Below, one piece after another: positions 1-64,000 of a stretch of DNA of 64,000 bases. Made by a program: the position numbers and the translations under genes. The notes beneath the pieces were generated by a model. That model saw only the letters and a list, made by a program, of their open reading frames with translations. It ran no database searches and was not told the origin of the DNA. The DNA lies in the sequence record SRR31156797_208; one strand, written 5' to 3'. Every line of letters begins with the position of its first letter. Position 1 is the stretch's first letter.

Positions 1-1005
1 ATCGTTGAAGGTGTCCGCAGGCAGCGCAAACTGGAGAGTAGAACCCTGGTCAACCATATGATCAGCAGCGGCATGCGTTACCGTCGGAGCGTCATTCGTA
101 CCTTGAACATTTACGTTGACTTGCGTCTGTATTACATGCCCGAATTTATCCGTTGCCGTAACAGTAAAATGTTCAGTGTGTACTTCACCTTCGCCTAGTT
201 GATCGGTATCAACAAGGCTGTTATCTAAATGATAATGCCATTCACCTGTTTTGCTATCGAGTTGCAGATCGCCGTACTTACCATGCGTAGACGCGACAGA
301 CCAACTCACAGACTGGCTACCATCACCAGAGGCAGTTAATCTCCCATCAACAGTATTGACAGAAGCGTCCTCTTTTACCGACTGAGCAGGTGGTAAATGA
401 TTGATGACCAAAGAGTGCTGAACCACGGTATTGGCTTGAGAGGTATGATTCGCTGAATGATTGCTTACCGGAGAGTGGTGGAGCTCCGCTTTATTATGGT
501 CGCTATGCGCCACAAGCGTTGATTTAAAATTATTACCCGCTGTATATTTTAATGGGTCATTGCCCCCTACAACAGGTTCTTTAACATCAACAGCGATATG
601 GTGTCCGCCACGATGAGTACCTAAATCTTTATTTGCTGTAGGCTCAACCTGACTATCATTAGCATCAACCAAAGAATTGATATCATCAACATCTGCTTCT
701 TTGCCCCTTAAAGCAGGCGTAGACTCTGGACTTTCTGTCGTACTTTCAGCTGACTCGCCTTGCGACAATATTTCTTCTGGCGTCACTTGTGCTTGGGCTG
801 AGTGCCAAGATTTATCAGCCACTAAATCACTGTTAAAATCAGATTCTACATTGGACTCTCGAAATTCTTTAGCTTTAAGAAGCTTAGCTTTTTTATCTAA
901 TTCTTTAGCTTTGGTTTTGGCTTTGTCATCCCTTTTCTTTGTATTTGTTGTTTCTGAAGGGCGAGTTTGTTTGTTGCTGGTATCTTCCGTTTTCTTATCA
1001 CTCAT
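1..1005 (-). CDS. 5' part of a large VCBS/cadherin-like repeat protein, probable T1SS cargo/adhesin (runs off the window)
   Basis: Not in the ORF track. Hand translation from ATG 1005 (GGAAGGG upstream) stays open for 335 codons to base 1. Contains a VCBS-type segment YGDLQLDSKTGEWHYHLDN...GEVHTEHFTVTATD...VQGTNDAP followed by cadherin-like QFALPADTFND; lies directly downstream of hlyD. Confidence 0.85.
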   Translation of the reverse strand, partial: MSDKKTEDTSNKQTRPSETTNTKKRDDKAKTKAKELDKKAKLLKAKEFRESNVESDFNSDLVADKSWHSAQAQVTPEEILSQGESAESTTESPESTPALRGKEADVDDINSLVDANDSQVEPTANKDLGTHRGGHHIAVDVKEPVVGGNDPLKYTAGNNFKSTLVAHSDHNKAELHHSPVSNHSANHTSQANTVVQHSLVINHLPPAQSVKEDASVNTVDGRLTASGDGSQSVSWSVASTHGKYGDLQLDSKTGEWHYHLDNSLVDTDQLGEGEVHTEHFTVTATDKFGHVIQTQVNVNVQGTNDAPTVTHAAADHMVDQGSTLQFALPADTFND

Positions 1006-1020
1006 ATTCTTTACCCTTCC

Positions 1021-2346
1021 TTATCGCTCACCAAAAGATTCTCGAATATTGGTAAATACTGGTTTCCATAAATACTGGAAAATAGTTTTATCACCAGTCA
1101 CGATATCTGCCTCTCCCGTCATACCAGGCAATAGGTGTAACATTTCAGGATTATTGCCAAAATAAGGTTTGGCTATATCGATTTGAACCTTGTAATAAAC
1201 ACCACCTTTTTCATCTGCGTCCGTCGTCGGTGATATTTTCTTAACTGTTCCATCAATAGAGCCATATCGACTGTAGTCATAAGCGTCTATTTTTATTTTG
1301 GCTAATTGACCTATTCGGACAAAGCCAATATCTCTGGGCGATAATTTCGCTTCCAAAAGTGCTGTTGCTGTTGTGGGTACAATGACGGCCACGGTTCCTC
1401 CGGGCTGTATGACACTTCCTGATGAAGAATTAGGGATAGATTGAATAATGCCGTCCACAGGTGAAACGATCGTGTCTTGCTGAATTTGAAGACTCGACGA
1501 TTTGAGCCTTGCTGTAACCCCTATCAATTCCGAATGTGCGTCAGTACGTAGTTCCCCGACTTCTTTATATAAAGTGGCAATTCTCTGCTCTAGCTGTTTA
1601 TGTAGATTCTCGATGCTTCGCTCTACAACGCCTCGACGCCCCTCCAAACCTTTTAACTCTCTAACATAAGAATCATACTTCTGTTGAGTTTCCAACGCAG
1701 TCAGTCTGGATACCGCCTGACTGCCTTTCACTGAGTTCATCATTTTCAAAGATTGTTCGGAAGATCTAAGCTGGTCTTTTAATGGTGGGATTTCGAAATC
1801 AATACTGCGTAGCTCTGCTGTAGACTTTTCTATATCGGATTGTGACAATTGCACGATAGCTTCATATTCCTTATTCATCCGATCTAAACTTTTTAAATGT
1901 TGTTCAACCAACGTTGGATACAAGTTTTTATAACTTTCATAGTTAGGCTCTCTTCTTTCAATAAAAGCGTTATACCTTTCTATCTTCAATTCCAGGTTAG
2001 CTTTTTGCCCGAGCAGCTCTTCCTCCACGGCTTGGCTATCAACAGAAATAAAGCTTGCGATTGTGTCACCTTTTTTAACTAAATCCCCCTCTGATACAAG
2101 TACAGAAGCCAAAGTACCACCAGTCTGCGATTGAATAACTTGTTTATGTCCGAGGGGAATCACTTGTCCCTTTGCCTTAGCAACTTCTTCTATATTGGCA
2201 AAAATAGACCAAACCAAGATGGAAAAAACGGCTGCAACAATAAACAACATAACCCGCTGAATTAATTTCCTTTCAGAAGGCGCTTCTATTGCTTCGGTGA
2301 ACTCATGTTCAGGTAAATAGCGATTATTTAACTCACGATTAGCCAT
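1021..2346 (-). CDS. HlyD-family T1SS membrane fusion protein
   Basis: N-terminal TM, VSEGDLVKKGD motif, long coiled coil, KIDAYDYSRYG, LLPGMTGEADIVTG. Start moved to MANRE (GGGGA SD). Confidence 0.92.
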   Translation of the reverse strand: MANRELNNRYLPEHEFTEAIEAPSERKLIQRVMLFIVAAVFSILVWSIFANIEEVAKAKGQVIPLGHKQVIQSQTGGTLASVLVSEGDLVKKGDTIASFISVDSQAVEEELLGQKANLELKIERYNAFIERREPNYESYKNLYPTLVEQHLKSLDRMNKEYEAIVQLSQSDIEKSTAELRSIDFEIPPLKDQLRSSEQSLKMMNSVKGSQAVSRLTALETQQKYDSYVRELKGLEGRRGVVERSIENLHKQLEQRIATLYKEVGELRTDAHSELIGVTARLKSSSLQIQQDTIVSPVDGIIQSIPNSSSGSVIQPGGTVAVIVPTTATALLEAKLSPRDIGFVRIGQLAKIKIDAYDYSRYGSIDGTVKKISPTTDADEKGGVYYKVQIDIAKPYFGNNPEMLHLLPGMTGEADIVTGDKTIFQYLWKPVFTNIRESFGER

Positions 2347-4414
2347 TTTGTTCCCCTTGCGCGGCCGCTTTCTCTGCTTCATTTTCTTTATTCATAATAG
2401 GACCGGTATAAACAGCCGCTCCTTTATCCAAGATGATGACTTTATCTGCCTGATGAATTAGGTCTTTGTCATGGCTACTAAACAAAACCGTGGTATTCCC
2501 CTTTAGCTGAGTCAGTGTTGATATAAATTCACGTTTGGCTTCTGGATTTCTGTTAGCAATTGGCTCATCCAAAACTAACAACGAAGAACGTTTAGCTAAA
2601 GCGACCGCTAAACCTACATAGCCACTTTCGACCGACGAAAATACGCTGGCACCTTTGCCAAATACGCCGGCATTAACATCGTTATTTAATGCTTTCAATA
2701 TCGAGCCTGCTCCTGCCTTAATCAGTGCCTCTCTAACTTCATCGTCGGTTGCATCAGGACAAGCGACTCTTATATTTTGAGCCAAAGAACCAGGAATAAA
2801 ATCGGCATGAGTGGGACTGTATGCCGCCCAGCGACGCAACGCCTCCGTGTCATATTGTTTACAGTTTTTACCGTTTATCATCACGTACCCTGCTTGAGGC
2901 TCTAAAACCCCTAATGCGGAGAGCAGTAACGATGTTTTACCACTACCATTGGGCCCAATAACGGCCACGATTTCGCCTGGTGAAATATCGAAATTAACCC
3001 CCGCTAATGCCGGTTCACTCTCTGCGCTATACCTTAAAGTGACATTTTTAAAACTCATAGAGGGTGGATTGTTAATATCAGGTTGCTCAAGCCGCATTGC
3101 ACTAAATTCAGTAGGCACTTCCATAAAACGATCAAATTGAGAGGCCGTTCCCTTAACCATCGCAATTTTCTGACGAGCGGAAAATGCAAGTTGAGCAGGA
3201 CCTGTAATTCGCCAAATAAGCATAGTACAAGCGATAAGTGCGCCAGGAGTGATACTTTGGTTCAAGGTTAAATAGATACCTGTAAACACCGTGACTAAAA
3301 CGGTAATCAGTCCCATTGCATGAGCAATCGCGGCATTTAACCCACTACGTTTGGTGTAATTAAAATTTTGTCGCGAGTTCTCTTTTGCACGACGCATAAA
3401 ATCGTTATACCAACCTTCTGGTTCTCCTGCTGCTTTCAGATAGAGGATGTTTTTTGATAACTCATTAAAGCTACTTTGGTATTCATTAGAAATGGTGGGA
3501 GCGGCCGCTTTGACATATTTTTCGACTAGCTTCATCACTAAATAAAACAGTGCAAGCATGACAATAGGTACGACAACTAGCCAACCGCTTAGCAAGGCAA
3601 TCGTTAGAAGAACAACAATGGAAAACGGTAAGTCCAATAAACCAGATCCCGCTGGGCCAGCCATCGCTTTCCTAATATTCTCTGTATTTCTAATCCGCGA
3701 CATATGATTAGCAAGCCCCACACGGGAAAGTACAGACAGCGGCATACTCAACAATCGATTAAACGTAGTTGAAGATAAATCTCTGGAGAATCGGTTGCTT
3801 GAAATGGTGACAATTTTTGAACGTAAAATACGGCTAACAACCAACAGAACAAGGGCGATAACAGCGCCAGCAGCAATATTTGGAAGAATTTGAGGAGCGT
3901 GCCCAGCAATAACTCGGTCATACACTGCCATTGTAAACAAAGGAATCGCTAAGCCCGTTAAACTGGATAACAGACTTAACCAGAATACAGGACGATACCA
4001 TTTGGTTAACTTGGCATATTGAGTAGCAAAAAAACTCGATTTCTTACCCATACCTGGCAATGAATCAACCAGGAAAACGTAGCCACCTTCTAGGCTTTTA
4101 GAAGTTACAGCCCAATGGTTTCTCTCATCTAGCGACTCAAAGTTACCATGATTGAGCCTCATGACCTGAGGTATCCCCTCTTCAGAAACCCAAATAAACG
4201 GCAACAGTAAATCTCTCAATATATGTTTGTTGCACTTTTGTACACTGACATCGACTTGGTGCTTTTTAAACAAGACATAAGCTTCAAGATAAGTTAACCC
4301 CTGATCTAAGACGTTTCGTTCAATATTGCTTGCCTGCACATTTAAACCGAGATGTTTAAACAACTGAATCAGCGCGGGTTTAAAGTTCTTTATAGGAGCT
4401 TTTTCATCTTTCAT
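2339..4414 (-). CDS. T1SS ABC exporter (N-terminal C39-like region, TMD, NBD)
   Basis: PLFTMAVYDRV TMD motif, Walker A GPNGSGKT, Walker B LLVLDEP, H-loop SSHD; signature motif degenerate. Confidence 0.9.
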   Translation of the reverse strand: MKDEKAPIKNFKPALIQLFKHLGLNVQASNIERNVLDQGLTYLEAYVLFKKHQVDVSVQKCNKHILRDLLLPFIWVSEEGIPQVMRLNHGNFESLDERNHWAVTSKSLEGGYVFLVDSLPGMGKKSSFFATQYAKLTKWYRPVFWLSLLSSLTGLAIPLFTMAVYDRVIAGHAPQILPNIAAGAVIALVLLVVSRILRSKIVTISSNRFSRDLSSTTFNRLLSMPLSVLSRVGLANHMSRIRNTENIRKAMAGPAGSGLLDLPFSIVVLLTIALLSGWLVVVPIVMLALFYLVMKLVEKYVKAAAPTISNEYQSSFNELSKNILYLKAAGEPEGWYNDFMRRAKENSRQNFNYTKRSGLNAAIAHAMGLITVLVTVFTGIYLTLNQSITPGALIACTMLIWRITGPAQLAFSARQKIAMVKGTASQFDRFMEVPTEFSAMRLEQPDINNPPSMSFKNVTLRYSAESEPALAGVNFDISPGEIVAVIGPNGSGKTSLLLSALGVLEPQAGYVMINGKNCKQYDTEALRRWAAYSPTHADFIPGSLAQNIRVACPDATDDEVREALIKAGAGSILKALNNDVNAGVFGKGASVFSSVESGYVGLAVALAKRSSLLVLDEPIANRNPEAKREFISTLTQLKGNTTVLFSSHDKDLIHQADKVIILDKGAAVYTGPIMNKENEAEKAAAQGEQNG

Positions 4415-6067
4415 AAGTTCACTCCCTGTGTCGTTTCAATACTGATTATCCCATCGAGTCCGATGTGTAGTTTCAAGTCACTAATGGCCACCATTTCATT
4501 AAAATATGACGCGACGATAATCGTCATATTATTTCTTTTCTCATTTAATAAAGTTAGCAACTTAGATTGAGAATCCGCGTCCAGTGAAACCATTGGTTCA
4601 TCAAGTAAAAGTATGGATGGTTGTTGAGATAATGCACGAATCAACGAAATCAGCTTCAGCGCACCTTTATTTAGGATTTGTCCCTGACTACTGCCTATTT
4701 GGGTCTGAAAGCCATAAGGTAACTTAGCAATAGTTTCAGAAAGTCCTAACTTTTCTGATAACTCAGTGGCATAAGCTTCATTTTCACGGTGGAACATCGT
4801 CATATTATCCATCACCGTCCCTTGGAAAATAGCCCCCCAGGGAGAGACGTAACAAACAGATTGTCTAAACTCAAAATCATCATGCTGACACAGAGGTATG
4901 CCTGCTATTTTAATCACACCATTGTCTACAGGATAGAAAGCACCGATAGAACCAAGAAATAGGCTGGCATAGCTCATTGGGTTAGAGGTAACTGTCGTTA
5001 TTGAACCGACTGGTATTTCAAAATTTACTTCAGTCAATCTGGCCCCTTCTTTTGCAGTACTGACTTGTTCAAAATGAACAGGGCCCAAGGGTAACTTAGC
5101 CTGATAACTGACTTCTCCTGTAAATTGTTCTAACGGAGCGCTCAACAGATTTTCGATATCCTGATTCACGACTTTCACTGAAGAGAATTTCGCTCGAAGG
5201 CTTCCGATTGAACTTAAAGGAGCAACAGCTCGACCAGCTAAAATAGAGCATGCCGCCAACCCACCGGTCGTCAAAGAGCCATCAAGAACAGATAGACACC
5301 CAATCATGACAATGGTTAAAGTCGTCGCTAAAGATGCCCCTTGTACAATTTCCTGAAGACGAGACGAGAGTATATCGACCTCAGTCTGAAGTCTGAATTG
5401 TGTATAGTTAAACTCTTTGAACCTATGGGTCATTCTCGCTTCAATAGCCAACGCTTTAACCGTCGTTAAACCTGATAAAACTAAAACTAAAATACGCGTC
5501 CTTTCACTGTCACTCACAGCTAGTTCTTTTGTCGCTTCTAATAATTTTCTACTGACAACCCAAACCCAAATACCGGCGACTACCCATACCAATATCGGAA
5601 CAGCAACAACCCAACCACCGATATAAAAAATGAGAAATAAAAAAAAGAAAAATAAAAGGGACGTCCATCATAGCCACAGCAGCTTGACCAGAATATAAAT
5701 CACGCACAACAGCAATATTCTTTATACCGCTAAGGATTTTCCCCGAACCCAGACTTTCTAAATATCGAAAATCTGACTTTAAGAGACGATTAACTAGCTT
5801 AGACGTGACCGAATATTCATAATTTGCAGCGGAAGAGGCCAAAAACCAACTTCTGGCATAACGTAAAAGAAGCTCTAAAACTATCGCTATGCTGACGCCA
5901 ATAAGAAGGACATTAGCAGTACCATAAGCTTCGTTGGGCAGAATGCGATCGTAAATCTGCAACATACTGAATGGCAGCGCCATCGAGAGCAAATTGATAA
6001 ATGTAGAAGACAGCAACAATTGCTTAAAATTGTGATTGCTTTTCAAAACTCGAATGTGATCTATCAA
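4411..6067 (-). pseudogene. Second T1SS ABC exporter, split by a +1 frameshift in an A8 run (5639-5646)
   Basis: ORF 5549-6067 (PFSMLQIYDRILP) and ORF 4411-5592 (rest of TMD and NBD) join into ...DVPFIFLFLFLIFYIGGWVVAVPILVWV... (551 aa) if one A is removed. Confidence 0.85.
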
Positions 6068-6487
6068 CAGAAAATCCCTATTAATTAAAAGAGGTATCTA
6101 TATGTTATAGAACAAAAAATCTCAACATTCCGAGTTTTATTGAATTTAATATTAGGAAACTACCTAAACGTTCAGTGCCACAAGTTTTACACTACTAAAA
6201 ATATGCCTAATAGATTGAAGGCGAGAATATAGCATTTAACTGAGTAACAAACTTTAGGGCAAAGGCACGCTACAGCATAAGATTCGCTTTTAACACACCA
6301 ATTTGTCGATTTCTGTAGATAGAAAAACTGTTAGCGGCGGGGGGATATATTTAGGTAAACGTGATCTTATCTCCGAGTGTTGAAGATAAGACCATAAATT
6401 GAGTATCAGACTAATTTTACTCGCTCGCCATATTTCTCGCCATTGCGTTGCCTATAACTTATATCTCGAAAAAGTTATTCGGTACGT

Positions 6488-7744
6488 TTATTTAGCAAGG
6501 TTTTCCAGCATAGTTTTAGTTACGAGGGTGATTCCTTTTTCTGTAACACGAAAACCGTTGGCTTCATCCTGTCTTCTATCATAACCAATGCTCAAACCGG
6601 CCGGCACAGAGCAATAACTATCAAGGATAACTCGCTTCAGTTTAGCGTGTTCACCAACGTGGCTGCCAGGCAACAATACTGACTCTTCAATAATACTGTA
6701 TGAGTGAGCATGGACACTTGAATACAACAATGACTTTCTAATAGTAGAGCCTGAAATAATGCACCCGCCAGAAACGGTTGAATCTACGGCCATACCTCGG
6801 CGTTCATCGTTGTCAAAAATGAATTTAGCGGGTGGAAGTTGTTCTTGATATGTCCAAATTGGCCAATCTTTATCATAAAGGTCAAGTTGTGGTCTAGGGG
6901 TAACCAGTTCCATATTGGCTTCCCAAAATGAGTCTAATGTACCCACGTCTCGCCAGTAGGGCTGATTTTCACTGTCTGGATCTTTGAAAGAGTACGCATA
7001 AACATTACTCTCATTAATGATTGAAGGGATAATATCGTGGCCAAAATCGTGGGTGGATCCTTGAGTATCCACATCCTTTAATAACTGGTTAAAAAGAAAA
7101 TCAACATTGAATAAATAATTACCCATAGAAGCCAAACACTTATTCGGTTTATTGGGAATTTCATTAGGTTGAGCTGGTTTCTCATCAAAAGCGACTATTT
7201 TGTTTTTGGAATCTACAGTCAGAACACCAAAACTACCCGCTGCTTCTTCAGTATCAACTTCTAGGCAACAAACTGTCATATCGGCATTATTTGCCACATG
7301 CTCCGCCAGCAGAGTGCCATAGTCCATGCGATATACATGATCACCAGACAGAATTAGAATGTACTTGGGTCTATGTGAACGAATTATATCAATATTTTGA
7401 TATACCGCATCCGCTGTACCAACATACCAGTCATCACCCGTTCTTTGTGAAGCAGGTAGAATTTCAACAAATTGTTGAGCCCTAAAGGCTCCCCAACCGC
7501 GGCTAATGTGACGGATCAAGGAGTGCGACTTGTATTGTGTCGCGATACCTACGCGGTGAATACCTGAATTGAAACAGTTTGATAATGGAAAATCGATAAT
7601 ACGAAACTTACCACCGAAATATACTGCAGGTTTTGCTCGAAAATCGGTGAGTTCAAATAAACGACTCCCTCTACCACCTGCCAATATCAAAGCATAAGTA
7701 TCTTTGGTCAAGTTACTGATATGCCTATCATAATTCTGCGTCAT
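6488..7744 (-). CDS. glgC: Glucose-1-phosphate adenylyltransferase
   Basis: [57 protein letters not shown] before MTQNY. Confidence 0.96.
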
Positions 7745-8044
7745 ATAGACCTCCATGGGGGACGGTTGATATATACTTACTGTTTTAGTGCTGACTTAAA
7801 CAGCGCATATCGGAGCAGTGTACTGATTACATACAAGTTACTATATAGGGTAATTAATGAATAAACTGTGACTGAAGTAAGGCATTGTTATTTATACAGC
7901 CACTAGTATCGTAACCACTTTTAGCATTACCAAAAATAGGTCAACTTATGACAAAAGAAATGAGTTTGGGTTCTTGTGCTAGATAGATTTTGGCGCATTT
8001 CTGAGATAGAAGCGTAAGCCTTGCAAGCTCAGGAATTATGTTTA

Positions 8045-8122
8045 TTAGATGACTTTACCTTGGATAATTTCCGCGCTTTTTACATGCTTTCCTTTACCTT
8101 TCAGGAAGTATTTTCGAGCCAT
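8045..8122 (-). CDS. Candidate 25-aa basic small protein MARKYFLKGKGKHVKSAEIIQGKVI
   Basis: GAGGG SD 7 nt before ATG, tandem TAA TAA stop, lies in an otherwise empty intergenic gap. No homology known to me. Confidence 0.35.
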   Translation of the reverse strand: MARKYFLKGKGKHVKSAEIIQGKVI

Positions 8123-8211
8123 CAATTTACCCTCGAAAAAAGTCTTCGGATATTTTTACAATTAGAAGCGGCTAAAAGTTACCAGCACGTTTCAGTTTTA
8201 CTTATTCTTTA

Positions 8212-8784
8212 CTAGGCAGTGACGAAAATAAACTCGCCGACTAAACTCCCGTTAACTTTGCCGGGTTCAAACTGCAAATGATCTCGTTCTACCCCACCCC
8301 ACCATTCATTGCCAGTTTGACCTCTTATGTACAATTGGGTGGTTAACAATTCTCGCTCACCGCGCCACAATTTGACATGAATATGAGGAGGCCGAGAGTT
8401 ATACCGCACAGGGTATAAAGTCTGAAATAGATAACGACCATCATTACCAGTAATAACAGCGCCAAAGCCTGCGAAATTAGGATCAAACCTACGGCTATTT
8501 TGTTGATTAGTGTGATCATAAATGCCCTGTCCGTCACACTGCCAAATTTCGACTTTGACGCCTGAGACGGGATTCCCCAACCTATCAACAACCATTCCGT
8601 GTAACGTAAAGGGTTCACCAATTAACTCTTCAGTTTTTAAAACCAAATTATTACGAAGCGGTATATTAACAACCGGATAGAATGGTCCTTCGGTTTGGGC
8701 TGGCGTTGGTTTTTTGGGCGTTGCTGCTTTTAGTGAAGGGGCAAGTAACAGCATCCATAGAGATAAAAAGAGTCGACGTTGCAT
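8212..8784 (-). CDS. Intradiol ring-cleavage dioxygenase-like protein with probable export signal
   Basis: TEGPFY, VEIWQCDGQGIY, RYNSRPPHIH (Tyr/Tyr/His/His iron ligands); N-terminus MQRRLFL plus a hydrophobic stretch. Confidence 0.85.
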   Translation of the reverse strand: MQRRLFLSLWMLLLAPSLKAATPKKPTPAQTEGPFYPVVNIPLRNNLVLKTEELIGEPFTLHGMVVDRLGNPVSGVKVEIWQCDGQGIYDHTNQQNSRRFDPNFAGFGAVITGNDGRYLFQTLYPVRYNSRPPHIHVKLWRGERELLTTQLYIRGQTGNEWWGGVERDHLQFEPGKVNGSLVGEFIFVTA

Positions 8785-8886
8785 GGGTTCACCTCAATAT
8801 CTTGAATAGCTTAAGTGTGGTTAACCCTTCTTTATTGTCCAATTTTATATCGTTTCAATTCGTGTCATTGGTCACTGAACCAAAGT

Positions 8887-8906
8887 AAAAAAGGGCCATA
8901 GGCCCT
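8887..8906 (-). terminator. Intrinsic terminator after queC
   Basis: Minus strand AGGGCC-TAT-GGCCCT followed by a T run. Confidence 0.7.
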
Positions 8907-8958
8907 CATAACTTTAACGCGTTTATCTCTATTGGTGAGTCAGTTAATAACCAATATA

Positions 8959-9657
8959 CTACTGAACTTTATTCGTCTTATTGACCAATGCCTGCATAAC
9001 TTCTTCACGGTTATCCAAATAGTCATTCAAACCTGCTTTACGCAAATCACAAGCTGGACAATCGCCACAACCATCGCCGATGACACCGTTGTAGCACGTT
9101 AGGGTTTCATTGCGAACCAAATCAAGCGCGTCGAATTGATCGGCTAAAGCCCAAGTTTCGGCTTTGTTTAACCACATCAGTGGAGTACGGATTTCTAGCT
9201 CTCTGTCCATACCCTTAACTAACGCTTGTTTCATCGACTTAACAAAATCGTCTCGGCAGTCAGGATAGCCAGAAAAGTCTGTTTCACAAACGCCTGTAAT
9301 CACGGTTTGAGCGCCAATTTGGTACGCATAAATACCAGCAAGAGTCAGAAACAAAATGTTGCGTCCAGGCACGAACGAGTTAGGTAATCCATTCTCTTGC
9401 AGCTCGTGTGATACTGGTATGTCGTCACGAGTTAGTGAGCTAATTGCCAATTCGTTGAGCAAACCAACATCCAATACTTTATGTGCGGTAACACCAAGCT
9501 TTTTACTCAAGGCTTGTGCAACTTCAATTTCAAGCTTATGACGTTGACCATAATCGAAAGTAATTGCATGGACTTCATCAAACTCTTTTAACGCTTGAAC
9601 CAGACAAGTCGTTGAATCTTGTCCGCCGCTAAATACAACAACAGCTTTCTTCATCAT
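8959..9657 (-). CDS. queC: 7-cyano-7-deazaguanine synthase
   Basis: [24 protein letters not shown]...CGDCPAC; AAGGA SD before MMKKAVV. Confidence 0.97.
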
Positions 9658-9665
9658 TTGTTCCT

Positions 9666-10334
9666 TTATGCAATACTCAAATATTTGTGGGTTTGAATCG
9701 ATAAGCGCCAATTGTTTTTAATGCAGGTGTCTATACACAACTGGGTTGATCTTGGTTTCTGACTGATCGGTTGCAGTGCCACAACGGTTGTTGTGGGTAC
9801 TTTTGCCGAGTTTAACAACTGTTGCAAGTTATCAATATCTTTGTCTGTCGCTACCGGATGCTTGATTTCATTCGCTCTCAATAGTGCAGATTCAACAACG
9901 GGCAGTTTACCTTTCATTGCCACTTTAGGTGACACCGTCACCCAAGTATCATCCGTCGCTTGTACAGCAAAGGTGCCACTGGTTTCTATCTGACAACGAC
10001 AACCGATAGATTCAAAAGCTTCCGTTAAAGGTACGAGATCGTAGATACAAGGCTCACCGCCAGTAATCACAATATGCTTAGCCGAATAACCTTGAGATTG
10101 GTACATAGCCACGATTTGGTTTGCAGAAGCCTTACACCAAGTTGGTGTATCACCTGTTTTCAGAATCACTTCCTCAAACGACTGTTCATCGATTGGTTCG
10201 GCATCCCATGTCTGCTTAGTATCACACCAAGCACAACCAACAGGGCACTCTTGCAAGCGGACGAAAACAGCGGGAACGCCAGTAAAAACCCCTTCTCCCT
10301 GAATCGTCTCAAACATTTCATTTACTTTATACAA
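9666..10334 (-). CDS. queE: 7-carboxy-7-deazaguanine synthase (radical SAM)
   Basis: [31 protein letters not shown]; adjacent to queC. Confidence 0.96.
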
Positions 10335-10567
10335 CGTGGCTAACCTATCCCAAAAATTGCAGCCGCTGACCTTAAAGGAAGCGCGTCATCAGGTCAATTC
10401 AAAAACGGGGTTATACAAAAAATATCGTTTCTTCTAACAATTAAGACTAGACCATCGACTTCAAAAAATTTTATGTAATTTATTTTGCGCTTTACATCAC
10501 AAACAAGCACACTGTCATAATTCAACGCTATTATTTAAATCCTTCAATTCTTCATTCTAGGTACGAC

Positions 10568-11374
10568 ATGTATAAAATCATTGCACTTGATATGGATGGC
10601 ACTCTTCTCAATAGCCAAAAGCAAATTTCTCCTCGAACAAAACAGGCAATAGCTTTAGCTCGCGCACAAGGCGTTAAGATTGTTTTAGCTTCCGGCCGCC
10701 CTGTCGATGGTATGCGTAGCAAACTTGAAGAGCTCAACCTGACTTCAGATCAAGACTACGTTCTCCACTATAACGGCTCTATGGTTGAAAACGTTGGCAC
10801 GGGTGAAGTGATTTATAAGCAAATCATCGATGGTAAAGCCGCCAAAACCATCGCTAATCTTGCACAAGAACTGGGCGTAAATACTCATGCGTTTAGCCAG
10901 GAGTACGGCCTCATCACCCCTAAAATTAGCGAGTACACTGAGCTAGAATCAAAGATTAATGATGGTTTAAAAATCACCGAAATGGACTTTATGGAATTGG
11001 ATGATGATCACCCAATCATTAAAACCATGATTGTAGCCAAACCAGAACTGCTTTCTGAAGCTATTGAGCGTATTCCGCAAGCACTACGCGAACAATTTAC
11101 CGTTGTGCAAAGTGCCGACCATTTCTTAGAGTTCCTAAACACAAAAAGTAACAAAGGTGTCGGCCTTAAGGCGATAGCCGATCACCTAGGTGTTCCTGCA
11201 GATCAGGTGATGTGTATGGGGGATGCTGAAAACGACCACCATATGATCGAGTTCGCTGGAATGGGTATCGCGATGGCTAATGCGATGGAAGAAACCAAAC
11301 GTCTGGCAGATTACATCACGTTAAGTAATGATGAAGATGGTGTAGCCGCAGCAATTGAAAAGTTTGTACTTTAA
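10568..11374 (+). CDS. Cof-type HAD-IIB hydrolase (YidA-like)
   Basis: DMDGTLLN, ASGR, GDAEND, N-x-EDGVA. Confidence 0.92.
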   Translation: MYKIIALDMDGTLLNSQKQISPRTKQAIALARAQGVKIVLASGRPVDGMRSKLEELNLTSDQDYVLHYNGSMVENVGTGEVIYKQIIDGKAAKTIANLAQELGVNTHAFSQEYGLITPKISEYTELESKINDGLKITEMDFMELDDDHPIIKTMIVAKPELLSEAIERIPQALREQFTVVQSADHFLEFLNTKSNKGVGLKAIADHLGVPADQVMCMGDAENDHHMIEFAGMGIAMANAMEETKRLADYITLSNDEDGVAAAIEKFVL

Positions 11375-11395
11375 ACCATTTGCATTAAACGCAGC

Positions 11396-11420
11396 AAAGG
11401 CGGCCCATCAAGCCGCCTTT
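11396..11420. terminator. Bidirectional terminator between convergent genes
   Basis: AAAGGCGGC-N7-GCCGCCTTT. Confidence 0.75.
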
Positions 11421-11436
11421 AATAGGATCTGTTGAC

Positions 11437-12375
11437 CTAGTTTTCACTGCCCGGAGATATCACCCGCTGCTGATTTTGCAGTAAGGAGTACTCTTGAGTG
11501 GATTTAAACAACAGTACACACACTCGGAGTTTCTCTTTTTTCGCTCGTTGCAGCCGCTCACCTAACTCTGCAGGACTATGGAACGTTTCTCGCTCAGCAT
11601 CACGACGACACAAATCCAATACCCCGAACGGGCAGACATCTGGATGGAGAATTAACTCCGCTTGCTGCATATATCTCATCGCTTTAATCGGTAAGAGTTC
11701 AACATCCGAGCCGTATTCAATCCAAGTCACTTCACCCTGTTCATCGATATCACGATTTAAAGTAGCAACGTAAGCAATTTCTAGCTCATCTCTGCTTTTT
11801 GCATTCTGAACTCTCGGATTAGCGAAAAACATTTCCCAAAATTTGCGACGTTGATCAACCGTTGGCAACTGCTCTTTAATTGAATTTCTTTTCGAAGAGC
11901 CGAACTCAGCCAGTAGACCTAAATTTTGAGGTAATACGGACTCAAGCGTCTCTCTTAAGTTACGTACAAGTACTGGTGACGCGCCTCCGCTGGAAATCGC
12001 GACTTGAATTCGCCCACGGTTTAACATCGATGGAGTAATAAAATCACAGTAGGGTTGATCGTCAACAACATTGACTAAAATACCCATGCTTTTTGCATCT
12101 TTATGCACTTGGTGATTTAAATCCGGGTTATCTGTTGTTGCCCAAACCTGAATATAATTTCGATTCAAAACTTGAGGCGAGTAAAAGTTTTGTACCCAAT
12201 CACACTTGTCTGACTCAACCAATTGTTGCAGATATGGAGCTATCTTAGGGGATACAATGGTGACTCTCGCTCCCGCACGCAACAAAGCATCGATTTTTCG
12301 GCACGCAACTTCCCCTCCACCGACGACTAACACCGCTTTATTACTGAGATCTAAGAACAGAGGAAAATATTGCAT
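11437..12375 (-). CDS. cysG: Precorrin-2 dehydrogenase/sirohydrochlorin ferrochelatase (CysG N-terminal-like, degenerate C-terminal domain)
   Basis: VVGGGEVACRK, VNVVDDQPYCDFITPS, ISSGGASPVL. Confidence 0.85.
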   Translation of the reverse strand: MQYFPLFLDLSNKAVLVVGGGEVACRKIDALLRAGARVTIVSPKIAPYLQQLVESDKCDWVQNFYSPQVLNRNYIQVWATTDNPDLNHQVHKDAKSMGILVNVVDDQPYCDFITPSMLNRGRIQVAISSGGASPVLVRNLRETLESVLPQNLGLLAEFGSSKRNSIKEQLPTVDQRRKFWEMFFANPRVQNAKSRDELEIAYVATLNRDIDEQGEVTWIEYGSDVELLPIKAMRYMQQAELILHPDVCPFGVLDLCRRDAERETFHSPAELGERLQRAKKEKLRVCVLLFKSTQEYSLLQNQQRVISPGSEN

Positions 12376-12836
12376 TTAAAATTCATCTTAATGTAAATAA
12401 CTATTCGGATATGCTAACAAAAAAGGTGCAACAAAAGCATCTCTTAAACGTTATCAAATAATTAATGACTGAATTTTGGTCGTTTGGCAGGTGATCATAT
12501 AAGATTTTCGCTACATAGATACTCATAAATATTAACAAAGCAGTCAATTGTCCCAACCTCATTCTGTTGCACCATTGGTGAGCCTAGTTGCACTATTTAC
12601 ATTGGAACAACATTTAGCCATGCTAATCACAGCTTAGGCACGTGATTTCAATCGAAATTCTTTTGAAATTATGAAGTTGAGAAATCTTAACTTTATGCCT
12701 ACGCTTTTAACTGGTTGATTCACAATAGTGCAAGCATATGCATTGTCAGCCAGCAAATGATTATAAAACACAACATTTTATAAAGCTTGTATCAGGTGTC
12801 ACCTGATCAAACATGGATCATACAGGAAGGATACAC

Positions 12837-13865
12837 ATGGCGAATAAACTCACACTTCTAGCCACAGTTGTAGCGGCATCTTCTGCCTTTGCAGCGACTT
12901 CAGCTTCAGCAGCAGAAGGCACTCTGGCAAAAGTACTAGAAGCAGACGTACTATCTTGTGGTGTAAGTACAGGTCTACCAGGCTTTTCTAACCCAAACTC
13001 TAAAGGTGAATGGGAAGGCATTGACGTTGAGTACTGCCAAGCAGTAGCAGCGGCAGTTCTTGGCGATAAAACAAAAGTAAAATATGTACCACTAACTGCT
13101 AAAGAGCGTTTTACTGCACTACAATCTGGTGAAATTGACGTCCTATCTCGTAACACAACTTGGACTCTACAACGTGATACTGCGTTAGGCTTAAACTTTG
13201 CAGGTGTTAACTACTACGATGGTCAAGGCTTCATGGTTAAAAAAGAAGCTGGCATTACTTCAGTTAAAGAGCTTGATGGTGCTTCAATCTGTGTACAATC
13301 AGGTACAACAACAGAGCTGAACCTAGCTGATTACTATCGTGTCAACAAAATGAGCTATACACCTGTGGTATTTGATACAGCAGCTCAAACTTCTAAAGGT
13401 TTCGACTCAGGTCGTTGTGACGCACTGACAACTGACCAATCTGGTCTGTACGCACTGCGTCTAAACATCGAGGATGCTTCTTCAGCAGTAATTCTTCCTG
13501 AAGTTATTTCGAAAGAACCTCTTGGCCCAGTAGTTCGTCAAGATGATGATCAATGGTTCAACATCGCTAAGTGGTCTCTAATCGCGATGATTAACGCTGA
13601 AGAGTACGGCATCACTTCAGCAAACGCTGACGAAATGCTGAAATCAACCAACCCGAATATCAAACGTATTCTTGGTGTTGATGGCCCTAAAGGCTCTGGT
13701 TTAGGTATTCGTGACGATTGGGGTTACCAAATCGTAAAACAAGTTGGTAACTATAGCGAAAGCTTTGAACGTACAGTAGGTAAAGGCTCTCCGTTACAAA
13801 TGGACCGTGGTGTTAACGCACTATGGAGTAACGGTGGCTTCTTGTACGCTCCACCTATCCGTTAA
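12837..13865 (+). CDS. aapJ: General L-amino acid ABC transporter substrate-binding protein
   Basis: Signal peptide, RFTALQSGEIDVLSRNTTWT, ISKEPLGP, YAPPIR; AGGAAGG SD. Confidence 0.93.
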   Translation: MANKLTLLATVVAASSAFAATSASAAEGTLAKVLEADVLSCGVSTGLPGFSNPNSKGEWEGIDVEYCQAVAAAVLGDKTKVKYVPLTAKERFTALQSGEIDVLSRNTTWTLQRDTALGLNFAGVNYYDGQGFMVKKEAGITSVKELDGASICVQSGTTTELNLADYYRVNKMSYTPVVFDTAAQTSKGFDSGRCDALTTDQSGLYALRLNIEDASSAVILPEVISKEPLGPVVRQDDDQWFNIAKWSLIAMINAEEYGITSANADEMLKSTNPNIKRILGVDGPKGSGLGIRDDWGYQIVKQVGNYSESFERTVGKGSPLQMDRGVNALWSNGGFLYAPPIR

Positions 13866-13883
13866 TAGATACTTGGAAATATT

Positions 13884-13904
13884 GGGCGGTTTCGGCCGCC
13901 CTTT
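13884..13904 (+). other. Intercistronic stem-loop after the binding-protein gene
   Basis: GGGCGGT-TTCG-GCCGCCC-TTT; such hairpins commonly stabilise or attenuate ABC operon mRNAs. Confidence 0.65.
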
Positions 13905-13933
13905 GTCTAAATGGATAATGAGGTTATCGCTGT

Positions 13934-15139
13934 ATGAAACCTACGACAAATTCAGCGCAAAAGTCAGAGTCAGCTCCGGCTAAGAACGCTAATCTTCTTT
14001 ATAATCCCACTTTCCGCTCTATCGTTTTTCAGTTCGTTGCTATCGCTGCACTTGCTTTCTTCTTTTATACGATAATAAACAACGCATTAACTAACCTTAG
14101 TGCGCGCGGTATCGCTACAGGTTTTGATTTTCTAGATCAACCTGCTGGTTTTGGGATTGGGTTGAGCTTAATTGAGTATGATGAAACATTTTCATACGGT
14201 CGCACATTTATTGTTGGCCTGCTCAATACTGCTCTAGTTTCTTTTTTGGGTATAGTCCTAGCAACTGTTATTGGTTTCGCGTTAGGTATTGCTCGTCTGT
14301 CGTCGAACTGGCTAGTTAGCCGATTAGCGGCAGTTTACATTGAATGTTTTCGTAACGTTCCTCTGCTACTGCAAATCCTGTTTTGGTATGTTGCGGTACT
14401 CCAAGCCTTACCGTCAGCTCGTCAAAGTCTCAGCTTAGGTGAAGCAATTTTCTTAAACGTACGTGGTCTCTACATGCCTTCTCCTGTTTTTGAAGCAGGC
14501 AGTGGCGTTGTAATTGGTGCATTTATTGCTGGTTTAATTGCGACAATTGCTATCGGTATTTGGGCTAAAAACAAACAACGCCTAACCGGGCAACAAACGC
14601 CAATGGGACGCATCGCTTTAGGGCTATGTGTTGCATTACCATTAGTGGTGTTTTTTGTTATGGGCTCCCCTATCTCTGCGGAATACCCAGTACTTAAAGG
14701 CTTCAACTTCCGTGGTGGTGTTAGCATTATCCCTGAACTTGCAGCATTACTGTTGGCATTGAGCATATACACAGCATCGTTCATTGCCGAAATTGTACGT
14801 TCAGGCATCAACGCAGTAAGTCACGGTCAAACAGAAGCGGCTATGTCTTTAGGTTTGCCTCGTTCAAAAACACTTAAGCTGGTTGTTATACCGCAAGCGT
14901 TGCGGATCATTATTCCACCGCTTACAAGCCAATACTTAAACTTAACCAAAAACTCGTCTCTGGCGATGGCAATTGGTTATCCAGACTTAGTGTCTGTCTT
15001 CGCAGGTACAACGCTGAACCAAACGGGTCAGGCAATTGAAATTATCGCAATGACAATGGGGGTATACCTATCACTAAGTCTACTTACATCTGCGTTAATG
15101 AACTTGTACAACCGTAAAGTTGCTTTGGTGGAGAGATAA
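13934..15139 (+). CDS. aapQ: Amino acid ABC permease
   Basis: FRNVPLLLQ, GQTEAAMSLGL EAA loop, LTKNSSLA. Confidence 0.92.
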   Translation: MKPTTNSAQKSESAPAKNANLLYNPTFRSIVFQFVAIAALAFFFYTIINNALTNLSARGIATGFDFLDQPAGFGIGLSLIEYDETFSYGRTFIVGLLNTALVSFLGIVLATVIGFALGIARLSSNWLVSRLAAVYIECFRNVPLLLQILFWYVAVLQALPSARQSLSLGEAIFLNVRGLYMPSPVFEAGSGVVIGAFIAGLIATIAIGIWAKNKQRLTGQQTPMGRIALGLCVALPLVVFFVMGSPISAEYPVLKGFNFRGGVSIIPELAALLLALSIYTASFIAEIVRSGINAVSHGQTEAAMSLGLPRSKTLKLVVIPQALRIIIPPLTSQYLNLTKNSSLAMAIGYPDLVSVFAGTTLNQTGQAIEIIAMTMGVYLSLSLLTSALMNLYNRKVALVER

Positions 15140-15140
15140 A

Positions 15141-16238
15141 ATGACTAAACATGAGTTTCAACCAAGTCTCCCACCACCAGAAAACACAACAGGTATTGTG
15201 GGTTGGCTGAAAAAAAACCTATTCAGTAGTCCATTGAATTCTATTGTGACCATTATTCTCGCGTATTTTGCGTTTACGGGAATATGGAACATAGTTAACT
15301 GGGCATTTATCAATGCAGACTGGGTTGGCACAACCCGCGATGCATGTACAAGTGAAGGCGCTTGTTGGGTATTTATAAGTGTGCGCTGGCAACAATACAT
15401 GTATGGTTTCTATCCAGAATCCGAAATATGGCGCCCTCGCCTGTTCTTCGCAACATTAGCGGTATTAGTTGCGTTGGTAGCATACGACAAAACACCAAAA
15501 CGTACTTGGATTTGGCTGTTTATGGTCAATATCTACCCATTCTTGATGGCTGCACTGTTGTACGGTGGCGTATTTGGTCTAGAAGTCGTTGAGACGCACA
15601 AATGGGGTGGTTTGTTAGTCACACTTATCATTGCCCTTGTGGGTATCGTGGTCTCTTTACCAATTGGTGTCGTGTTAGCACTGGGGCGTCGCTCGGATAT
15701 GCCAATCATCCGAAGCCTATGTACGGTATACATTGAAATATGGCGTGGTGTTCCACTGATCACGGTTCTTTTCATGGCATCAGTAATGCTTCCTCTGTTC
15801 CTTTCTGAAGGTTCAGAGACAGATAAACTGATTCGTGCCCTGATTGGTGTGGTGATGTTTGCTTCTGCATACATGGCTGAGGTTATTCGTGGTGGCCTAC
15901 AAGCGATTCCTAAAGGTCAGTATGAAGCGGCTGATGCATTAGGTCTCTCTTACTGGAAGAAAGTAGGCTTAATCATTCTGCCTCAAGCACTGAAAATTAC
16001 GATTCCTTCAATCGTAAACACCTTTATTGGCCTATTTAAAGATACCAGTCTAGTACTCATCATCGGTATGTTTGATGTACTGGGTATCGGTCAATCAGCA
16101 AATACTGACCCAGAATGGTTAGGCTTTGCTACCGAAAGTTATGTCTTTGTCGCGTTAGTGTTCTGGGTGTTCTGCTTTAGCATGTCGAGATACTCGATTT
16201 GGCTAGAAGGCAAACTCCATACCGGTCACAAACGATAA
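15141..16238 (+). CDS. aapM: Amino acid ABC permease
   Basis: WRGVPLITVLF, GQYEAADALGL, FKDTSL. Confidence 0.92.
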   Translation: MTKHEFQPSLPPPENTTGIVGWLKKNLFSSPLNSIVTIILAYFAFTGIWNIVNWAFINADWVGTTRDACTSEGACWVFISVRWQQYMYGFYPESEIWRPRLFFATLAVLVALVAYDKTPKRTWIWLFMVNIYPFLMAALLYGGVFGLEVVETHKWGGLLVTLIIALVGIVVSLPIGVVLALGRRSDMPIIRSLCTVYIEIWRGVPLITVLFMASVMLPLFLSEGSETDKLIRALIGVVMFASAYMAEVIRGGLQAIPKGQYEAADALGLSYWKKVGLIILPQALKITIPSIVNTFIGLFKDTSLVLIIGMFDVLGIGQSANTDPEWLGFATESYVFVALVFWVFCFSMSRYSIWLEGKLHTGHKR

Positions 16239-16260
16239 ACAATAATTCAGGGAACGTATT

Positions 16261-17016
16261 ATGACGCAACAAAATTCACAAGAGTTCATGATTCAAATTA
16301 AAGACATGAACAAATGGTACGGAGAATTCCACGTACTAAAGAATATCAACCTGAATGTTACAAAAGGCGAAAAAATCGTTATTTGTGGCCCTTCAGGCTC
16401 TGGTAAATCAACCATGATCCGCTGTATTAACCACCTAGAAGAGCACCAAAAAGGTGAAATTCTAGTGGCAGGTACAGAGCTGACGGAAGATTTGAAAAAC
16501 ATCGAAGCCGTGCGCCGTGAAGTCGGTATGTGTTTCCAGCACTTCAACCTCTTCCCTCACCTAACAGTGTTAGAAAACTGTACGCTGGCGCCAATCTGGG
16601 TAAAAAAGATGCCTAAGGAAGAAGCTGAAGCGATTGCAATGAAATACCTACAACGCGTTAAGATTCCTGATCAAGCGGACAAATACCCAGGTCAGCTATC
16701 AGGTGGTCAGCAACAGCGTGTAGCAATTGCTCGTTCTCTATGTATGAGTCCGCAAGTTATGCTATTTGATGAACCAACATCAGCACTCGACCCAGAAATG
16801 GTTCGCGAAGTTCTGGATGTAATGGTTGAATTAGCTGGCGAAGGTATGACCATGCTTTGTGTTACGCATGAAATGGGCTTCGCCAAAGAAGTCGCTGACC
16901 GTGTGATTTTCATGGATGCGGGTGAAATCATCGAAGAGAACAATCCGAAAGAGTTCTTCGAAAATCCTCAATCGGATCGTACACAAAACTTCTTAGCTCA
17001 AATTCTCCACCATTAA
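16261..17016 (+). CDS. aapP: Amino acid ABC ATPase
   Basis: [27 protein letters not shown]. Confidence 0.93.
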
Positions 17017-17049
17017 ACGGCAATCCATTACAAATGAATTGTTTACTCG

Positions 17050-17085
17050 AAAAAAAGAGGCGATTATTCGCCTCTTTTCTTTTTT
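17050..17085 (+). terminator. Intrinsic terminator after aapP
   Basis: AAGAGGCGA-TTAT-TCGCCTCTT followed by a T-rich tail. Confidence 0.85.
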
Positions 17086-17305
17086 CATTTAAACTCGAAA
17101 TATCTATATAAATCAGGAAAATATTTCTTAATCAGCTAAGATAAGAATACGGAAATATTGTGTTACAACTTGTCACTCTATTTTAATCCGTTTTTGTTTA
17201 TTATTTTCATATCAACAAAAGACATTAGGCTTGAAAAATGGAACTATTAGCCCCATTAATGTCTACATAAACATGAAACACCTTTCTATGAGGAAGAGTA
17301 AAAGT

Positions 17306-17968
17306 ATGAACAGTCCTATGTTTTCTCGCACTTCGTCTTATGACAGTGCTCTACAAACCAACAAAGTGCTAAGAAACACTTACGCACTGCTTTCAATGAC
17401 GCTTATATGGTCCGCTGTAGTAGCTGGTGTTTCAATGGCAATGAATCTACCACGCCCTGGTCTTATCATTATGCTAGTAGGTTTCTATGGCTTGCTATTC
17501 TTAACTGAAAAGAACCGCAACAACAGTATGGGCCTAGTATTTACATTCCTGTTTACAGGTTTCCTTGGCTACACTATTGGTCCAATTCTTAATATGTACG
17601 TTGGCGCTGGTATGGGCGACGTTGTCATTACCGCTTTAGGCGGCACAGCGTTAGCATTCCTGGGTGCTTCTGCATACGCACTAACAACTAAGCGCGACCT
17701 GTCGTTCCTAAACGGCATGCTTATGGCTGGTTTTGTTGTGCTTCTAGTAGGTATGGTTGCAAACATCTTCCTACAAATGCCAATGCTTTACATGGCAATG
17801 AGCGGTATGTTTGTTCTGTTCTCAACAGGTGTGATTCTACTAACAACACAGCAAATTGTTCGCGGTGGTGAAACAAACTACATCTCAGCGACAGTATCTC
17901 TGTATGTTTCAATCTACAACCTGTTCATCAGCCTATTAAGCATTCTAGGTGTCATGAACGACGATTAA
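17306..17968 (+). CDS. yccA: Bax inhibitor-1/YccA family membrane protein
   Basis: NKVLRNTYALLSMTL, GGETNYISATVSLYVSIYNLF; next to tusE. Confidence 0.93.
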   Translation: MNSPMFSRTSSYDSALQTNKVLRNTYALLSMTLIWSAVVAGVSMAMNLPRPGLIIMLVGFYGLLFLTEKNRNNSMGLVFTFLFTGFLGYTIGPILNMYVGAGMGDVVITALGGTALAFLGASAYALTTKRDLSFLNGMLMAGFVVLLVGMVANIFLQMPMLYMAMSGMFVLFSTGVILLTTQQIVRGGETNYISATVSLYVSIYNLFISLLSILGVMNDD

Positions 17969-17992
17969 TTTTCAGTCAAACTAGTTTACTGT

Positions 17993-18023
17993 AAAAGCCC
18001 GAGATACCCTCTCGGGCTTTTTT
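17993..18023 (+). terminator. Intrinsic terminator after yccA
   Basis: AAAAGCCCGAGA...TCTCGGGCTTTTTT. Confidence 0.85.
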
Positions 18024-18090
18024 CTTGTTGAGCAAACGCATTCCCTTCGCTACCCTATGCAAAATTATTTAAGCGATGTAACTGATCACT

Positions 18091-18420
18091 ATGTTTGAAT
18101 ACGACGGAAAAACGATAGAGACTGACGCACAAGGTTATTTACTTGACTCCACGCAATGGGTTGAGGGGATGATGGGAGTGCTAGCCAAAGAAGAAGCTAT
18201 CGAGCTTACAGAAGCACATATTGAAGTGGTGCTTTTTGTGCGTAAATTCTACGAAGAGTTTAACACCTCACCAGCGATAAGAATGCTGGTCAAGGCAATG
18301 GAAAAAGAGCACGGACCGGAAAAAGGCAACAGCAAATATCTGTTCAAACTTTTCCCTAAAGGCCCAGCCAAACAAGCTACCAAAATTGCAGGACTCCCTA
18401 AGCCAGCAAAATGCCTATAG
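18091..18420 (+). CDS. tusE: TusE/DsrC sulfur relay protein
   Basis: [30 protein letters not shown]. Confidence 0.95.
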
Positions 18421-18454
18421 GCCGCAAAGTCTTAATCCTGTAGAGCTATGCGCT

Positions 18455-18730
18455 TTACAGGATTTCAAATCCCCGATAATTTTTATCTACAGCACAGGTC
18501 GTTCTCACAATCTTTTCAACATAAGCGGTTCTTGGCCCTTCTTTCAACCACTCATAAAATTCATCCACTTTCTCATTCGGTCCACAAGCAATCACTTCAA
18601 CGTCGCCATTATTTAGGTTTTTGGCATAACCCGTTAAGCCGGATTTTAGTCCCTGATGTGAGGTTTGATAACGGAACCCTACCCCTTGAACCATACCTGA
18701 AACGATAAATTTTTCACATTTTGTCGTCAT
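18455..18730 (-). CDS. acyP: Acylphosphatase
   Basis: [25 protein letters not shown]. Confidence 0.95.
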
Positions 18731-18928
18731 TAATGACCTCCGTCACTCTAAACAAACTACCCCTACTTATTACCATAGTTTAGATGTTGGTTTTCATTAC
18801 AACTCCTCATTTTGATAACTTGATTGCTATCTAGGCGTCAATAGCGCTTTACAGTGAAGTTGAGTTGCTTTTCATGCCCAGTTCCACGACAATACTCGAC
18901 CTTTTCTTTCTTACTTCAGAGTAGAGCG

Positions 18929-20122
18929 ATGACTTCTGCAATCTATTTGGTCAAAGGCCGCGATAAATCATTACGTCGTAAACACCCATGGGTATTCTCT
19001 CGTGGTATTCAACGCGTTGAAGGTGAACCGAGTTTAGGCGAAACCGTTGATGTGTATGCTAATGACGGCAAGTGGCTGGCAAAAGCTGCATACTCTCCTA
19101 ATTCTCAAATTAGAGCTCGAGTTTGGAGTTTTGATAAAGAACAGATCGACACGGCATTCTTTGTTAAACGTATTCAGCAGGCTCAGTTACTTCGTGATGA
19201 TCTGATTGAGCGTGATGGTTTAACTGGCTACAGATTGATTGCAGCAGAATCAGATGGTCTTCCGGGTATTACTATCGATAAGTTCGACAACTATTTGGTG
19301 TGTCAGCTACTAAGTGCTGGTGCTGAATATCAGATGAAGAACCTCGTCGAAGCACTACGCCAATGTTTCCCAGAATGCCATATTTATGAGCGTTCAGACG
19401 TGGCTGTACGTAAGAAAGAAGGTTTGGAAGAGCGCGTTGGCGTGCTTTTCGGTGAAGAACCACCTAAGTCTGTCGTGATCGAAGAAAACGGTATTAAGAT
19501 TAATGTTGATATCGTAAACGGCCACAAAACAGGCTTCTACCTTGACCAACGCGACAGCCGTTTCCAGTCTATGAAGTATGTTAAAGACAAAGAAGTCCTA
19601 AACTGTTTCTCCTATACTGGTGGCTTTGGTTTATACGCGCTCAAAGGTGGCGCGAAGCGTGTAATTAACGCCGATGTTTCACAGCCAGCTTTAGATACCG
19701 CCAAGTTCAATGCTGAAATTAATGACTTTGATATTTCTAAAAAGCGTGCCGTATTCCTAAACGCAGATGTGTTCAAACTTCTGCGCGAGTATCGTGACCA
19801 AGGTACCAAGTTTGATGTCGTTATCATGGACCCACCAAAATTTGCCGAGTCAAAAACACAATTGACGGGGGCGTGCCGTGGATACAAAGACATTAACATG
19901 CTGGCGATGCAGATCCTCAAACCAGGCGGCACACTACTGACTTACTCGTGCTCAGGATTGATGGATCAGAATTTGTTCCAGAAAATTATCGCCGATGCGG
20001 CACTTGATGCGAATCGCGATGTGAAGTTTGTTGAACGCTTTGAACAAGCGGCGGATCACCCAACCGATACCGCCTACCCTGAAGGTTTTTACCTCAAAGG
20101 CTTTGCCTGTAAAGTTTTCTAG
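18929..20122 (+). CDS. rlmI: 23S rRNA m5C1962 methyltransferase
   Basis: [39 protein letters not shown]. Confidence 0.94.
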
Positions 20123-20128
20123 TTGATT

Positions 20129-20158
20129 AAAAACGGTCTGTTGAATAGACCGTTTTTT
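20129..20158. terminator. Bidirectional terminator
   Basis: AAAAACGGTCT...AGACCGTTTTTT between convergent genes. Confidence 0.85.
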
Positions 20159-20160
20159 AT

Positions 20161-23037
20161 TTATGCTGTTCGACGCTCAACCCTATTACGACCGTTACGC
20201 TTTGCATCCAGTAATGCGTGATCAGCCAGTTTAAGAATGTCTTTATAGTCGCTAATCTTGTGACTATCACACACACCAATACTGACCGTAATTCTCAGCT
20301 GTGGAGCCACTAAATCGAAATGGTGGTCGGCAATATCTTGGCGAAGTCTTTCGAGATACGTGTCAGCCTCATTTGCATCACCCACGTAAAGCAGCGTAAA
20401 TTCTTCACCGCCCCAACGAGCCAACAGCGTATTGCTATCAAGGTGGCGCTTAATCACATCCACTACTTCAATAATTGCGCTGTCTCCGACTAAGTGTGAG
20501 TACTTGTCATTAATTCGCTTAAAGTGATCAATATCCAACACCGCGACATTGAGCACCTTACCTTCAGTTTTAGTCTCTTTGAACAGCCTTCTTAACGAAG
20601 AATCAAAAGCACGTCGGTTGGCCAACCCGGTCAGTTCATCTTCATGGGAGAGACGTTCGAAGTTTTTGGCTTGTTCGCGCAGCTCCTGTGTTTGTAATTC
20701 CACTTGCTCTTTCAATCGTAATTCACTGTTCTTAAGCACTTTGATTCGCCAAAATACAACGGAACTGACCAATACAATCACCGCAAGGATGAAAAAAGCG
20801 ACGACGTCTTTACGTTGCCAGAACAACGGCTCCACCTCAAACTCGTACAGTACTTTCGCTTCAGTCCAATCACCATATGGGTACCGAGCACTGACTAACA
20901 AACGATAGTGTCTAGGCGGTAAATTGGTATATTCGGTGGCTCTAAAATTGCGTCTTTCCGACCACGTGGTATCAAAACCTTCCAATTTTGTCCGGTATTG
21001 GATTCTATCGGACATCACATAACCTAAACCCACGTAGCTGATCGAAACACGTGTTGTGCCCGCAGGTACGACCTTATCTCTTTCTGGGTTAACCCTCGTC
21101 GAATCAAATAACACAGATTGCAAAACCACAGGCAAAGGATGATTACTGAGCTGATGCAAACTGTCGGGATGGATCGAGGCGACGCCTTTAGCTGTAGCAA
21201 AGAATAGGCTGCCATCAACCAATTTTGCAGAAGCGGGATTAGAGCCACCATTGGCTTGACTGCTTGCCATACCATCGCTTTCGTCATAATGCTCAAAACG
21301 AATGGTTGACTCTTTTCCATCGGCAATTAAATGTGCTTGTTCCGCTTCAATTTTCCAAATACCACGGTTACTCGAAAGCCAAAAATAGCCTTCATCGTCT
21401 TTTTGAATTTGAAAGAACTTATCAATCGGCAGTCCATGAGGTCGACCAATTAAGGCTGTGCTCTTATCCGCTTGGCGATAGCGAATAATGCCGCGGTCAG
21501 TCGCAATCCATACATAACCCGGTTCAATATAAAAGCCAAACGCGTATTGTGCTTGTTCTAAATCTTGCAGCTTTAAGTTATGAAACTCCCCCTCAGATAA
21601 ATAACCGACACCCACTCCCGTTCCAATCCAAATGTGACCGAACTCATCTTCATCGAGCGCCATCACATAGTTATCACTTAAACCGTCGCTCTGGGTATAG
21701 TGTTGCAGACGGCCGTCAGCGGATTTTTTAACAACGCCTAATGGCGTCCCCATCCACAAGTTACCTTTGCGGTCTTCAAGTAACGCACGGACTTCGTTGG
21801 TCGGTAAGCCGTCATCATCCGTCAACACCTGTGCAATCTCTCGGTCTTTCCAGTGCATGACTCCGTGTTGATAGCTGCCTACCCAAGCACCGCCCCGATT
21901 TGAATTTTCAAGGCTCAAAACCGATAAAGGAATAGGTTTGTCTAATGCTTGTGTCGCTTGACCATGACTGAGCAAGCTCAAGCCATTACTTGAACCGACC
22001 AATAAAGTATCATCGGACATCGGCAATACCGAGCGTACATAATTTCCAACTAACCCTTTGCCATCCGTCACTGAGGAAAAAGGCGAACCTCTCAAACGCA
22101 TCACGCCGCCGTTGGTCCCGACCCAGATGCTGCCTTCGATATCTTGGTACCAGGAAAGAACCCGGTTGTGTGGCAACCCACGGCTGGAATCGAGAAACTC
22201 AACGTTTTGCTCAACGATTCGTGCTAGCCCTTTGTTGATTGTGCCAATCCAAAGACTGTCATCATTATCTTGCTCAATAACGGTCACGACGACATTCTTT
22301 AATGACGGTTCAATCACCGACAGCTCGTGTCCATTCCAGCGCCAAGCACCATGGTTAGTTGCCAATAAAAGGTCACCATTGCTGGCGAGTGAAATATAAT
22401 AGACTTTATCAAACTCATTACTGACTATCTGTTCCGCACCTTGCTGGTTGAGCTTAAACAAGCCTTTGTCCGTGGCAGCAAACAGTTGATTTTGCTTATC
22501 TTGAACAAGTCGGTACGCACTGACATTTTCTAACGCCCAAATGACTTCACGAGCATCACTTTGCGCCGAAGGCCTAAAAGCAACGCCTTCACCTTCAATC
22601 GCTAACCATAAATTTCCTTGATGATCTTGCAAAATGTGATTGACCATACTGGGCGCTGACGGTTGAGCTTGCCAAGTAAATCCCGTTCTTAAAGTTAAGC
22701 TGCCTCTCGCCCCTCCCACCCATAAAGCGTTATTGTCACTCGCAACTAACGCTCGAGTGCCGGAATCCTGCATATGTGTTTCCGGGCTGCGGTCGAAAAG
22801 CTTGAATTCCAGACCGTTGTATCTTGCCACGCCTTCCCAAGTAGCAAACCACAAGTATCCGTCATCGGTTTGCGCAATGGCATTAATACTGTTGTGAGGA
22901 AGACCATCCGATGATGTCCAGACATTAACAAAATAGTCAGATAGTGAGTTGACTTGCGCCCAACTGTAGAAAGGAATTATCGCCCACACAAACAAACAGC
23001 TAAGGCGAGTTAAAGCAGATAATAAATTACAGACCAT
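20161..23037 (-). CDS. Diguanylate cyclase with beta-propeller (Reg_prop) and YYY periplasmic sensor
   Basis: GLPHNSINAIAQTDDGYLWFAT-type repeats, YRTKLEGFD/YTNLPP, TM, DIDHFKRIND, RWGGEEF; no RxxD I-site. Confidence 0.92.
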   Translation of the reverse strand: MVCNLLSALTRLSCLFVWAIIPFYSWAQVNSLSDYFVNVWTSSDGLPHNSINAIAQTDDGYLWFATWEGVARYNGLEFKLFDRSPETHMQDSGTRALVASDNNALWVGGARGSLTLRTGFTWQAQPSAPSMVNHILQDHQGNLWLAIEGEGVAFRPSAQSDAREVIWALENVSAYRLVQDKQNQLFAATDKGLFKLNQQGAEQIVSNEFDKVYYISLASNGDLLLATNHGAWRWNGHELSVIEPSLKNVVVTVIEQDNDDSLWIGTINKGLARIVEQNVEFLDSSRGLPHNRVLSWYQDIEGSIWVGTNGGVMRLRGSPFSSVTDGKGLVGNYVRSVLPMSDDTLLVGSSNGLSLLSHGQATQALDKPIPLSVLSLENSNRGGAWVGSYQHGVMHWKDREIAQVLTDDDGLPTNEVRALLEDRKGNLWMGTPLGVVKKSADGRLQHYTQSDGLSDNYVMALDEDEFGHIWIGTGVGVGYLSEGEFHNLKLQDLEQAQYAFGFYIEPGYVWIATDRGIIRYRQADKSTALIGRPHGLPIDKFFQIQKDDEGYFWLSSNRGIWKIEAEQAHLIADGKESTIRFEHYDESDGMASSQANGGSNPASAKLVDGSLFFATAKGVASIHPDSLHQLSNHPLPVVLQSVLFDSTRVNPERDKVVPAGTTRVSISYVGLGYVMSDRIQYRTKLEGFDTTWSERRNFRATEYTNLPPRHYRLLVSARYPYGDWTEAKVLYEFEVEPLFWQRKDVVAFFILAVIVLVSSVVFWRIKVLKNSELRLKEQVELQTQELREQAKNFERLSHEDELTGLANRRAFDSSLRRLFKETKTEGKVLNVAVLDIDHFKRINDKYSHLVGDSAIIEVVDVIKRHLDSNTLLARWGGEEFTLLYVGDANEADTYLERLRQDIADHHFDLVAPQLRITVSIGVCDSHKISDYKDILKLADHALLDAKRNGRNRVERRTA

Positions 23038-23401
23038 TTAACGTTGTACTTCCTTGTATACATCGATCAAATCAATAGTTACCGTATGGAATATCAACAT
23101 GGTTAATATTCGTTGTCTACGATTAGTTTTCAATAAAGTCGCCTGAATCTTCAATTTCACTAACTTGGTGCAAGTCGAGCCAACACCACTTCCCTACACG
23201 GCTTTTGGCTTTCATTTTCTGATCTTAAGTTTTCTTATAATCCAAGAACCCCGTCCTGCTCAGGCAGTAAAGCTACTCCCACAAATTCTTTCAGTCGGCG
23301 CGCAAAATATGAACTATGTTTTATCAGTAATCTTCGCAAATATCTGAATTATCAATACCTACAACGTACAAGATTTACCTTTTTACTGATAAGCAACGTG
23401 A

Positions 23402-25579
<2,178 letters not shown>

Positions 25580-25587
25580 TAACGCAC

Positions 25588-25619
25588 CTCCCCTTATCTA
25601 GCACAAAGGATAAGGGGAG
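25588..25619 (+). terminator. Hairpin after katG
   Basis: CTCCCCTTATC...GATAAGGGGAG; weak T tail. Confidence 0.6.
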
Positions 25620-25902
25620 AGTTTCATAACTCAATGCTATTTGTTGTCACACAATGATAAAAAAGTTCACTTAAAATTAGAATTTAATCGCGCGTTACTT
25701 CACAAATATCCAACCAATATATATATTTCCATCTATAACACACTCCTAATTGACAATTTAAGCAATAGGATAGCTTCAGTTCCGCTAAAGTTAACTCGTT
25801 TGTGACCCAGTAAAATTAAGTCAAATGAATGAGTTACATAGGGTCAGAATGAGAAGCGATAGGCGTGGATATTCACTACTAACGTATTAGGTACAAGCAT
25901 TC

Positions 25903-27267
25903 GTGTCATACAACAAAAGAACGAATTTCTTTTTTATCTTAATTACCATTACTTACTTTGTTTTGGCTCTACCTATCGCTGTCACAATTAAAAACTACGT
26001 GGTTGGCAATGAAATTCAAAAAGTTGAACGTGTTGCTCTAAGTAACGTCGCGCTGATTCGCTCGAATATTGAAGCTTCGATCTTCATGGATACCTTTCTT
26101 GCCGATAGTCTGGCAACCTTAATTACCATTGATCCCAGCATGGCGTTTGAGAAATGGGACGTTATCGCTAAACAGTTACTCAACAAAGCGCAAAATGTCC
26201 GTAATGTGGCAGCCTCTCCGAACAATGTCATCCGTTATGTTTATCCACTAGAAGGGAACGAAAAAGCCTTGGGTACGGATCTATCGCGGATCCCGTCTCA
26301 GAATAAAGCGATTCAAATAGCAAAACAGATACAACATGTTTACATCGATGGTCCTGTTGATTTGATACAAGGCGGCAGAGGGTTGGTGGCTCGCTACCCT
26401 ATCTATTCAGATTACCCATACAACCAAGCGTACTGGGGTACGGTTAGCGTGGTGATCGATTTTGACAAGCTGTTAGAAACCAGTGGCTTGCATGATACGA
26501 AAGGAATCACCGTCGCGATTAAGAATGTGACCAACATTCCAACGCTAATCTATGGCAGTTTAGACACTTTTGATAGCCCATCGACTCAGCAACTCATCAA
26601 TTTACCTTACGGTAAATGGCAACTTGTCGCCAAGTTTAATATGGATGAAAGCTCACACATTCAGTTTATCAAACGCAGCGTTACAACCATGTTGGTCGTT
26701 GCGATACTGCTCATCTATGCACTGGTTTTTTCACTCTATCGAAATTACAAAACTGTCCATAAAGCCGCTATGCATGATGAGTTAACGCATTTGCCTAACC
26801 GACGTTACATAAATCAGCAACTCAACCGTATCACCAGAGGAAGAGATCGCAATAATCCTTTTACTCTGTTGAGCATCGACGTCAACGACTTCAAGCACGT
26901 CAACGATAACTACGGACATGATATTGGCGATAAGTTTTTAAAATTCATTGCAGAAAAGCTAAAAGAAAACGTGAGAAACACCGATACCGTCGCGCGAATG
27001 GGCGGGGATGAGTTTCTGATTATTTTGACTCACGTACACGAAAGTGAGCAAGTGCAGAGAGTCATCCAAACTCTTAAAGAAAAGATTGAGGGTGAAGTTT
27101 TTCACCATAAAATTGAAAAGATTCACCCGAGTTTAAGTATTGGCTATGCGGTTTGCGAACTAGGTAAATGCAATATTGATAATCTGATCTCTCAGGCCGA
27201 CCATTCAATGTATCTCAACAAGAATGCCAATGCTTTTTCAAATAAAGATGTTGCGGATAAAGAATAG
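25903..27267 (+). CDS. CHASE-domain sensor diguanylate cyclase
   Basis: Two TMs, YPLEGNEKALG and GPVDLIQGG CHASE motifs, RNTD I-site, RMGGDEF. Confidence 0.9.
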   Translation: MSYNKRTNFFFILITITYFVLALPIAVTIKNYVVGNEIQKVERVALSNVALIRSNIEASIFMDTFLADSLATLITIDPSMAFEKWDVIAKQLLNKAQNVRNVAASPNNVIRYVYPLEGNEKALGTDLSRIPSQNKAIQIAKQIQHVYIDGPVDLIQGGRGLVARYPIYSDYPYNQAYWGTVSVVIDFDKLLETSGLHDTKGITVAIKNVTNIPTLIYGSLDTFDSPSTQQLINLPYGKWQLVAKFNMDESSHIQFIKRSVTTMLVVAILLIYALVFSLYRNYKTVHKAAMHDELTHLPNRRYINQQLNRITRGRDRNNPFTLLSIDVNDFKHVNDNYGHDIGDKFLKFIAEKLKENVRNTDTVARMGGDEFLIILTHVHESEQVQRVIQTLKEKIEGEVFHHKIEKIHPSLSIGYAVCELGKCNIDNLISQADHSMYLNKNANAFSNKDVADKE

Positions 27268-27304
27268 CGGCACTGTGATTACTAGTACCGCTACTTTTGA
27301 CTAT

Positions 27305-29062
27305 CTATACGTTGTAATTACGCCAACTTATTAGATGAGTAATTTCTTCTGCACCAACGGTAGCAATCGGTTCGCATATAAAACCTTTAACCCAAGCGCC
27401 ATCTTCAAGCTCAATACTCCCCAAACCTAAAGGGTGCGGTATTTGAGCTAACAGTTTTCCAACCCCTTGCGTTGGCACTTGCCACACTTCTACGTCAATG
27501 GCTTGTCCGTTCTCCGTATCACGCACTAGACCCGGACGATTTGGCGGGCCACCAGCAAGCGCATAAAGACGGTAATTTTCAGACGTTCGAGTTTTCGCTT
27601 TAAAAACGCCACCCAACTCAATTAATTGATGATTCAATGGCAAGCCTTGCATATGAGCACCACATACCAAAATATCCATCATGGATTGCTTGTCGATAGT
27701 CTCGCCAGTAGCACCTAATGGTAGCGGAACCGCTTTTTGCCAATGCTTTGCAACAGACATTAACAAACGGTCACTGAATGCTGGAGCAAACAATGTAAAA
27801 CCAAATGGCAGACCTGAAGTACAAAAGGATGCCGGTATTGCGATAGCACTATAATCCAGTAAATTCATAAAGTTGGTGTAATAACCTAAGTTTGAATTCA
27901 GTGCGATTGGATCAGCATTCACTTCGTCGATGGTATAAGTTGAACCTGTAGTAGGTGTCAAAACCACATCAACTTGTTCCAATAGGTTATCGCAAACTAC
28001 TTTATACTCTTGCAGTTTATACATAGCCTTAAATGTATCTGCTGCCGAAAGAGATTTTGCCCCACCAATGATGGTTTCAATCACTGGTAAGCAGGCAGAG
28101 CTATCCGCATCGAAAAACTCCTGAATCGCTGCATATCGCTCTGCAACCCACGGTCCCTGATAGAGTAACGTCGCCGCATCTAAAAACGGAGCAAGATCAA
28201 ACTCTACAAGTTCAGCCCCCAACTGCTGCCATTTGTTCACACATAGCTTAAACTGAGCCTGATATTCTTCATTATCAAAAAACTCTAATTGATCTGCTTT
28301 TGGTACGCCTATTTTAAGTCCCGAAATACAATCCACTGACGGGCGGCTACTTGTATATGCACGGGAATAACAATCATCTGCATCATAAACACTGGCGACT
28401 TTGTGCAAAACTTCTAGATCGTCCGCCGTTCGTGCGAAGAAAGTGATGCAATCTAAAGTTCGACAAGCAGGTACCAACCCACTGTTACTTAATGTACCTT
28501 TCGTTGGTTTAAGACCAAGAATATTGTTGAAACCTGCAGGAACACGTCCTGAGCCAGCCGTATCTGTTCCTAGCGAGAAAAATACCTGATTGGTTGCAAC
28601 CGTCACCGCGCTGCCTGAACTCGAACCTCCTGAAATGTATTCAGGATTAAAGCTGTTTTTCGCAGCACCCCAAGGGCTACGAGTTCCCACTAGACCAGTC
28701 GCAAACTGGTCTAAGTTGGTTTTACCTAACGGAATAGCACCAGCAGTAATTAACAACTCAACCACAAACGCAGATTGTTCCGGCTGATAAGTATATTCAA
28801 CACAGCCCGCAGTCGTATTTAGACCTTCTAAATCAATATTATCTTTAATTGCGAAAGGCACACCATAAAGTGGCAGGTCATCAACATTGAAGCCTTCTAG
28901 CCCTTTAATATACTGCGCTAATTGTTGTTCACTGATTAAAGAAATCCACGCGTTATGCTGGTCGTTTTGCGCCAGTTGAAGCTTCTCCGACAAAAACTCT
29001 GCTGGAGTGACCGCCCCTTCACGATATGCCGCAAGTAATTGTTCAATAGATAGTAGTGTCAT
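27305..29062 (-). CDS. atzF: Allophanate hydrolase
   Basis: KDNID, GKTNLDQFATGLVGTRSP, SGGSSSGS, GTDTAGSGRVPA, C-terminal VCGAHMQGLPLN domain. Confidence 0.95.
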   Translation of the reverse strand: MTLLSIEQLLAAYREGAVTPAEFLSEKLQLAQNDQHNAWISLISEQQLAQYIKGLEGFNVDDLPLYGVPFAIKDNIDLEGLNTTAGCVEYTYQPEQSAFVVELLITAGAIPLGKTNLDQFATGLVGTRSPWGAAKNSFNPEYISGGSSSGSAVTVATNQVFFSLGTDTAGSGRVPAGFNNILGLKPTKGTLSNSGLVPACRTLDCITFFARTADDLEVLHKVASVYDADDCYSRAYTSSRPSVDCISGLKIGVPKADQLEFFDNEEYQAQFKLCVNKWQQLGAELVEFDLAPFLDAATLLYQGPWVAERYAAIQEFFDADSSACLPVIETIIGGAKSLSAADTFKAMYKLQEYKVVCDNLLEQVDVVLTPTTGSTYTIDEVNADPIALNSNLGYYTNFMNLLDYSAIAIPASFCTSGLPFGFTLFAPAFSDRLLMSVAKHWQKAVPLPLGATGETIDKQSMMDILVCGAHMQGLPLNHQLIELGGVFKAKTRTSENYRLYALAGGPPNRPGLVRDTENGQAIDVEVWQVPTQGVGKLLAQIPHPLGLGSIELEDGAWVKGFICEPIATVGAEEITHLISWRNYNV

Positions 29063-29063
29063 T

Positions 29064-32000
29064 TTACGCAGCTCCTTTACTAGTGGTAGTTTCATTGATC
29101 ACCATTAATGGTTGACCCGCTGTGACTTGAGCTCCTTGCTCGCTGCACAAAAACGCGATCTCACCAGAGCATGGTGCTACCACTTCAAGTTCCATCTTCA
29201 TAGCTTCGAGTATCATAATCACTTCGCCCGCCTGAACGGTTTTACCCGGCTCAGCAACAACCTGCCATACGTTCCCTGCCACCTGACTCTCTACTAAAGT
29301 TTGATTGTCTTCTAACTCAATCGCTTCCGCCTGTTCAACTTCCACTTCTTCAACCACAAAGTTTGCCTGACCAGACTCAACCCAGCGTTGACGCTCAGCT
29401 TCAAACGCCGTTTGCTGACGATGTTTACAACGTTCAATATCTGCGCCGTGTTCATCAACCAACGACTGGTAATCTGCCAGTGAAAAGGTTGTTTCTTCAA
29501 TCTTTAATGGATACTGACCCAATGGGTGTTTTTTGCGAATGTCCAGCAACTCTTCCGCACTCACTTCGTAGAAGCGAATCTGATCGAAGAATCTGAGCAA
29601 CCAGGGTTTTTGGAATTCTTTCGTCTGTCTGTAGCGATTCCACATTTGTAGCGTACGACCAACAAACTGATATCCACCTGGCCCTTCCATACCGTAAACA
29701 CAAAGATAGGCCCCACCAATGCCAACCGCATTTTCCGGTGTCCATGTGCGGGCAGGATTGTATTTAGTCGTCACTAGACGGTGACGAGGATCGATGGGTG
29801 TCGCGACTGGCGCACCTAAGTAAACGTCACCTAGTCCCATCACAAGATAACTTGCATCGAAAACGATTTTTTTAACTTCTTCAACGGAATCGAGTCCGTT
29901 AATACGACGAATGAACTCAATATTGTCCGGGCACCAAGGCGCGTTCTTTCTGACCAGTTCATCGTATTTTCGAATCGCCAAACGTGTTGCCTGATCGTCC
30001 CACGATAATGGAATGTTCACCACTCGAGCCGGAACGCGTAGCTGATCGATATCATCCATCTCATGCTCTAGCTGTTCCAGTAGTGTCAGAAGTTTGGAGC
30101 GAGACAAAACCAAATTATTAAAGTGAACCTGCAGTGAGCGAATACCCGGCGTCAGCTCTTCAACACCTTCAATCTTTAGCGACTCCAGTTTGAGCATCAA
30201 AGCATGTACACGAAAACGCAGACGAATATCCAACACTTGTGGGCCATATTCGACTAACAAGAAGTCCTCACCACTGGAACGATAAACAACCTCTTCACCA
30301 ACCTGCTGAGCAGAAAGGCTATGAACAATGGCTGTTTTACAGTCGCAAGCTTGTAAAGGAATGTGCTCAAAACCAACCGCTTCAACCTGCGCATTTTGTT
30401 TACGCTCCGCCATTTCAGCTTGCTCTAAGCTCACAGCAACAAAACGTACCTTGTCTCCCGCTTTAAGCTGTCCCATCTTCCACAAATCGGCTTTGATGAT
30501 GGTTGCTGGGCAAACAAACCCTCCTAGGCTTGGGCCATCCGGGCCTAAGATCACAGGCATATCACCGGTAAAATCGATGGTACCCACAGCATAAGCATTA
30601 TCATGGATATTTGATGGATGAAGCCCCGCTTCACCTCCATCCTGACGCGCCCAGTGTGGTTTTGGTCCGACCAGACGAACCCCCGTGCGGCTGGAGTTAA
30701 AATGAACCTTCCAGGTTGCATCAAAAAATTCAGAGATATCATTGTCAGTGAAGAAGTCTGGAGCACCGTGAGGGCCATACATCACACGGATTTCCCACAA
30801 TTCTTCCATTGCAGGCAGTACGCCCGATTTACCCGCTAACTCACCCAAACTTTCATTTTGTGAAACATGCAAGACGTCCCCCGCAAGCAACGCTCTGCCT
30901 GCGTGCCCACCGAACAGACCAAGTGTAAATGTCGATTTGCTGCCCAGATAATCCGGACATTGAATACCACCTTCCACAGCAAAATAACTGCGAGCGCCAT
31001 GGCCACTCACCTTACCCAGCTTTAGAGTTTGCCCTGCCTGAGCAAAATGAACTTCTCCATGATTCAACGGAGTCCCATCAAGTGTCGCGTCGATATGTGC
31101 ACCAGTAACAACAAACTGTTTAGCGGTGTTGAACTTCAGTGTTGGACCAGAAAGAATGATCTCTAATCCAGCACAGCTTTCTTCGTTATTCAGTAGCTGA
31201 TTGGCAAGACGAAAGCTTAATGAATCCATCGGCCCTGATGGTGGCACACCGATATTCCAGTAGCCTTTTCGGCCCGGGTAATCCTGAATAGTAGTTTGTG
31301 TACCACCGCTGATCACATCCAATGTTGTTGGCTTATAGACAAACTCATTCAGACTGCGTGTCAGAACTTCACCTTTTTGTACAAGCTCATTCGCCAATAG
31401 CTGTTTTAAATAGGCTTGGTTGTGTTCAATTCCATAGATAATCGTCTGTTCGAGGGACAGACTGAGTTTTGCTAAAGCATCTCGGCGGTTTTCACCATGA
31501 ACGATCACTTTCGCCAACATTGGATCAAAGAAGGGCGAAACTTCTACACCCGCTTCAATCCAATGCTCGACACGTAAGCCTTTAACTTTTGGCCACTCAA
31601 CATGGCTCAATAATCCTGCGCAAGGCTGAAAGGCTTTGTTCGCATCTTCTGCGTATAGACGAACCTGAATAGCATGGCCCTGAGGTTGCCTTTCTGCGGT
31701 CAGTTCCTCAATGGATAACTCACCAGCACCTAAGCGAACCATCCAGTCAACCAAATCAACACCGAAGACTTCTTCTGTGACGCCATGCTCAACCTGAAGG
31801 CGTGTATTCACCTCCAGAAAATAAAACTGTTTACTTTGTTGGTCGAAAACAAATTCCACCGTACCTGCGTTGCGGTAATTGATTTGTTCAGCCAATTTTA
31901 TAGCCGTAGTATGGAACGCATGACGGATATCATCGGATAGATTCGGTGCTGGTGTCTCTTCAATCACCTTCTGATTACGGCGTTGCGCCGAACAATCACG

Positions 32001-32675
32001 CTCTCCTAGAGCAACGACCTTGCCTTCACCGTCACCAAATATTTGCACTTCGATATGACGTGCGTGTTCAATGAATTTCTCTAAGAACACACCACTGTTA
32101 CTGAAATTGTTTTGGCTAAGACGCTTGACCGAATCAAACGCGGATTCTAAAGATTCAGAGTCATAACAACACTGCATGCCGATACCACCGCCACCAGCGG
32201 TACTCTTAAGCATGACAGGGTAACCAATTCGCTCAGCTTCGGTTAGCGCTTGCTGTTTATCTGTAAGAAGTTGAGTACCCGGAAGTAATGGTACACCAGC
32301 CTGTTCAGCCAGTTCCCGAGCAGAGTGCTTAAGACCAAACACTTCCATCTGTTCAGGCGTTGGGCCTAAAAATACAATATCGTTTTGCTCACACAGATGA
32401 ACAAAATCAGGGTTTTCACTTAAAAAGCCGTAACCCGGGTGAATCGCCTGTGCGCCACACTGCTTTGCGATATCAATAACACGCTGCTGATCGAGATAGG
32501 TCGCCGATGCGGCGCCTTCACCTAGAGAGTAAGCCTCGTCTGCATGCACGACATGTAGGCTTTGAGCGTCGGCTTCGCTGTATACCGCGACACTTGTCAC
32601 GCCTAATTTTTTTAGAGTTCTGATGACTCGGCATGCGATTGCGCCACGGTTTGCAATTAATACCTTGTTAAACAT
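29064..32675 (-). CDS. uca: Urea/guanidine carboxylase (biotin-dependent), probably guanidine-preferring
   Basis: ANRGAIA, HPGYGFLSEN, EVNTRLQVEH, PSNIHDNAYAVGTIDFTGD, TTKYNPARTWT, biotin motif EAMKM. Confidence 0.95.
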   Translation of the reverse strand: MFNKVLIANRGAIACRVIRTLKKLGVTSVAVYSEADAQSLHVVHADEAYSLGEGAASATYLDQQRVIDIAKQCGAQAIHPGYGFLSENPDFVHLCEQNDIVFLGPTPEQMEVFGLKHSARELAEQAGVPLLPGTQLLTDKQQALTEAERIGYPVMLKSTAGGGGIGMQCCYDSESLESAFDSVKRLSQNNFSNSGVFLEKFIEHARHIEVQIFGDGEGKVVALGERDCSAQRRNQKVIEETPAPNLSDDIRHAFHTTAIKLAEQINYRNAGTVEFVFDQQSKQFYFLEVNTRLQVEHGVTEEVFGVDLVDWMVRLGAGELSIEELTAERQPQGHAIQVRLYAEDANKAFQPCAGLLSHVEWPKVKGLRVEHWIEAGVEVSPFFDPMLAKVIVHGENRRDALAKLSLSLEQTIIYGIEHNQAYLKQLLANELVQKGEVLTRSLNEFVYKPTTLDVISGGTQTTIQDYPGRKGYWNIGVPPSGPMDSLSFRLANQLLNNEESCAGLEIILSGPTLKFNTAKQFVVTGAHIDATLDGTPLNHGEVHFAQAGQTLKLGKVSGHGARSYFAVEGGIQCPDYLGSKSTFTLGLFGGHAGRALLAGDVLHVSQNESLGELAGKSGVLPAMEELWEIRVMYGPHGAPDFFTDNDISEFFDATWKVHFNSSRTGVRLVGPKPHWARQDGGEAGLHPSNIHDNAYAVGTIDFTGDMPVILGPDGPSLGGFVCPATIIKADLWKMGQLKAGDKVRFVAVSLEQAEMAERKQNAQVEAVGFEHIPLQACDCKTAIVHSLSAQQVGEEVVYRSSGEDFLLVEYGPQVLDIRLRFRVHALMLKLESLKIEGVEELTPGIRSLQVHFNNLVLSRSKLLTLLEQLEHEMDDIDQLRVPARVVNIPLSWDDQATRLAIRKYDELVRKNAPWCPDNIEFIRRINGLDSVEEVKKIVFDASYLVMGLGDVYLGAPVATPIDPRHRLVTTKYNPARTWTPENAVGIGGAYLCVYGMEGPGGYQFVGRTLQMWNRYRQTKEFQKPWLLRFFDQIRFYEVSAEELLDIRKKHPLGQYPLKIEETTFSLADYQSLVDEHGADIERCKHRQQTAFEAERQRWVESGQANFVVEEVEVEQAEAIELEDNQTLVESQVAGNVWQVVAEPGKTVQAGEVIMILEAMKMELEVVAPCSGEIAFLCSEQGAQVTAGQPLMVINETTTSKGAA

Positions 32676-32693
32676 AAGCAAATCCAAATTTTG

Positions 32694-32739
32694 CGGGCCG
32701 TCCCGTTGATCCTTTTGAGCCTTGAATGGGGTCGTCCCC
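32694..32739 (-). ncRNA. Guanidine-II (mini-ykkC) riboswitch inside the operon, upstream of uca
   Basis: Two GC hairpins with ACGR loops, GGGG-ACGA-CCCC and CGGG-ACGG-CCCG, joined by a 22-nt linker and ending 18 nt before the uca ATG. Confidence 0.88.
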
Positions 32740-32755
32740 GGACTCTTGAGCCTTA

Positions 32756-33403
32756 TTAAGCTGCGCTATCCCATACCAGCACTTCAACCGGAGTCGGGTT
32801 GTAGGCATTACATGGGTTATTCAATTGAGGACAGTTGGAAATGAGCACAATCACGTCCATCTCCGCTTTCAGCTCAACATACTTCCCTGCGCCACTGATA
32901 CCGTCTTCAAACGTCAGTCCACCTTCTACGGTAATCGGAACGTTCATAAAGAAATTGATGTTATGGGTAATATCACGTTTACTCATACCGTACTGGTCGT
33001 TCTCCGCTACTGCGAGTAACCAGCTATCACGACAAGCATGCATACACTTCTTCTCAATCGCATAACGAACCGTGTTACTTTCCGTTGCACACGCACCACC
33101 TAAAGTGTCATGACGACCACAAGTATCAGCCACTATCTCAAGCATAGTGTTGCCCTGATCAGAAAGAATCTTTGTGCCCGCAGTCAGGTAGACATTGCCT
33201 TGCTCACGAATGGTATCAATAGCACTGTAGCGTTCACCCGGGTCATTAGCGTTGTAAAACAACGTGTCTGCAGCTTGGTTGCCTTCAAGATCCAAAATGC
33301 GAACTGTCTGGCCTTTCTTCACTACTTTCATGTAGTAATCACCGGCAGGAACGATATCGCGTCTAACGGCCTGTTCGGCCTGAAAACTACTTTCTACAAT
33401 CAT
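32756..33403 (-). CDS. cgdB: Urea carboxylase-associated protein 1 / carboxyguanidine deiminase subunit (DUF1989)
   Basis: [50 protein letters not shown]. Confidence 0.9.
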
Positions 33404-33413
33404 GATTCTCTCC

Positions 33414-34145
33414 TTAGTGATGGCTACACGCAGCGTGGAAACGGCGGTTGTTTTCGAAGCCACGGCTATTCTCTTCGCGTGATGTTAAACACGCGTCGTC
33501 AACAGCGACGGGTTCAGCTTCATAAACTGAAAATTCAACCGGAATAAATGGGTAATCTTTTGCTGGATTCATTGGGTGTGGGCAGGTAGTAAAAACCACT
33601 AACGTGTCCATTTCAAAACGAAGTTCAATACAGTCGCCTGCTTTGCTGTGTTGCTCAGCAAACGTCATATCACCCGCTTCATCCGTTTTTACCGCACTAA
33701 ACAGGTTAAGGTTTGCCGCCAAATCACGTTTACCTAACCCATATTTAGCCACTTCAACCAGCAGCGCATCATAACCATTTTGCTTCCACTGATTACGGTC
33801 GACCTGATAATCGCGTGCGCCCCACTTTTCGTTCACTTTCTGTTTGTTGGCGACACCACAAACGGTATCAATCCAAGATGTGTCATCACGAACAATAGAA
33901 CAGAACACATGTCCCATATCTGAATACAGACAGTGTCCGGTAGTCAGCTTAAACGTATGCTGACACTTCAATGTATCCGGTGCGTTGTATCGCTCCAGTA
34001 AATTGGTTGGATTGTAAAAAAGCATGCTGACGTTAGCCCCGCCCTCTAAGTCTTTAAGCTTAAGGACGGTGCCTTTTTTCATAACCATCGACCAGTGCGC
34101 TGCACCGGGAATCACATCAGTAAAAATTGGGTTGGATTCGGACAT
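33414..34145 (-). CDS. cgdA: Urea carboxylase-associated protein 2 / carboxyguanidine deiminase subunit (DUF1989)
   Basis: [35 protein letters not shown]. Confidence 0.9.
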
Positions 34146-34154
34146 CTTATTCTC

Positions 34155-34934
34155 CTAAGCAACTTGCAGTTGCTGTTTTACTGCACTGACTTGTTCCTTC
34201 TTATCAAGTGCAATATCAAACGTAACTCGAGCACCAAAGCGCTCTGGGGCTTGCTCATCAATACGGGTGTGGTCAAACACCCAAAGGCGGTTGCCTAAAT
34301 GAAAGCCTTCGCTCAAGTCGTGTGTAATCATAAATACCGTCAGCTGTTGTTCTCTCCACAGCTTCTTAACTAATGCATGCATATCTTTTCGAATCCCCGG
34401 ATCCAGAGCACCGAAAGGTTCATCGAGAAGTAAGATACGAGGCTTTTTAATTAGAGCCTGTGCGATAGACAAACGCTGACGCATACCGCCAGAAAGTTCA
34501 TGTGGGTATTTATTCTGAGCGTCGCTCAATCCCACTTCTTTCAACATCGCCTGTGCTTGTTGTTTGGCTTGCTGTTTACTGGAGCCGAAGGCGCGACCAA
34601 GTAGCTTTGAACTGAAATCGCCATGGGCAAATTCATGGCCAAGCATCACGTTTTCCAGAGCCGTCAAATGCGGAAATACTGAGTATTTCTGGAACACAAT
34701 GCCACGCTCAACTCCGGGCTCAGCCGAAAGTGGTTCACCATCGAGCAGAATCTGTCCACGTGATGGCTGCTCTGTCCCTAGCAGCATGTTGAGGAAAGTG
34801 GTTTTACCGCATCCGGAAGCGCCGACAATACTGACAAAATCGCCCGGTAACACTTTCAGATTGAGATGTTCAAGTACGATGTTATCGCCATACTCTTTCC
34901 ACACTTGCTTTACTTCGATAATTGGCTTTTCCAT
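34155..34934 (-). CDS. ABC ATPase (NitT/TauT type), guanidine uptake
   Basis: GASGCGKT, LSGGMRQR, LDEPFGALDPG; operon context. Confidence 0.9.
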   Translation of the reverse strand: MEKPIIEVKQVWKEYGDNIVLEHLNLKVLPGDFVSIVGASGCGKTTFLNMLLGTEQPSRGQILLDGEPLSAEPGVERGIVFQKYSVFPHLTALENVMLGHEFAHGDFSSKLLGRAFGSSKQQAKQQAQAMLKEVGLSDAQNKYPHELSGGMRQRLSIAQALIKKPRILLLDEPFGALDPGIRKDMHALVKKLWREQQLTVFMITHDLSEGFHLGNRLWVFDHTRIDEQAPERFGARVTFDIALDKKEQVSAVKQQLQVA

Positions 34935-34935
34935 C

Positions 34936-35757
34936 TTATTCTCCCTGACTCTGGTGATACCAAGGGCTGATCTTTTGCGATAACTGCTTAAGCAGCCAAT
35001 CCATGGTGTACGCCAATAGGGTGATCCAGAACACGTAAGGCAGAATTACATCCATCGACATATAACGACGAACCAGAAAGATTCGGTAACCCAGACCTTC
35101 AGTCGCCACAATGGCTTCCGCTGCAATAAGAAACAGCCATGCACTGCCCAAAGTAAGTCGAATTGCTTCAATCAGACGAGGAACAATCTGCGGAAGTACA
35201 ACTCGAAGAATGATCTGCCAACTGTTTCCACCTAATGTCTGAGCTTTGATAAGCTGCTCTTGCGGCAACGAGGAAGCTTTTAACTGGATATCTCTAACGA
35301 TGATTGGACAAATACCAATAAAGATAAGAACAACCTTAGATAGCTCGCCCAAGCCAAAGCTAATAAACAAAATCGGTAAAATTGCCATCGGAGGAATCAA
35401 CGAAATCGCTGTCACCACCGGAGATAGCGTTGAACGCACCATTGGCAGCATCCCGTTTGCTATTCCTAAAGACAACCCTACTAAAGCACTCAGGCCGACG
35501 CCTAATACAAGGCGTTGGAGACTGGCCAGAGTATCCACCCATAACAAATAGTCACCAGTACGTTTACTGGGAGTAAATGCCATTCGGTCAATCGCATCAA
35601 AAAAGCTGCTGAATGCAGGTAACAGTTTGTCTGCCGGATTGACCGCAAGTCGCGCATCGGAAGCCACCACATACAAAGCGATTAGAATCGCAAAAGGCAG
35701 CACTCCCAACATCAATCGTCCATATCGAGATGGGTGGCGGTTGATGAGTTTACTCAT
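34936..35757 (-). CDS. ABC permease (NitT/TauT type), guanidine uptake
   Basis: EQLIKAQTLGG, AWLFLIAAEAI, GLGYRIFLVRRY. Confidence 0.9.
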   Translation of the reverse strand: MSKLINRHPSRYGRLMLGVLPFAILIALYVVASDARLAVNPADKLLPAFSSFFDAIDRMAFTPSKRTGDYLLWVDTLASLQRLVLGVGLSALVGLSLGIANGMLPMVRSTLSPVVTAISLIPPMAILPILFISFGLGELSKVVLIFIGICPIIVRDIQLKASSLPQEQLIKAQTLGGNSWQIILRVVLPQIVPRLIEAIRLTLGSAWLFLIAAEAIVATEGLGYRIFLVRRYMSMDVILPYVFWITLLAYTMDWLLKQLSQKISPWYHQSQGE

Positions 35758-35811
35758 AGTGTCTCCAATTAACTTCCGGTTAATATTTCTATGGGTGATC
35801 GCTAAACGAGA

Positions 35812-36888
35812 TTACAGCTTTCCTTGTGCTGCCATATCCATGTAGTCAGCGGTAAAGCGCAGTTTAATATTGTCTGAATTACCGTAAACTCCGGTTGGAG
35901 TTTCAATTCCAATGAAGCCAGCATCAGGTGCACCTTCACCTAAAAGACCATGGTCAAAAGAGAACTCTGCCACTTTCTTCATTGTCTCTTTTAGCTCAGC
36001 GCTATTGGTGAACGTCACGGCATCACTGGCTTTGTAGTACATATTGGTTGCGGATAGCTGTTGGTTGTAACCGGACAAATCTGTACCTGACTGCATAGCC
36101 ATGTATGTTTTTGATTCATCTGCTGTAGATTCTGAAGTCATGACATCCATGATTTCATACCAGGCACCAGTCAGTGCTTTACCCAGTTTCGGGTTATCTT
36201 TAAGTGTTTCGGTATTTGCAACCATCAGATCAATGATTTCGCCCGGAATTTTAGACGAATCAAACACGAGGGACGTGCCAGGTTGTGCAGTTATTTCACT
36301 TAATAGTGGGTTCCATGTCGTCACCGCGGTCACATCATCTGTACTGAACGCAGCAACAATATCAGCATCAGATGTGTTCACCACTTTGACATCTTTCTCA
36401 GACAGACCAACACTTTCAAGGCCACGGGCCATTAAATAGTGGGAAACACTGAGTTCAACAAGATTGATGTTCTGTCCTTCAACATCTTTAAGAGTTTTGT
36501 CACCTTTAAGAACGATTCCGTCGTTACCGTTAGAGAAGTCACCAACAATCAAAGCCGTAGAATCAACGCCACTTGCTGCTGGGATAGTCAAAGCATCCAT
36601 GTTGGTCATTACTGTTGCGTCAAACTGACCCGTTGTGTACTGGTTAATAGATTCAACGTAATCGTTGACCTGAACGATATTGACTTTGATACCGTATTTC
36701 TCTGCCCACTTATCCATAATGCCAGAGTAAGCAGCATAGTCCCACGGCATCCAGCCAACGTAGATTGACCAAGCAATCGTAAACTCTGATTTTTCTTCAG
36801 CATAAGCAGATTGAGAAACAAAAGGAGCAGAAAGTACACTAACAGATAGTGCTATTGCCGTTAGAGAGTGTTTAAAGATTGGTTTCAT
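35812..36888 (-). CDS. Urea-carboxylase-associated ABC substrate-binding protein (probable guanidine binder)
   Basis: Signal peptide, AWSIYVGWMPW, NDYVESINQYT, TNMDALTIPA; GGAGGT SD before MKPIF. Confidence 0.9.
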   Translation of the reverse strand: MKPIFKHSLTAIALSVSVLSAPFVSQSAYAEEKSEFTIAWSIYVGWMPWDYAAYSGIMDKWAEKYGIKVNIVQVNDYVESINQYTTGQFDATVMTNMDALTIPAASGVDSTALIVGDFSNGNDGIVLKGDKTLKDVEGQNINLVELSVSHYLMARGLESVGLSEKDVKVVNTSDADIVAAFSTDDVTAVTTWNPLLSEITAQPGTSLVFDSSKIPGEIIDLMVANTETLKDNPKLGKALTGAWYEIMDVMTSESTADESKTYMAMQSGTDLSGYNQQLSATNMYYKASDAVTFTNSAELKETMKKVAEFSFDHGLLGEGAPDAGFIGIETPTGVYGNSDNIKLRFTADYMDMAAQGKL

Positions 36889-36957
36889 AGGATCACCTCC
36901 AATGTGAGTCACTTTTAAAAACATAAACGCGAGAGCATAACCAATGAAATTGGTTGG

Positions 36958-37050
36958 CCTCCCGGGCTTTTGTCCCGCCGTGTGACCTCATAAGAGGTTG
37001 ACAACTCTCGGACCAGACACTGCGTTGCAGCCGGAACCCTAGATGTCTAT
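36958..37050 (-). ncRNA. Guanidine-I (ykkC-yxkD) riboswitch
   Basis: Minus strand CTAGGGTTCCG...CTGGTCCGAGAG...ACACGGCGGGACAAAAGCCCGGGAGG, the conserved core of this class, in the leader of a carboxylase operon. Confidence 0.94.
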
Positions 37051-37120
37051 TTTAATCAAATTGTGATTAGTTGTGGTGTTTCACTTAGTTATGCTCATCG
37101 CAACTAACTGTTTTAACGCT

Positions 37121-37137
37121 TGCAATGAGCATGCCAA
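37121..37137 (-). promoter_or_regulatory. Sigma54 (-24/-12) promoter of the guanidine operon
   Basis: TTGGCATGCTCATTGCA = GG-N10-GC with consensus flanks. Confidence 0.85.
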
Positions 37138-37188
37138 ACGAAAAATGTCTGCGTTTATGGGCTTCTAGAGCATTACACCAATGTATTA

Positions 37189-37226
37189 CGCACCAAAGCA
37201 ATGCAATAGTTCATCACTTTAGTGCG
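37189..37226. promoter_or_regulatory. Tandem NtrC-like enhancer boxes
   Basis: CGCACCAAAGCAATGCA (37189-37205) and TTCATCACTTTAGTGCG (37210-37226) versus TGCACCA-N3-TGGTGCA, upstream of the sigma54 site. Confidence 0.72.
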
Positions 37227-37242
37227 TAAATTATCCATGAGT

Positions 37243-38331
37243 TTACACCGGTACTTGTTGAGTAATGCAGTGAATATTACCGCCACCCAATAAGATCTCG
37301 CGAGCATTCACACCCACAACTTCATGTTCGGGGAAGGCTTTTTGCAAAGCAACTTGAGCAACCGAATCATTGTTGGAATCCAATAATGGAAAAACAACTC
37401 GACCGTTGGTGATTAAGAAGTTCGCGTATGAAGCAGCTAAACGCTCCCCAGCCTCACGCTCCATACCATCGCTTTGATCAATACCCTGCGCTTCATGTTC
37501 TTCAATATAAAGCGGGCCCGGCATTGGCAATTTATGGACCCTGATTGAACGCCCCTTTGCATCTAACTGGGTACTCAACACATCGTACGCTGAACGACTT
37601 ATATCATATTGAGGGTCATTCAAATCTTCACACCAGGTTAAAGCCACTTCTCCCGGTTTAACAATGTGCATGATGTTATCAACATGGCCGTTCGTTTCAT
37701 CATTAAATAAGCCATTCGGTAGCCAGATAACCTTTTCCGCACCAAGATATTGTGCCAGATAGTTTTCCATATCCTGTTTAGAAAGATCGGGATTTCGACT
37801 GGTATGAAGTAAGCACTCTTCTGTGGTGTAAATAGTGCCCTCGCCATCAGTATGTATCGAGCCACCTTCCAATACGAATGGTGCTTTGAACATATCGTCA
37901 CCAGTGATATTAAGCATTTTTTCCGCTACAGCATCATCGAGATCCCATGGGAAATAAAGCCCATCAACCAAACCACCCCAGGCGTTAAACTGCCAACTCA
38001 CTCCGCTTCGTTCGCCCTTATCGTTCACAATATAGCTCGCGCCAATATCACGCATCCAGCAATCGTTATAAGACATCTCGACAACTTTAATATGATCCGG
38101 CAATTGTGCGCGCGCATTTGCAAATTGTTCGTGACCGACCAGCATGACGACTGGAGTAGCTTCTGCAATAACCGACGCTACATTAACGAAAGCTTTTTGA
38201 GCCAGCTTCCCGCTAAAGCGCCAGTTATCACTCCGTACTGGCCACGCCATCCAAACTTCTTTTTGAGGTTCATGTTCAGCGGGCATGCGAAAGCCAAAGT
38301 CTTTGGGGTAACCATCAATGATTGAAGTCAT
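37243..38331 (-). CDS. aguA: Agmatine deiminase
   Basis: FRMPAEHEP, NDCWMRDIG, EGGSIHTDGEG, DETNGHVDN, GGGNIHCITQQ. Confidence 0.95.
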   Translation of the reverse strand: MTSIIDGYPKDFGFRMPAEHEPQKEVWMAWPVRSDNWRFSGKLAQKAFVNVASVIAEATPVVMLVGHEQFANARAQLPDHIKVVEMSYNDCWMRDIGASYIVNDKGERSGVSWQFNAWGGLVDGLYFPWDLDDAVAEKMLNITGDDMFKAPFVLEGGSIHTDGEGTIYTTEECLLHTSRNPDLSKQDMENYLAQYLGAEKVIWLPNGLFNDETNGHVDNIMHIVKPGEVALTWCEDLNDPQYDISRSAYDVLSTQLDAKGRSIRVHKLPMPGPLYIEEHEAQGIDQSDGMEREAGERLAASYANFLITNGRVVFPLLDSNNDSVAQVALQKAFPEHEVVGVNAREILLGGGNIHCITQQVPV

Positions 38332-39719
38332 ACAACACCTCTCACAACGGTGCTTTCAGCTTGCGAATTTGCACGCTTTAATAGCAGTTCACCCACAACA
38401 ACGGTAGCAATCACACCCACTAATATCGGTAATGAGTACTGCCAGTCTACTGAGCCAAAAATGATATCTGGGAACATGAACAGAACAACAGCTTGCAGAA
38501 TGATTAGGAAACAAACCACAGTCATCAACTTTTGAAGACCAATACTACCCGGTACCTTAAACGGTCTAGGCGTTGAAGTATCAGAAAGACGAAGCTTAAG
38601 AAATGCAGGGAACATAAACAGATAAGGCACTAAGAATACACAGCTTGAAAATGCAAACATAGACCAGAACAACTCATCGTTACTGTTCGCAAAGAAGGCA
38701 TAAACAGCAATCACAGCAGTAGAAACTAAACCTGTACCTGTATTAGCGCCGACAGGTGTTGAATATTTGTCAGAGGTTTTGCCTAACAGGGCAGGAAGTT
38801 CACCGTCACGCGCCGATTCCGCAGCTGCACGGCTTGAACCCATCGTCCAGCTCACCATATTACCGATAAACGTAATCAGCGTAACAACACCCAGTGCGTA
38901 CGTCATAAACTGACCGAGTACACCATCGCCAAACAGCACTTTTAGCGTATCAATAATCCCTGCGACTAAGCCGACTTCTTCAACAGGCAATGCCATCAAA
39001 ATGCCCAGAGTACCAATGATGTATAACAGTGCCGTTACCGACATTGCCAAAAATACCACTTTCGGCATCTGTTTCACGTCTTTCATTTCTTTGGTCATTG
39101 TTGCGACTAACTCAAAACCCATCAGGTTAAAAACCAGAGCCGGAAGGAATGCAACACCAGAATCAAATGACGGAATAATGGCAGCAAAAGTGAATTCATT
39201 CGCAACACCATTTTTCGCCGCATAGATGAATCCACCGATACCTAGTACAGAAATAATTAACACTTTCAATATGGCGCAGAAGTTAGTGACCCAAACGCCG
39301 ATATCAACAGAAACATTACATACCCAAACCGTAAACCAGGTCAGAGCAATACACATAATGACTTGTGCAAACAGAGAAAGATCCGGTGCAAATAGTTCAG
39401 AAAATGTACCTGCAAACAGTATGTATACCGCCGGCATCCACAAGCCGACGTTGATCCAATAGAACCATGTCGTTCTAATTGCCCAGTTTGATCCGAAAGC
39501 GCGTTTTACCCAGTCGTAAATACCGCCCTCTCCCGGATAAGCCGAGCTCAGTTCAGAAGTAATCAAACCATATGGCAGTACAAACACCACTAATACCAAT
39601 GCCCACCATCCTAGCGAGCTGACACCAATTGACGCTGATGCCGTTAACGTATCCACGACTAACACTGCACATAAGCTGAACAGTGCCAGAGGCGTTATGC
39701 CCATTTTTTTGTCTTCCAT
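38328..39719 (-). CDS. APC-family permease, probable agmatine (or agmatine/putrescine) transporter
   Basis: Multiple TM helices, ELSSAYPGEGGIYDWV, GFE, RPFKVPG; lies between aguB and aguA. Confidence 0.85.
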   Translation of the reverse strand: MEDKKMGITPLALFSLCAVLVVDTLTASASIGVSSLGWWALVLVVFVLPYGLITSELSSAYPGEGGIYDWVKRAFGSNWAIRTTWFYWINVGLWMPAVYILFAGTFSELFAPDLSLFAQVIMCIALTWFTVWVCNVSVDIGVWVTNFCAILKVLIISVLGIGGFIYAAKNGVANEFTFAAIIPSFDSGVAFLPALVFNLMGFELVATMTKEMKDVKQMPKVVFLAMSVTALLYIIGTLGILMALPVEEVGLVAGIIDTLKVLFGDGVLGQFMTYALGVVTLITFIGNMVSWTMGSSRAAAESARDGELPALLGKTSDKYSTPVGANTGTGLVSTAVIAVYAFFANSNDELFWSMFAFSSCVFLVPYLFMFPAFLKLRLSDTSTPRPFKVPGSIGLQKLMTVVCFLIILQAVVLFMFPDIIFGSVDWQYSLPILVGVIATVVVGELLLKRANSQAESTVVRGVV

Positions 39720-39723
39720 GACA

Positions 39724-40605
39724 TTAACCTTTTAGCTGTCCATCCAATGTGAATAAGTGTTTGTATTGCTCTGGATGTCGGTCTCGGAACAATCCCCAGG
39801 CACTGCGTTGGAATGCGATTTCATCTAGGTCAAACTCATGCACAAGAACGCCCTGAGTTTCACGATCCGCTTTCGCTAAAATTTCACCATTGTAATTAGC
39901 AATGAACGACGAACCAAAGAAGTTGATTTCCATATCTCGGGTTTGAGCCTGCTCACGACCAATACGGTTTGATGCGATCACTGGCATGACGTTAGAAGCC
40001 GCATGGCCCTGCATTGCATTTTGCCAAGCGGGCTGAGAATCTAACTCCGGCTGGCTTGGTTCACTACCAATTGCAGTCGGGAAGAACAGCAGCTCTGCAC
40101 CTTGCAGTGCCATGCTTCTCGCTGTTTCAGGGAACCATTGATCCCAGCAAATGCCAACACCAATTTTACCGTAGCGAGTATCCCAAACTTTAAAACCTGT
40201 ATCGCCGGGGTTGAAATAGTACTTTTCTAAATAACCATCACTGTCTGGTATATGGGTTTTACGATAAACCCCCAACAGTGAGCCATCTGCATCAATCACA
40301 GCTACAGAGTTAAATCTTGCGTAACCCGCTTTTTCGAACCAGCTAAAGGGTAAAACAACCTGCAACTCTTTAGCCAATTCTGTCAGTTTTTTGAATGTTG
40401 CGTTTTCTTCGAGCGTAGATGCCAGTTTGTGATACTCTTCGCTAATCTCAATACAAAAGTACGGTGTTTCAAAAAGCTCTTGTAAAAGAATTACTTGTGC
40501 ACCTTTTGCAGCAGCCTCACGAACCAAGTGTTCTGCTTTCTCTACATTCTCTTCCACATTCCAAGAGCACGACATTTGAGTCGCGGCAACAGTGACTTTT
40601 CTCAT
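39724..40605 (-). CDS. aguB: N-carbamoylputrescine amidase
   Basis: Nitrilase-fold triad LQELF, YRKTHIPD, GICWDQWFPE; PTAIGSEP. Confidence 0.94.
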   Translation of the reverse strand: MRKVTVAATQMSCSWNVEENVEKAEHLVREAAAKGAQVILLQELFETPYFCIEISEEYHKLASTLEENATFKKLTELAKELQVVLPFSWFEKAGYARFNSVAVIDADGSLLGVYRKTHIPDSDGYLEKYYFNPGDTGFKVWDTRYGKIGVGICWDQWFPETARSMALQGAELLFFPTAIGSEPSQPELDSQPAWQNAMQGHAASNVMPVIASNRIGREQAQTRDMEINFFGSSFIANYNGEILAKADRETQGVLVHEFDLDEIAFQRSAWGLFRDRHPEQYKHLFTLDGQLKG

Positions 40606-40710
40606 TTTAATCCCTTAATGCAAGTCAAAACCTATTGATATTTTTAACTTGACTTAGGTTATTATTGAAATGCATTATTTTTATTTTTGTATGAAGGATT
40701 TCGATAACTA

Positions 40711-41604
40711 ATGGATATGGACATCAACCAGCTGCGATTGTTAGTGGTGCTGGAAAAGGAAAGAAACCTGTCTAAAGCTGCACAAAAACTATTTATGAGC
40801 CAGTCGGCAGCGAGCCACGTTCTGTCAAAACTTCGTACCCGTTTTGACAACCCGCTTTTTATCAAAACACGTACTGGGATGGAGCCTACTCCGTTGGTAC
40901 AAATTTTATTACCTGAAATTCAAAAAGGTTTAATTTCCATTGATATGGCATTGGCAAAAACTAAACCATTTAATCCAGAGGTCGATGCCAAAACCTTCTA
41001 CATAGGTGCCATTGATTACTTCGAATTTTATGCGTTGCCTCGTCTTGGTAAAGCTCTAGAAAAAAGAGCACCAAACGTGCGAATTGCGATAGAAATCTTA
41101 TCTGAAAATATGCAGATGGAGCGAGTGGAACAGGGTCATATTGACCTGACGTTAGGTGTCGATGACCTACAAACCATGCCTCGTTATTATCATAGATATC
41201 ACTGGCTGACAGACCCTTACGTTGGCATCGTTGCTAAAGATAACCCTCTACCGAACAAACTGAGCCTCAAAACTTTTCTTGAAGCGCCACAAGTTCATTT
41301 ACCACTGATCAATTCTGGGGCAGATCCCATTGATCGCTGGCTGTTAGATCAACATCAGGCACGACATATTTCAATGATTGTTCAGAGTTTTGCTGTCGGT
41401 GGACTCGTCGTGTCAAATACGAGCAATTTAATGTGTGTTCCCCTCAGAATAGCCGAAGAGCTCTGCAAGATGCTGCCAATTCGAATAGTGAAATTACCTA
41501 AAGGAACACCCGATCTTTCTCTTAGTATGTTTACTCACCAACTGTATGACAGTCAGGACAGTGTTCAGTGGCTAATCAAAGAAGTTCAAAAGTGTATCTT
41601 ATAA
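40711..41604 (+). CDS. LysR-family regulator divergent from the agu operon
   Basis: SKAAQKLFMSQSAASHVLSKLRTRFDNPLF HTH. Confidence 0.92.
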   Translation: MDMDINQLRLLVVLEKERNLSKAAQKLFMSQSAASHVLSKLRTRFDNPLFIKTRTGMEPTPLVQILLPEIQKGLISIDMALAKTKPFNPEVDAKTFYIGAIDYFEFYALPRLGKALEKRAPNVRIAIEILSENMQMERVEQGHIDLTLGVDDLQTMPRYYHRYHWLTDPYVGIVAKDNPLPNKLSLKTFLEAPQVHLPLINSGADPIDRWLLDQHQARHISMIVQSFAVGGLVVSNTSNLMCVPLRIAEELCKMLPIRIVKLPKGTPDLSLSMFTHQLYDSQDSVQWLIKEVQKCIL

Positions 41605-41624
41605 ATCCACTCATTACTGATAAC

Positions 41625-41662
41625 AAAAACGGCTTGTCTGAATAAGCATCAAACAAGCCGTT
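41625..41662. terminator. Terminator between convergent LysR and DUF5718-like genes
   Basis: AACGGCTTGT...ACAAGCCGTT with an A5 flank (T tail on the minus strand). Confidence 0.72.
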
Positions 41663-41684
41663 AAGAACTCAAAACTGACGAAAT

Positions 41685-42524
41685 TTACTCACACTGCTGC
41701 CAAAGCACCACGTGATTTTTATCGAGTTTATGCGTTTCACCACGTTCAACAAAAGACTGTATCTCTTGCAGATCAATTCGGGTTGAATCATAGAGCACCG
41801 CACACATAATATCTTTTGATTTTAACTGATGACTCTCACCGAAAGCGGTGTAACGTGAAGAACCTAATGAAATCAAAATACGTTCTGGAAACGCAGCTTG
41901 CGTCAGTAAGTCCTGAATGGAATGAAGTGCTCCATCGTTAGTTTGCGAATTACATTGACTCACCAGCCAAGCCAGCAACGGCTCATAGCTGTAGCTGTAA
42001 TCACCAAGAGAGACATCATTACAACATGCATTCCATATCTCGTCCCTACCCAGAAAACTGCAAAAACGATACTTATCTAAATCTGCATTTTTACTAAAGT
42101 CCGAAAGCGGAATCAGTTTTGTCGCAACCCCTTTGGATGCAGGCCCCCAATTTTTCTTCTGAGCAAGTTTTTCTACCACCGCATTGCGGTAAGTCACATC
42201 ATTGAATAACGTCATCGACTCTGGTTCGATACTCAGTACAGATGTACCCAAATACTTCACTTTAGCAACCAGCGCTATTTCCGGTTCCATCTGTACTTTT
42301 GCCGCTGGATCTGGCGGAAGTGTCAGCGTGTCGAAAGAGTAAGGATTAACATCAAGATAAACATCACTCGCTTCTGGTACATAGAATGGAAATAAGGCTT
42401 GTGGGCTTTGTGCATCCACTTGCCCTTTTAGGCCGCTCGCTTCACCAGTTTGTTGTAAATGTCCGGCAAAATTCCCTGCGATTCCAATACCAAATAGCGG
42501 TATTTTTTGGCTTTTCTGGTTCAA
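41685..42524 (-). CDS. DUF5718-like protein of unknown function
   Basis: GIAGNFAGHL, LFPFY, QMEPEIAL, ND, KKNWG..SKG, as I recall them for DUF5718; TTG start with GAGG SD. Confidence 0.72.
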   Translation of the reverse strand: MNQKSQKIPLFGIGIAGNFAGHLQQTGEASGLKGQVDAQSPQALFPFYVPEASDVYLDVNPYSFDTLTLPPDPAAKVQMEPEIALVAKVKYLGTSVLSIEPESMTLFNDVTYRNAVVEKLAQKKNWGPASKGVATKLIPLSDFSKNADLDKYRFCSFLGRDEIWNACCNDVSLGDYSYSYEPLLAWLVSQCNSQTNDGALHSIQDLLTQAAFPERILISLGSSRYTAFGESHQLKSKDIMCAVLYDSTRIDLQEIQSFVERGETHKLDKNHVVLWQQCE

Positions 42525-42549
42525 TATTTAATCCTCACTTAAACTGATT

Positions 42550-43188
42550 TTATGCCACCGAGATGCCACGAATAATGGTTTCAACTATGAAGTCTTGCGC
42601 AGCTTCAAACTCGTTTTCCGACATTGGCTCACCCTTGATCAAATGAATCTCCGTATCAAAATCGGAGTAGAACTGGGTGGAACCCCATATCATAAACAGC
42701 AAATACAAGGGGTCAATCGGCCGGATCAGACCTTGATCGATCCACGCCTGAATCACTGTCGCTTTCCCTTCTGCCCATTGCACGACTGGTACCTCAATTT
42801 CATCGCCAATAATCGGTGCACCCTGAATGATTTCTTGGGCGAATATTTTGGACTCTTGAGGATGTGTGCGGCTATAACGCATCTTACCGACAATGTAGTT
42901 TCGCAACACCTCGTGCGGAGACATGTGCACCGCCTCCTCGGAAAAACCTTCGTTCCAAAGAGTTAAAATATCTCGTAACAGGGCTTTGTAAAGACCTGTT
43001 TTCGACTTGAAGTAATACAAAATATTGGCCTTAGGCAAATGAACTCGGTCTGCGATAGCCTGAACAGATGTGCCTCTGTAGCCATGTTTAACAAACTCAT
43101 CCGCAGCAGCCTGCAGAATCAAGGTTTCATTACGTCGGCGAATCTCTCCGGAAGCCGCTCGTTTATTTTGAGCAAGTTCGGTACCCAA
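42550..43188 (-). CDS. rutR: TetR-family regulator, RutR-like
   Basis: HTH IADRVHLPKANILYYFKSK, SKIFAQEIIQGAP, LLFMIWGSTQFYSDF; RutR-type boxes nearby. Confidence 0.85.
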   Translation of the reverse strand: MGTELAQNKRAASGEIRRRNETLILQAAADEFVKHGYRGTSVQAIADRVHLPKANILYYFKSKTGLYKALLRDILTLWNEGFSEEAVHMSPHEVLRNYIVGKMRYSRTHPQESKIFAQEIIQGAPIIGDEIEVPVVQWAEGKATVIQAWIDQGLIRPIDPLYLLFMIWGSTQFYSDFDTEIHLIKGEPMSENEFEAAQDFIVETIIRGISVA

Positions 43189-43263
43189 GATAGCTCCTTT
43201 CTTTATACTCCTGCCTTTTTTAAGTAATCAATGGATGAGGGGTTGTTGTCAAGCCCCTATTTT

Positions 43264-43299
43264 TGCACCACTTTTAACACCTTGCACCAAAATGAACCA
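43264..43299. promoter_or_regulatory. NtrC-like half-sites upstream of the purine ABC promoter
   Basis: TGCACCA at 43264 and 43283; right halves poor. Confidence 0.5.
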
Positions 43300-43343
43300 C
43301 AACTCAGTTGTCCCTTATATCCAACCCCTTGAGCTTATTGATG

Positions 43344-43368
43344 TTGAACAGTTGGTCAAGTTTTTGCA
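43344..43368 (+). promoter_or_regulatory. RutR box overlapping a sigma54 promoter
   Basis: TTGAACAGTTGGTCAA (43344-43359) versus TTGACCA-N2-TGGTCAA; GG(43354-55)-N10-GC(43366-67). Confidence 0.8.
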
Positions 43369-43431
43369 TTTCGACTTTGCATAAAGAATAAAAATACTTA
43401 AGAAAATAAATAGAAAGGAATCTGCTCAACT

Positions 43432-44961
43432 ATGGAAACACCACTACTCGAGCTGTGGAACATCAGTAAATTTTTTCCCGGTGTCGTGGCAAATGACAAG
43501 GTTAATTTAAAACTTAACCAGGGGGAAATTCTTGCACTATTGGGAGAGAACGGTGCAGGTAAATCAACGTTAGTAAAAATGATCTACGGAGTGAATAGTC
43601 CAAGTGAAGGCGCGATTATGTGGAATAATCACGAAGTCACTATCAGCTCTCCAAACCAAGCCAGAGCAATGGGTATTGGCATGGTTTTTCAACATTTCTC
43701 TGTTTTCGAAACATTAACGGTATTCGAAAACATTCAATTGGGTCTGGACAAGGAGTTTCTGGATTCGGTCAGTGATTTAAAAAAACTGATTGTCGAAAAA
43801 AGCGAACAATACCAACTTCATGTCGACCCTGACCGTTACGTCCACAGTTTAAGTATTGGTGAAAGACAACGTGTAGAAATCCTACGCTGCCTGATCCAGG
43901 ACGTTAAACTGCTTATCCTTGATGAACCGACTTCCGTGCTGGCACCACAAGAAATCGAAGGTTTGTTTGAAGTGCTAAACCAACTTTCCAGCGAAGGCTG
44001 TGCAATTTTATTCATCAGTCACAAGCTGAAAGAAGTGACCGCTTTATGCCATCGCGCGGTCATCCTTCGCGGCGGTAAAGTGACAGGTGAATGCGATCCT
44101 AGCCAAGAAACACCAAACTCTATCGCTCGCATGATGGTCGGTGACGAAACTCAGCTTTCTGAAACCTACCCTAAAGTCGAAACCAATGAAGTATTGTTTA
44201 AAACCAACAATCTAAGCTTAACGCCATCACACCCATTTGGTTGTGGGTTGGAAAACGTCAACCTTCAACTTCGCGCAGGGGAAATCTACGGTCTTGCTGG
44301 GGTCGCGGGTAATGGTCAGGAAGACTTACTCGCCGTACTTAGTGGTGAAGACACGCGAAGTCACGCTAACAGCATTCAATGGCAAACACTGGACATTGGG
44401 AATTGGGATGCCGGCAAACGTCGCAAACTTGGCTTAGCCTACGTTCCTGCGAACCGTCTTGGCCAAGGTGCAGTGCCAGAAATGAGTTTGGAAGAAAATA
44501 CCCTGCTGACTCATTCAAGCAATCTAACCAACAAAGGTGTGATCAACTTTCCCAAGCTGAAACAGCTTGCCAAAGACCTTATCAGCCAAAATCAGGTGAA
44601 GTGTCGTAACGAAAATTCCCAGGCTAAAAGCCTCTCTGGCGGGAATCTACAGAAATTCATCATGGGACGTGAAGTGGCTCAACAACCGAAAGTATTAATC
44701 TGTGCCCACCCAACATGGGGGGTAGATATTGGAGCGGCGAGTGCCATTCACCGTCAACTGATTGCACTTCGTGATTCCGGCACGGCTGTACTGGTGGTTT
44801 CAGAAGATATCGACGAGCTGTTTGTTCTTTGCGACCGCTTGGCCGCTATCTACGAAGGCCAAGTATCCGAGTCTGTTAAAACTGCTGATACCTCCATTGA
44901 CCAAATTGGTGAATGGATTGCCGGTGGCTTTGTTTCTCAAGCGGAGGTGACACATGCTTAG
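43432..44961 (+). CDS. CUT2-type (purine/nucleoside) ABC ATPase with two NBDs
   Basis: GENGAGKST, LSIGERQRVE, LSGGNLQK, PTWGVDIGA. Confidence 0.92.
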   Translation: METPLLELWNISKFFPGVVANDKVNLKLNQGEILALLGENGAGKSTLVKMIYGVNSPSEGAIMWNNHEVTISSPNQARAMGIGMVFQHFSVFETLTVFENIQLGLDKEFLDSVSDLKKLIVEKSEQYQLHVDPDRYVHSLSIGERQRVEILRCLIQDVKLLILDEPTSVLAPQEIEGLFEVLNQLSSEGCAILFISHKLKEVTALCHRAVILRGGKVTGECDPSQETPNSIARMMVGDETQLSETYPKVETNEVLFKTNNLSLTPSHPFGCGLENVNLQLRAGEIYGLAGVAGNGQEDLLAVLSGEDTRSHANSIQWQTLDIGNWDAGKRRKLGLAYVPANRLGQGAVPEMSLEENTLLTHSSNLTNKGVINFPKLKQLAKDLISQNQVKCRNENSQAKSLSGGNLQKFIMGREVAQQPKVLICAHPTWGVDIGAASAIHRQLIALRDSGTAVLVVSEDIDELFVLCDRLAAIYEGQVSESVKTADTSIDQIGEWIAGGFVSQAEVTHA

Positions 44962-46060
44962 AGCCCAACCTCGCTTAGAAAGCTCAAAACTGATGTCATG
45001 GCTATCACCCTTTATTGCGGTGGCGTTAACCATGATGGTCTCCAGCCTGATGTTTGTCTGGCTGGATGTTTCTCCACTAAAAGCCTTTGAAGTTTTCGTC
45101 ATCATGCCATTCTCTGATGGCTATAACATTGGTGAACTGATCGTTAAGTCAACACCTTTGATGCTGTGTGCTATCGGCCTTGCATTGTGCTATCGCGCCA
45201 ACATGTGGAACATCGGTGCTGAAGGTCAACTCCTCATCGGCGCTGTTGCAAGTAGCGCGGTTGCTGTCACTGCAACCGAGGATGCTGGTTTTGGTACTTA
45301 CCTGCTCACCATTGGTGCAGGCGTTATCGCAGGCGCATTTTGGGCAGGCATTCCAACCTTCTTGAACCGTCGCTTTCATACCAACATTATTCTAACCACC
45401 ATCATGCTGAACTACATTGGTTTGTATATTCTATTATGGGCCGTCCATGGACCACTGCGAGATCCTTCCGGATTTGGCTTCCCAGAATCAGCCATGTTTG
45501 TTGATGCTGTAATGATGATGCCTTTATCCGATTCCGGTCGTGCAACTGTCTCTATCATTATTGCGATTGTTGTAGCGATTGCGGCTGGATTGATGCTGTT
45601 TAAAACCCTACCGGGGTTCAAACTACGCGTTATGGGCGCGGAACGTGATGCGGCTAAATACGCAGGATTCTCTGAAAACAAAGTCGTTTGGGCCGTGATG
45701 CTATTTGCGGGCGCAATGGCCGGTTTTGCTGGCGCTGCCGAAGTTATGGGTCCCATTGGTCAATTAGTTCCTTCGGTGTCACCCGGCTATGGCTATGCTG
45801 CCATTATTGTTGCTTACCTAGGTCGCTTAAACCCTATCGGTGTGATCATCGCAGCTCTGTTTATGGGGGCACTTTATATGGGAAGCGATCTGGCACAAAT
45901 TGAATTAGGACTGCCTACCGCAGTAACAGGTTTGTTCCAAGGAACACTGCTGTTTTTCTTACTCGCTTGCGATTTCTTGATTCACTACCGATTCGTCCCT
46001 AAACGCCCACTGCGTAAACCATCTGCAACCACACTTGTTAACGATAAAGGAGCCGCATAA
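44954..46060 (+). CDS. Purine/nucleoside ABC permease
   Basis: WNIGAEGQ, GYGYAAIIVAYLGRLNP. Confidence 0.9.
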   Translation: MLRAQPRLESSKLMSWLSPFIAVALTMMVSSLMFVWLDVSPLKAFEVFVIMPFSDGYNIGELIVKSTPLMLCAIGLALCYRANMWNIGAEGQLLIGAVASSAVAVTATEDAGFGTYLLTIGAGVIAGAFWAGIPTFLNRRFHTNIILTTIMLNYIGLYILLWAVHGPLRDPSGFGFPESAMFVDAVMMMPLSDSGRATVSIIIAIVVAIAAGLMLFKTLPGFKLRVMGAERDAAKYAGFSENKVVWAVMLFAGAMAGFAGAAEVMGPIGQLVPSVSPGYGYAAIIVAYLGRLNPIGVIIAALFMGALYMGSDLAQIELGLPTAVTGLFQGTLLFFLLACDFLIHYRFVPKRPLRKPSATTLVNDKGAA

Positions 46061-46989
46061 TGGATGCACTAATAATTCAGTCGCTGTTTATTGCGGCACT
46101 AAAGACTGGTACACCATTGCTGATCATCGCTCTAGGTGAACTGATTTGTGAAAAAACCGGAGTTTTGAATCTGGGTCAGGAAGGCATGATGCTGATGGGC
46201 GCGATGGCAGGTTTCGCTGGTGCGATGGTCTCTGGCAGCTTATTGGTTGGGGTACTTGTCGCCATGTTTGCCGGAATGATGATGGCTTGGCTGTTCGGTA
46301 TCTTAACGCTCACCCTAAGCTCAAATCAGGTTGCAACGGGTTTGGCTCTGACTATTTTTGGAACCGGCCTCAGTGCGTTTCTTGGTGGTAGCCTGGTTGG
46401 TAACACCATTGATGGGTTCAAACCTATTGCGATTCCATTGCTGAGTGATATTCCGTTTATCGGTCCACTGTTGTTTAACCACGATATCTTAGTTTATTCC
46501 AGCTTCATTTTGGTTGCCGTCGCTTGGTGGGCGCTACATAAAACCCGCATAGGTCTTATTATTCGTGCCGTTGGCGAGAACCCACATTCAGCAAACGCTT
46601 TGGGTATCAAAGTAATTAAAGTGCGTTACATGGTCACCCTTTTAGGCGGCGCGTTTGCGGGCTTAGCTGGTGCCTATATGTCACTTTCGTATACACCAAT
46701 GTGGATGGAGAATATGACAGCGGGAAGAGGCTGGATTGCCCTTGCGCTGGTCGTGTTCGCATCATGGAGAATTGGTTACCTTGTGTTAGGTGCTTACCTA
46801 TTTGGTTTTACCTCAATCATGCACCTAATGATGCAAGGTGCGGGTATCGATATTTCACCTAACCTACTTGCGATGACGCCTTATGTTGCGACTATTGTCG
46901 TCATGGTACTTCTCAGCTCGAATGAGTTACGTCAAAAACTGGCGACACCGATGAGCTTAGGCAAACCATTTGATCCAAAACGTCACTAA
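46060..46989 (+). CDS. Purine/nucleoside ABC permease
   Basis: GVLNLGQEGMM, RAVGENP, AGRGWIALALVVF. Confidence 0.9.
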   Translation: MDALIIQSLFIAALKTGTPLLIIALGELICEKTGVLNLGQEGMMLMGAMAGFAGAMVSGSLLVGVLVAMFAGMMMAWLFGILTLTLSSNQVATGLALTIFGTGLSAFLGGSLVGNTIDGFKPIAIPLLSDIPFIGPLLFNHDILVYSSFILVAVAWWALHKTRIGLIIRAVGENPHSANALGIKVIKVRYMVTLLGGAFAGLAGAYMSLSYTPMWMENMTAGRGWIALALVVFASWRIGYLVLGAYLFGFTSIMHLMMQGAGIDISPNLLAMTPYVATIVVMVLLSSNELRQKLATPMSLGKPFDPKRH

Positions 46990-46995
46990 CCAATC

Positions 46996-47027
46996 AAACA
47001 TCAGCTCTGATCACAGGGCTGATGTTT
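46996..47027 (+). terminator. Hairpin/terminator after the permeases
   Basis: AAACATCAGCTCTG-ATCA-CAGGGCTGATGTTT. Confidence 0.65.
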
Positions 47028-47037
47028 CCCAACCTAT

Positions 47038-47086
47038 CGCATCATTGTGGTGCATCTTGTATACAATGCAGCACCATTATAAATCA
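47038..47086. promoter_or_regulatory. NtrC-like boxes upstream of the BMP gene
   Basis: CGCATCATTGTGGTGCA (47038-47054, strong) and AGCACCATTATAAATCA (47070-47086, half-site). Confidence 0.65.
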
Positions 47087-47195
47087 TCGACTTAAATCCC
47101 CTCACCCAACTATTGCTCGGCATACCAATCATAACGATTAACCATCCCTTTATTCACAATGGTTCTGAACCGATATAAAGATTATTTTTCAAAAT

Positions 47196-47220
47196 ACGAC
47201 CAGTTGGTCAACTTTTTGCT
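47196..47220 (+). promoter_or_regulatory. RutR box overlapping a sigma54 promoter
   Basis: ACGACCAGTTGGTCAA (47196-47211); GG(47206-07)-N10-GC(47218-19). Confidence 0.78.
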
Positions 47221-47291
47221 AACACATTATTAATAGGCGTGTTGCACAACAACTCTCTATACAAACAACAAAATTGAAAACGGAGAATTTC

Positions 47292-48368
47292 ATGAAATTA
47301 AATCAGTGGATGACAGTCGCTGCACTATCAGTGTCAGCAGTATTTTCAACATCAACACTGGCTGACGACCCAATGAAAGTTGGTTTTGTGTATGTTGGCC
47401 CTGTGGGAGACCATGGCTGGAGCTACGAGCATGACCAAGGTCGTCTTGAGATGGAGAAATATTTCGACGGAAAAGTAAAAACGACTTTCGTTGAAAATGT
47501 TCCGGAAGGTGCCGATGCAGAGCGCGTGATTACTCAGCTTGCAAAATCCGGAAACGACGTCATTTTTACCACCTCTTTTGGCTTTATGAACCCAACAGCT
47601 AAAGCTGCAAAACGTTTCCCGAAAGTGACGTTCGAGCACGCGACTGGCTACAAAATGTCGAAAAACCTAGGTACTTATGTACTGCGTACTTATGAAGGCC
47701 GTTATGTGTCCGGTGTTGCTGCTGGTATGGCAACGAAAACCGACACGCTAGGTTACATCGCAACATTCCCAATTCCTGAAGTTATCCGCGATATCAACGC
47801 AACATACTTGGGCGCAAAAAGTGTAAACCCGGACATCAAACTGAAAATCGTATGGGTAAATACTTGGTACGATCCAGGCAAAGAGTCTGATGCAGCGAAC
47901 GCTTTGATGGACCAAGGCGCAGATATCATCATCCAGCATACAGATAGCCCTGCTCCACTCATCGCAGCGGAAAAGCGTGGCATGATGGGTATCGGCCAAG
48001 CTTCAGATATGAGCCACTTTGCTCCTAAAGCGCACATGTTCTCAGTACGTGATCACTGGGCACCACACTACATCAAAACCGTTCAAGCGGTTATGGATGG
48101 CACTTGGAAATCATCAGACTACTGGGGTGGTCTAAAAGATGAGTTGCTACAAATTGTCGCGGTTAACCCAAGCCTTCCAGAAGATATCAAAAGTGCGATT
48201 TCTTCAACAGAAGCTAAAATTATCTCAGGAGACATCGTTCCATTTACAGGACCGATGAAAGATAACCAAGGTAAAGAAGTGATACCTGCGGGTCATTCTC
48301 TAACTGACAAGGAACTCGCAGCAGTTAACTGGTACGTAGAAGGTATCGACGCGAAAATTCCAAACTAA
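47292..48368 (+). CDS. BMP-family purine-binding periplasmic protein
   Basis: Signal peptide, VGFVYVGPVGDHGW, TTSFGFM, WVNTWYDP, QHTDS. Confidence 0.92.
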   Translation: MKLNQWMTVAALSVSAVFSTSTLADDPMKVGFVYVGPVGDHGWSYEHDQGRLEMEKYFDGKVKTTFVENVPEGADAERVITQLAKSGNDVIFTTSFGFMNPTAKAAKRFPKVTFEHATGYKMSKNLGTYVLRTYEGRYVSGVAAGMATKTDTLGYIATFPIPEVIRDINATYLGAKSVNPDIKLKIVWVNTWYDPGKESDAANALMDQGADIIIQHTDSPAPLIAAEKRGMMGIGQASDMSHFAPKAHMFSVRDHWAPHYIKTVQAVMDGTWKSSDYWGGLKDELLQIVAVNPSLPEDIKSAISSTEAKIISGDIVPFTGPMKDNQGKEVIPAGHSLTDKELAAVNWYVEGIDAKIPN

Positions 48369-48375
48369 GATCGTC

Positions 48376-48415
48376 GAGACTCGTGTACCTGCTCACGGTA
48401 CACGAGTCTTTTTTT
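48376..48415 (+). terminator. Intrinsic terminator after the BMP gene
   Basis: AGACTCGTGTACC-N7-GGTACACGAGTCT followed by a T run. Confidence 0.85.
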
Positions 48416-48425
48416 AACCAATTAG

Positions 48426-48441
48426 TTGACCAAATGGACAA
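48426..48441. promoter_or_regulatory. RutR box upstream of xdhA
   Basis: TTGACCAAATGGACAA, one mismatch from consensus. Confidence 0.75.
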
Positions 48442-48535
48442 GTTTAAAAATAACAAAAATAAGTAACTCGAACTCACTGTGACTGGAGCCAAATCAACTG
48501 GCTGTATGAGTAATGAGTAAGAGAGAGAGGAAGTT

Positions 48536-49948
48536 ATGCTAGAGCTAATGCTAAACGGCGAAGTCGTTAAAGTGGATTCTGCCAAAGCAGATACCATGCT
48601 ATTGAACTACTTACGCGAACAGAGACAGATGACGGGCTCTAAAGAAGGGTGTGCGAGCGGCGACTGCGGTGCGTGTACCGTTGTTGTTGCCAGCCAACAA
48701 AAAGATCAAAGCCTTAGCTACCGTCAAATCAATGCGTGTATTACACCAATTCATTCATTACACGGTAAACATGTGATTACCGTGGAACATCTAAAACAGG
48801 CCAATGCGCTTCATCCTATTCAACAGATAGTCGTTGATAAGCACGGTACTCAGTGTGGTTTTTGTACCCCCGGTTTCGTCATGTCTCTTTATGCGCTATC
48901 AAAGCAAACTGATATGCCAGAACACCCAGCGGATTTTTTAGCCGGTAACTTGTGTCGTTGTACCGGTTACGGGCCACTGATTGATGCTGCAATCACTATC
49001 GCTAAAGATAAGATCGAAGATCCTCTCAGTGCTGAAGAGCAAACCGTTAAGCAATGGATGAGTACCGTTCAGCCGATGGAAAGCACCACCTACTTTAAAC
49101 CGACCAATCGTAAAGCGTTGGCCAGTGCGATTGCCTTGCACCCTGAAGCAAAATTGATTGCTGGTGGTACTGATTTATCTTTGGAAGTCACTCAGCAACT
49201 GAAGTCTCTGCCAGAGCTTATTGATATCTCAGCCGTTGATGACTTATTAGAAATCAGTGAAACCACTTCGGGCTGGCGTATTGGCGCAGCAGTACCAATG
49301 AACATCGTTCATGAATTCATGAAACAGAACTTTCCATCCACCGATGAAGTCATTGAACGTTTGGGAAGTTTAACCATTCGTCACCGAGCGACATTAGGTG
49401 GCAGCTTAGGCCACGCCTCACCTATCGGCGATATCGCCCCACTGTTAATGAGCATGAATGGACGCATTGAGCTTGACGATGGTGAAACGAAAACATTCTA
49501 TGCTCCAGAAGATTACATTACCGGCTACCGTGAAACATTGATCAAACCCAATCAGTGGATCAGTGCTATTCACCTACCTCGTTTAGCTCCTAACCAACAC
49601 CATGCTATCTACAAAGTGAGCAAACGTTATGAAGATGATATCGCGACCGTCACTCTCGGTATCAACATGACGATTGATTCAGATAAACGGGTAAAAACTT
49701 GCATCATTTCCGCAGGGGGCGTGGCAGCAAAATCCGTTCGACTGTTTGAGTTAGAAAAAGTATTTATCGGCCGCCCGCTTACCCAACCGGTTGTTCGTAG
49801 CGCTCGTAATAAAGTCGCAGAAGTCATCCAACCTCTAAGCGACGTTCGAGGTTCAGCCGAGTACCGAGTAAAACTGGTACAAAACCTGCTGCAACGCTTT
49901 TATCTGGAATCACAACACGTTGAAACAAGGTTGGTGCAACATGCGTAA
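48536..49948 (+). CDS. xdhA: Xanthine dehydrogenase small subunit (2Fe-2S/FAD)
   Basis: KEGCASGDCGAC, QCGFCTPGF, GNLCRCTGY, AGGTD, YKVSKRYEDDI. Confidence 0.95.
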   Translation: MLELMLNGEVVKVDSAKADTMLLNYLREQRQMTGSKEGCASGDCGACTVVVASQQKDQSLSYRQINACITPIHSLHGKHVITVEHLKQANALHPIQQIVVDKHGTQCGFCTPGFVMSLYALSKQTDMPEHPADFLAGNLCRCTGYGPLIDAAITIAKDKIEDPLSAEEQTVKQWMSTVQPMESTTYFKPTNRKALASAIALHPEAKLIAGGTDLSLEVTQQLKSLPELIDISAVDDLLEISETTSGWRIGAAVPMNIVHEFMKQNFPSTDEVIERLGSLTIRHRATLGGSLGHASPIGDIAPLLMSMNGRIELDDGETKTFYAPEDYITGYRETLIKPNQWISAIHLPRLAPNQHHAIYKVSKRYEDDIATVTLGINMTIDSDKRVKTCIISAGGVAAKSVRLFELEKVFIGRPLTQPVVRSARNKVAEVIQPLSDVRGSAEYRVKLVQNLLQRFYLESQHVETRLVQHA

Positions 49949-52307
49949 ATTAACATCGGTTGAAACCGCTGCCGTTTCACAGCAACCCACAAAAGGCATC
50001 GTTGGTTCTTCTCAAAAACACGAAAGTGCAAACAAGCAAGTCAGTGGTGAAGCGCTTTTTGTCGATGATTACGCGACACCAAGAGGTTGTCTGCACGCTG
50101 CTGTGGTTATTGCCTCTATCGCGAAAGGCAAAATTACTAATATGGATCTGTCTGCGGTTGAGCAGGCAGACGGCGTAGTGAAAGTTCTGACAGCCGATGC
50201 CATTCCCGGCGAAAAAGATATCGGTACCATATTCAAAGGCGATCCACTACTCACCATTGATGACGAAATTCGTTATTTTGGTCAGCCTATCGCCCTAGTG
50301 CTGGCCACCAGTCATGACCAAGCCTGGAAAGCCGCACGTCTTGCTTCCGTTGAATACAATCAGGAAGCCGTCGTTTTAAGTCACGAAAATGCCAGCGAAC
50401 TGCTACCGACTCATCAAATGGGTAAACACGTTGAAAGAAGTGTGTTTGAAAGCGCCGATATTTCTATCGACAGTGATATGCATGTGGGTGGTCAGGAACA
50501 CTTCTACTTAGAAAGTCAGGTTAGCCTTGCTGAGTTAACGGAAGATGGCGGTATTTATATTCGTTCTTCAACACAAAACCCGACAGAAATTCAAAAGCTG
50601 GTTGCTGAAGTTTTACATATCGATTTTAACCGTGTGACGGTTGATATGCGTCGCATGGGCGGAGGCTTCGGTGGTAAAGAGAGTCAAGCAGCACAATGGG
50701 CTTGTCTGGCATCACTGGGGACTTTCCATACTAAACGGGCGGTTAAAATTCGTCTTCCTCGTAGCATTGACATGACTGCGACGGGTAAACGTCATCCGTT
50801 CTACAACCGCTATCAAATTGCGGCCAACAAACAAGGCGAAATCATCGCAGCAGATATTCAGGTTAACGGTATTTGTGGCCACTCTCCTGATCTTTCTGAT
50901 GCTATTGTCGACCGTGCTATGTTCCATGCCGATAATGCGTACTTTTTAGGTAATGTCTGCATCGAAGGTAACCGCTTAAAAACCGATATGGTTTCACATA
51001 CCGCTTATCGCGGCTTCGGTGGTCCTCAGGGTATGATCGTTATTGAGAAGGCGATGGAAGAGCTTGCGCTTGCAGCAGGGCAAGACCCACTCGACATTCG
51101 TCTTAAGAACTTATATCGAGCAGGAAAAAACGTCACACCTTACGGCATGCAGGTCGATCAACACGCTTCCATGCTGGAAATCATGCAACAGCTTGAGAAA
51201 AGCAGCGACTACAGAGCTCGTCGCGAACAAATCAACCAGTGGAACAAAACTCATCCTGTTCTAAAGAAAGGGTTATCACTTACACCGATTAAATTCGGTA
51301 TCGCATTTACTGCAACTCACCTCAATCAGGCAGGTGCGCTGCTACATGTGTACACCGACGGTACAATGCAGGTGTCACACGGTGGTACTGAAATGGGTCA
51401 AGGCTTACATACCAAGATTGGCCAAATTATTGCTCAAACGTTCGGTGTCTCCCTTGATAAAGTTCTGGTGACATCCACCCGAACGGATAAGGTGCCAAAC
51501 ACCTCCCCTACCGCGGCTTCTTCTGGTGCCGATCTTAACGGGATGGCGGCACACAAAGCCGCATTGGAGATTAAACAACGTCTGCTTGATTTTGCACGTA
51601 GCCACTACGGCGTCGATGATTTAGAGATTGAAAACGGTGAGCTGGTTGGCGTAAAAGAAACCGTAACCTGGGCGCAATTGGTACAGAAAGCTTATATGGC
51701 TCGAGTATCGCTTTCCGCTACAGGTTTCTACCAAACGCCGAAAATCGGTTACGACCGTGAAACCGCGACTGGTCATCCATTCTTCTATTTCTCTTTAGGC
51801 GCTTCATGCTCTGAAGTGACCATCGATACTCTGACCGGTGAGATGGTTGTTGATCGTGTGGATATTATTCACGATGTGGGTAACAGCCTTAATCCAGCCA
51901 TCGACCGAGGCCAGATAGAAGGTGCATTTGTCCAAGGCTTAGGCTGGCTCACCACCGAAGAACTTGTGTGGCATGAAGATGGACGCCTGTTAAGCAATAG
52001 TCCGATGAACTACAAAATTCCGACTATTGGCGACTACCCAAAACAGATGACCGTCGAACTGTACGAAAAAGCCAACCCTGAACACAGTATCTACCGTTCA
52101 AAAGCGATTGGTGAGCCGCCATTCATGCACGGTATTAGTGTTTGGTGTGCAGCGTATGATGCCGTGGCTTCAATCAGCGGACACAAGCACGCGCCAGAAC
52201 TTCATGCGCCAGCGACCGGTGAAGCGATTCTAGATGCTTGTGAAAAGCAATTTGAATGGTTGGAAAAAGCGGCTGTTAAGGAGGTTGACGATGTCATCGC
52301 CGAATAA
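49941..52307 (+). CDS. xdhB: Xanthine dehydrogenase molybdopterin subunit
   Basis: GGQEHFYLE, RRMGGGFGGKESQ, AYRGFGGPQG, SKAIGEPP. Confidence 0.96.
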   Translation: MRKLTSVETAAVSQQPTKGIVGSSQKHESANKQVSGEALFVDDYATPRGCLHAAVVIASIAKGKITNMDLSAVEQADGVVKVLTADAIPGEKDIGTIFKGDPLLTIDDEIRYFGQPIALVLATSHDQAWKAARLASVEYNQEAVVLSHENASELLPTHQMGKHVERSVFESADISIDSDMHVGGQEHFYLESQVSLAELTEDGGIYIRSSTQNPTEIQKLVAEVLHIDFNRVTVDMRRMGGGFGGKESQAAQWACLASLGTFHTKRAVKIRLPRSIDMTATGKRHPFYNRYQIAANKQGEIIAADIQVNGICGHSPDLSDAIVDRAMFHADNAYFLGNVCIEGNRLKTDMVSHTAYRGFGGPQGMIVIEKAMEELALAAGQDPLDIRLKNLYRAGKNVTPYGMQVDQHASMLEIMQQLEKSSDYRARREQINQWNKTHPVLKKGLSLTPIKFGIAFTATHLNQAGALLHVYTDGTMQVSHGGTEMGQGLHTKIGQIIAQTFGVSLDKVLVTSTRTDKVPNTSPTAASSGADLNGMAAHKAALEIKQRLLDFARSHYGVDDLEIENGELVGVKETVTWAQLVQKAYMARVSLSATGFYQTPKIGYDRETATGHPFFYFSLGASCSEVTIDTLTGEMVVDRVDIIHDVGNSLNPAIDRGQIEGAFVQGLGWLTTEELVWHEDGRLLSNSPMNYKIPTIGDYPKQMTVELYEKANPEHSIYRSKAIGEPPFMHGISVWCAAYDAVASISGHKHAPELHAPATGEAILDACEKQFEWLEKAAVKEVDDVIAE

Positions 52308-53169
52308 TCGCTTTCTGACAAACCCAAGTATGCCTTGGTTACAAGCGTGCCAAATGCTGGAACAGCAAGGAGAAGCATACTGTATTGCTACTGTTGTCGC
52401 TTATGTGGGATCCGTACCGCGGGCGAGCGGAGCCAAAATGGTGATCACTGAGGCGTGTCAATTTGACACCCTTGGTGGTGGCAACCTTGAATATCAAGTT
52501 ATAGCTCAAGCTCGTGAAGGCTTAACCTCAAACCACAGCCAAGTTGCTATTGAGCGTTTTTCACTGTCTGCGGATCTGGGACAATGTTGTGGTGGTGCGG
52601 TACAAGTGATGTTTGAGTACTTTCATACTCAAACGCCACAAGTGGTGATTTTTGGTGCTGGTCATGTATGTCAGGCTCTGACAACTGTGCTAAACGAGCT
52701 GCCTTGTCGTATCAAAGTCGTCGACAGCCGCAATGAATGGTTGATTCCTTTGCAGGAAAAAGGCGTTGATGTTGAACGGATTGATAACCCAACTGACGCC
52801 ATCTCTCACCTTCCCAGCAACGCCTATCTGATCGTAATGACACAAGATCACGGTTTAGATTTCGAAGTGACTCGCCTGGCATTAGAGGAGAACCGTTTCG
52901 CCTTTGTTGGGCTCATTGGTTCTCAGGGTAAAAAACAACGATTTGAGTTTCGCCTGCAAGAGCAACTTTCCGATAAAACGTTGCTGAACAATCTTACGTG
53001 CCCCATTGGTCACCCAGACATTCAGGGCAAACTACCGATGCAAGTCGCCGTATCAGTGAGCGCACAACTTATCGGACTTTTTCAAGAACATAATCAGTCA
53101 CAGCAAGTGAACGAAATGCAATGGAAGCAAGCAAATCAGGCACGAATTGCGCTAAAGGAAGAGAAGTAA
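52291..53169 (+). CDS. xdhC: Xanthine dehydrogenase accessory protein
   Basis: GSVPR, TLGGGNLE, LGQCCGG, FGAGHV, GLIGS; AAGGAGG SD. Confidence 0.93.
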   Translation: MSSPNNRFLTNPSMPWLQACQMLEQQGEAYCIATVVAYVGSVPRASGAKMVITEACQFDTLGGGNLEYQVIAQAREGLTSNHSQVAIERFSLSADLGQCCGGAVQVMFEYFHTQTPQVVIFGAGHVCQALTTVLNELPCRIKVVDSRNEWLIPLQEKGVDVERIDNPTDAISHLPSNAYLIVMTQDHGLDFEVTRLALEENRFAFVGLIGSQGKKQRFEFRLQEQLSDKTLLNNLTCPIGHPDIQGKLPMQVAVSVSAQLIGLFQEHNQSQQVNEMQWKQANQARIALKEEK

Positions 53170-53660
53170 TGACCACAACGAAAACCAGCCTTGAACTGGA
53201 TGATCAACAACTCGCGAGAATCTGCACCAGTAAAACATGGATACAGTCGGTGAAATCAAACATGCCTTTGGGTTCATTCTCTGATTTACAAACGGCATCT
53301 GACAACGCTTTTAAACTGCTGGACGAACAAGATTGGTTAGAAGCGTTCGCAGGTCACCCTATGATTGGTGATCTTTCCAGCCTGCAAAAAAAATACGCGC
53401 AAGGCAAAGCTCTCAGTGAGAAAGAACAGGGAGAAGTAAAACACGCTTCAACAGAAACACTTCAAGAGCTGTTGTCTCTAAACCAAGCTTATGTTGAAAA
53501 GTTTGGCTTCATCTTCATCGTCTGTGCCACCAATAAAAGTGCCGACGAGATGCTCACAATGCTAAAAGCACGCATTAGCCGTACTCGTGAACAGGAGTTA
53601 CAGCAAGCCGCCATCGAACAACAAAAAATCAGCCAAATAAGAATGGAAGCCTATTTATGA
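53169..53660 (+). CDS. uraD: OHCU decarboxylase
   Basis: AFAGHPMIG, SEKEQ, YVEKFGFIFIVCA, EQQKI. Confidence 0.92.
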   Translation: MTTTKTSLELDDQQLARICTSKTWIQSVKSNMPLGSFSDLQTASDNAFKLLDEQDWLEAFAGHPMIGDLSSLQKKYAQGKALSEKEQGEVKHASTETLQELLSLNQAYVEKFGFIFIVCATNKSADEMLTMLKARISRTREQELQQAAIEQQKISQIRMEAYL

Positions 53661-53980
53661 ATAAACTCAGTTGTCATGTGTTAGATACAGCGGGCGGACA
53701 TCCGGCTGCTAACATCGTCGTAAAACTATTTCGCTTGGGTAGTTTTGAATGCATCGCCGAGCAAACAACCAACGCTGATGGTCGTGCCGTATTTGAAGAT
53801 ATCAGTTTAGAGAAGCAAAACTACACACTGCGTTTTCTTGTTCAACCTTATTGTGAAGACCAATTTGGCTCATCGTTCTTCCCTATGATCGATGTCCACT
53901 TTACTGTTGCCGATGAGCGTAATTACCATATTCCGCTGCTGTTGGCGCCATATTCATACTCGAGTTATCGAGGTAGCTAA
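53657..53980 (+). CDS. uraH: 5-hydroxyisourate hydrolase
   Basis: LSCHVLDT, TNADGR, YHIPLLL...YRGS C-terminus. Confidence 0.95.
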   Translation: MNKLSCHVLDTAGGHPAANIVVKLFRLGSFECIAEQTTNADGRAVFEDISLEKQNYTLRFLVQPYCEDQFGSSFFPMIDVHFTVADERNYHIPLLLAPYSYSSYRGS

Positions 53981-53981
53981 T

Positions 53982-55349
53982 ATGGGGTTTCACGTACACC
54001 GAGGCAGTTTGCTTCACTTTCCAAAGACGACCCGCTCTCCAGCTGATAACTATCAATACTGGAACGACGGTGTGCTTGTGGTTGAAGATGGGCGAATCAA
54101 GCATGTAGGCGATGCCAAAGCGTTCTTTTCAAACTCAACCAACAAAGCACTGCTCATTCAGGGCCATGTGACTCAACATAACGGTTTACTTATTCCCGGG
54201 ATGATTGATTCACATGTTCATTTTCCACAAATAGAGATGATCGCCAGCTACGGTAAACAACTGCTCGACTGGTTAAACACTTATACGTTTCCAACCGAGT
54301 TAAGGTTTGCAAAGCAAGACTACTGCGATGCTCAGGCAGAGTTTTTCATCAACCAACTGTTTACTCATGGAACAACCACTGCGAGTGTTTTCGCGACCGT
54401 ACATCCTCAGTCTGTAAACGCATTTTTTACCGCAGCAGAACGTCATAATGCGCGTATGATTTGCGGAAAAGTGATGATGGATCGTTTCTGTCCTGACGAA
54501 CTTCAGGACACACCGGAATCCGGTTATCGAGACAGCAAAGCACTGATTGAGCGCTGGCATAAAAACGGGCGTTCGTTATATGCCATCACTCCCCGTTTTG
54601 CACCAACCAGTACGCCAGAACAGCTGGTAAAAGTCGGTCAACTGGCACAAGAACACCCAGATGCATTTATTCAAACTCATTTAAGCGAAAACCACGGTGA
54701 AATGGCTTGGGTAAAAGATCTGTTTCCTGAGGATGAAGACTATCTTGCGGTTTATGAACGTCATCACCTCGTTCGTGAACGTGCCCTGTTCGGTCACGCG
54801 TTGCACCTGAATGACCGTGAGTTTCAATCACTTTCAGCAAACGGTGCCGCAATTGCATTTTGCCCATCATCCAACCTGTTTCTTGGCAGCGGCTTGTTTG
54901 ATTATCAAAAAGCGAAAGACGCAGGCATCCCTGTCGCCATTGCCAGCGATGTCGGTGCTGGAACCAGTCTGAGCCTACTACGCAACCAGAGTGATGCGTA
55001 TAAGGTGTGTCAGCTACAGGGTGTCAGCCTGGATGCGTTTGAATCTCTGTATCTGTGTACTCAGGGCGCAGCAGCGGCAATGGGTTTAGAAGACAAAATA
55101 GGTAATTTTAATATCGGCAGCGAAGCCGATTTTGTAGAACTCGATCTTACTGCGTTTCCTATGCTCAAGCAGCGTGTCATGCGCTGTCAGGAATTGTCAG
55201 AACAACTTTTCGCTTTGGTCACACTGGGTGACGAGCGAGTGATCGAGAAAACGTATGTTCATGGAAAATTAGTATATCAAAAGGAAGTAATATTATGTGG
55301 CCACAACTCTACGAATGGTTTGCGTTATTTATCAAGTGGTTCCATGTAA
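53982..55349 (+). CDS. guaD: Guanine deaminase
   Basis: IDSHVHFPQ, LLDWLNTYTFPTE, ITPRFAPT, QTHLSEN, SNLFLGSGLF, DVGAGTS. Confidence 0.95.
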   Translation: MGFHVHRGSLLHFPKTTRSPADNYQYWNDGVLVVEDGRIKHVGDAKAFFSNSTNKALLIQGHVTQHNGLLIPGMIDSHVHFPQIEMIASYGKQLLDWLNTYTFPTELRFAKQDYCDAQAEFFINQLFTHGTTTASVFATVHPQSVNAFFTAAERHNARMICGKVMMDRFCPDELQDTPESGYRDSKALIERWHKNGRSLYAITPRFAPTSTPEQLVKVGQLAQEHPDAFIQTHLSENHGEMAWVKDLFPEDEDYLAVYERHHLVRERALFGHALHLNDREFQSLSANGAAIAFCPSSNLFLGSGLFDYQKAKDAGIPVAIASDVGAGTSLSLLRNQSDAYKVCQLQGVSLDAFESLYLCTQGAAAAMGLEDKIGNFNIGSEADFVELDLTAFPMLKQRVMRCQELSEQLFALVTLGDERVIEKTYVHGKLVYQKEVILCGHNSTNGLRYLSSGSM

Positions 55350-56566
55350 TCTGTGGCGTTGCCTGGATTGGAGCAAGTTTCTATTTCACATGGTTAGACA
55401 ACATGTTGGAAACACCGCCTAAATGGAAACAGGATAAAGGCATTAAAGGTGATCTTTGGGCGGTACACGGTGGTGGTTTCTACGAAGTGGCTAAATACAA
55501 AGTTGGCCCGGAGAAAATGCCAGAAAACCTGCACTGGTTTAAGTGGGAAGCGTATACCACTTGGTTAACCGGTACGGCACTGCTAATTTGGATGTACTAC
55601 TTTAACGCTCAGGCTTACCTGATTGATCCTCGGGTAATGGAACTATCGACACTGCAAGCCGTTGGCTTAGGCATTGGTGGTATTTTCCTTGGCGTAGTGG
55701 TTTATGAAGGCTTGATGCGCTCTCCGTTAAACCGCTCAACCCCGCTATTTGTTGCCGTACTGATTCTGTTTGGTGCCCTATTCTTCTACGCTTTCGCCCA
55801 CTTATTCAGTGGCCGTGGTGCGTTTATCCATATGGGTGCGTTAATCGGATCAATCATGGTCAACAACGTTTTTCATAAGATAATTCCCGGCCAGCGCAAA
55901 ATGGTGAAACAGGTAGCGGCGGGCGAAGATGTTGACCCGGCACCGGGCTTAGAAGGCAAGCGTCGTTCTATTCATAACAACTACTTCACTCTGCCAATCA
56001 TCTTCCTGATGATCAGTAACCACTACCCAATGGTTTATCAGCACGCACAAAGCTGGTTAGTCGGATTGTTAATTATGCTTATCAGTGCTTACATTCGTCA
56101 TTACTTCAACCTCAAGCACGCTGGTCAATCAAAGCCTAGCGTAATGTACACAGGTGCTGCTGCTATGTTCGCACTGGCTATCGTTATTAGCTGGCAAGCC
56201 ACTGAGCAAATGCATATGGCAAAAACAACAGCTAAAACCGCGACGACAGAAACGGTGTCCGTTGTTGGTAGTGATACAGTAGCAACAAGCGCTGAATCTG
56301 CTCCACAACTCACTCAGCAACAGCATGACGCGTTTGAAATTATTCAAACCCGATGCAGCCAGTGCCACAGTTCAACACCGACAGACGATATTTTTACCGT
56401 TGCTCAAGGTGGGGTGATGTTCGACAACTGGCAAGACGTTGAACGCTGGAAGCCTCGCATTCTTGCGCGTGCGGTAGCCAGTGGCGACATGCCATTCCTT
56501 AACAAGACCAAAATGACCGATGAAGAACGTCAACAGCTTGGTGAACTGTTAAACGCAATCAATTAA
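55295..56566 (+). CDS. puuD: Membrane urate hydroxylase/oxidase with a C-terminal cytochrome c
   Basis: WFHVICGVAWIGASFYF, WAVHGGGFY, HWFKWEAYTTW, RSIHNNYFTLP, heme motif CSQCH. Confidence 0.92.
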   Translation: MWPQLYEWFALFIKWFHVICGVAWIGASFYFTWLDNMLETPPKWKQDKGIKGDLWAVHGGGFYEVAKYKVGPEKMPENLHWFKWEAYTTWLTGTALLIWMYYFNAQAYLIDPRVMELSTLQAVGLGIGGIFLGVVVYEGLMRSPLNRSTPLFVAVLILFGALFFYAFAHLFSGRGAFIHMGALIGSIMVNNVFHKIIPGQRKMVKQVAAGEDVDPAPGLEGKRRSIHNNYFTLPIIFLMISNHYPMVYQHAQSWLVGLLIMLISAYIRHYFNLKHAGQSKPSVMYTGAAAMFALAIVISWQATEQMHMAKTTAKTATTETVSVVGSDTVATSAESAPQLTQQQHDAFEIIQTRCSQCHSSTPTDDIFTVAQGGVMFDNWQDVERWKPRILARAVASGDMPFLNKTKMTDEERQQLGELLNAIN

Positions 56567-56591
56567 CACTAAGTCGAAACACGCTTCTCTC

Positions 56592-56621
56592 AAACCACTG
56601 GCTCTCGCTGGTGGTTTTTTT
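56592..56621 (+). terminator. Intrinsic terminator ending the purine operon
   Basis: AAACCACTGGC-TCTC-GCTGGTGGTTT followed by a T run. Confidence 0.8.
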
Positions 56622-56787
56622 ATTCAAAATTACGCATGTCGCTAACAGCAGTTAATTAAATTGCAAATAGCTTGGTTTGATCATTATTTAGGCGTGAATT
56701 TGCAGACTTACTGCGTTGAACTAAACTAAATCTAAATAGAACCTGCCACAATTGTGTGGTCAATACATTTTTATCTAAGAGGTTAGT

Positions 56788-58818
56788 ATGAAGCTTCATT
56801 CAATAAGATTAAAAATGATGTTACCCATTATTGTACTAACTGTATTAGTGCTCGCTATTTTTGCATTTATGGAAATCATAATAAAAATAGAAGAGCGAGC
56901 GATGGAGAAGCAGACCAAATCATACTTTGAGGCGATAGCCGTTGTTCTCAATGCAGACAGAGATATTTATCAAGCTCGTCTAGCTCAAGCGACTATGTTA
57001 TCGAACTACGGTGACAAACAGGCACAGCAAAAAGATTTCGATGAAAATGCCCAACAAGTCTACGAGCGTTTTCAAAGTTTTCGTCAGTACCTTAGTGATG
57101 AGCCCGAACTGATCAAGCCTTTTGAAAACTTTGATCGACGCTACCAAGACTGGGTTCAAGCCAGCCAAAACGTCAGTTCTGTCTATATTGCAAGTCAAGC
57201 GATTAAAAATAGAGCTGAGGCCATTGACCAAGAATTTCTGACCATGCGAAATCTACTTGATCAGGCGGAAGCCAAACTGCGTATTCACGTCGCAAACGTG
57301 AGCCAAACAGCCGACCGACAGCAGCTTAAACGTTATCTTGATGCCCTTGCAGAAGTCCTTAATGCCGACCGTGACTTGTACCAAGCTCGTCTGGCTCAAC
57401 AAAAATATTTAACAAAGCTCGGAGACCCTGCTACGAACCTCGATAACTTTCAAGAGAATGCCTTGCAAGCAAATAACCGTTTTCAGTCATACATTACTTT
57501 AATGTCTCCTGAACCGGCGTTTGTTACCCCTTATGGAGAGTTCGATAAGTTATTTTCAAGCTGGTTTAAAGACAGCTCGACACTCATGGATTCCGAAGAA
57601 TTCAAAACATCAGTTAAACAAGAGGACATACTGGCAAGTACAGATGAAAAATTTGAACTGGTTCGCGATGTTCTAGATAAAGCTGGGGAAGCGGTAAGAA
57701 ACCAAGGCCGTTTAAAAGAGCAACAAACCTCCCAACAAATTGAAAGTTATAAAAATATCGTTATCGTCGTTGTTGTAATCGGCTTCATCATTGCGTTTTT
57801 TATTAGTTACTATATTCCTAAAAGTATTACTCAGAATGTAAACAACATATCAAAAAGAATACGTGAAATTTCAGAAGGCGATGGTGATCTAACCGCACGT
57901 ATTAATTCAGCCTCTAAAGATGAATTGGGGATTCTCGCCAATGAATTCGACTCTTTTCTCAACAATTTGCAAGAGATCATGCGTGCCATCCAATCAAAGA
58001 GTTCCGCACTGGGTGATTCGACTTACAAGCTTGAATCTGTTGCGAACTCTGTCAACGACATCACCCAAAAGCTGGTTGAATCCAGTGACTCTATTGTCAG
58101 CGCAGCCAGTGAAATGTCCGTATCCAACGCGCAGATGGCCGAAGTCGCTTCAAACACATCCGATGAATCAACCCAAGCAACCGGACACATTGACCGAGGC
58201 CGCAACGTTGTGAACTCTTCACACGCCAGTATCGATTCACTGGTCGACAACATTGAAGTGACCATGACCAAAGCTGAAGAATTGCAGAAAAACTCTGAAG
58301 CCATTTCGTCGGTGCTGGAAGTTATCCGCGGAATCGCTGATCAAACTAACCTTCTGGCACTCAATGCAGCGATTGAAGCAGCACGTGCTGGTGAATTTGG
58401 TCGGGGGTTTGCTGTCGTTGCCGAAGAAGTGCGTAAACTCGCCACCCAAACCGGTGAAAGCACGAACCAAATTGAGCAAATGATCAGCCAGTTAACCGAC
58501 AGCGTATCTGATTCATTCACCGCAATTAAACTAAGTAAAGATAACGCCAACAGTGCCGTTGATAACTTTGACAGTGTGATTCAAGTGTTTGATGCACTTA
58601 ATCATTCTTTCAACTCTGTCCGCGATTTGTCTGAACAGACGGCCCTCGCCACTCAGGAGCAATCTAGCGTCTCTAATGAGATAAACCAAAACCTAATTTC
58701 AATGAAAGACCAAACCGATGGTGTAGACCGAGCCTCTAAAGAGATCCGCCAGCAGTTCGACGACCTAAACAATGTTTACCTTGAACTTAACGCTCAGGTA
58801 TCGAAGTTTAGGGTTTGA
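56788..58818 (+). CDS. Methyl-accepting chemotaxis protein with a duplicated helical sensor domain
   Basis: Two TMs, HAMP (GDGDLTARI...DELG), [37 protein letters not shown]. Confidence 0.95.
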
Positions 58819-59079
58819 CAACAAAAATGGTCTCAATCCAATACGTTGATCTCAAGAGGGTATAGCGTTGGTAATTCTAATTAACTATCACTAATTAGCC
58901 GTGAAGGTAAAGTCAACCCGACGTCCGCCATTTAATATTACATTTTTCACATATGACTGATGAGTAACGAAATGACATCATTACAATTAAAACAGCTTTG
59001 TAGCTAGACACAAGATGCTGTACGTTTACTTTGTATAAAAGTACTGTTCTGCTGGTTAGTGTTTAGGATATAGAGAAGT

Positions 59080-60285
59080 ATGTTTAGTTATATAGCAAGA
59101 CAACCCATATTAGATGATGAATTAGAGATTGTGGGATACGAACTGCTCTATCGTGATGGCCCTAATAATGCTTTTCCTCAAGGACCAACGAGCGGAATTA
59201 CACAGAAGATTTTTGTTGATCAGCATTTGACCTACCACACGACTCTGTTAGGTGACAAACTCGGGTTCGTAAATTTCGATTACGATGATTTAATTAATGA
59301 GCTCCCTCAAGATTTCCCAAAAGATGCGTATATCATTGAAATACTAGAGACTTGTGAACCAGACGATGAACTTTTTCATTCTTTACAAAATCTTAAGAAC
59401 AACGGATACACAATCGCACTAGATGACTTTGCCGTTAATGACAAGCGCTGGAGTGCGTTCATCGAATTAGCCGACATTATCAAGTTAGACATACAAGCCT
59501 ACCCACTTAAGCAAATTAGAGTCATCGTTAAAGAATTAATAGCAAACGGTAAAAAACTACTTGCAGAGAAGGTAGAAACCTATTCTGAATACCATGAAGC
59601 TAAATCTATCGGATTTTCGCTATTTCAGGGCTATTTTTTCTCAAAGCCAGAGCTCATCAAACACAATAAACTTGATGAAGTTTTTAAAGCCAACATAGAA
59701 CTACTGCAAGAAGTCAGTAAGGATGGCTTTTCAGTTAATACTGTTGAAAAGATCATATCCAAGAGTACGACTCTAACAATACGTCTACTTAATTATGTCA
59801 ACAGTCAAGTATCTGTTCGTTCTAAGATAAGCTCGCTCAATCAAGCTATTTCTTATTTAGGTAAAGATCGCTTGAAACGATTTTCATCTCACTTACTCAT
59901 ATCATGGTCTCCAGTAAGTAAGCCTAATATTTTGTTTATTAACTCGCTATATCGTGCCCATTTGCTGCAAGGTTTAGCGAGCAGTCTTTATGACTCAAGT
60001 ATTTCTAACAAAGCCTTTATCACCGGCATGTTGTCACTGATAGATGCACTTCTCGATAAGGACATGTCTGATATTCTTGTTAGTCTAAACTTAGATGAGG
60101 AGATCACAGCCGCTATCGCAGAACGCAAAGGAAAACTTGGTGAGTTATTGCTGCTGGCTGAAGCCCTTGAGAAGGGAGACTGGGATCACGTTGCATCGTT
60201 TCAACTCGGAAACAAACAATCACTCTCTTCAATTCCAACGCTATACATGTCGACAATTGAAAACGTTAACAGATATGTTGATTGA
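59080..60285 (+). CDS. EAL-HDOD protein (YuxH/CdgJ-like c-di-GMP phosphodiesterase)
   Basis: ARQPI, YELLYR, IALDDF, EKVET, FQGYFFSKP, TGMLSLIDALL. Confidence 0.88.
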   Translation: MFSYIARQPILDDELEIVGYELLYRDGPNNAFPQGPTSGITQKIFVDQHLTYHTTLLGDKLGFVNFDYDDLINELPQDFPKDAYIIEILETCEPDDELFHSLQNLKNNGYTIALDDFAVNDKRWSAFIELADIIKLDIQAYPLKQIRVIVKELIANGKKLLAEKVETYSEYHEAKSIGFSLFQGYFFSKPELIKHNKLDEVFKANIELLQEVSKDGFSVNTVEKIISKSTTLTIRLLNYVNSQVSVRSKISSLNQAISYLGKDRLKRFSSHLLISWSPVSKPNILFINSLYRAHLLQGLASSLYDSSISNKAFITGMLSLIDALLDKDMSDILVSLNLDEEITAAIAERKGKLGELLLLAEALEKGDWDHVASFQLGNKQSLSSIPTLYMSTIENVNRYVD

Positions 60286-60482
60286 AAATATGAATGATAT
60301 GGTTAGACCAAATAGTAAAATGGGGTGATGCAAGTAGCTAAGCTCACCCTGTTTAGACGACCACACAACTTCTCCTTCCTATTTAACTCACTTGCTGATT
60401 AAAAATTGAAATGCTATGACAAAGCTTGCATTATGCTTGGGTACAAAAAAAGCAGTATTGCGTGATGAGCTAAAAGGAAAAT

Positions 60483-60986
60483 ATGGCAGTTTTAGAGATT
60501 CTTACGGCACCCAATCCAAGGCTTAGAGTAAAAGCGGAAAAAGTTCAGGACATTTCATTGGTTCAGATATTGATCGACGATATGTTGGAAACATTATATG
60601 CCACTGACAACGGGATAGGTTTAGCTGCAACTCAAGTCGGTCGTAAAGAAGCTGTGGTGATTATCGACCTATCAGAAAACCGAGACACGCCATTAATTTT
60701 GATTAACCCTGAAGTGGTCAATGGTTCAAACAAAGCGCTAGGCCAAGAGGGCTGTTTATCAGTGCCCGACTACTATGCGGATGTGGAACGTTTTACCTCT
60801 GTTGTGATATCGGCATTAGATCGTGAAGGTAAGCCAATCACAATTGAAAGTGATGATTTTTCAGCCATCGTAATGCAGCACGAAATCGACCATTTGTCCG
60901 GTAACTTGTTTATTGATTATCTTTCGCCACTTAAGCGTCAAATGGCAATGAAAAAGGTTAAAAAATACGTCAAAGAACATTCTTAA
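60483..60986 (+). CDS. def: Peptide deformylase
   Basis: GIGLAATQ, EGCLS, QHEIDH; not followed by fmt, so probably a paralog. Confidence 0.95.
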   Translation: MAVLEILTAPNPRLRVKAEKVQDISLVQILIDDMLETLYATDNGIGLAATQVGRKEAVVIIDLSENRDTPLILINPEVVNGSNKALGQEGCLSVPDYYADVERFTSVVISALDREGKPITIESDDFSAIVMQHEIDHLSGNLFIDYLSPLKRQMAMKKVKKYVKEHS

Positions 60987-61058
60987 CGACAATACTTCAC
61001 CTCAAGCCATGATAGATCTTCCTATGACGCTCTAAGAATGAAATAACCAAATGTAAAT

Positions 61059-61083
61059 AAAAAGCTCCTAACCAGAGCTTTTT
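61059..61083. terminator. Bidirectional terminator
   Basis: AAAAAGCTC-N7-GAGCTTTTT between convergent genes. Confidence 0.75.
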
Positions 61084-61107
61084 AAGCGGGTGTGAGTAGA
61101 ACCGGTA

Positions 61108-62313
61108 TTACTTTGCAACCACTAACGCCGTGCCCATTCCACCACCAATACATAATGACGCTAAACCCGTTTGAGCATTCGAACGCTGCATTTCATAAAT
61201 TAGGCTTGTCACAATACGGCCACCTGAAGCGCCAATTGGGTGACCTAACGCGATTGCCCCACCATTGACATTCACTCGTTGGTCAAACCATGACTCATCT
61301 AAGTTATGTTGCTCAGCCAGACTTTTTACAACCCCAATAGCTTGTGCTGCAAACGCTTCATTTAGCTCCACTTTATCAATATCGGATAGGTTGAGTTTTG
61401 CTCTCCTTAAAGCCTGCTTAATCGCTGGCACCGGACCTAACCCCATTACTTCAGGAGCTACACCGCCCTGACCAATGGAGACCACTTCAACCAACGGTGT
61501 TAACCCATGTTGTTGAACAGCATTTTCACTGGCAACGATAAGTGCGAATGCACCATCATTAATACCGGAAGCATTTCCCGCAGTCACTGTCCCCTGTTTC
61601 TTAAATGCCGGGCGAAGTGTTGATAACGCCTCAAGACTTGCGCCAAACCGTGGATGTTCATCAGTATCCACAGTGACCGAACCTTTTCGATTTTGTATTT
61701 CTATTGGCACAATTTCTTCACTAAAACGTCCCGCTTTTATTGCCACTTCTGCTTTTTGCTGGCTGGCTAACGCAAACTTGTCCTGAGATTCACGGCTAAT
61801 CTCAAACTGCTGTGCAATATTTTCCGCCGTAATGCCCATATGAATATCTGAAAAGGCGTCGGTTAAACCGTCTTTTAAGATGGTATCAGTGGCAGAGAAG
61901 TCGCCCATTTTGTTACCAGACCGAAGGTGACCATTCATCACAAACGGCGCGTTGCTCATACTCTCCATACCTGCTGCCACAATAATGTCAGCATCGCCGG
62001 CTCGTACGGAGGTTACCGCATTTAAAATGGCTTTCATGCCACTACCACAAATCATATTCAGAGTATAAGCGGGGGTCTTCGCAGGAATGCCAGCAAGTAT
62101 AGCGGCTTGTCGACCGACACCCTGCCCTTGTCCTGCGCTTAACACGTTGCCTGCAATCACTTCATCAATATAGTCAGGCGCAATACCTGACTGTTCTAGA
62201 GCCGCTTTTATGGCCCTTGTTCCTAGCTCGACAGCCGATAATGAAGATAAGGCGCCCATGAAAGAGCCAATAGCTGTGCGCTTAGCGGCAACAATATACA
62301 CTTTGTTATTCAT
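61108..62313 (-). CDS. Acetyl-CoA C-acetyltransferase (thiolase)
   Basis: NMICGSG, NEAFAAQ, GHPIGASG, SLCIGGGMG; GAGGA SD before MNNKV. Confidence 0.94.
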   Translation of the reverse strand: MNNKVYIVAAKRTAIGSFMGALSSLSAVELGTRAIKAALEQSGIAPDYIDEVIAGNVLSAGQGQGVGRQAAILAGIPAKTPAYTLNMICGSGMKAILNAVTSVRAGDADIIVAAGMESMSNAPFVMNGHLRSGNKMGDFSATDTILKDGLTDAFSDIHMGITAENIAQQFEISRESQDKFALASQQKAEVAIKAGRFSEEIVPIEIQNRKGSVTVDTDEHPRFGASLEALSTLRPAFKKQGTVTAGNASGINDGAFALIVASENAVQQHGLTPLVEVVSIGQGGVAPEVMGLGPVPAIKQALRRAKLNLSDIDKVELNEAFAAQAIGVVKSLAEQHNLDESWFDQRVNVNGGAIALGHPIGASGGRIVTSLIYEMQRSNAQTGLASLCIGGGMGTALVVAK

Positions 62314-62328
62314 AGTATTGTTCCTCAA

Positions 62329-63063
62329 TCAAAGCACCAAGCCGCCGTCGATTTTTAAAACTTGTCCGGTAATAAAACTGGATTTATCACTGGCCAGGAA
62401 CTCAACACCATTGGCAATATCTTGTGTTGTTCCCATTCGTCCTAACGGTGTTTTCTCTTTCATCATATTGAGGACTTTTGTAGGTAAGTCAGCGGTCATC
62501 GGCGTTTCGACGAACCCCGGAGCGACACAGTTTGACCTTACCTGTGCACCTTTACGCGCAAACTCTTTCGCCCAGCTTTTACTCATGGCAATAACGCCGC
62601 CTTTGGTTGCCGCATAATTGCTTTGTCCGATATTGCCGTCAGTCCCCACAACAGAAGACATGGTGACGATTGAGCCGTAGTTGTTTTCAATCATTAACGG
62701 AGCCACCGCTTGAGTAAGGTTAAATACGCCTTTTAGGTTTACATCGATGACCAAATCCCAATCTGCTTCACTCATCTTGTCAATTAATCCATCCCGAGTA
62801 ACGCCTGCGTTATTCACCAACACATCTATTCTTCCAAACTGCGCCTGTATGCTGGCGACGAGTTCTGCAATCCCTCGTCGGTCACAGATATTGAGATTGA
62901 CCGGAACGACGCGTTCCACATGAGAGTAAGCTTCCATTAGCGCTTGGTCGTTCATATCAATGGCGTACACCATTTCAGCACCCTGAGTATAAAAGCGCTC
63001 CACGACCGCTTTACCAATACCTTGTGCTGCACCAGTTACAATACATACCTTGTTTTGAAACAT
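62329..63063 (-). CDS. FabG-like SDR (3-oxoacyl-ACP/CoA reductase)
   Basis: TGAAQGIG, NNAG, YAATK, VAPGF. Confidence 0.9.
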   Translation of the reverse strand: MFQNKVCIVTGAAQGIGKAVVERFYTQGAEMVYAIDMNDQALMEAYSHVERVVPVNLNICDRRGIAELVASIQAQFGRIDVLVNNAGVTRDGLIDKMSEADWDLVIDVNLKGVFNLTQAVAPLMIENNYGSIVTMSSVVGTDGNIGQSNYAATKGGVIAMSKSWAKEFARKGAQVRSNCVAPGFVETPMTADLPTKVLNMMKEKTPLGRMGTTQDIANGVEFLASDKSSFITGQVLKIDGGLVL

Positions 63064-63120
63064 ATTTGCTGACCTTTTATCTTTCTTATTGAAGTGTAGG
63101 GGTTATAGGACCTTCAGCGT

Positions 63121-64000
63121 TTAATCTGAGGCCAGATGTAATTTGAATTTGGATTGAAAAATGCGGCTGTCCATCAAGGTCAAGTCCGGACTGATGGAGG
63201 GCATAAACGCCATCTGGTTTAGAATGTCCCTTTCAATATCGATTCCTGGTGCTGTTTCTACCAACTCGATACCATCGCGGGTAAGACGAAACACTGCCCG
63301 CTCAGTAATGTACAGCACCGGTTTATTCGCTTTTAAAGCCTGATTAGCGCTGAAAGTAATTTGCTCAACATGAGAAATAAACTTGCTTTGCTTACCTTCA
63401 GTGATGATTTGGAGCTGCCCGCCTTCGACCTGAACATTTAACCCTTGCGCGGTGAAAGTGCCGCAAAAATACACTTGCTTTGCGTTCTGGGTAATGTTGA
63501 TAAATCCACCACAGCCAGCGATTTTAGTGCCAAAGCGGGAGACGTTGATGTCGCCTTTAGCATCACACTGTGCAAGACCAAGAAACGCTTGATCCACACC
63601 ACCACCATCATAAAAATCGAACATTTGATCTTGGCCAATGATGGCATCCGGGAATGCAGAAGCACCAAAATCCAGTCCACTAGCTGGTGAGCCACCCACG
63701 GCCCCCGGTTCTACCGTTAATGTGAATTTATCGAGAATGCCCGCTTGCTGAGCGACTTTGGCTATATATTCAGGCGCGCCAATACCGAGGTTCAGAATTG
63801 AGTTGGCTGTTAATTCTTGCGCCGCTCTGCGGGCGATAATGGTTTTCGCATCGATCAACGGTTCTTCACACAAATCAGAAGCGCTGTGTTTTGAAGCTTT
63901 GCTACCACGACCAATAAATTCAGGATTCATTTGAGTCGCAAAGGTCTGCATATGTTCACTAAGATCATCACAGACCACTATCGCATCAACAAATATGCCC
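63121..64000 (-). CDS. Acyl-CoA:acetate/3-ketoacid CoA-transferase (YdiF/Pct-like), 5' end outside the window
   Basis: Frame open to the edge (GIFVDAIVV), NLGIGAPE, GCGGFINITQNAK, YITERAVF. Confidence 0.9.
   Translation of the reverse strand, partial: GIFVDAIVVCDDLSEHMQTFATQMNPEFIGRGSKASKHSASDLCEEPLIDAKTIIARRAAQELTANSILNLGIGAPEYIAKVAQQAGILDKFTLTVEPGAVGGSPASGLDFGASAFPDAIIGQDQMFDFYDGGGVDQAFLGLAQCDAKGDINVSRFGTKIAGCGGFINITQNAKQVYFCGTFTAQGLNVQVEGGQLQIITEGKQSKFISHVEQITFSANQALKANKPVLYITERAVFRLTRDGIELVETAPGIDIERDILNQMAFMPSISPDLTLMDSRIFQSKFKLHLASD

Follow-up and report, generated by a model that had tools for sequence, protein, structure and literature searches.

The guanidine genes found in a 64,000-nt stretch of DNA (the window) raise the question of how a protein-controlled promoter and two different RNA sensors might act together on a single message. 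The original prediction had listed, in the order of transcription, two NtrC-like boxes, a sigma54 promoter, a guanidine-I aptamer, ABC genes, cgdAB, a guanidine-II aptamer and genes for a carboxylase and a hydrolase. All of these parts are present on the minus strand, at or within the positions that it had assigned to them, and the coordinates below refer to that strand. Their arrangement predicts a seven-gene operon for the uptake of guanidine and its conversion to ammonia. The importer is composed of a periplasmic substrate-binding protein (35812–36888; TIGR03427, 544.9 bits against a cut-off of 333.9), an ABC permease (34936–35757; PF00528, TauC/NtrB-like) and an ABC ATPase (34155–34934; PF00005). 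There follow two DUF1989 proteins, a CgdA-like carboxyguanidine deiminase subunit of the UAAP1 type (33414–34145; TIGR03425, 316.7 bits, cut-off 205.95) and a CgdB-like protein of the UAAP2 type (32756–33463; TIGR03424, 339.6 bits, cut-off 284.7), and then a biotin-dependent urea/guanidine carboxylase (29064–32675; TIGR02712, 1830.8 bits, cut-off 1303.85) and an allophanate hydrolase (27305–29095; TIGR02713, 753.1 bits, cut-off 511.05). The five diagnostic families among these thus all exceed their NCBIfam cut-offs.

The guanidine-pathway families are contiguous and co-oriented, with intergenic spacing that runs from overlap up to 80 nt; the hydrolase open reading frame overlaps the 3′ end of the carboxylase gene by 32 nt. 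Inspection by eye revealed a hairpin with a T-rich tail directly 3′ of the last operon stop (27257–27292), which is a possible operon terminator and is absent from the terminator scan because its loop exceeds the limit of that scan. For the substrate-binding protein, the open reading frame list gives a start at 36924, while the ATG at 36888, preceded by GGAGG, is the likely start. The closest CgdB is that of Vibrio comitans (87%). Alignments to CgdB relatives begin at residues 2–25, and its true start probably lies downstream of the listed GTG.

In the proposed pathway, the ABC importer would take up guanidine, the biotin carboxylase would convert it to carboxyguanidine, the CgdAB-type deiminase would release ammonia and leave allophanate, and the hydrolase would free the remaining nitrogen, the enzymatic steps being those known from the literature. 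The database names suggest a different substrate. The NCBIfam families are called urea carboxylase and urea amidolyase-associated proteins, and the best solved relatives of the carboxylase are the yeast urea carboxylase/amidolyase structures 3va7 and 5i8i. A structure search found no solved relative of CgdA, and the matches to CgdB were confined to uncharacterised DUF1989 structures and TMAO demethylase. It is nevertheless very improbable that the enzymes act on urea and that guanidine is merely a by-signal for the riboswitches. These genes would be governed by two independent guanidine-specific RNA classes and, to our knowledge, true urea amidolyases have no need of the DUF1989 pair. Moreover, the accessible text of a 2025 review identifies the products of such genes as a guanidine carboxylase, a carboxyguanidine deaminase and an allophanate hydrolase (PMC12186494). 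From this context, the carboxylase would favour guanidine over urea.

The first gate would be the promoter itself. A pattern search identified TGGCAT-N5-TTGCA at 37121–37136, the single match in the window where 0.26 would be expected, which bears out the predicted sigma54 (-24/-12) promoter. Promoters of this type follow the consensus TGGCAC-N5-TTGCW, with its GG and GC elements, and require an ATP-dependent activator. In the window match the GG and GC elements are 10 nt apart, and the site lies in a non-coding spacer on the same strand as the operon. Transcription would begin here, with a predicted start near 37111; a promoter scan of the leader spacer listed no minus-strand sigma70-like site. 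The pattern recurs within 300 nt upstream of the guanidine-I aptamer in 30 of 53 related leaders, mostly 75–108 nt ahead of the aptamer core. Leaders of 52 loci hold 29 matches, compared to 29 in 1.79 million other strand-bases, the background elsewhere in the related loci being 0.016 per kb. This recurrence agrees with a survey of predicted sigma54 regulons, in the accessible text of which a guanidine link is absent and "riboswitch" appears only in the reference list (PMC12316311).

Which protein might activate this promoter? Both of the predicted NtrC-like boxes are present. The distal box (37210–37226; three mismatches to TGCACY-N5-GGTGCA) begins 17 nt past the aguA stop codon, and the proximal box (37189–37205; two mismatches) has its centre ~86 nt ahead of the predicted transcription start, with the two centres 21 bp apart. 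NtrC enhancers contain one or more TGCACC-N5-GGTGCA-type dyads about 70–150 nt upstream of the promoter. At the stringency of the two boxes, the window contains 56 matches versus 83.8 expected from shuffled sequence and, therefore, the boxes taken alone are no better than chance. Related loci, by contrast, show enrichment. Over the 180 nt that precede the relatives' sigma54 promoters, boxes with at most two mismatches occur at 1.80 per kb versus 0.068 per kb, a 26-fold enrichment that becomes 7.6-fold when three mismatches are allowed, and at least one box is found at 20 of 31 related promoters, located 69–147 nt upstream.

It is conceivable that some other enhancer-binding protein, encoded elsewhere, drives a real sigma54 promoter and that both window boxes are chance matches. 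The two and three mismatches in these boxes and their shortfall relative to shuffled sequence would be explained in this way, as would the 11 of 31 related promoters that lack an NtrC-like box at three or fewer mismatches, and each relative's genome encodes many sigma54-activator paralogues. We consider this unlikely, however, as box-type sequences are enriched at the right place across the related leaders and none of the 45 window open reading frames of at least 200 aa contains a sigma54-activator domain. In addition, NtrC dependence has been reported for Burkholderia orthologues; according to the accessible text of that study, the "urea carboxylase" cluster BCAS0269–0272 of B. cenocepacia H111 is expressed at a lower level when ntrC is mutated and nitrogen is limiting (PMC5491218). 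The likeness of that cluster to the window operon is one of annotation (a binding protein, a DUF1989 protein named as an "aminomethyltransferase" and a carboxylase), and riboswitches are not discussed in the same text (PMC5491218). An ntrC equivalog is present in all three genomes of the nearest relatives. Hence, NtrC, the global nitrogen regulator, acting at the upstream boxes is the most likely activator, a view that draws on the enrichment in relatives and on the lack of an activator gene among the window open reading frames more than on the window boxes, which are weak.

The second gate would be provided by the guanidine-I aptamer (ykkC subtype 1; 36957–37053), which precedes the TIGR03427 importer gene. 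A covariance search with the Rfam ykkC-yxkD model confirmed it: RF00442 matched at full length, over model positions 1–107 of 107, with 86.3 bits against a cut-off of 63, and of 11 related loci scanned, 10 also score above the cut-off of this model. Folding places a terminator-like hairpin and U-rich run at 36917–36964 (stem region 36930–36964). The 5′ strand of this hairpin takes in the conserved 3′ tail of the aptamer, while its 3′ strand (36928–36949) doubles as the partner of a strand in the leader; as a local structure the hairpin has an energy of -14.6 kcal/mol, and it forms when the leader strand is blocked. The U-rich run past the hairpin (36917–36927) is interrupted, with 6 U in the 8 nt after the stem, and a simple terminator scan did not list the hairpin. 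A strong U-run follows the leader hairpin in only 9 of 55 relatives, and the leader switch may therefore not use intrinsic termination everywhere. In the proposed mechanism, the aptamer would decide whether the hairpin, which borrows its 3′ tail, can form: bound guanidine would hold the tail and polymerase would continue. The behaviour is that described for the class in the literature and the geometry is that seen here. The full-length match and the tail-borrowing hairpin are shared with RF00442 aptamers that have a downstream terminator. The 107-position RF00442 model covers neither the leader strand upstream, whose partner is the 3′ strand of the hairpin, nor a conserved ACAAU motif, the latter being located immediately 5′ of the aptamer in 36 of 56 sequences.

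The leader strand in question (L5; 37079–37102) pairs with 36928–36949 to form a long-range helix whose 22 pairs appear in the minimum-energy fold as well as in the centroid fold. The helix covaries in a related subgroup, and a test of cognate versus non-cognate pairing was counted as support. Among the relatives, the partner of the leader overlaps or abuts the partner of the aptamer tail in 43 of 55. An RNAalifold consensus of 13 sequences nests the helix around a fully formed aptamer and, when the aptamer is enforced, the helix contributes about 15 kcal/mol. A covarying helix between the 5′ leader and the strand immediately after the guanidine-I aptamer appears to be unreported. The leader strand, near the transcript 5′ end, is a conserved element predicted to pair with the hairpin's 3′ strand. 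We read this pairing as a closing helix, which would seize the 3′ strand when guanidine occupies the aptamer and lock the message ON. The helix is computed to be stabler than the hairpin (-23.7 kcal/mol for the leader duplex versus -14.6 kcal/mol), such that equilibrium would mean constitutive read-through and the model therefore requires kinetic control.

The same duplex could serve other ends, either as a signal for RNA processing or stability, such as an RNase III site or a decay-altering 5′ structure, or as a stacked pseudoknot that strengthens the OFF state. Its 22 pairs in the window and the scarcity of strong U-runs among the relatives speak for such a role, as do the many relatives in which the leader partner abuts the tail partner without overlap, an arrangement whose geometry would permit a stacked pseudoknot. 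These possibilities deserve attention but we think them somewhat unlikely, since the nesting around the formed aptamer and the energy gained when the aptamer is enforced both fit the ligand-bound form. Our broader proposal is a tentative one that falls just short of an even chance: the guanidine-I platforms of proteobacterial guanidine operons may contain an undescribed third strand, located near the 5′ end of the sigma54 transcript, which pairs across 140–200 nt with the strand that would otherwise complete the terminator-like hairpin on the aptamer tail. It would act as a ligand-gated, ON-committing closing helix or an OFF-tuning pseudoknot and is accompanied by the conserved ACAAU motif.

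The third gate would lie within the operon. Between the cgdB stop (32756–32758) and the carboxylase ATG (32675), paired hairpins form a candidate guanidine-II (mini-ykkC) aptamer (32690–32743). P1 (32728–32739) is capped by an ACGA loop and P2 (32694–32705) by an ACGG loop; each stem has 4 G-C/C-G pairs and the linker is 22 nt. The Rfam mini-ykkC model, RF01068, matched 32693–32743 with 25.9 bits, below its cut-off of 32 (E 0.068 in a 10.5-kb search), because the stems are short, with three non-standard outer pairs in P1. Four-pair stems are among the shortest in the relatives and are found in 8 of 52 for P1 and 6 of 52 for P2. Although the predicted aptamer thus falls short of the Rfam threshold, several other results argue for it. 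Within the window the paired-hairpin pattern has a single occurrence, and none of 100 shuffles contains it. A model built from the junction sites of 49 relatives, with the window excluded (model R1), scores the site at 33.1 bits (E about 1.8e-07 in 64 kb), and nothing else reaches E ≤ 10 except a partial hit of 8 nt (4.9 bits, E 5.8). The stems covary in the 49 relatives (95.7% paired versus 73.5% when shuffled, 0/500), with double changes at 7 of 11 stem pairs. A double ACGR hairpin is located at most 80 nt upstream of the carboxylase start in 52 of the 69 sequences with a recognisable start, and the RF01068 cut-off is passed at the same junction in 3 of 11 relatives (L002, L021 and L062).

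By the behaviour of its class, the guanidine-II aptamer, 19 nt ahead of the start codon, would control translation of the carboxylase and probably also of the overlapping hydrolase gene. The minimum-energy fold does not show the carboxylase ribosome site sequestered and, across 52 sequences, cognate combinations pair no better than non-cognate ones, whether tail to tail or through the linker. The accessible text of Focht et al. 2023 describes how, in P. aeruginosa guanidine-II, ligand-induced loop kissing frees the ribosome site (PMC10351892). The window element resembles that RNA in its two ACGR-capped hairpins, variable linker and position close before a start codon, but the P. aeruginosa OFF state is a P0 helix in which the 5′ and 3′ tails pair (PMC10351892), whereas the carboxylase sites show no significant tail pairing and the window element resides inside an operon, 19 nt past a stop codon.

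An internal position raises the possibility that the carboxylase and hydrolase genes form a separate unit, transcribed from a promoter in or just after cgdB, with the guanidine-II element as its 5′ leader. Leaders are indeed the usual place for guanidine-II elements. We judge this quite unlikely. The gap between the cgdB stop and the carboxylase ATG is only 80 nt, of which the aptamer takes 54, and scans of the minus strand detected no sigma70-like site in the cgdB 3′ end or the cgdB-carboxylase junction and no terminator-like site at that junction. One contig from RNA-library material, which consists of contigs from relatives, spans 32503–32778 over both genes; this is weak evidence because contigs cannot prove a single transcript.

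The locus is probably one polycistronic guanidine-assimilation operon that is triple-gated by sigma54/NtrC, guanidine-I and guanidine-II, and its sequence anatomy indicates that expression should require both nitrogen scarcity and the presence of guanidine. The original prediction, in which an AND gate combines nitrogen limitation with guanidine and a further guanidine checkpoint precedes the carboxylase, fits the anatomy, which is conserved in both the double hairpins (52/69) and the sigma54 pattern (30/53); its weak point is the NtrC boxes of the window. Given this order of gates, the importer and deiminase would be made at the first guanidine signal, while the costly ATP- and biotin-using carboxylase would await a second, cooperative reading of guanidine. 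The hint that the layered arrangement might be novel did not hold. A two-riboswitch layout has been published for Raoultella, Erwinia and Klebsiella: the 2025 review, in its accessible text on enterobacteria, places guanidine-I before the importer and CgdAB genes and guanidine-II before the carboxylase and hydrolase genes, an order of elements and genes identical to that of the window, which is itself Vibrio-like (PMC12186494). In the same text sigma54, NtrC and promoters are unmentioned for these enterobacterial operons (PMC12186494). The wiring of the operon recurs in many other bacteria and is ordinary and known in outline.

The operon provides a clean natural case of protein- and RNA-based control layered on one message. 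What merits specialist attention is the covarying helix that links leader and tail around the guanidine-I aptamer. If the third strand is real, it would, along with the sigma54/NtrC promoter and the guanidine-II element inside the operon, constitute a four-layer decision circuit on one mRNA and, if the helix is functional, present switching models for guanidine-I in Proteobacteria would be incomplete. The operon also indicates that some Vibrionaceae can probably use guanidine as a nitrogen source; the CgdB marker exceeds its cut-off in 49 of 401 genomes sampled from the family of the nearest relative.

The seven genes of the guanidine operon all lie in the same orientation on the minus strand, within 27305-37226, and every gene call exceeded its curated NCBIfam cut-off, with Pfam in agreement. 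They encode, as the original prediction had listed, an ABC substrate-binding protein of the "urea carboxylase-associated" type (TIGR03427), an ABC permease and an ABC ATPase (NCBIfam/Pfam), the DUF1989 pair UAAP1/UAAP2 (TIGR03425 and TIGR03424), which the current literature names carboxyguanidine deiminase, CgdAB, a biotin carboxylase of 1203 residues (TIGR02712) and an allophanate hydrolase (TIGR02713). A 32-nt overlap between the ORFs for carboxylase and hydrolase suggests that their translation is coupled. Among solved structures the CgdA-like protein had no match, and the CgdB-like protein matched only uncharacterised DUF1989 entries and TMAO demethylase. The operon is real and had been correctly read, and its main design is already known: section 6 of a review (PMC12186494) describes the two-riboswitch layout, with a guanidine-II riboswitch preceding the carboxylase and allophanate hydrolase genes that come directly after the importer and deiminase genes. 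That review nowhere uses the terms sigma, NtrC, nitrogen starvation or Vibrio, and the literature searched gave no link of a guanidine riboswitch or carboxylase to NtrC, RpoN or sigma-54.

Relatives of the operon were collected as 80 loci from a scan with the CgdB-like protein, one genome per species. The closest come from Vibrio comitans (87%), a Psychromonas, Vibrio albus and Vibrio sp. YIC-376, and further loci from many marine Gammaproteobacteria and some Alphaproteobacteria. Of 401 genomes sampled from the family of the nearest relative, 49 carry the CgdB marker above its cut-off, making the operon a minority accessory trait there and not a rarity. Base composition gave no sign of a foreign island, with GC at 0.42-0.49 across 20-46 kb.

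The guanidine-I aptamer (RF00442, ykkC) at 36957-37053 (minus strand) is full length and scores 86.3 bits with the Rfam model against a gathering score of 63, bearing out its original assignment; the RF00442 cut-off was also passed in 10 of 11 related loci scanned. Guanidine-I is described as usually a transcriptional ON switch in which a terminator competes with the aptamer (PMC12186494). A hairpin computed at -14.6 kcal/mol can arise when 36930-36945 pairs with the conserved 3' tail of the window's aptamer and the 10 nt that follow it; in computed folds it appears once the leader strand is kept from pairing and no aptamer fold is imposed. The U-run behind this hairpin is interrupted, and a strong U-run is found in only 9/55 relatives, so that termination, judged from sequence, may not be the output in every relative. 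Two short motifs flank these elements. In 36/56 sequences (the window, at 37054-37070 on the minus strand, and 35/55 others; background 0.68 per kb) an ACAAU stands at most 16 nt from the aptamer on its 5' side, and it is kept even where the adjoining P1 stem covaries. A GUGUAA/GUGAC-type motif stands between the tail or leader hairpin and the importer ribosome site in 22/56 sequences (background 0.95 per kb), the window's GUGACUC/GUGUAAC-type copy being at 36901-36912 (minus strand).

The guanidine-II aptamer was found where it had been placed, in the gap that separates the carboxylase ATG from the end of cgdB, but it scores 25.9 bits with the Rfam mini-ykkC model (RF01068) and so falls short of the cut-off of 32. 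It consists of two hairpins with ACGA and ACGG loops, each closed by four G-C pairs, and a 22-nt joining stretch; the window contains this double-hairpin pattern a single time, and 0/100 shuffles contain it. The Rfam shortfall is attributable to the short stems, four-pair stems being present in 8/52 relatives for P1 and 6/52 for P2, and the RF01068 cut-off was passed at the same junction in 3/11 related loci scanned. A carboxylase start could be recognised in 69 sequences, the window and 68 loci, and 52 of them have a double ACGR hairpin no more than 80 nt upstream of it. By pattern scan, both riboswitches are present in 34/56 sequences with enough upstream DNA, an undercount since four loci (L001, L003, L037 and L048) miss the guanidine-I pattern and pass Rfam. 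Both stems covary across 49 junction elements, with 95.7% of alignment cells paired against 73.5% in shuffled controls (0/500) and 23-54% in slid controls. A covariance model of this alignment, which was built without the window, matches the window site with 33.1 bits (rough E 1.8e-07), the only other match at E ≤ 10 being an 8-nt partial one (4.9 bits, E 5.8). On the strength of the covariation in relatives and the 33.1-bit match, we accept the window's guanidine-II aptamer as real despite its Rfam score.

Guanidine-II is described as a cooperative translational ON switch (PMC12186494, PMC10351892), and in the window the element ends 19 nt before the carboxylase ATG, with a weak GGA ribosome site between. 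Neither the fold of the window nor tail and linker tests on 52 sequences revealed an OFF-state pairing that hides this ribosome site. A 3' tail paired with either the 5' tail or the linker, as in the P. aeruginosa model, was dropped because cognate combinations did no better than non-cognate ones: median scores were 10 against 10.8 for the 5' tail (3/52 sequences at ≤5%) and 9 against 9.8 for the linker (1/52), and the window's best candidates, scoring 12 and 13, are reached by 31% and 16% of non-cognate pairs. By eye, a nine-letter direct repeat is seen just before P1 (32741-32755) and in the guanidine-II linker (32713-32724), both on the minus strand.

Upstream of the leader, the consensus sigma54 promoter of the original prediction was recovered as TGGCAT-N5-TTGCA at 37121-37136 (minus strand), the sole such match in 64 kb, where 0.26 would be expected. 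Of 53 guanidine-I sites, 30 have the pattern TGGCA-N7-TGCW in the 300 nt upstream, in most cases 75-108 nt ahead of the aptamer core, against a background of 0.016 per kb in the remaining parts of the relatives' loci. A sigma54-like match at 15775-15790 (plus strand) was dismissed as no better than chance; it falls within the ORF of a permease. The two predicted NtrC-like boxes are present, with 2 and 3 mismatches, but matches at such stringency number 56 in the window against 83.8 in shuffled sequence, and thus the two boxes, taken alone, prove nothing. Across the relatives, NtrC-type dyads in the 180 nt upstream of 31 related promoters reach 1.80 per kb at ≤2 mismatches, against 0.068 elsewhere, and 4.68 per kb at ≤3 mismatches, against 0.62 elsewhere; at least one box is present at 20 of these promoters, 69-147 nt upstream. 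With the sequence around them otherwise unalignable, the enriched boxes give support of the footprint type to an NtrC-like activator throughout the operon family, the window's own boxes being weak. No sigma54-activator domain was found among the 45 window ORFs of at least 200 residues, which argues for a global activator. The ntrC equivalog is above cut-off in each of the three nearest relatives' genomes. An orthologous cluster in B. cenocepacia is tabulated as NtrC-dependent (PMC5491218), and in a 2025 survey 102 genes of the DUF1989 COG are predicted to be under sigma54 control (PMC12316311).

The one detail of the operon that may be new is a helix between the leader and the tail, the stretch just 3' of the guanidine-I aptamer. 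In both the minimum-energy and the centroid fold of the leader, 37079-37102, near the inferred 5' end, forms 22 pairs with 36928-36949 (minus strand), and since this partner is also the closing strand of the terminator-like hairpin, helix and hairpin compete. The computed energy of the duplex is -23.7 kcal/mol, and imposing the consensus fold on the aptamer leaves the helix in place, with a gain of ~15 kcal/mol (-42.9 vs -27.7). Complementarity of leader and tail recurs in relatives with different sequences. As whole-leader duplex folding gave long and uninformative duplexes, each leader was instead compared with each tail by the best ungapped stem score. Among 55 sequences the median score was 24 for cognate and 18 for non-cognate combinations, and in 23/55 no more than 5% of foreign tails matched the cognate score, where ~3/55 would be expected by chance, a comparison made conservative by related loci within the set. 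The leader's pairing partner within the tail overlaps the partner of the aptamer's own 3' tail, or lies directly against it, in 43/55.

Covariation in the helix was counted in a subgroup of 13 sequences that MAFFT aligned well (Marinobacterium, Marinomonas, Cellvibrio, Halopseudomonas, Microbulbifer and others), the window and 8 near relatives being out of register at the flanks. Pairing there was 93.4% against 78.8% in shuffled controls (0/500) and 26-52% in slid controls, with double changes in 7/7 helix pairs against 2.9 in shuffles. The Rfam guanidine-I model lacks such a helix, and the literature searched on guanidine-I, antiterminators and leaders, including one review, makes no mention of it. 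Possible alternatives are that the helix is a pseudoknot stabilising the OFF state, or a processing signal; RNAalifold, given the 13 aligned sequences, predicted it unprompted and nested around an intact aptamer. We read it as a closing helix, with a predicted direction of action: once guanidine holds the aptamer tail, the closing helix would capture the 3' strand of the terminator.

Other layouts occur among the relatives. In eight loci, several of them alphaproteobacterial (L016, L019, L023, L028, L031, L051, L071 and L077), the double ACGR hairpin precedes the DUF1989 genes, at about 5150-5300 of the locus, instead of the carboxylase. Two of these loci, L028 and L031, have it directly after the guanidine-I aptamer, placing the two classes in tandem. 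Seven Marinobacter loci (L029, L036, L039, L042, L047, L050 and L052) differ from the window's operon and carry a strong U7 terminator. Guanidine-I lies ~900 nt before their CgdB match, a spacing that leaves no importer genes between the two, and neither a carboxylase start nor a guanidine-II pattern was found further along these loci.

The window as a whole is a nitrogen-scavenging neighbourhood, its gene content combining guanidine and agmatine genes with a purine block. An agmatine deiminase pathway cluster (aguB, an APC-family transporter and aguA; 37243-40605, minus strand) lies directly upstream on the same strand and ends 17 nt before the distal NtrC-like box, with no terminator found between them by scan; read-through from aguA would meet the guanidine-I switch. 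Beyond it are a divergent LysR regulator (40711-41604, plus strand) and a purine-salvage and catabolism block (42550-56566) with a TetR regulator of the YcdC type, DUF5718, a nucleoside-type ABC transporter (PnrA/Bmp), xanthine dehydrogenase XdhABC, an amidohydrolase and a PuuD-type urate oxidase. At the other end, an 8-pair hairpin with a T-rich tail (27257-27292), seen by eye after the allophanate hydrolase stop, overlaps the 3' end of a convergent CHASE-GGDEF gene (ending at 27267) and may be a shared terminator.

The only RNA libraries with related sequence are those of one seawater study, whose contigs have 90-99% likeness to the window; they span the leader (36788-37136) and reach across the junction of cgdB with the carboxylase (32503-32778), though such libraries may hold DNA and the contigs do not show starts, ends, strand or a single transcript. 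One of the contigs stops matching the window right at the upstream edge of the promoter (37136), which shows only a relative with a different upstream neighbour. Sequence scanning listed neither a sigma70-like promoter nor a terminator-like site on the coding strand at the junction, and the simplest reading would therefore be one mRNA with an internal translational check before the carboxylase. Nitrogen limitation would license initiation, guanidine would license elongation into the importer and deiminase genes, and a second, cooperative reading of guanidine would license the ATP- and biotin-consuming carboxylase; we infer that this three-step gating logic is plausible and conserved.
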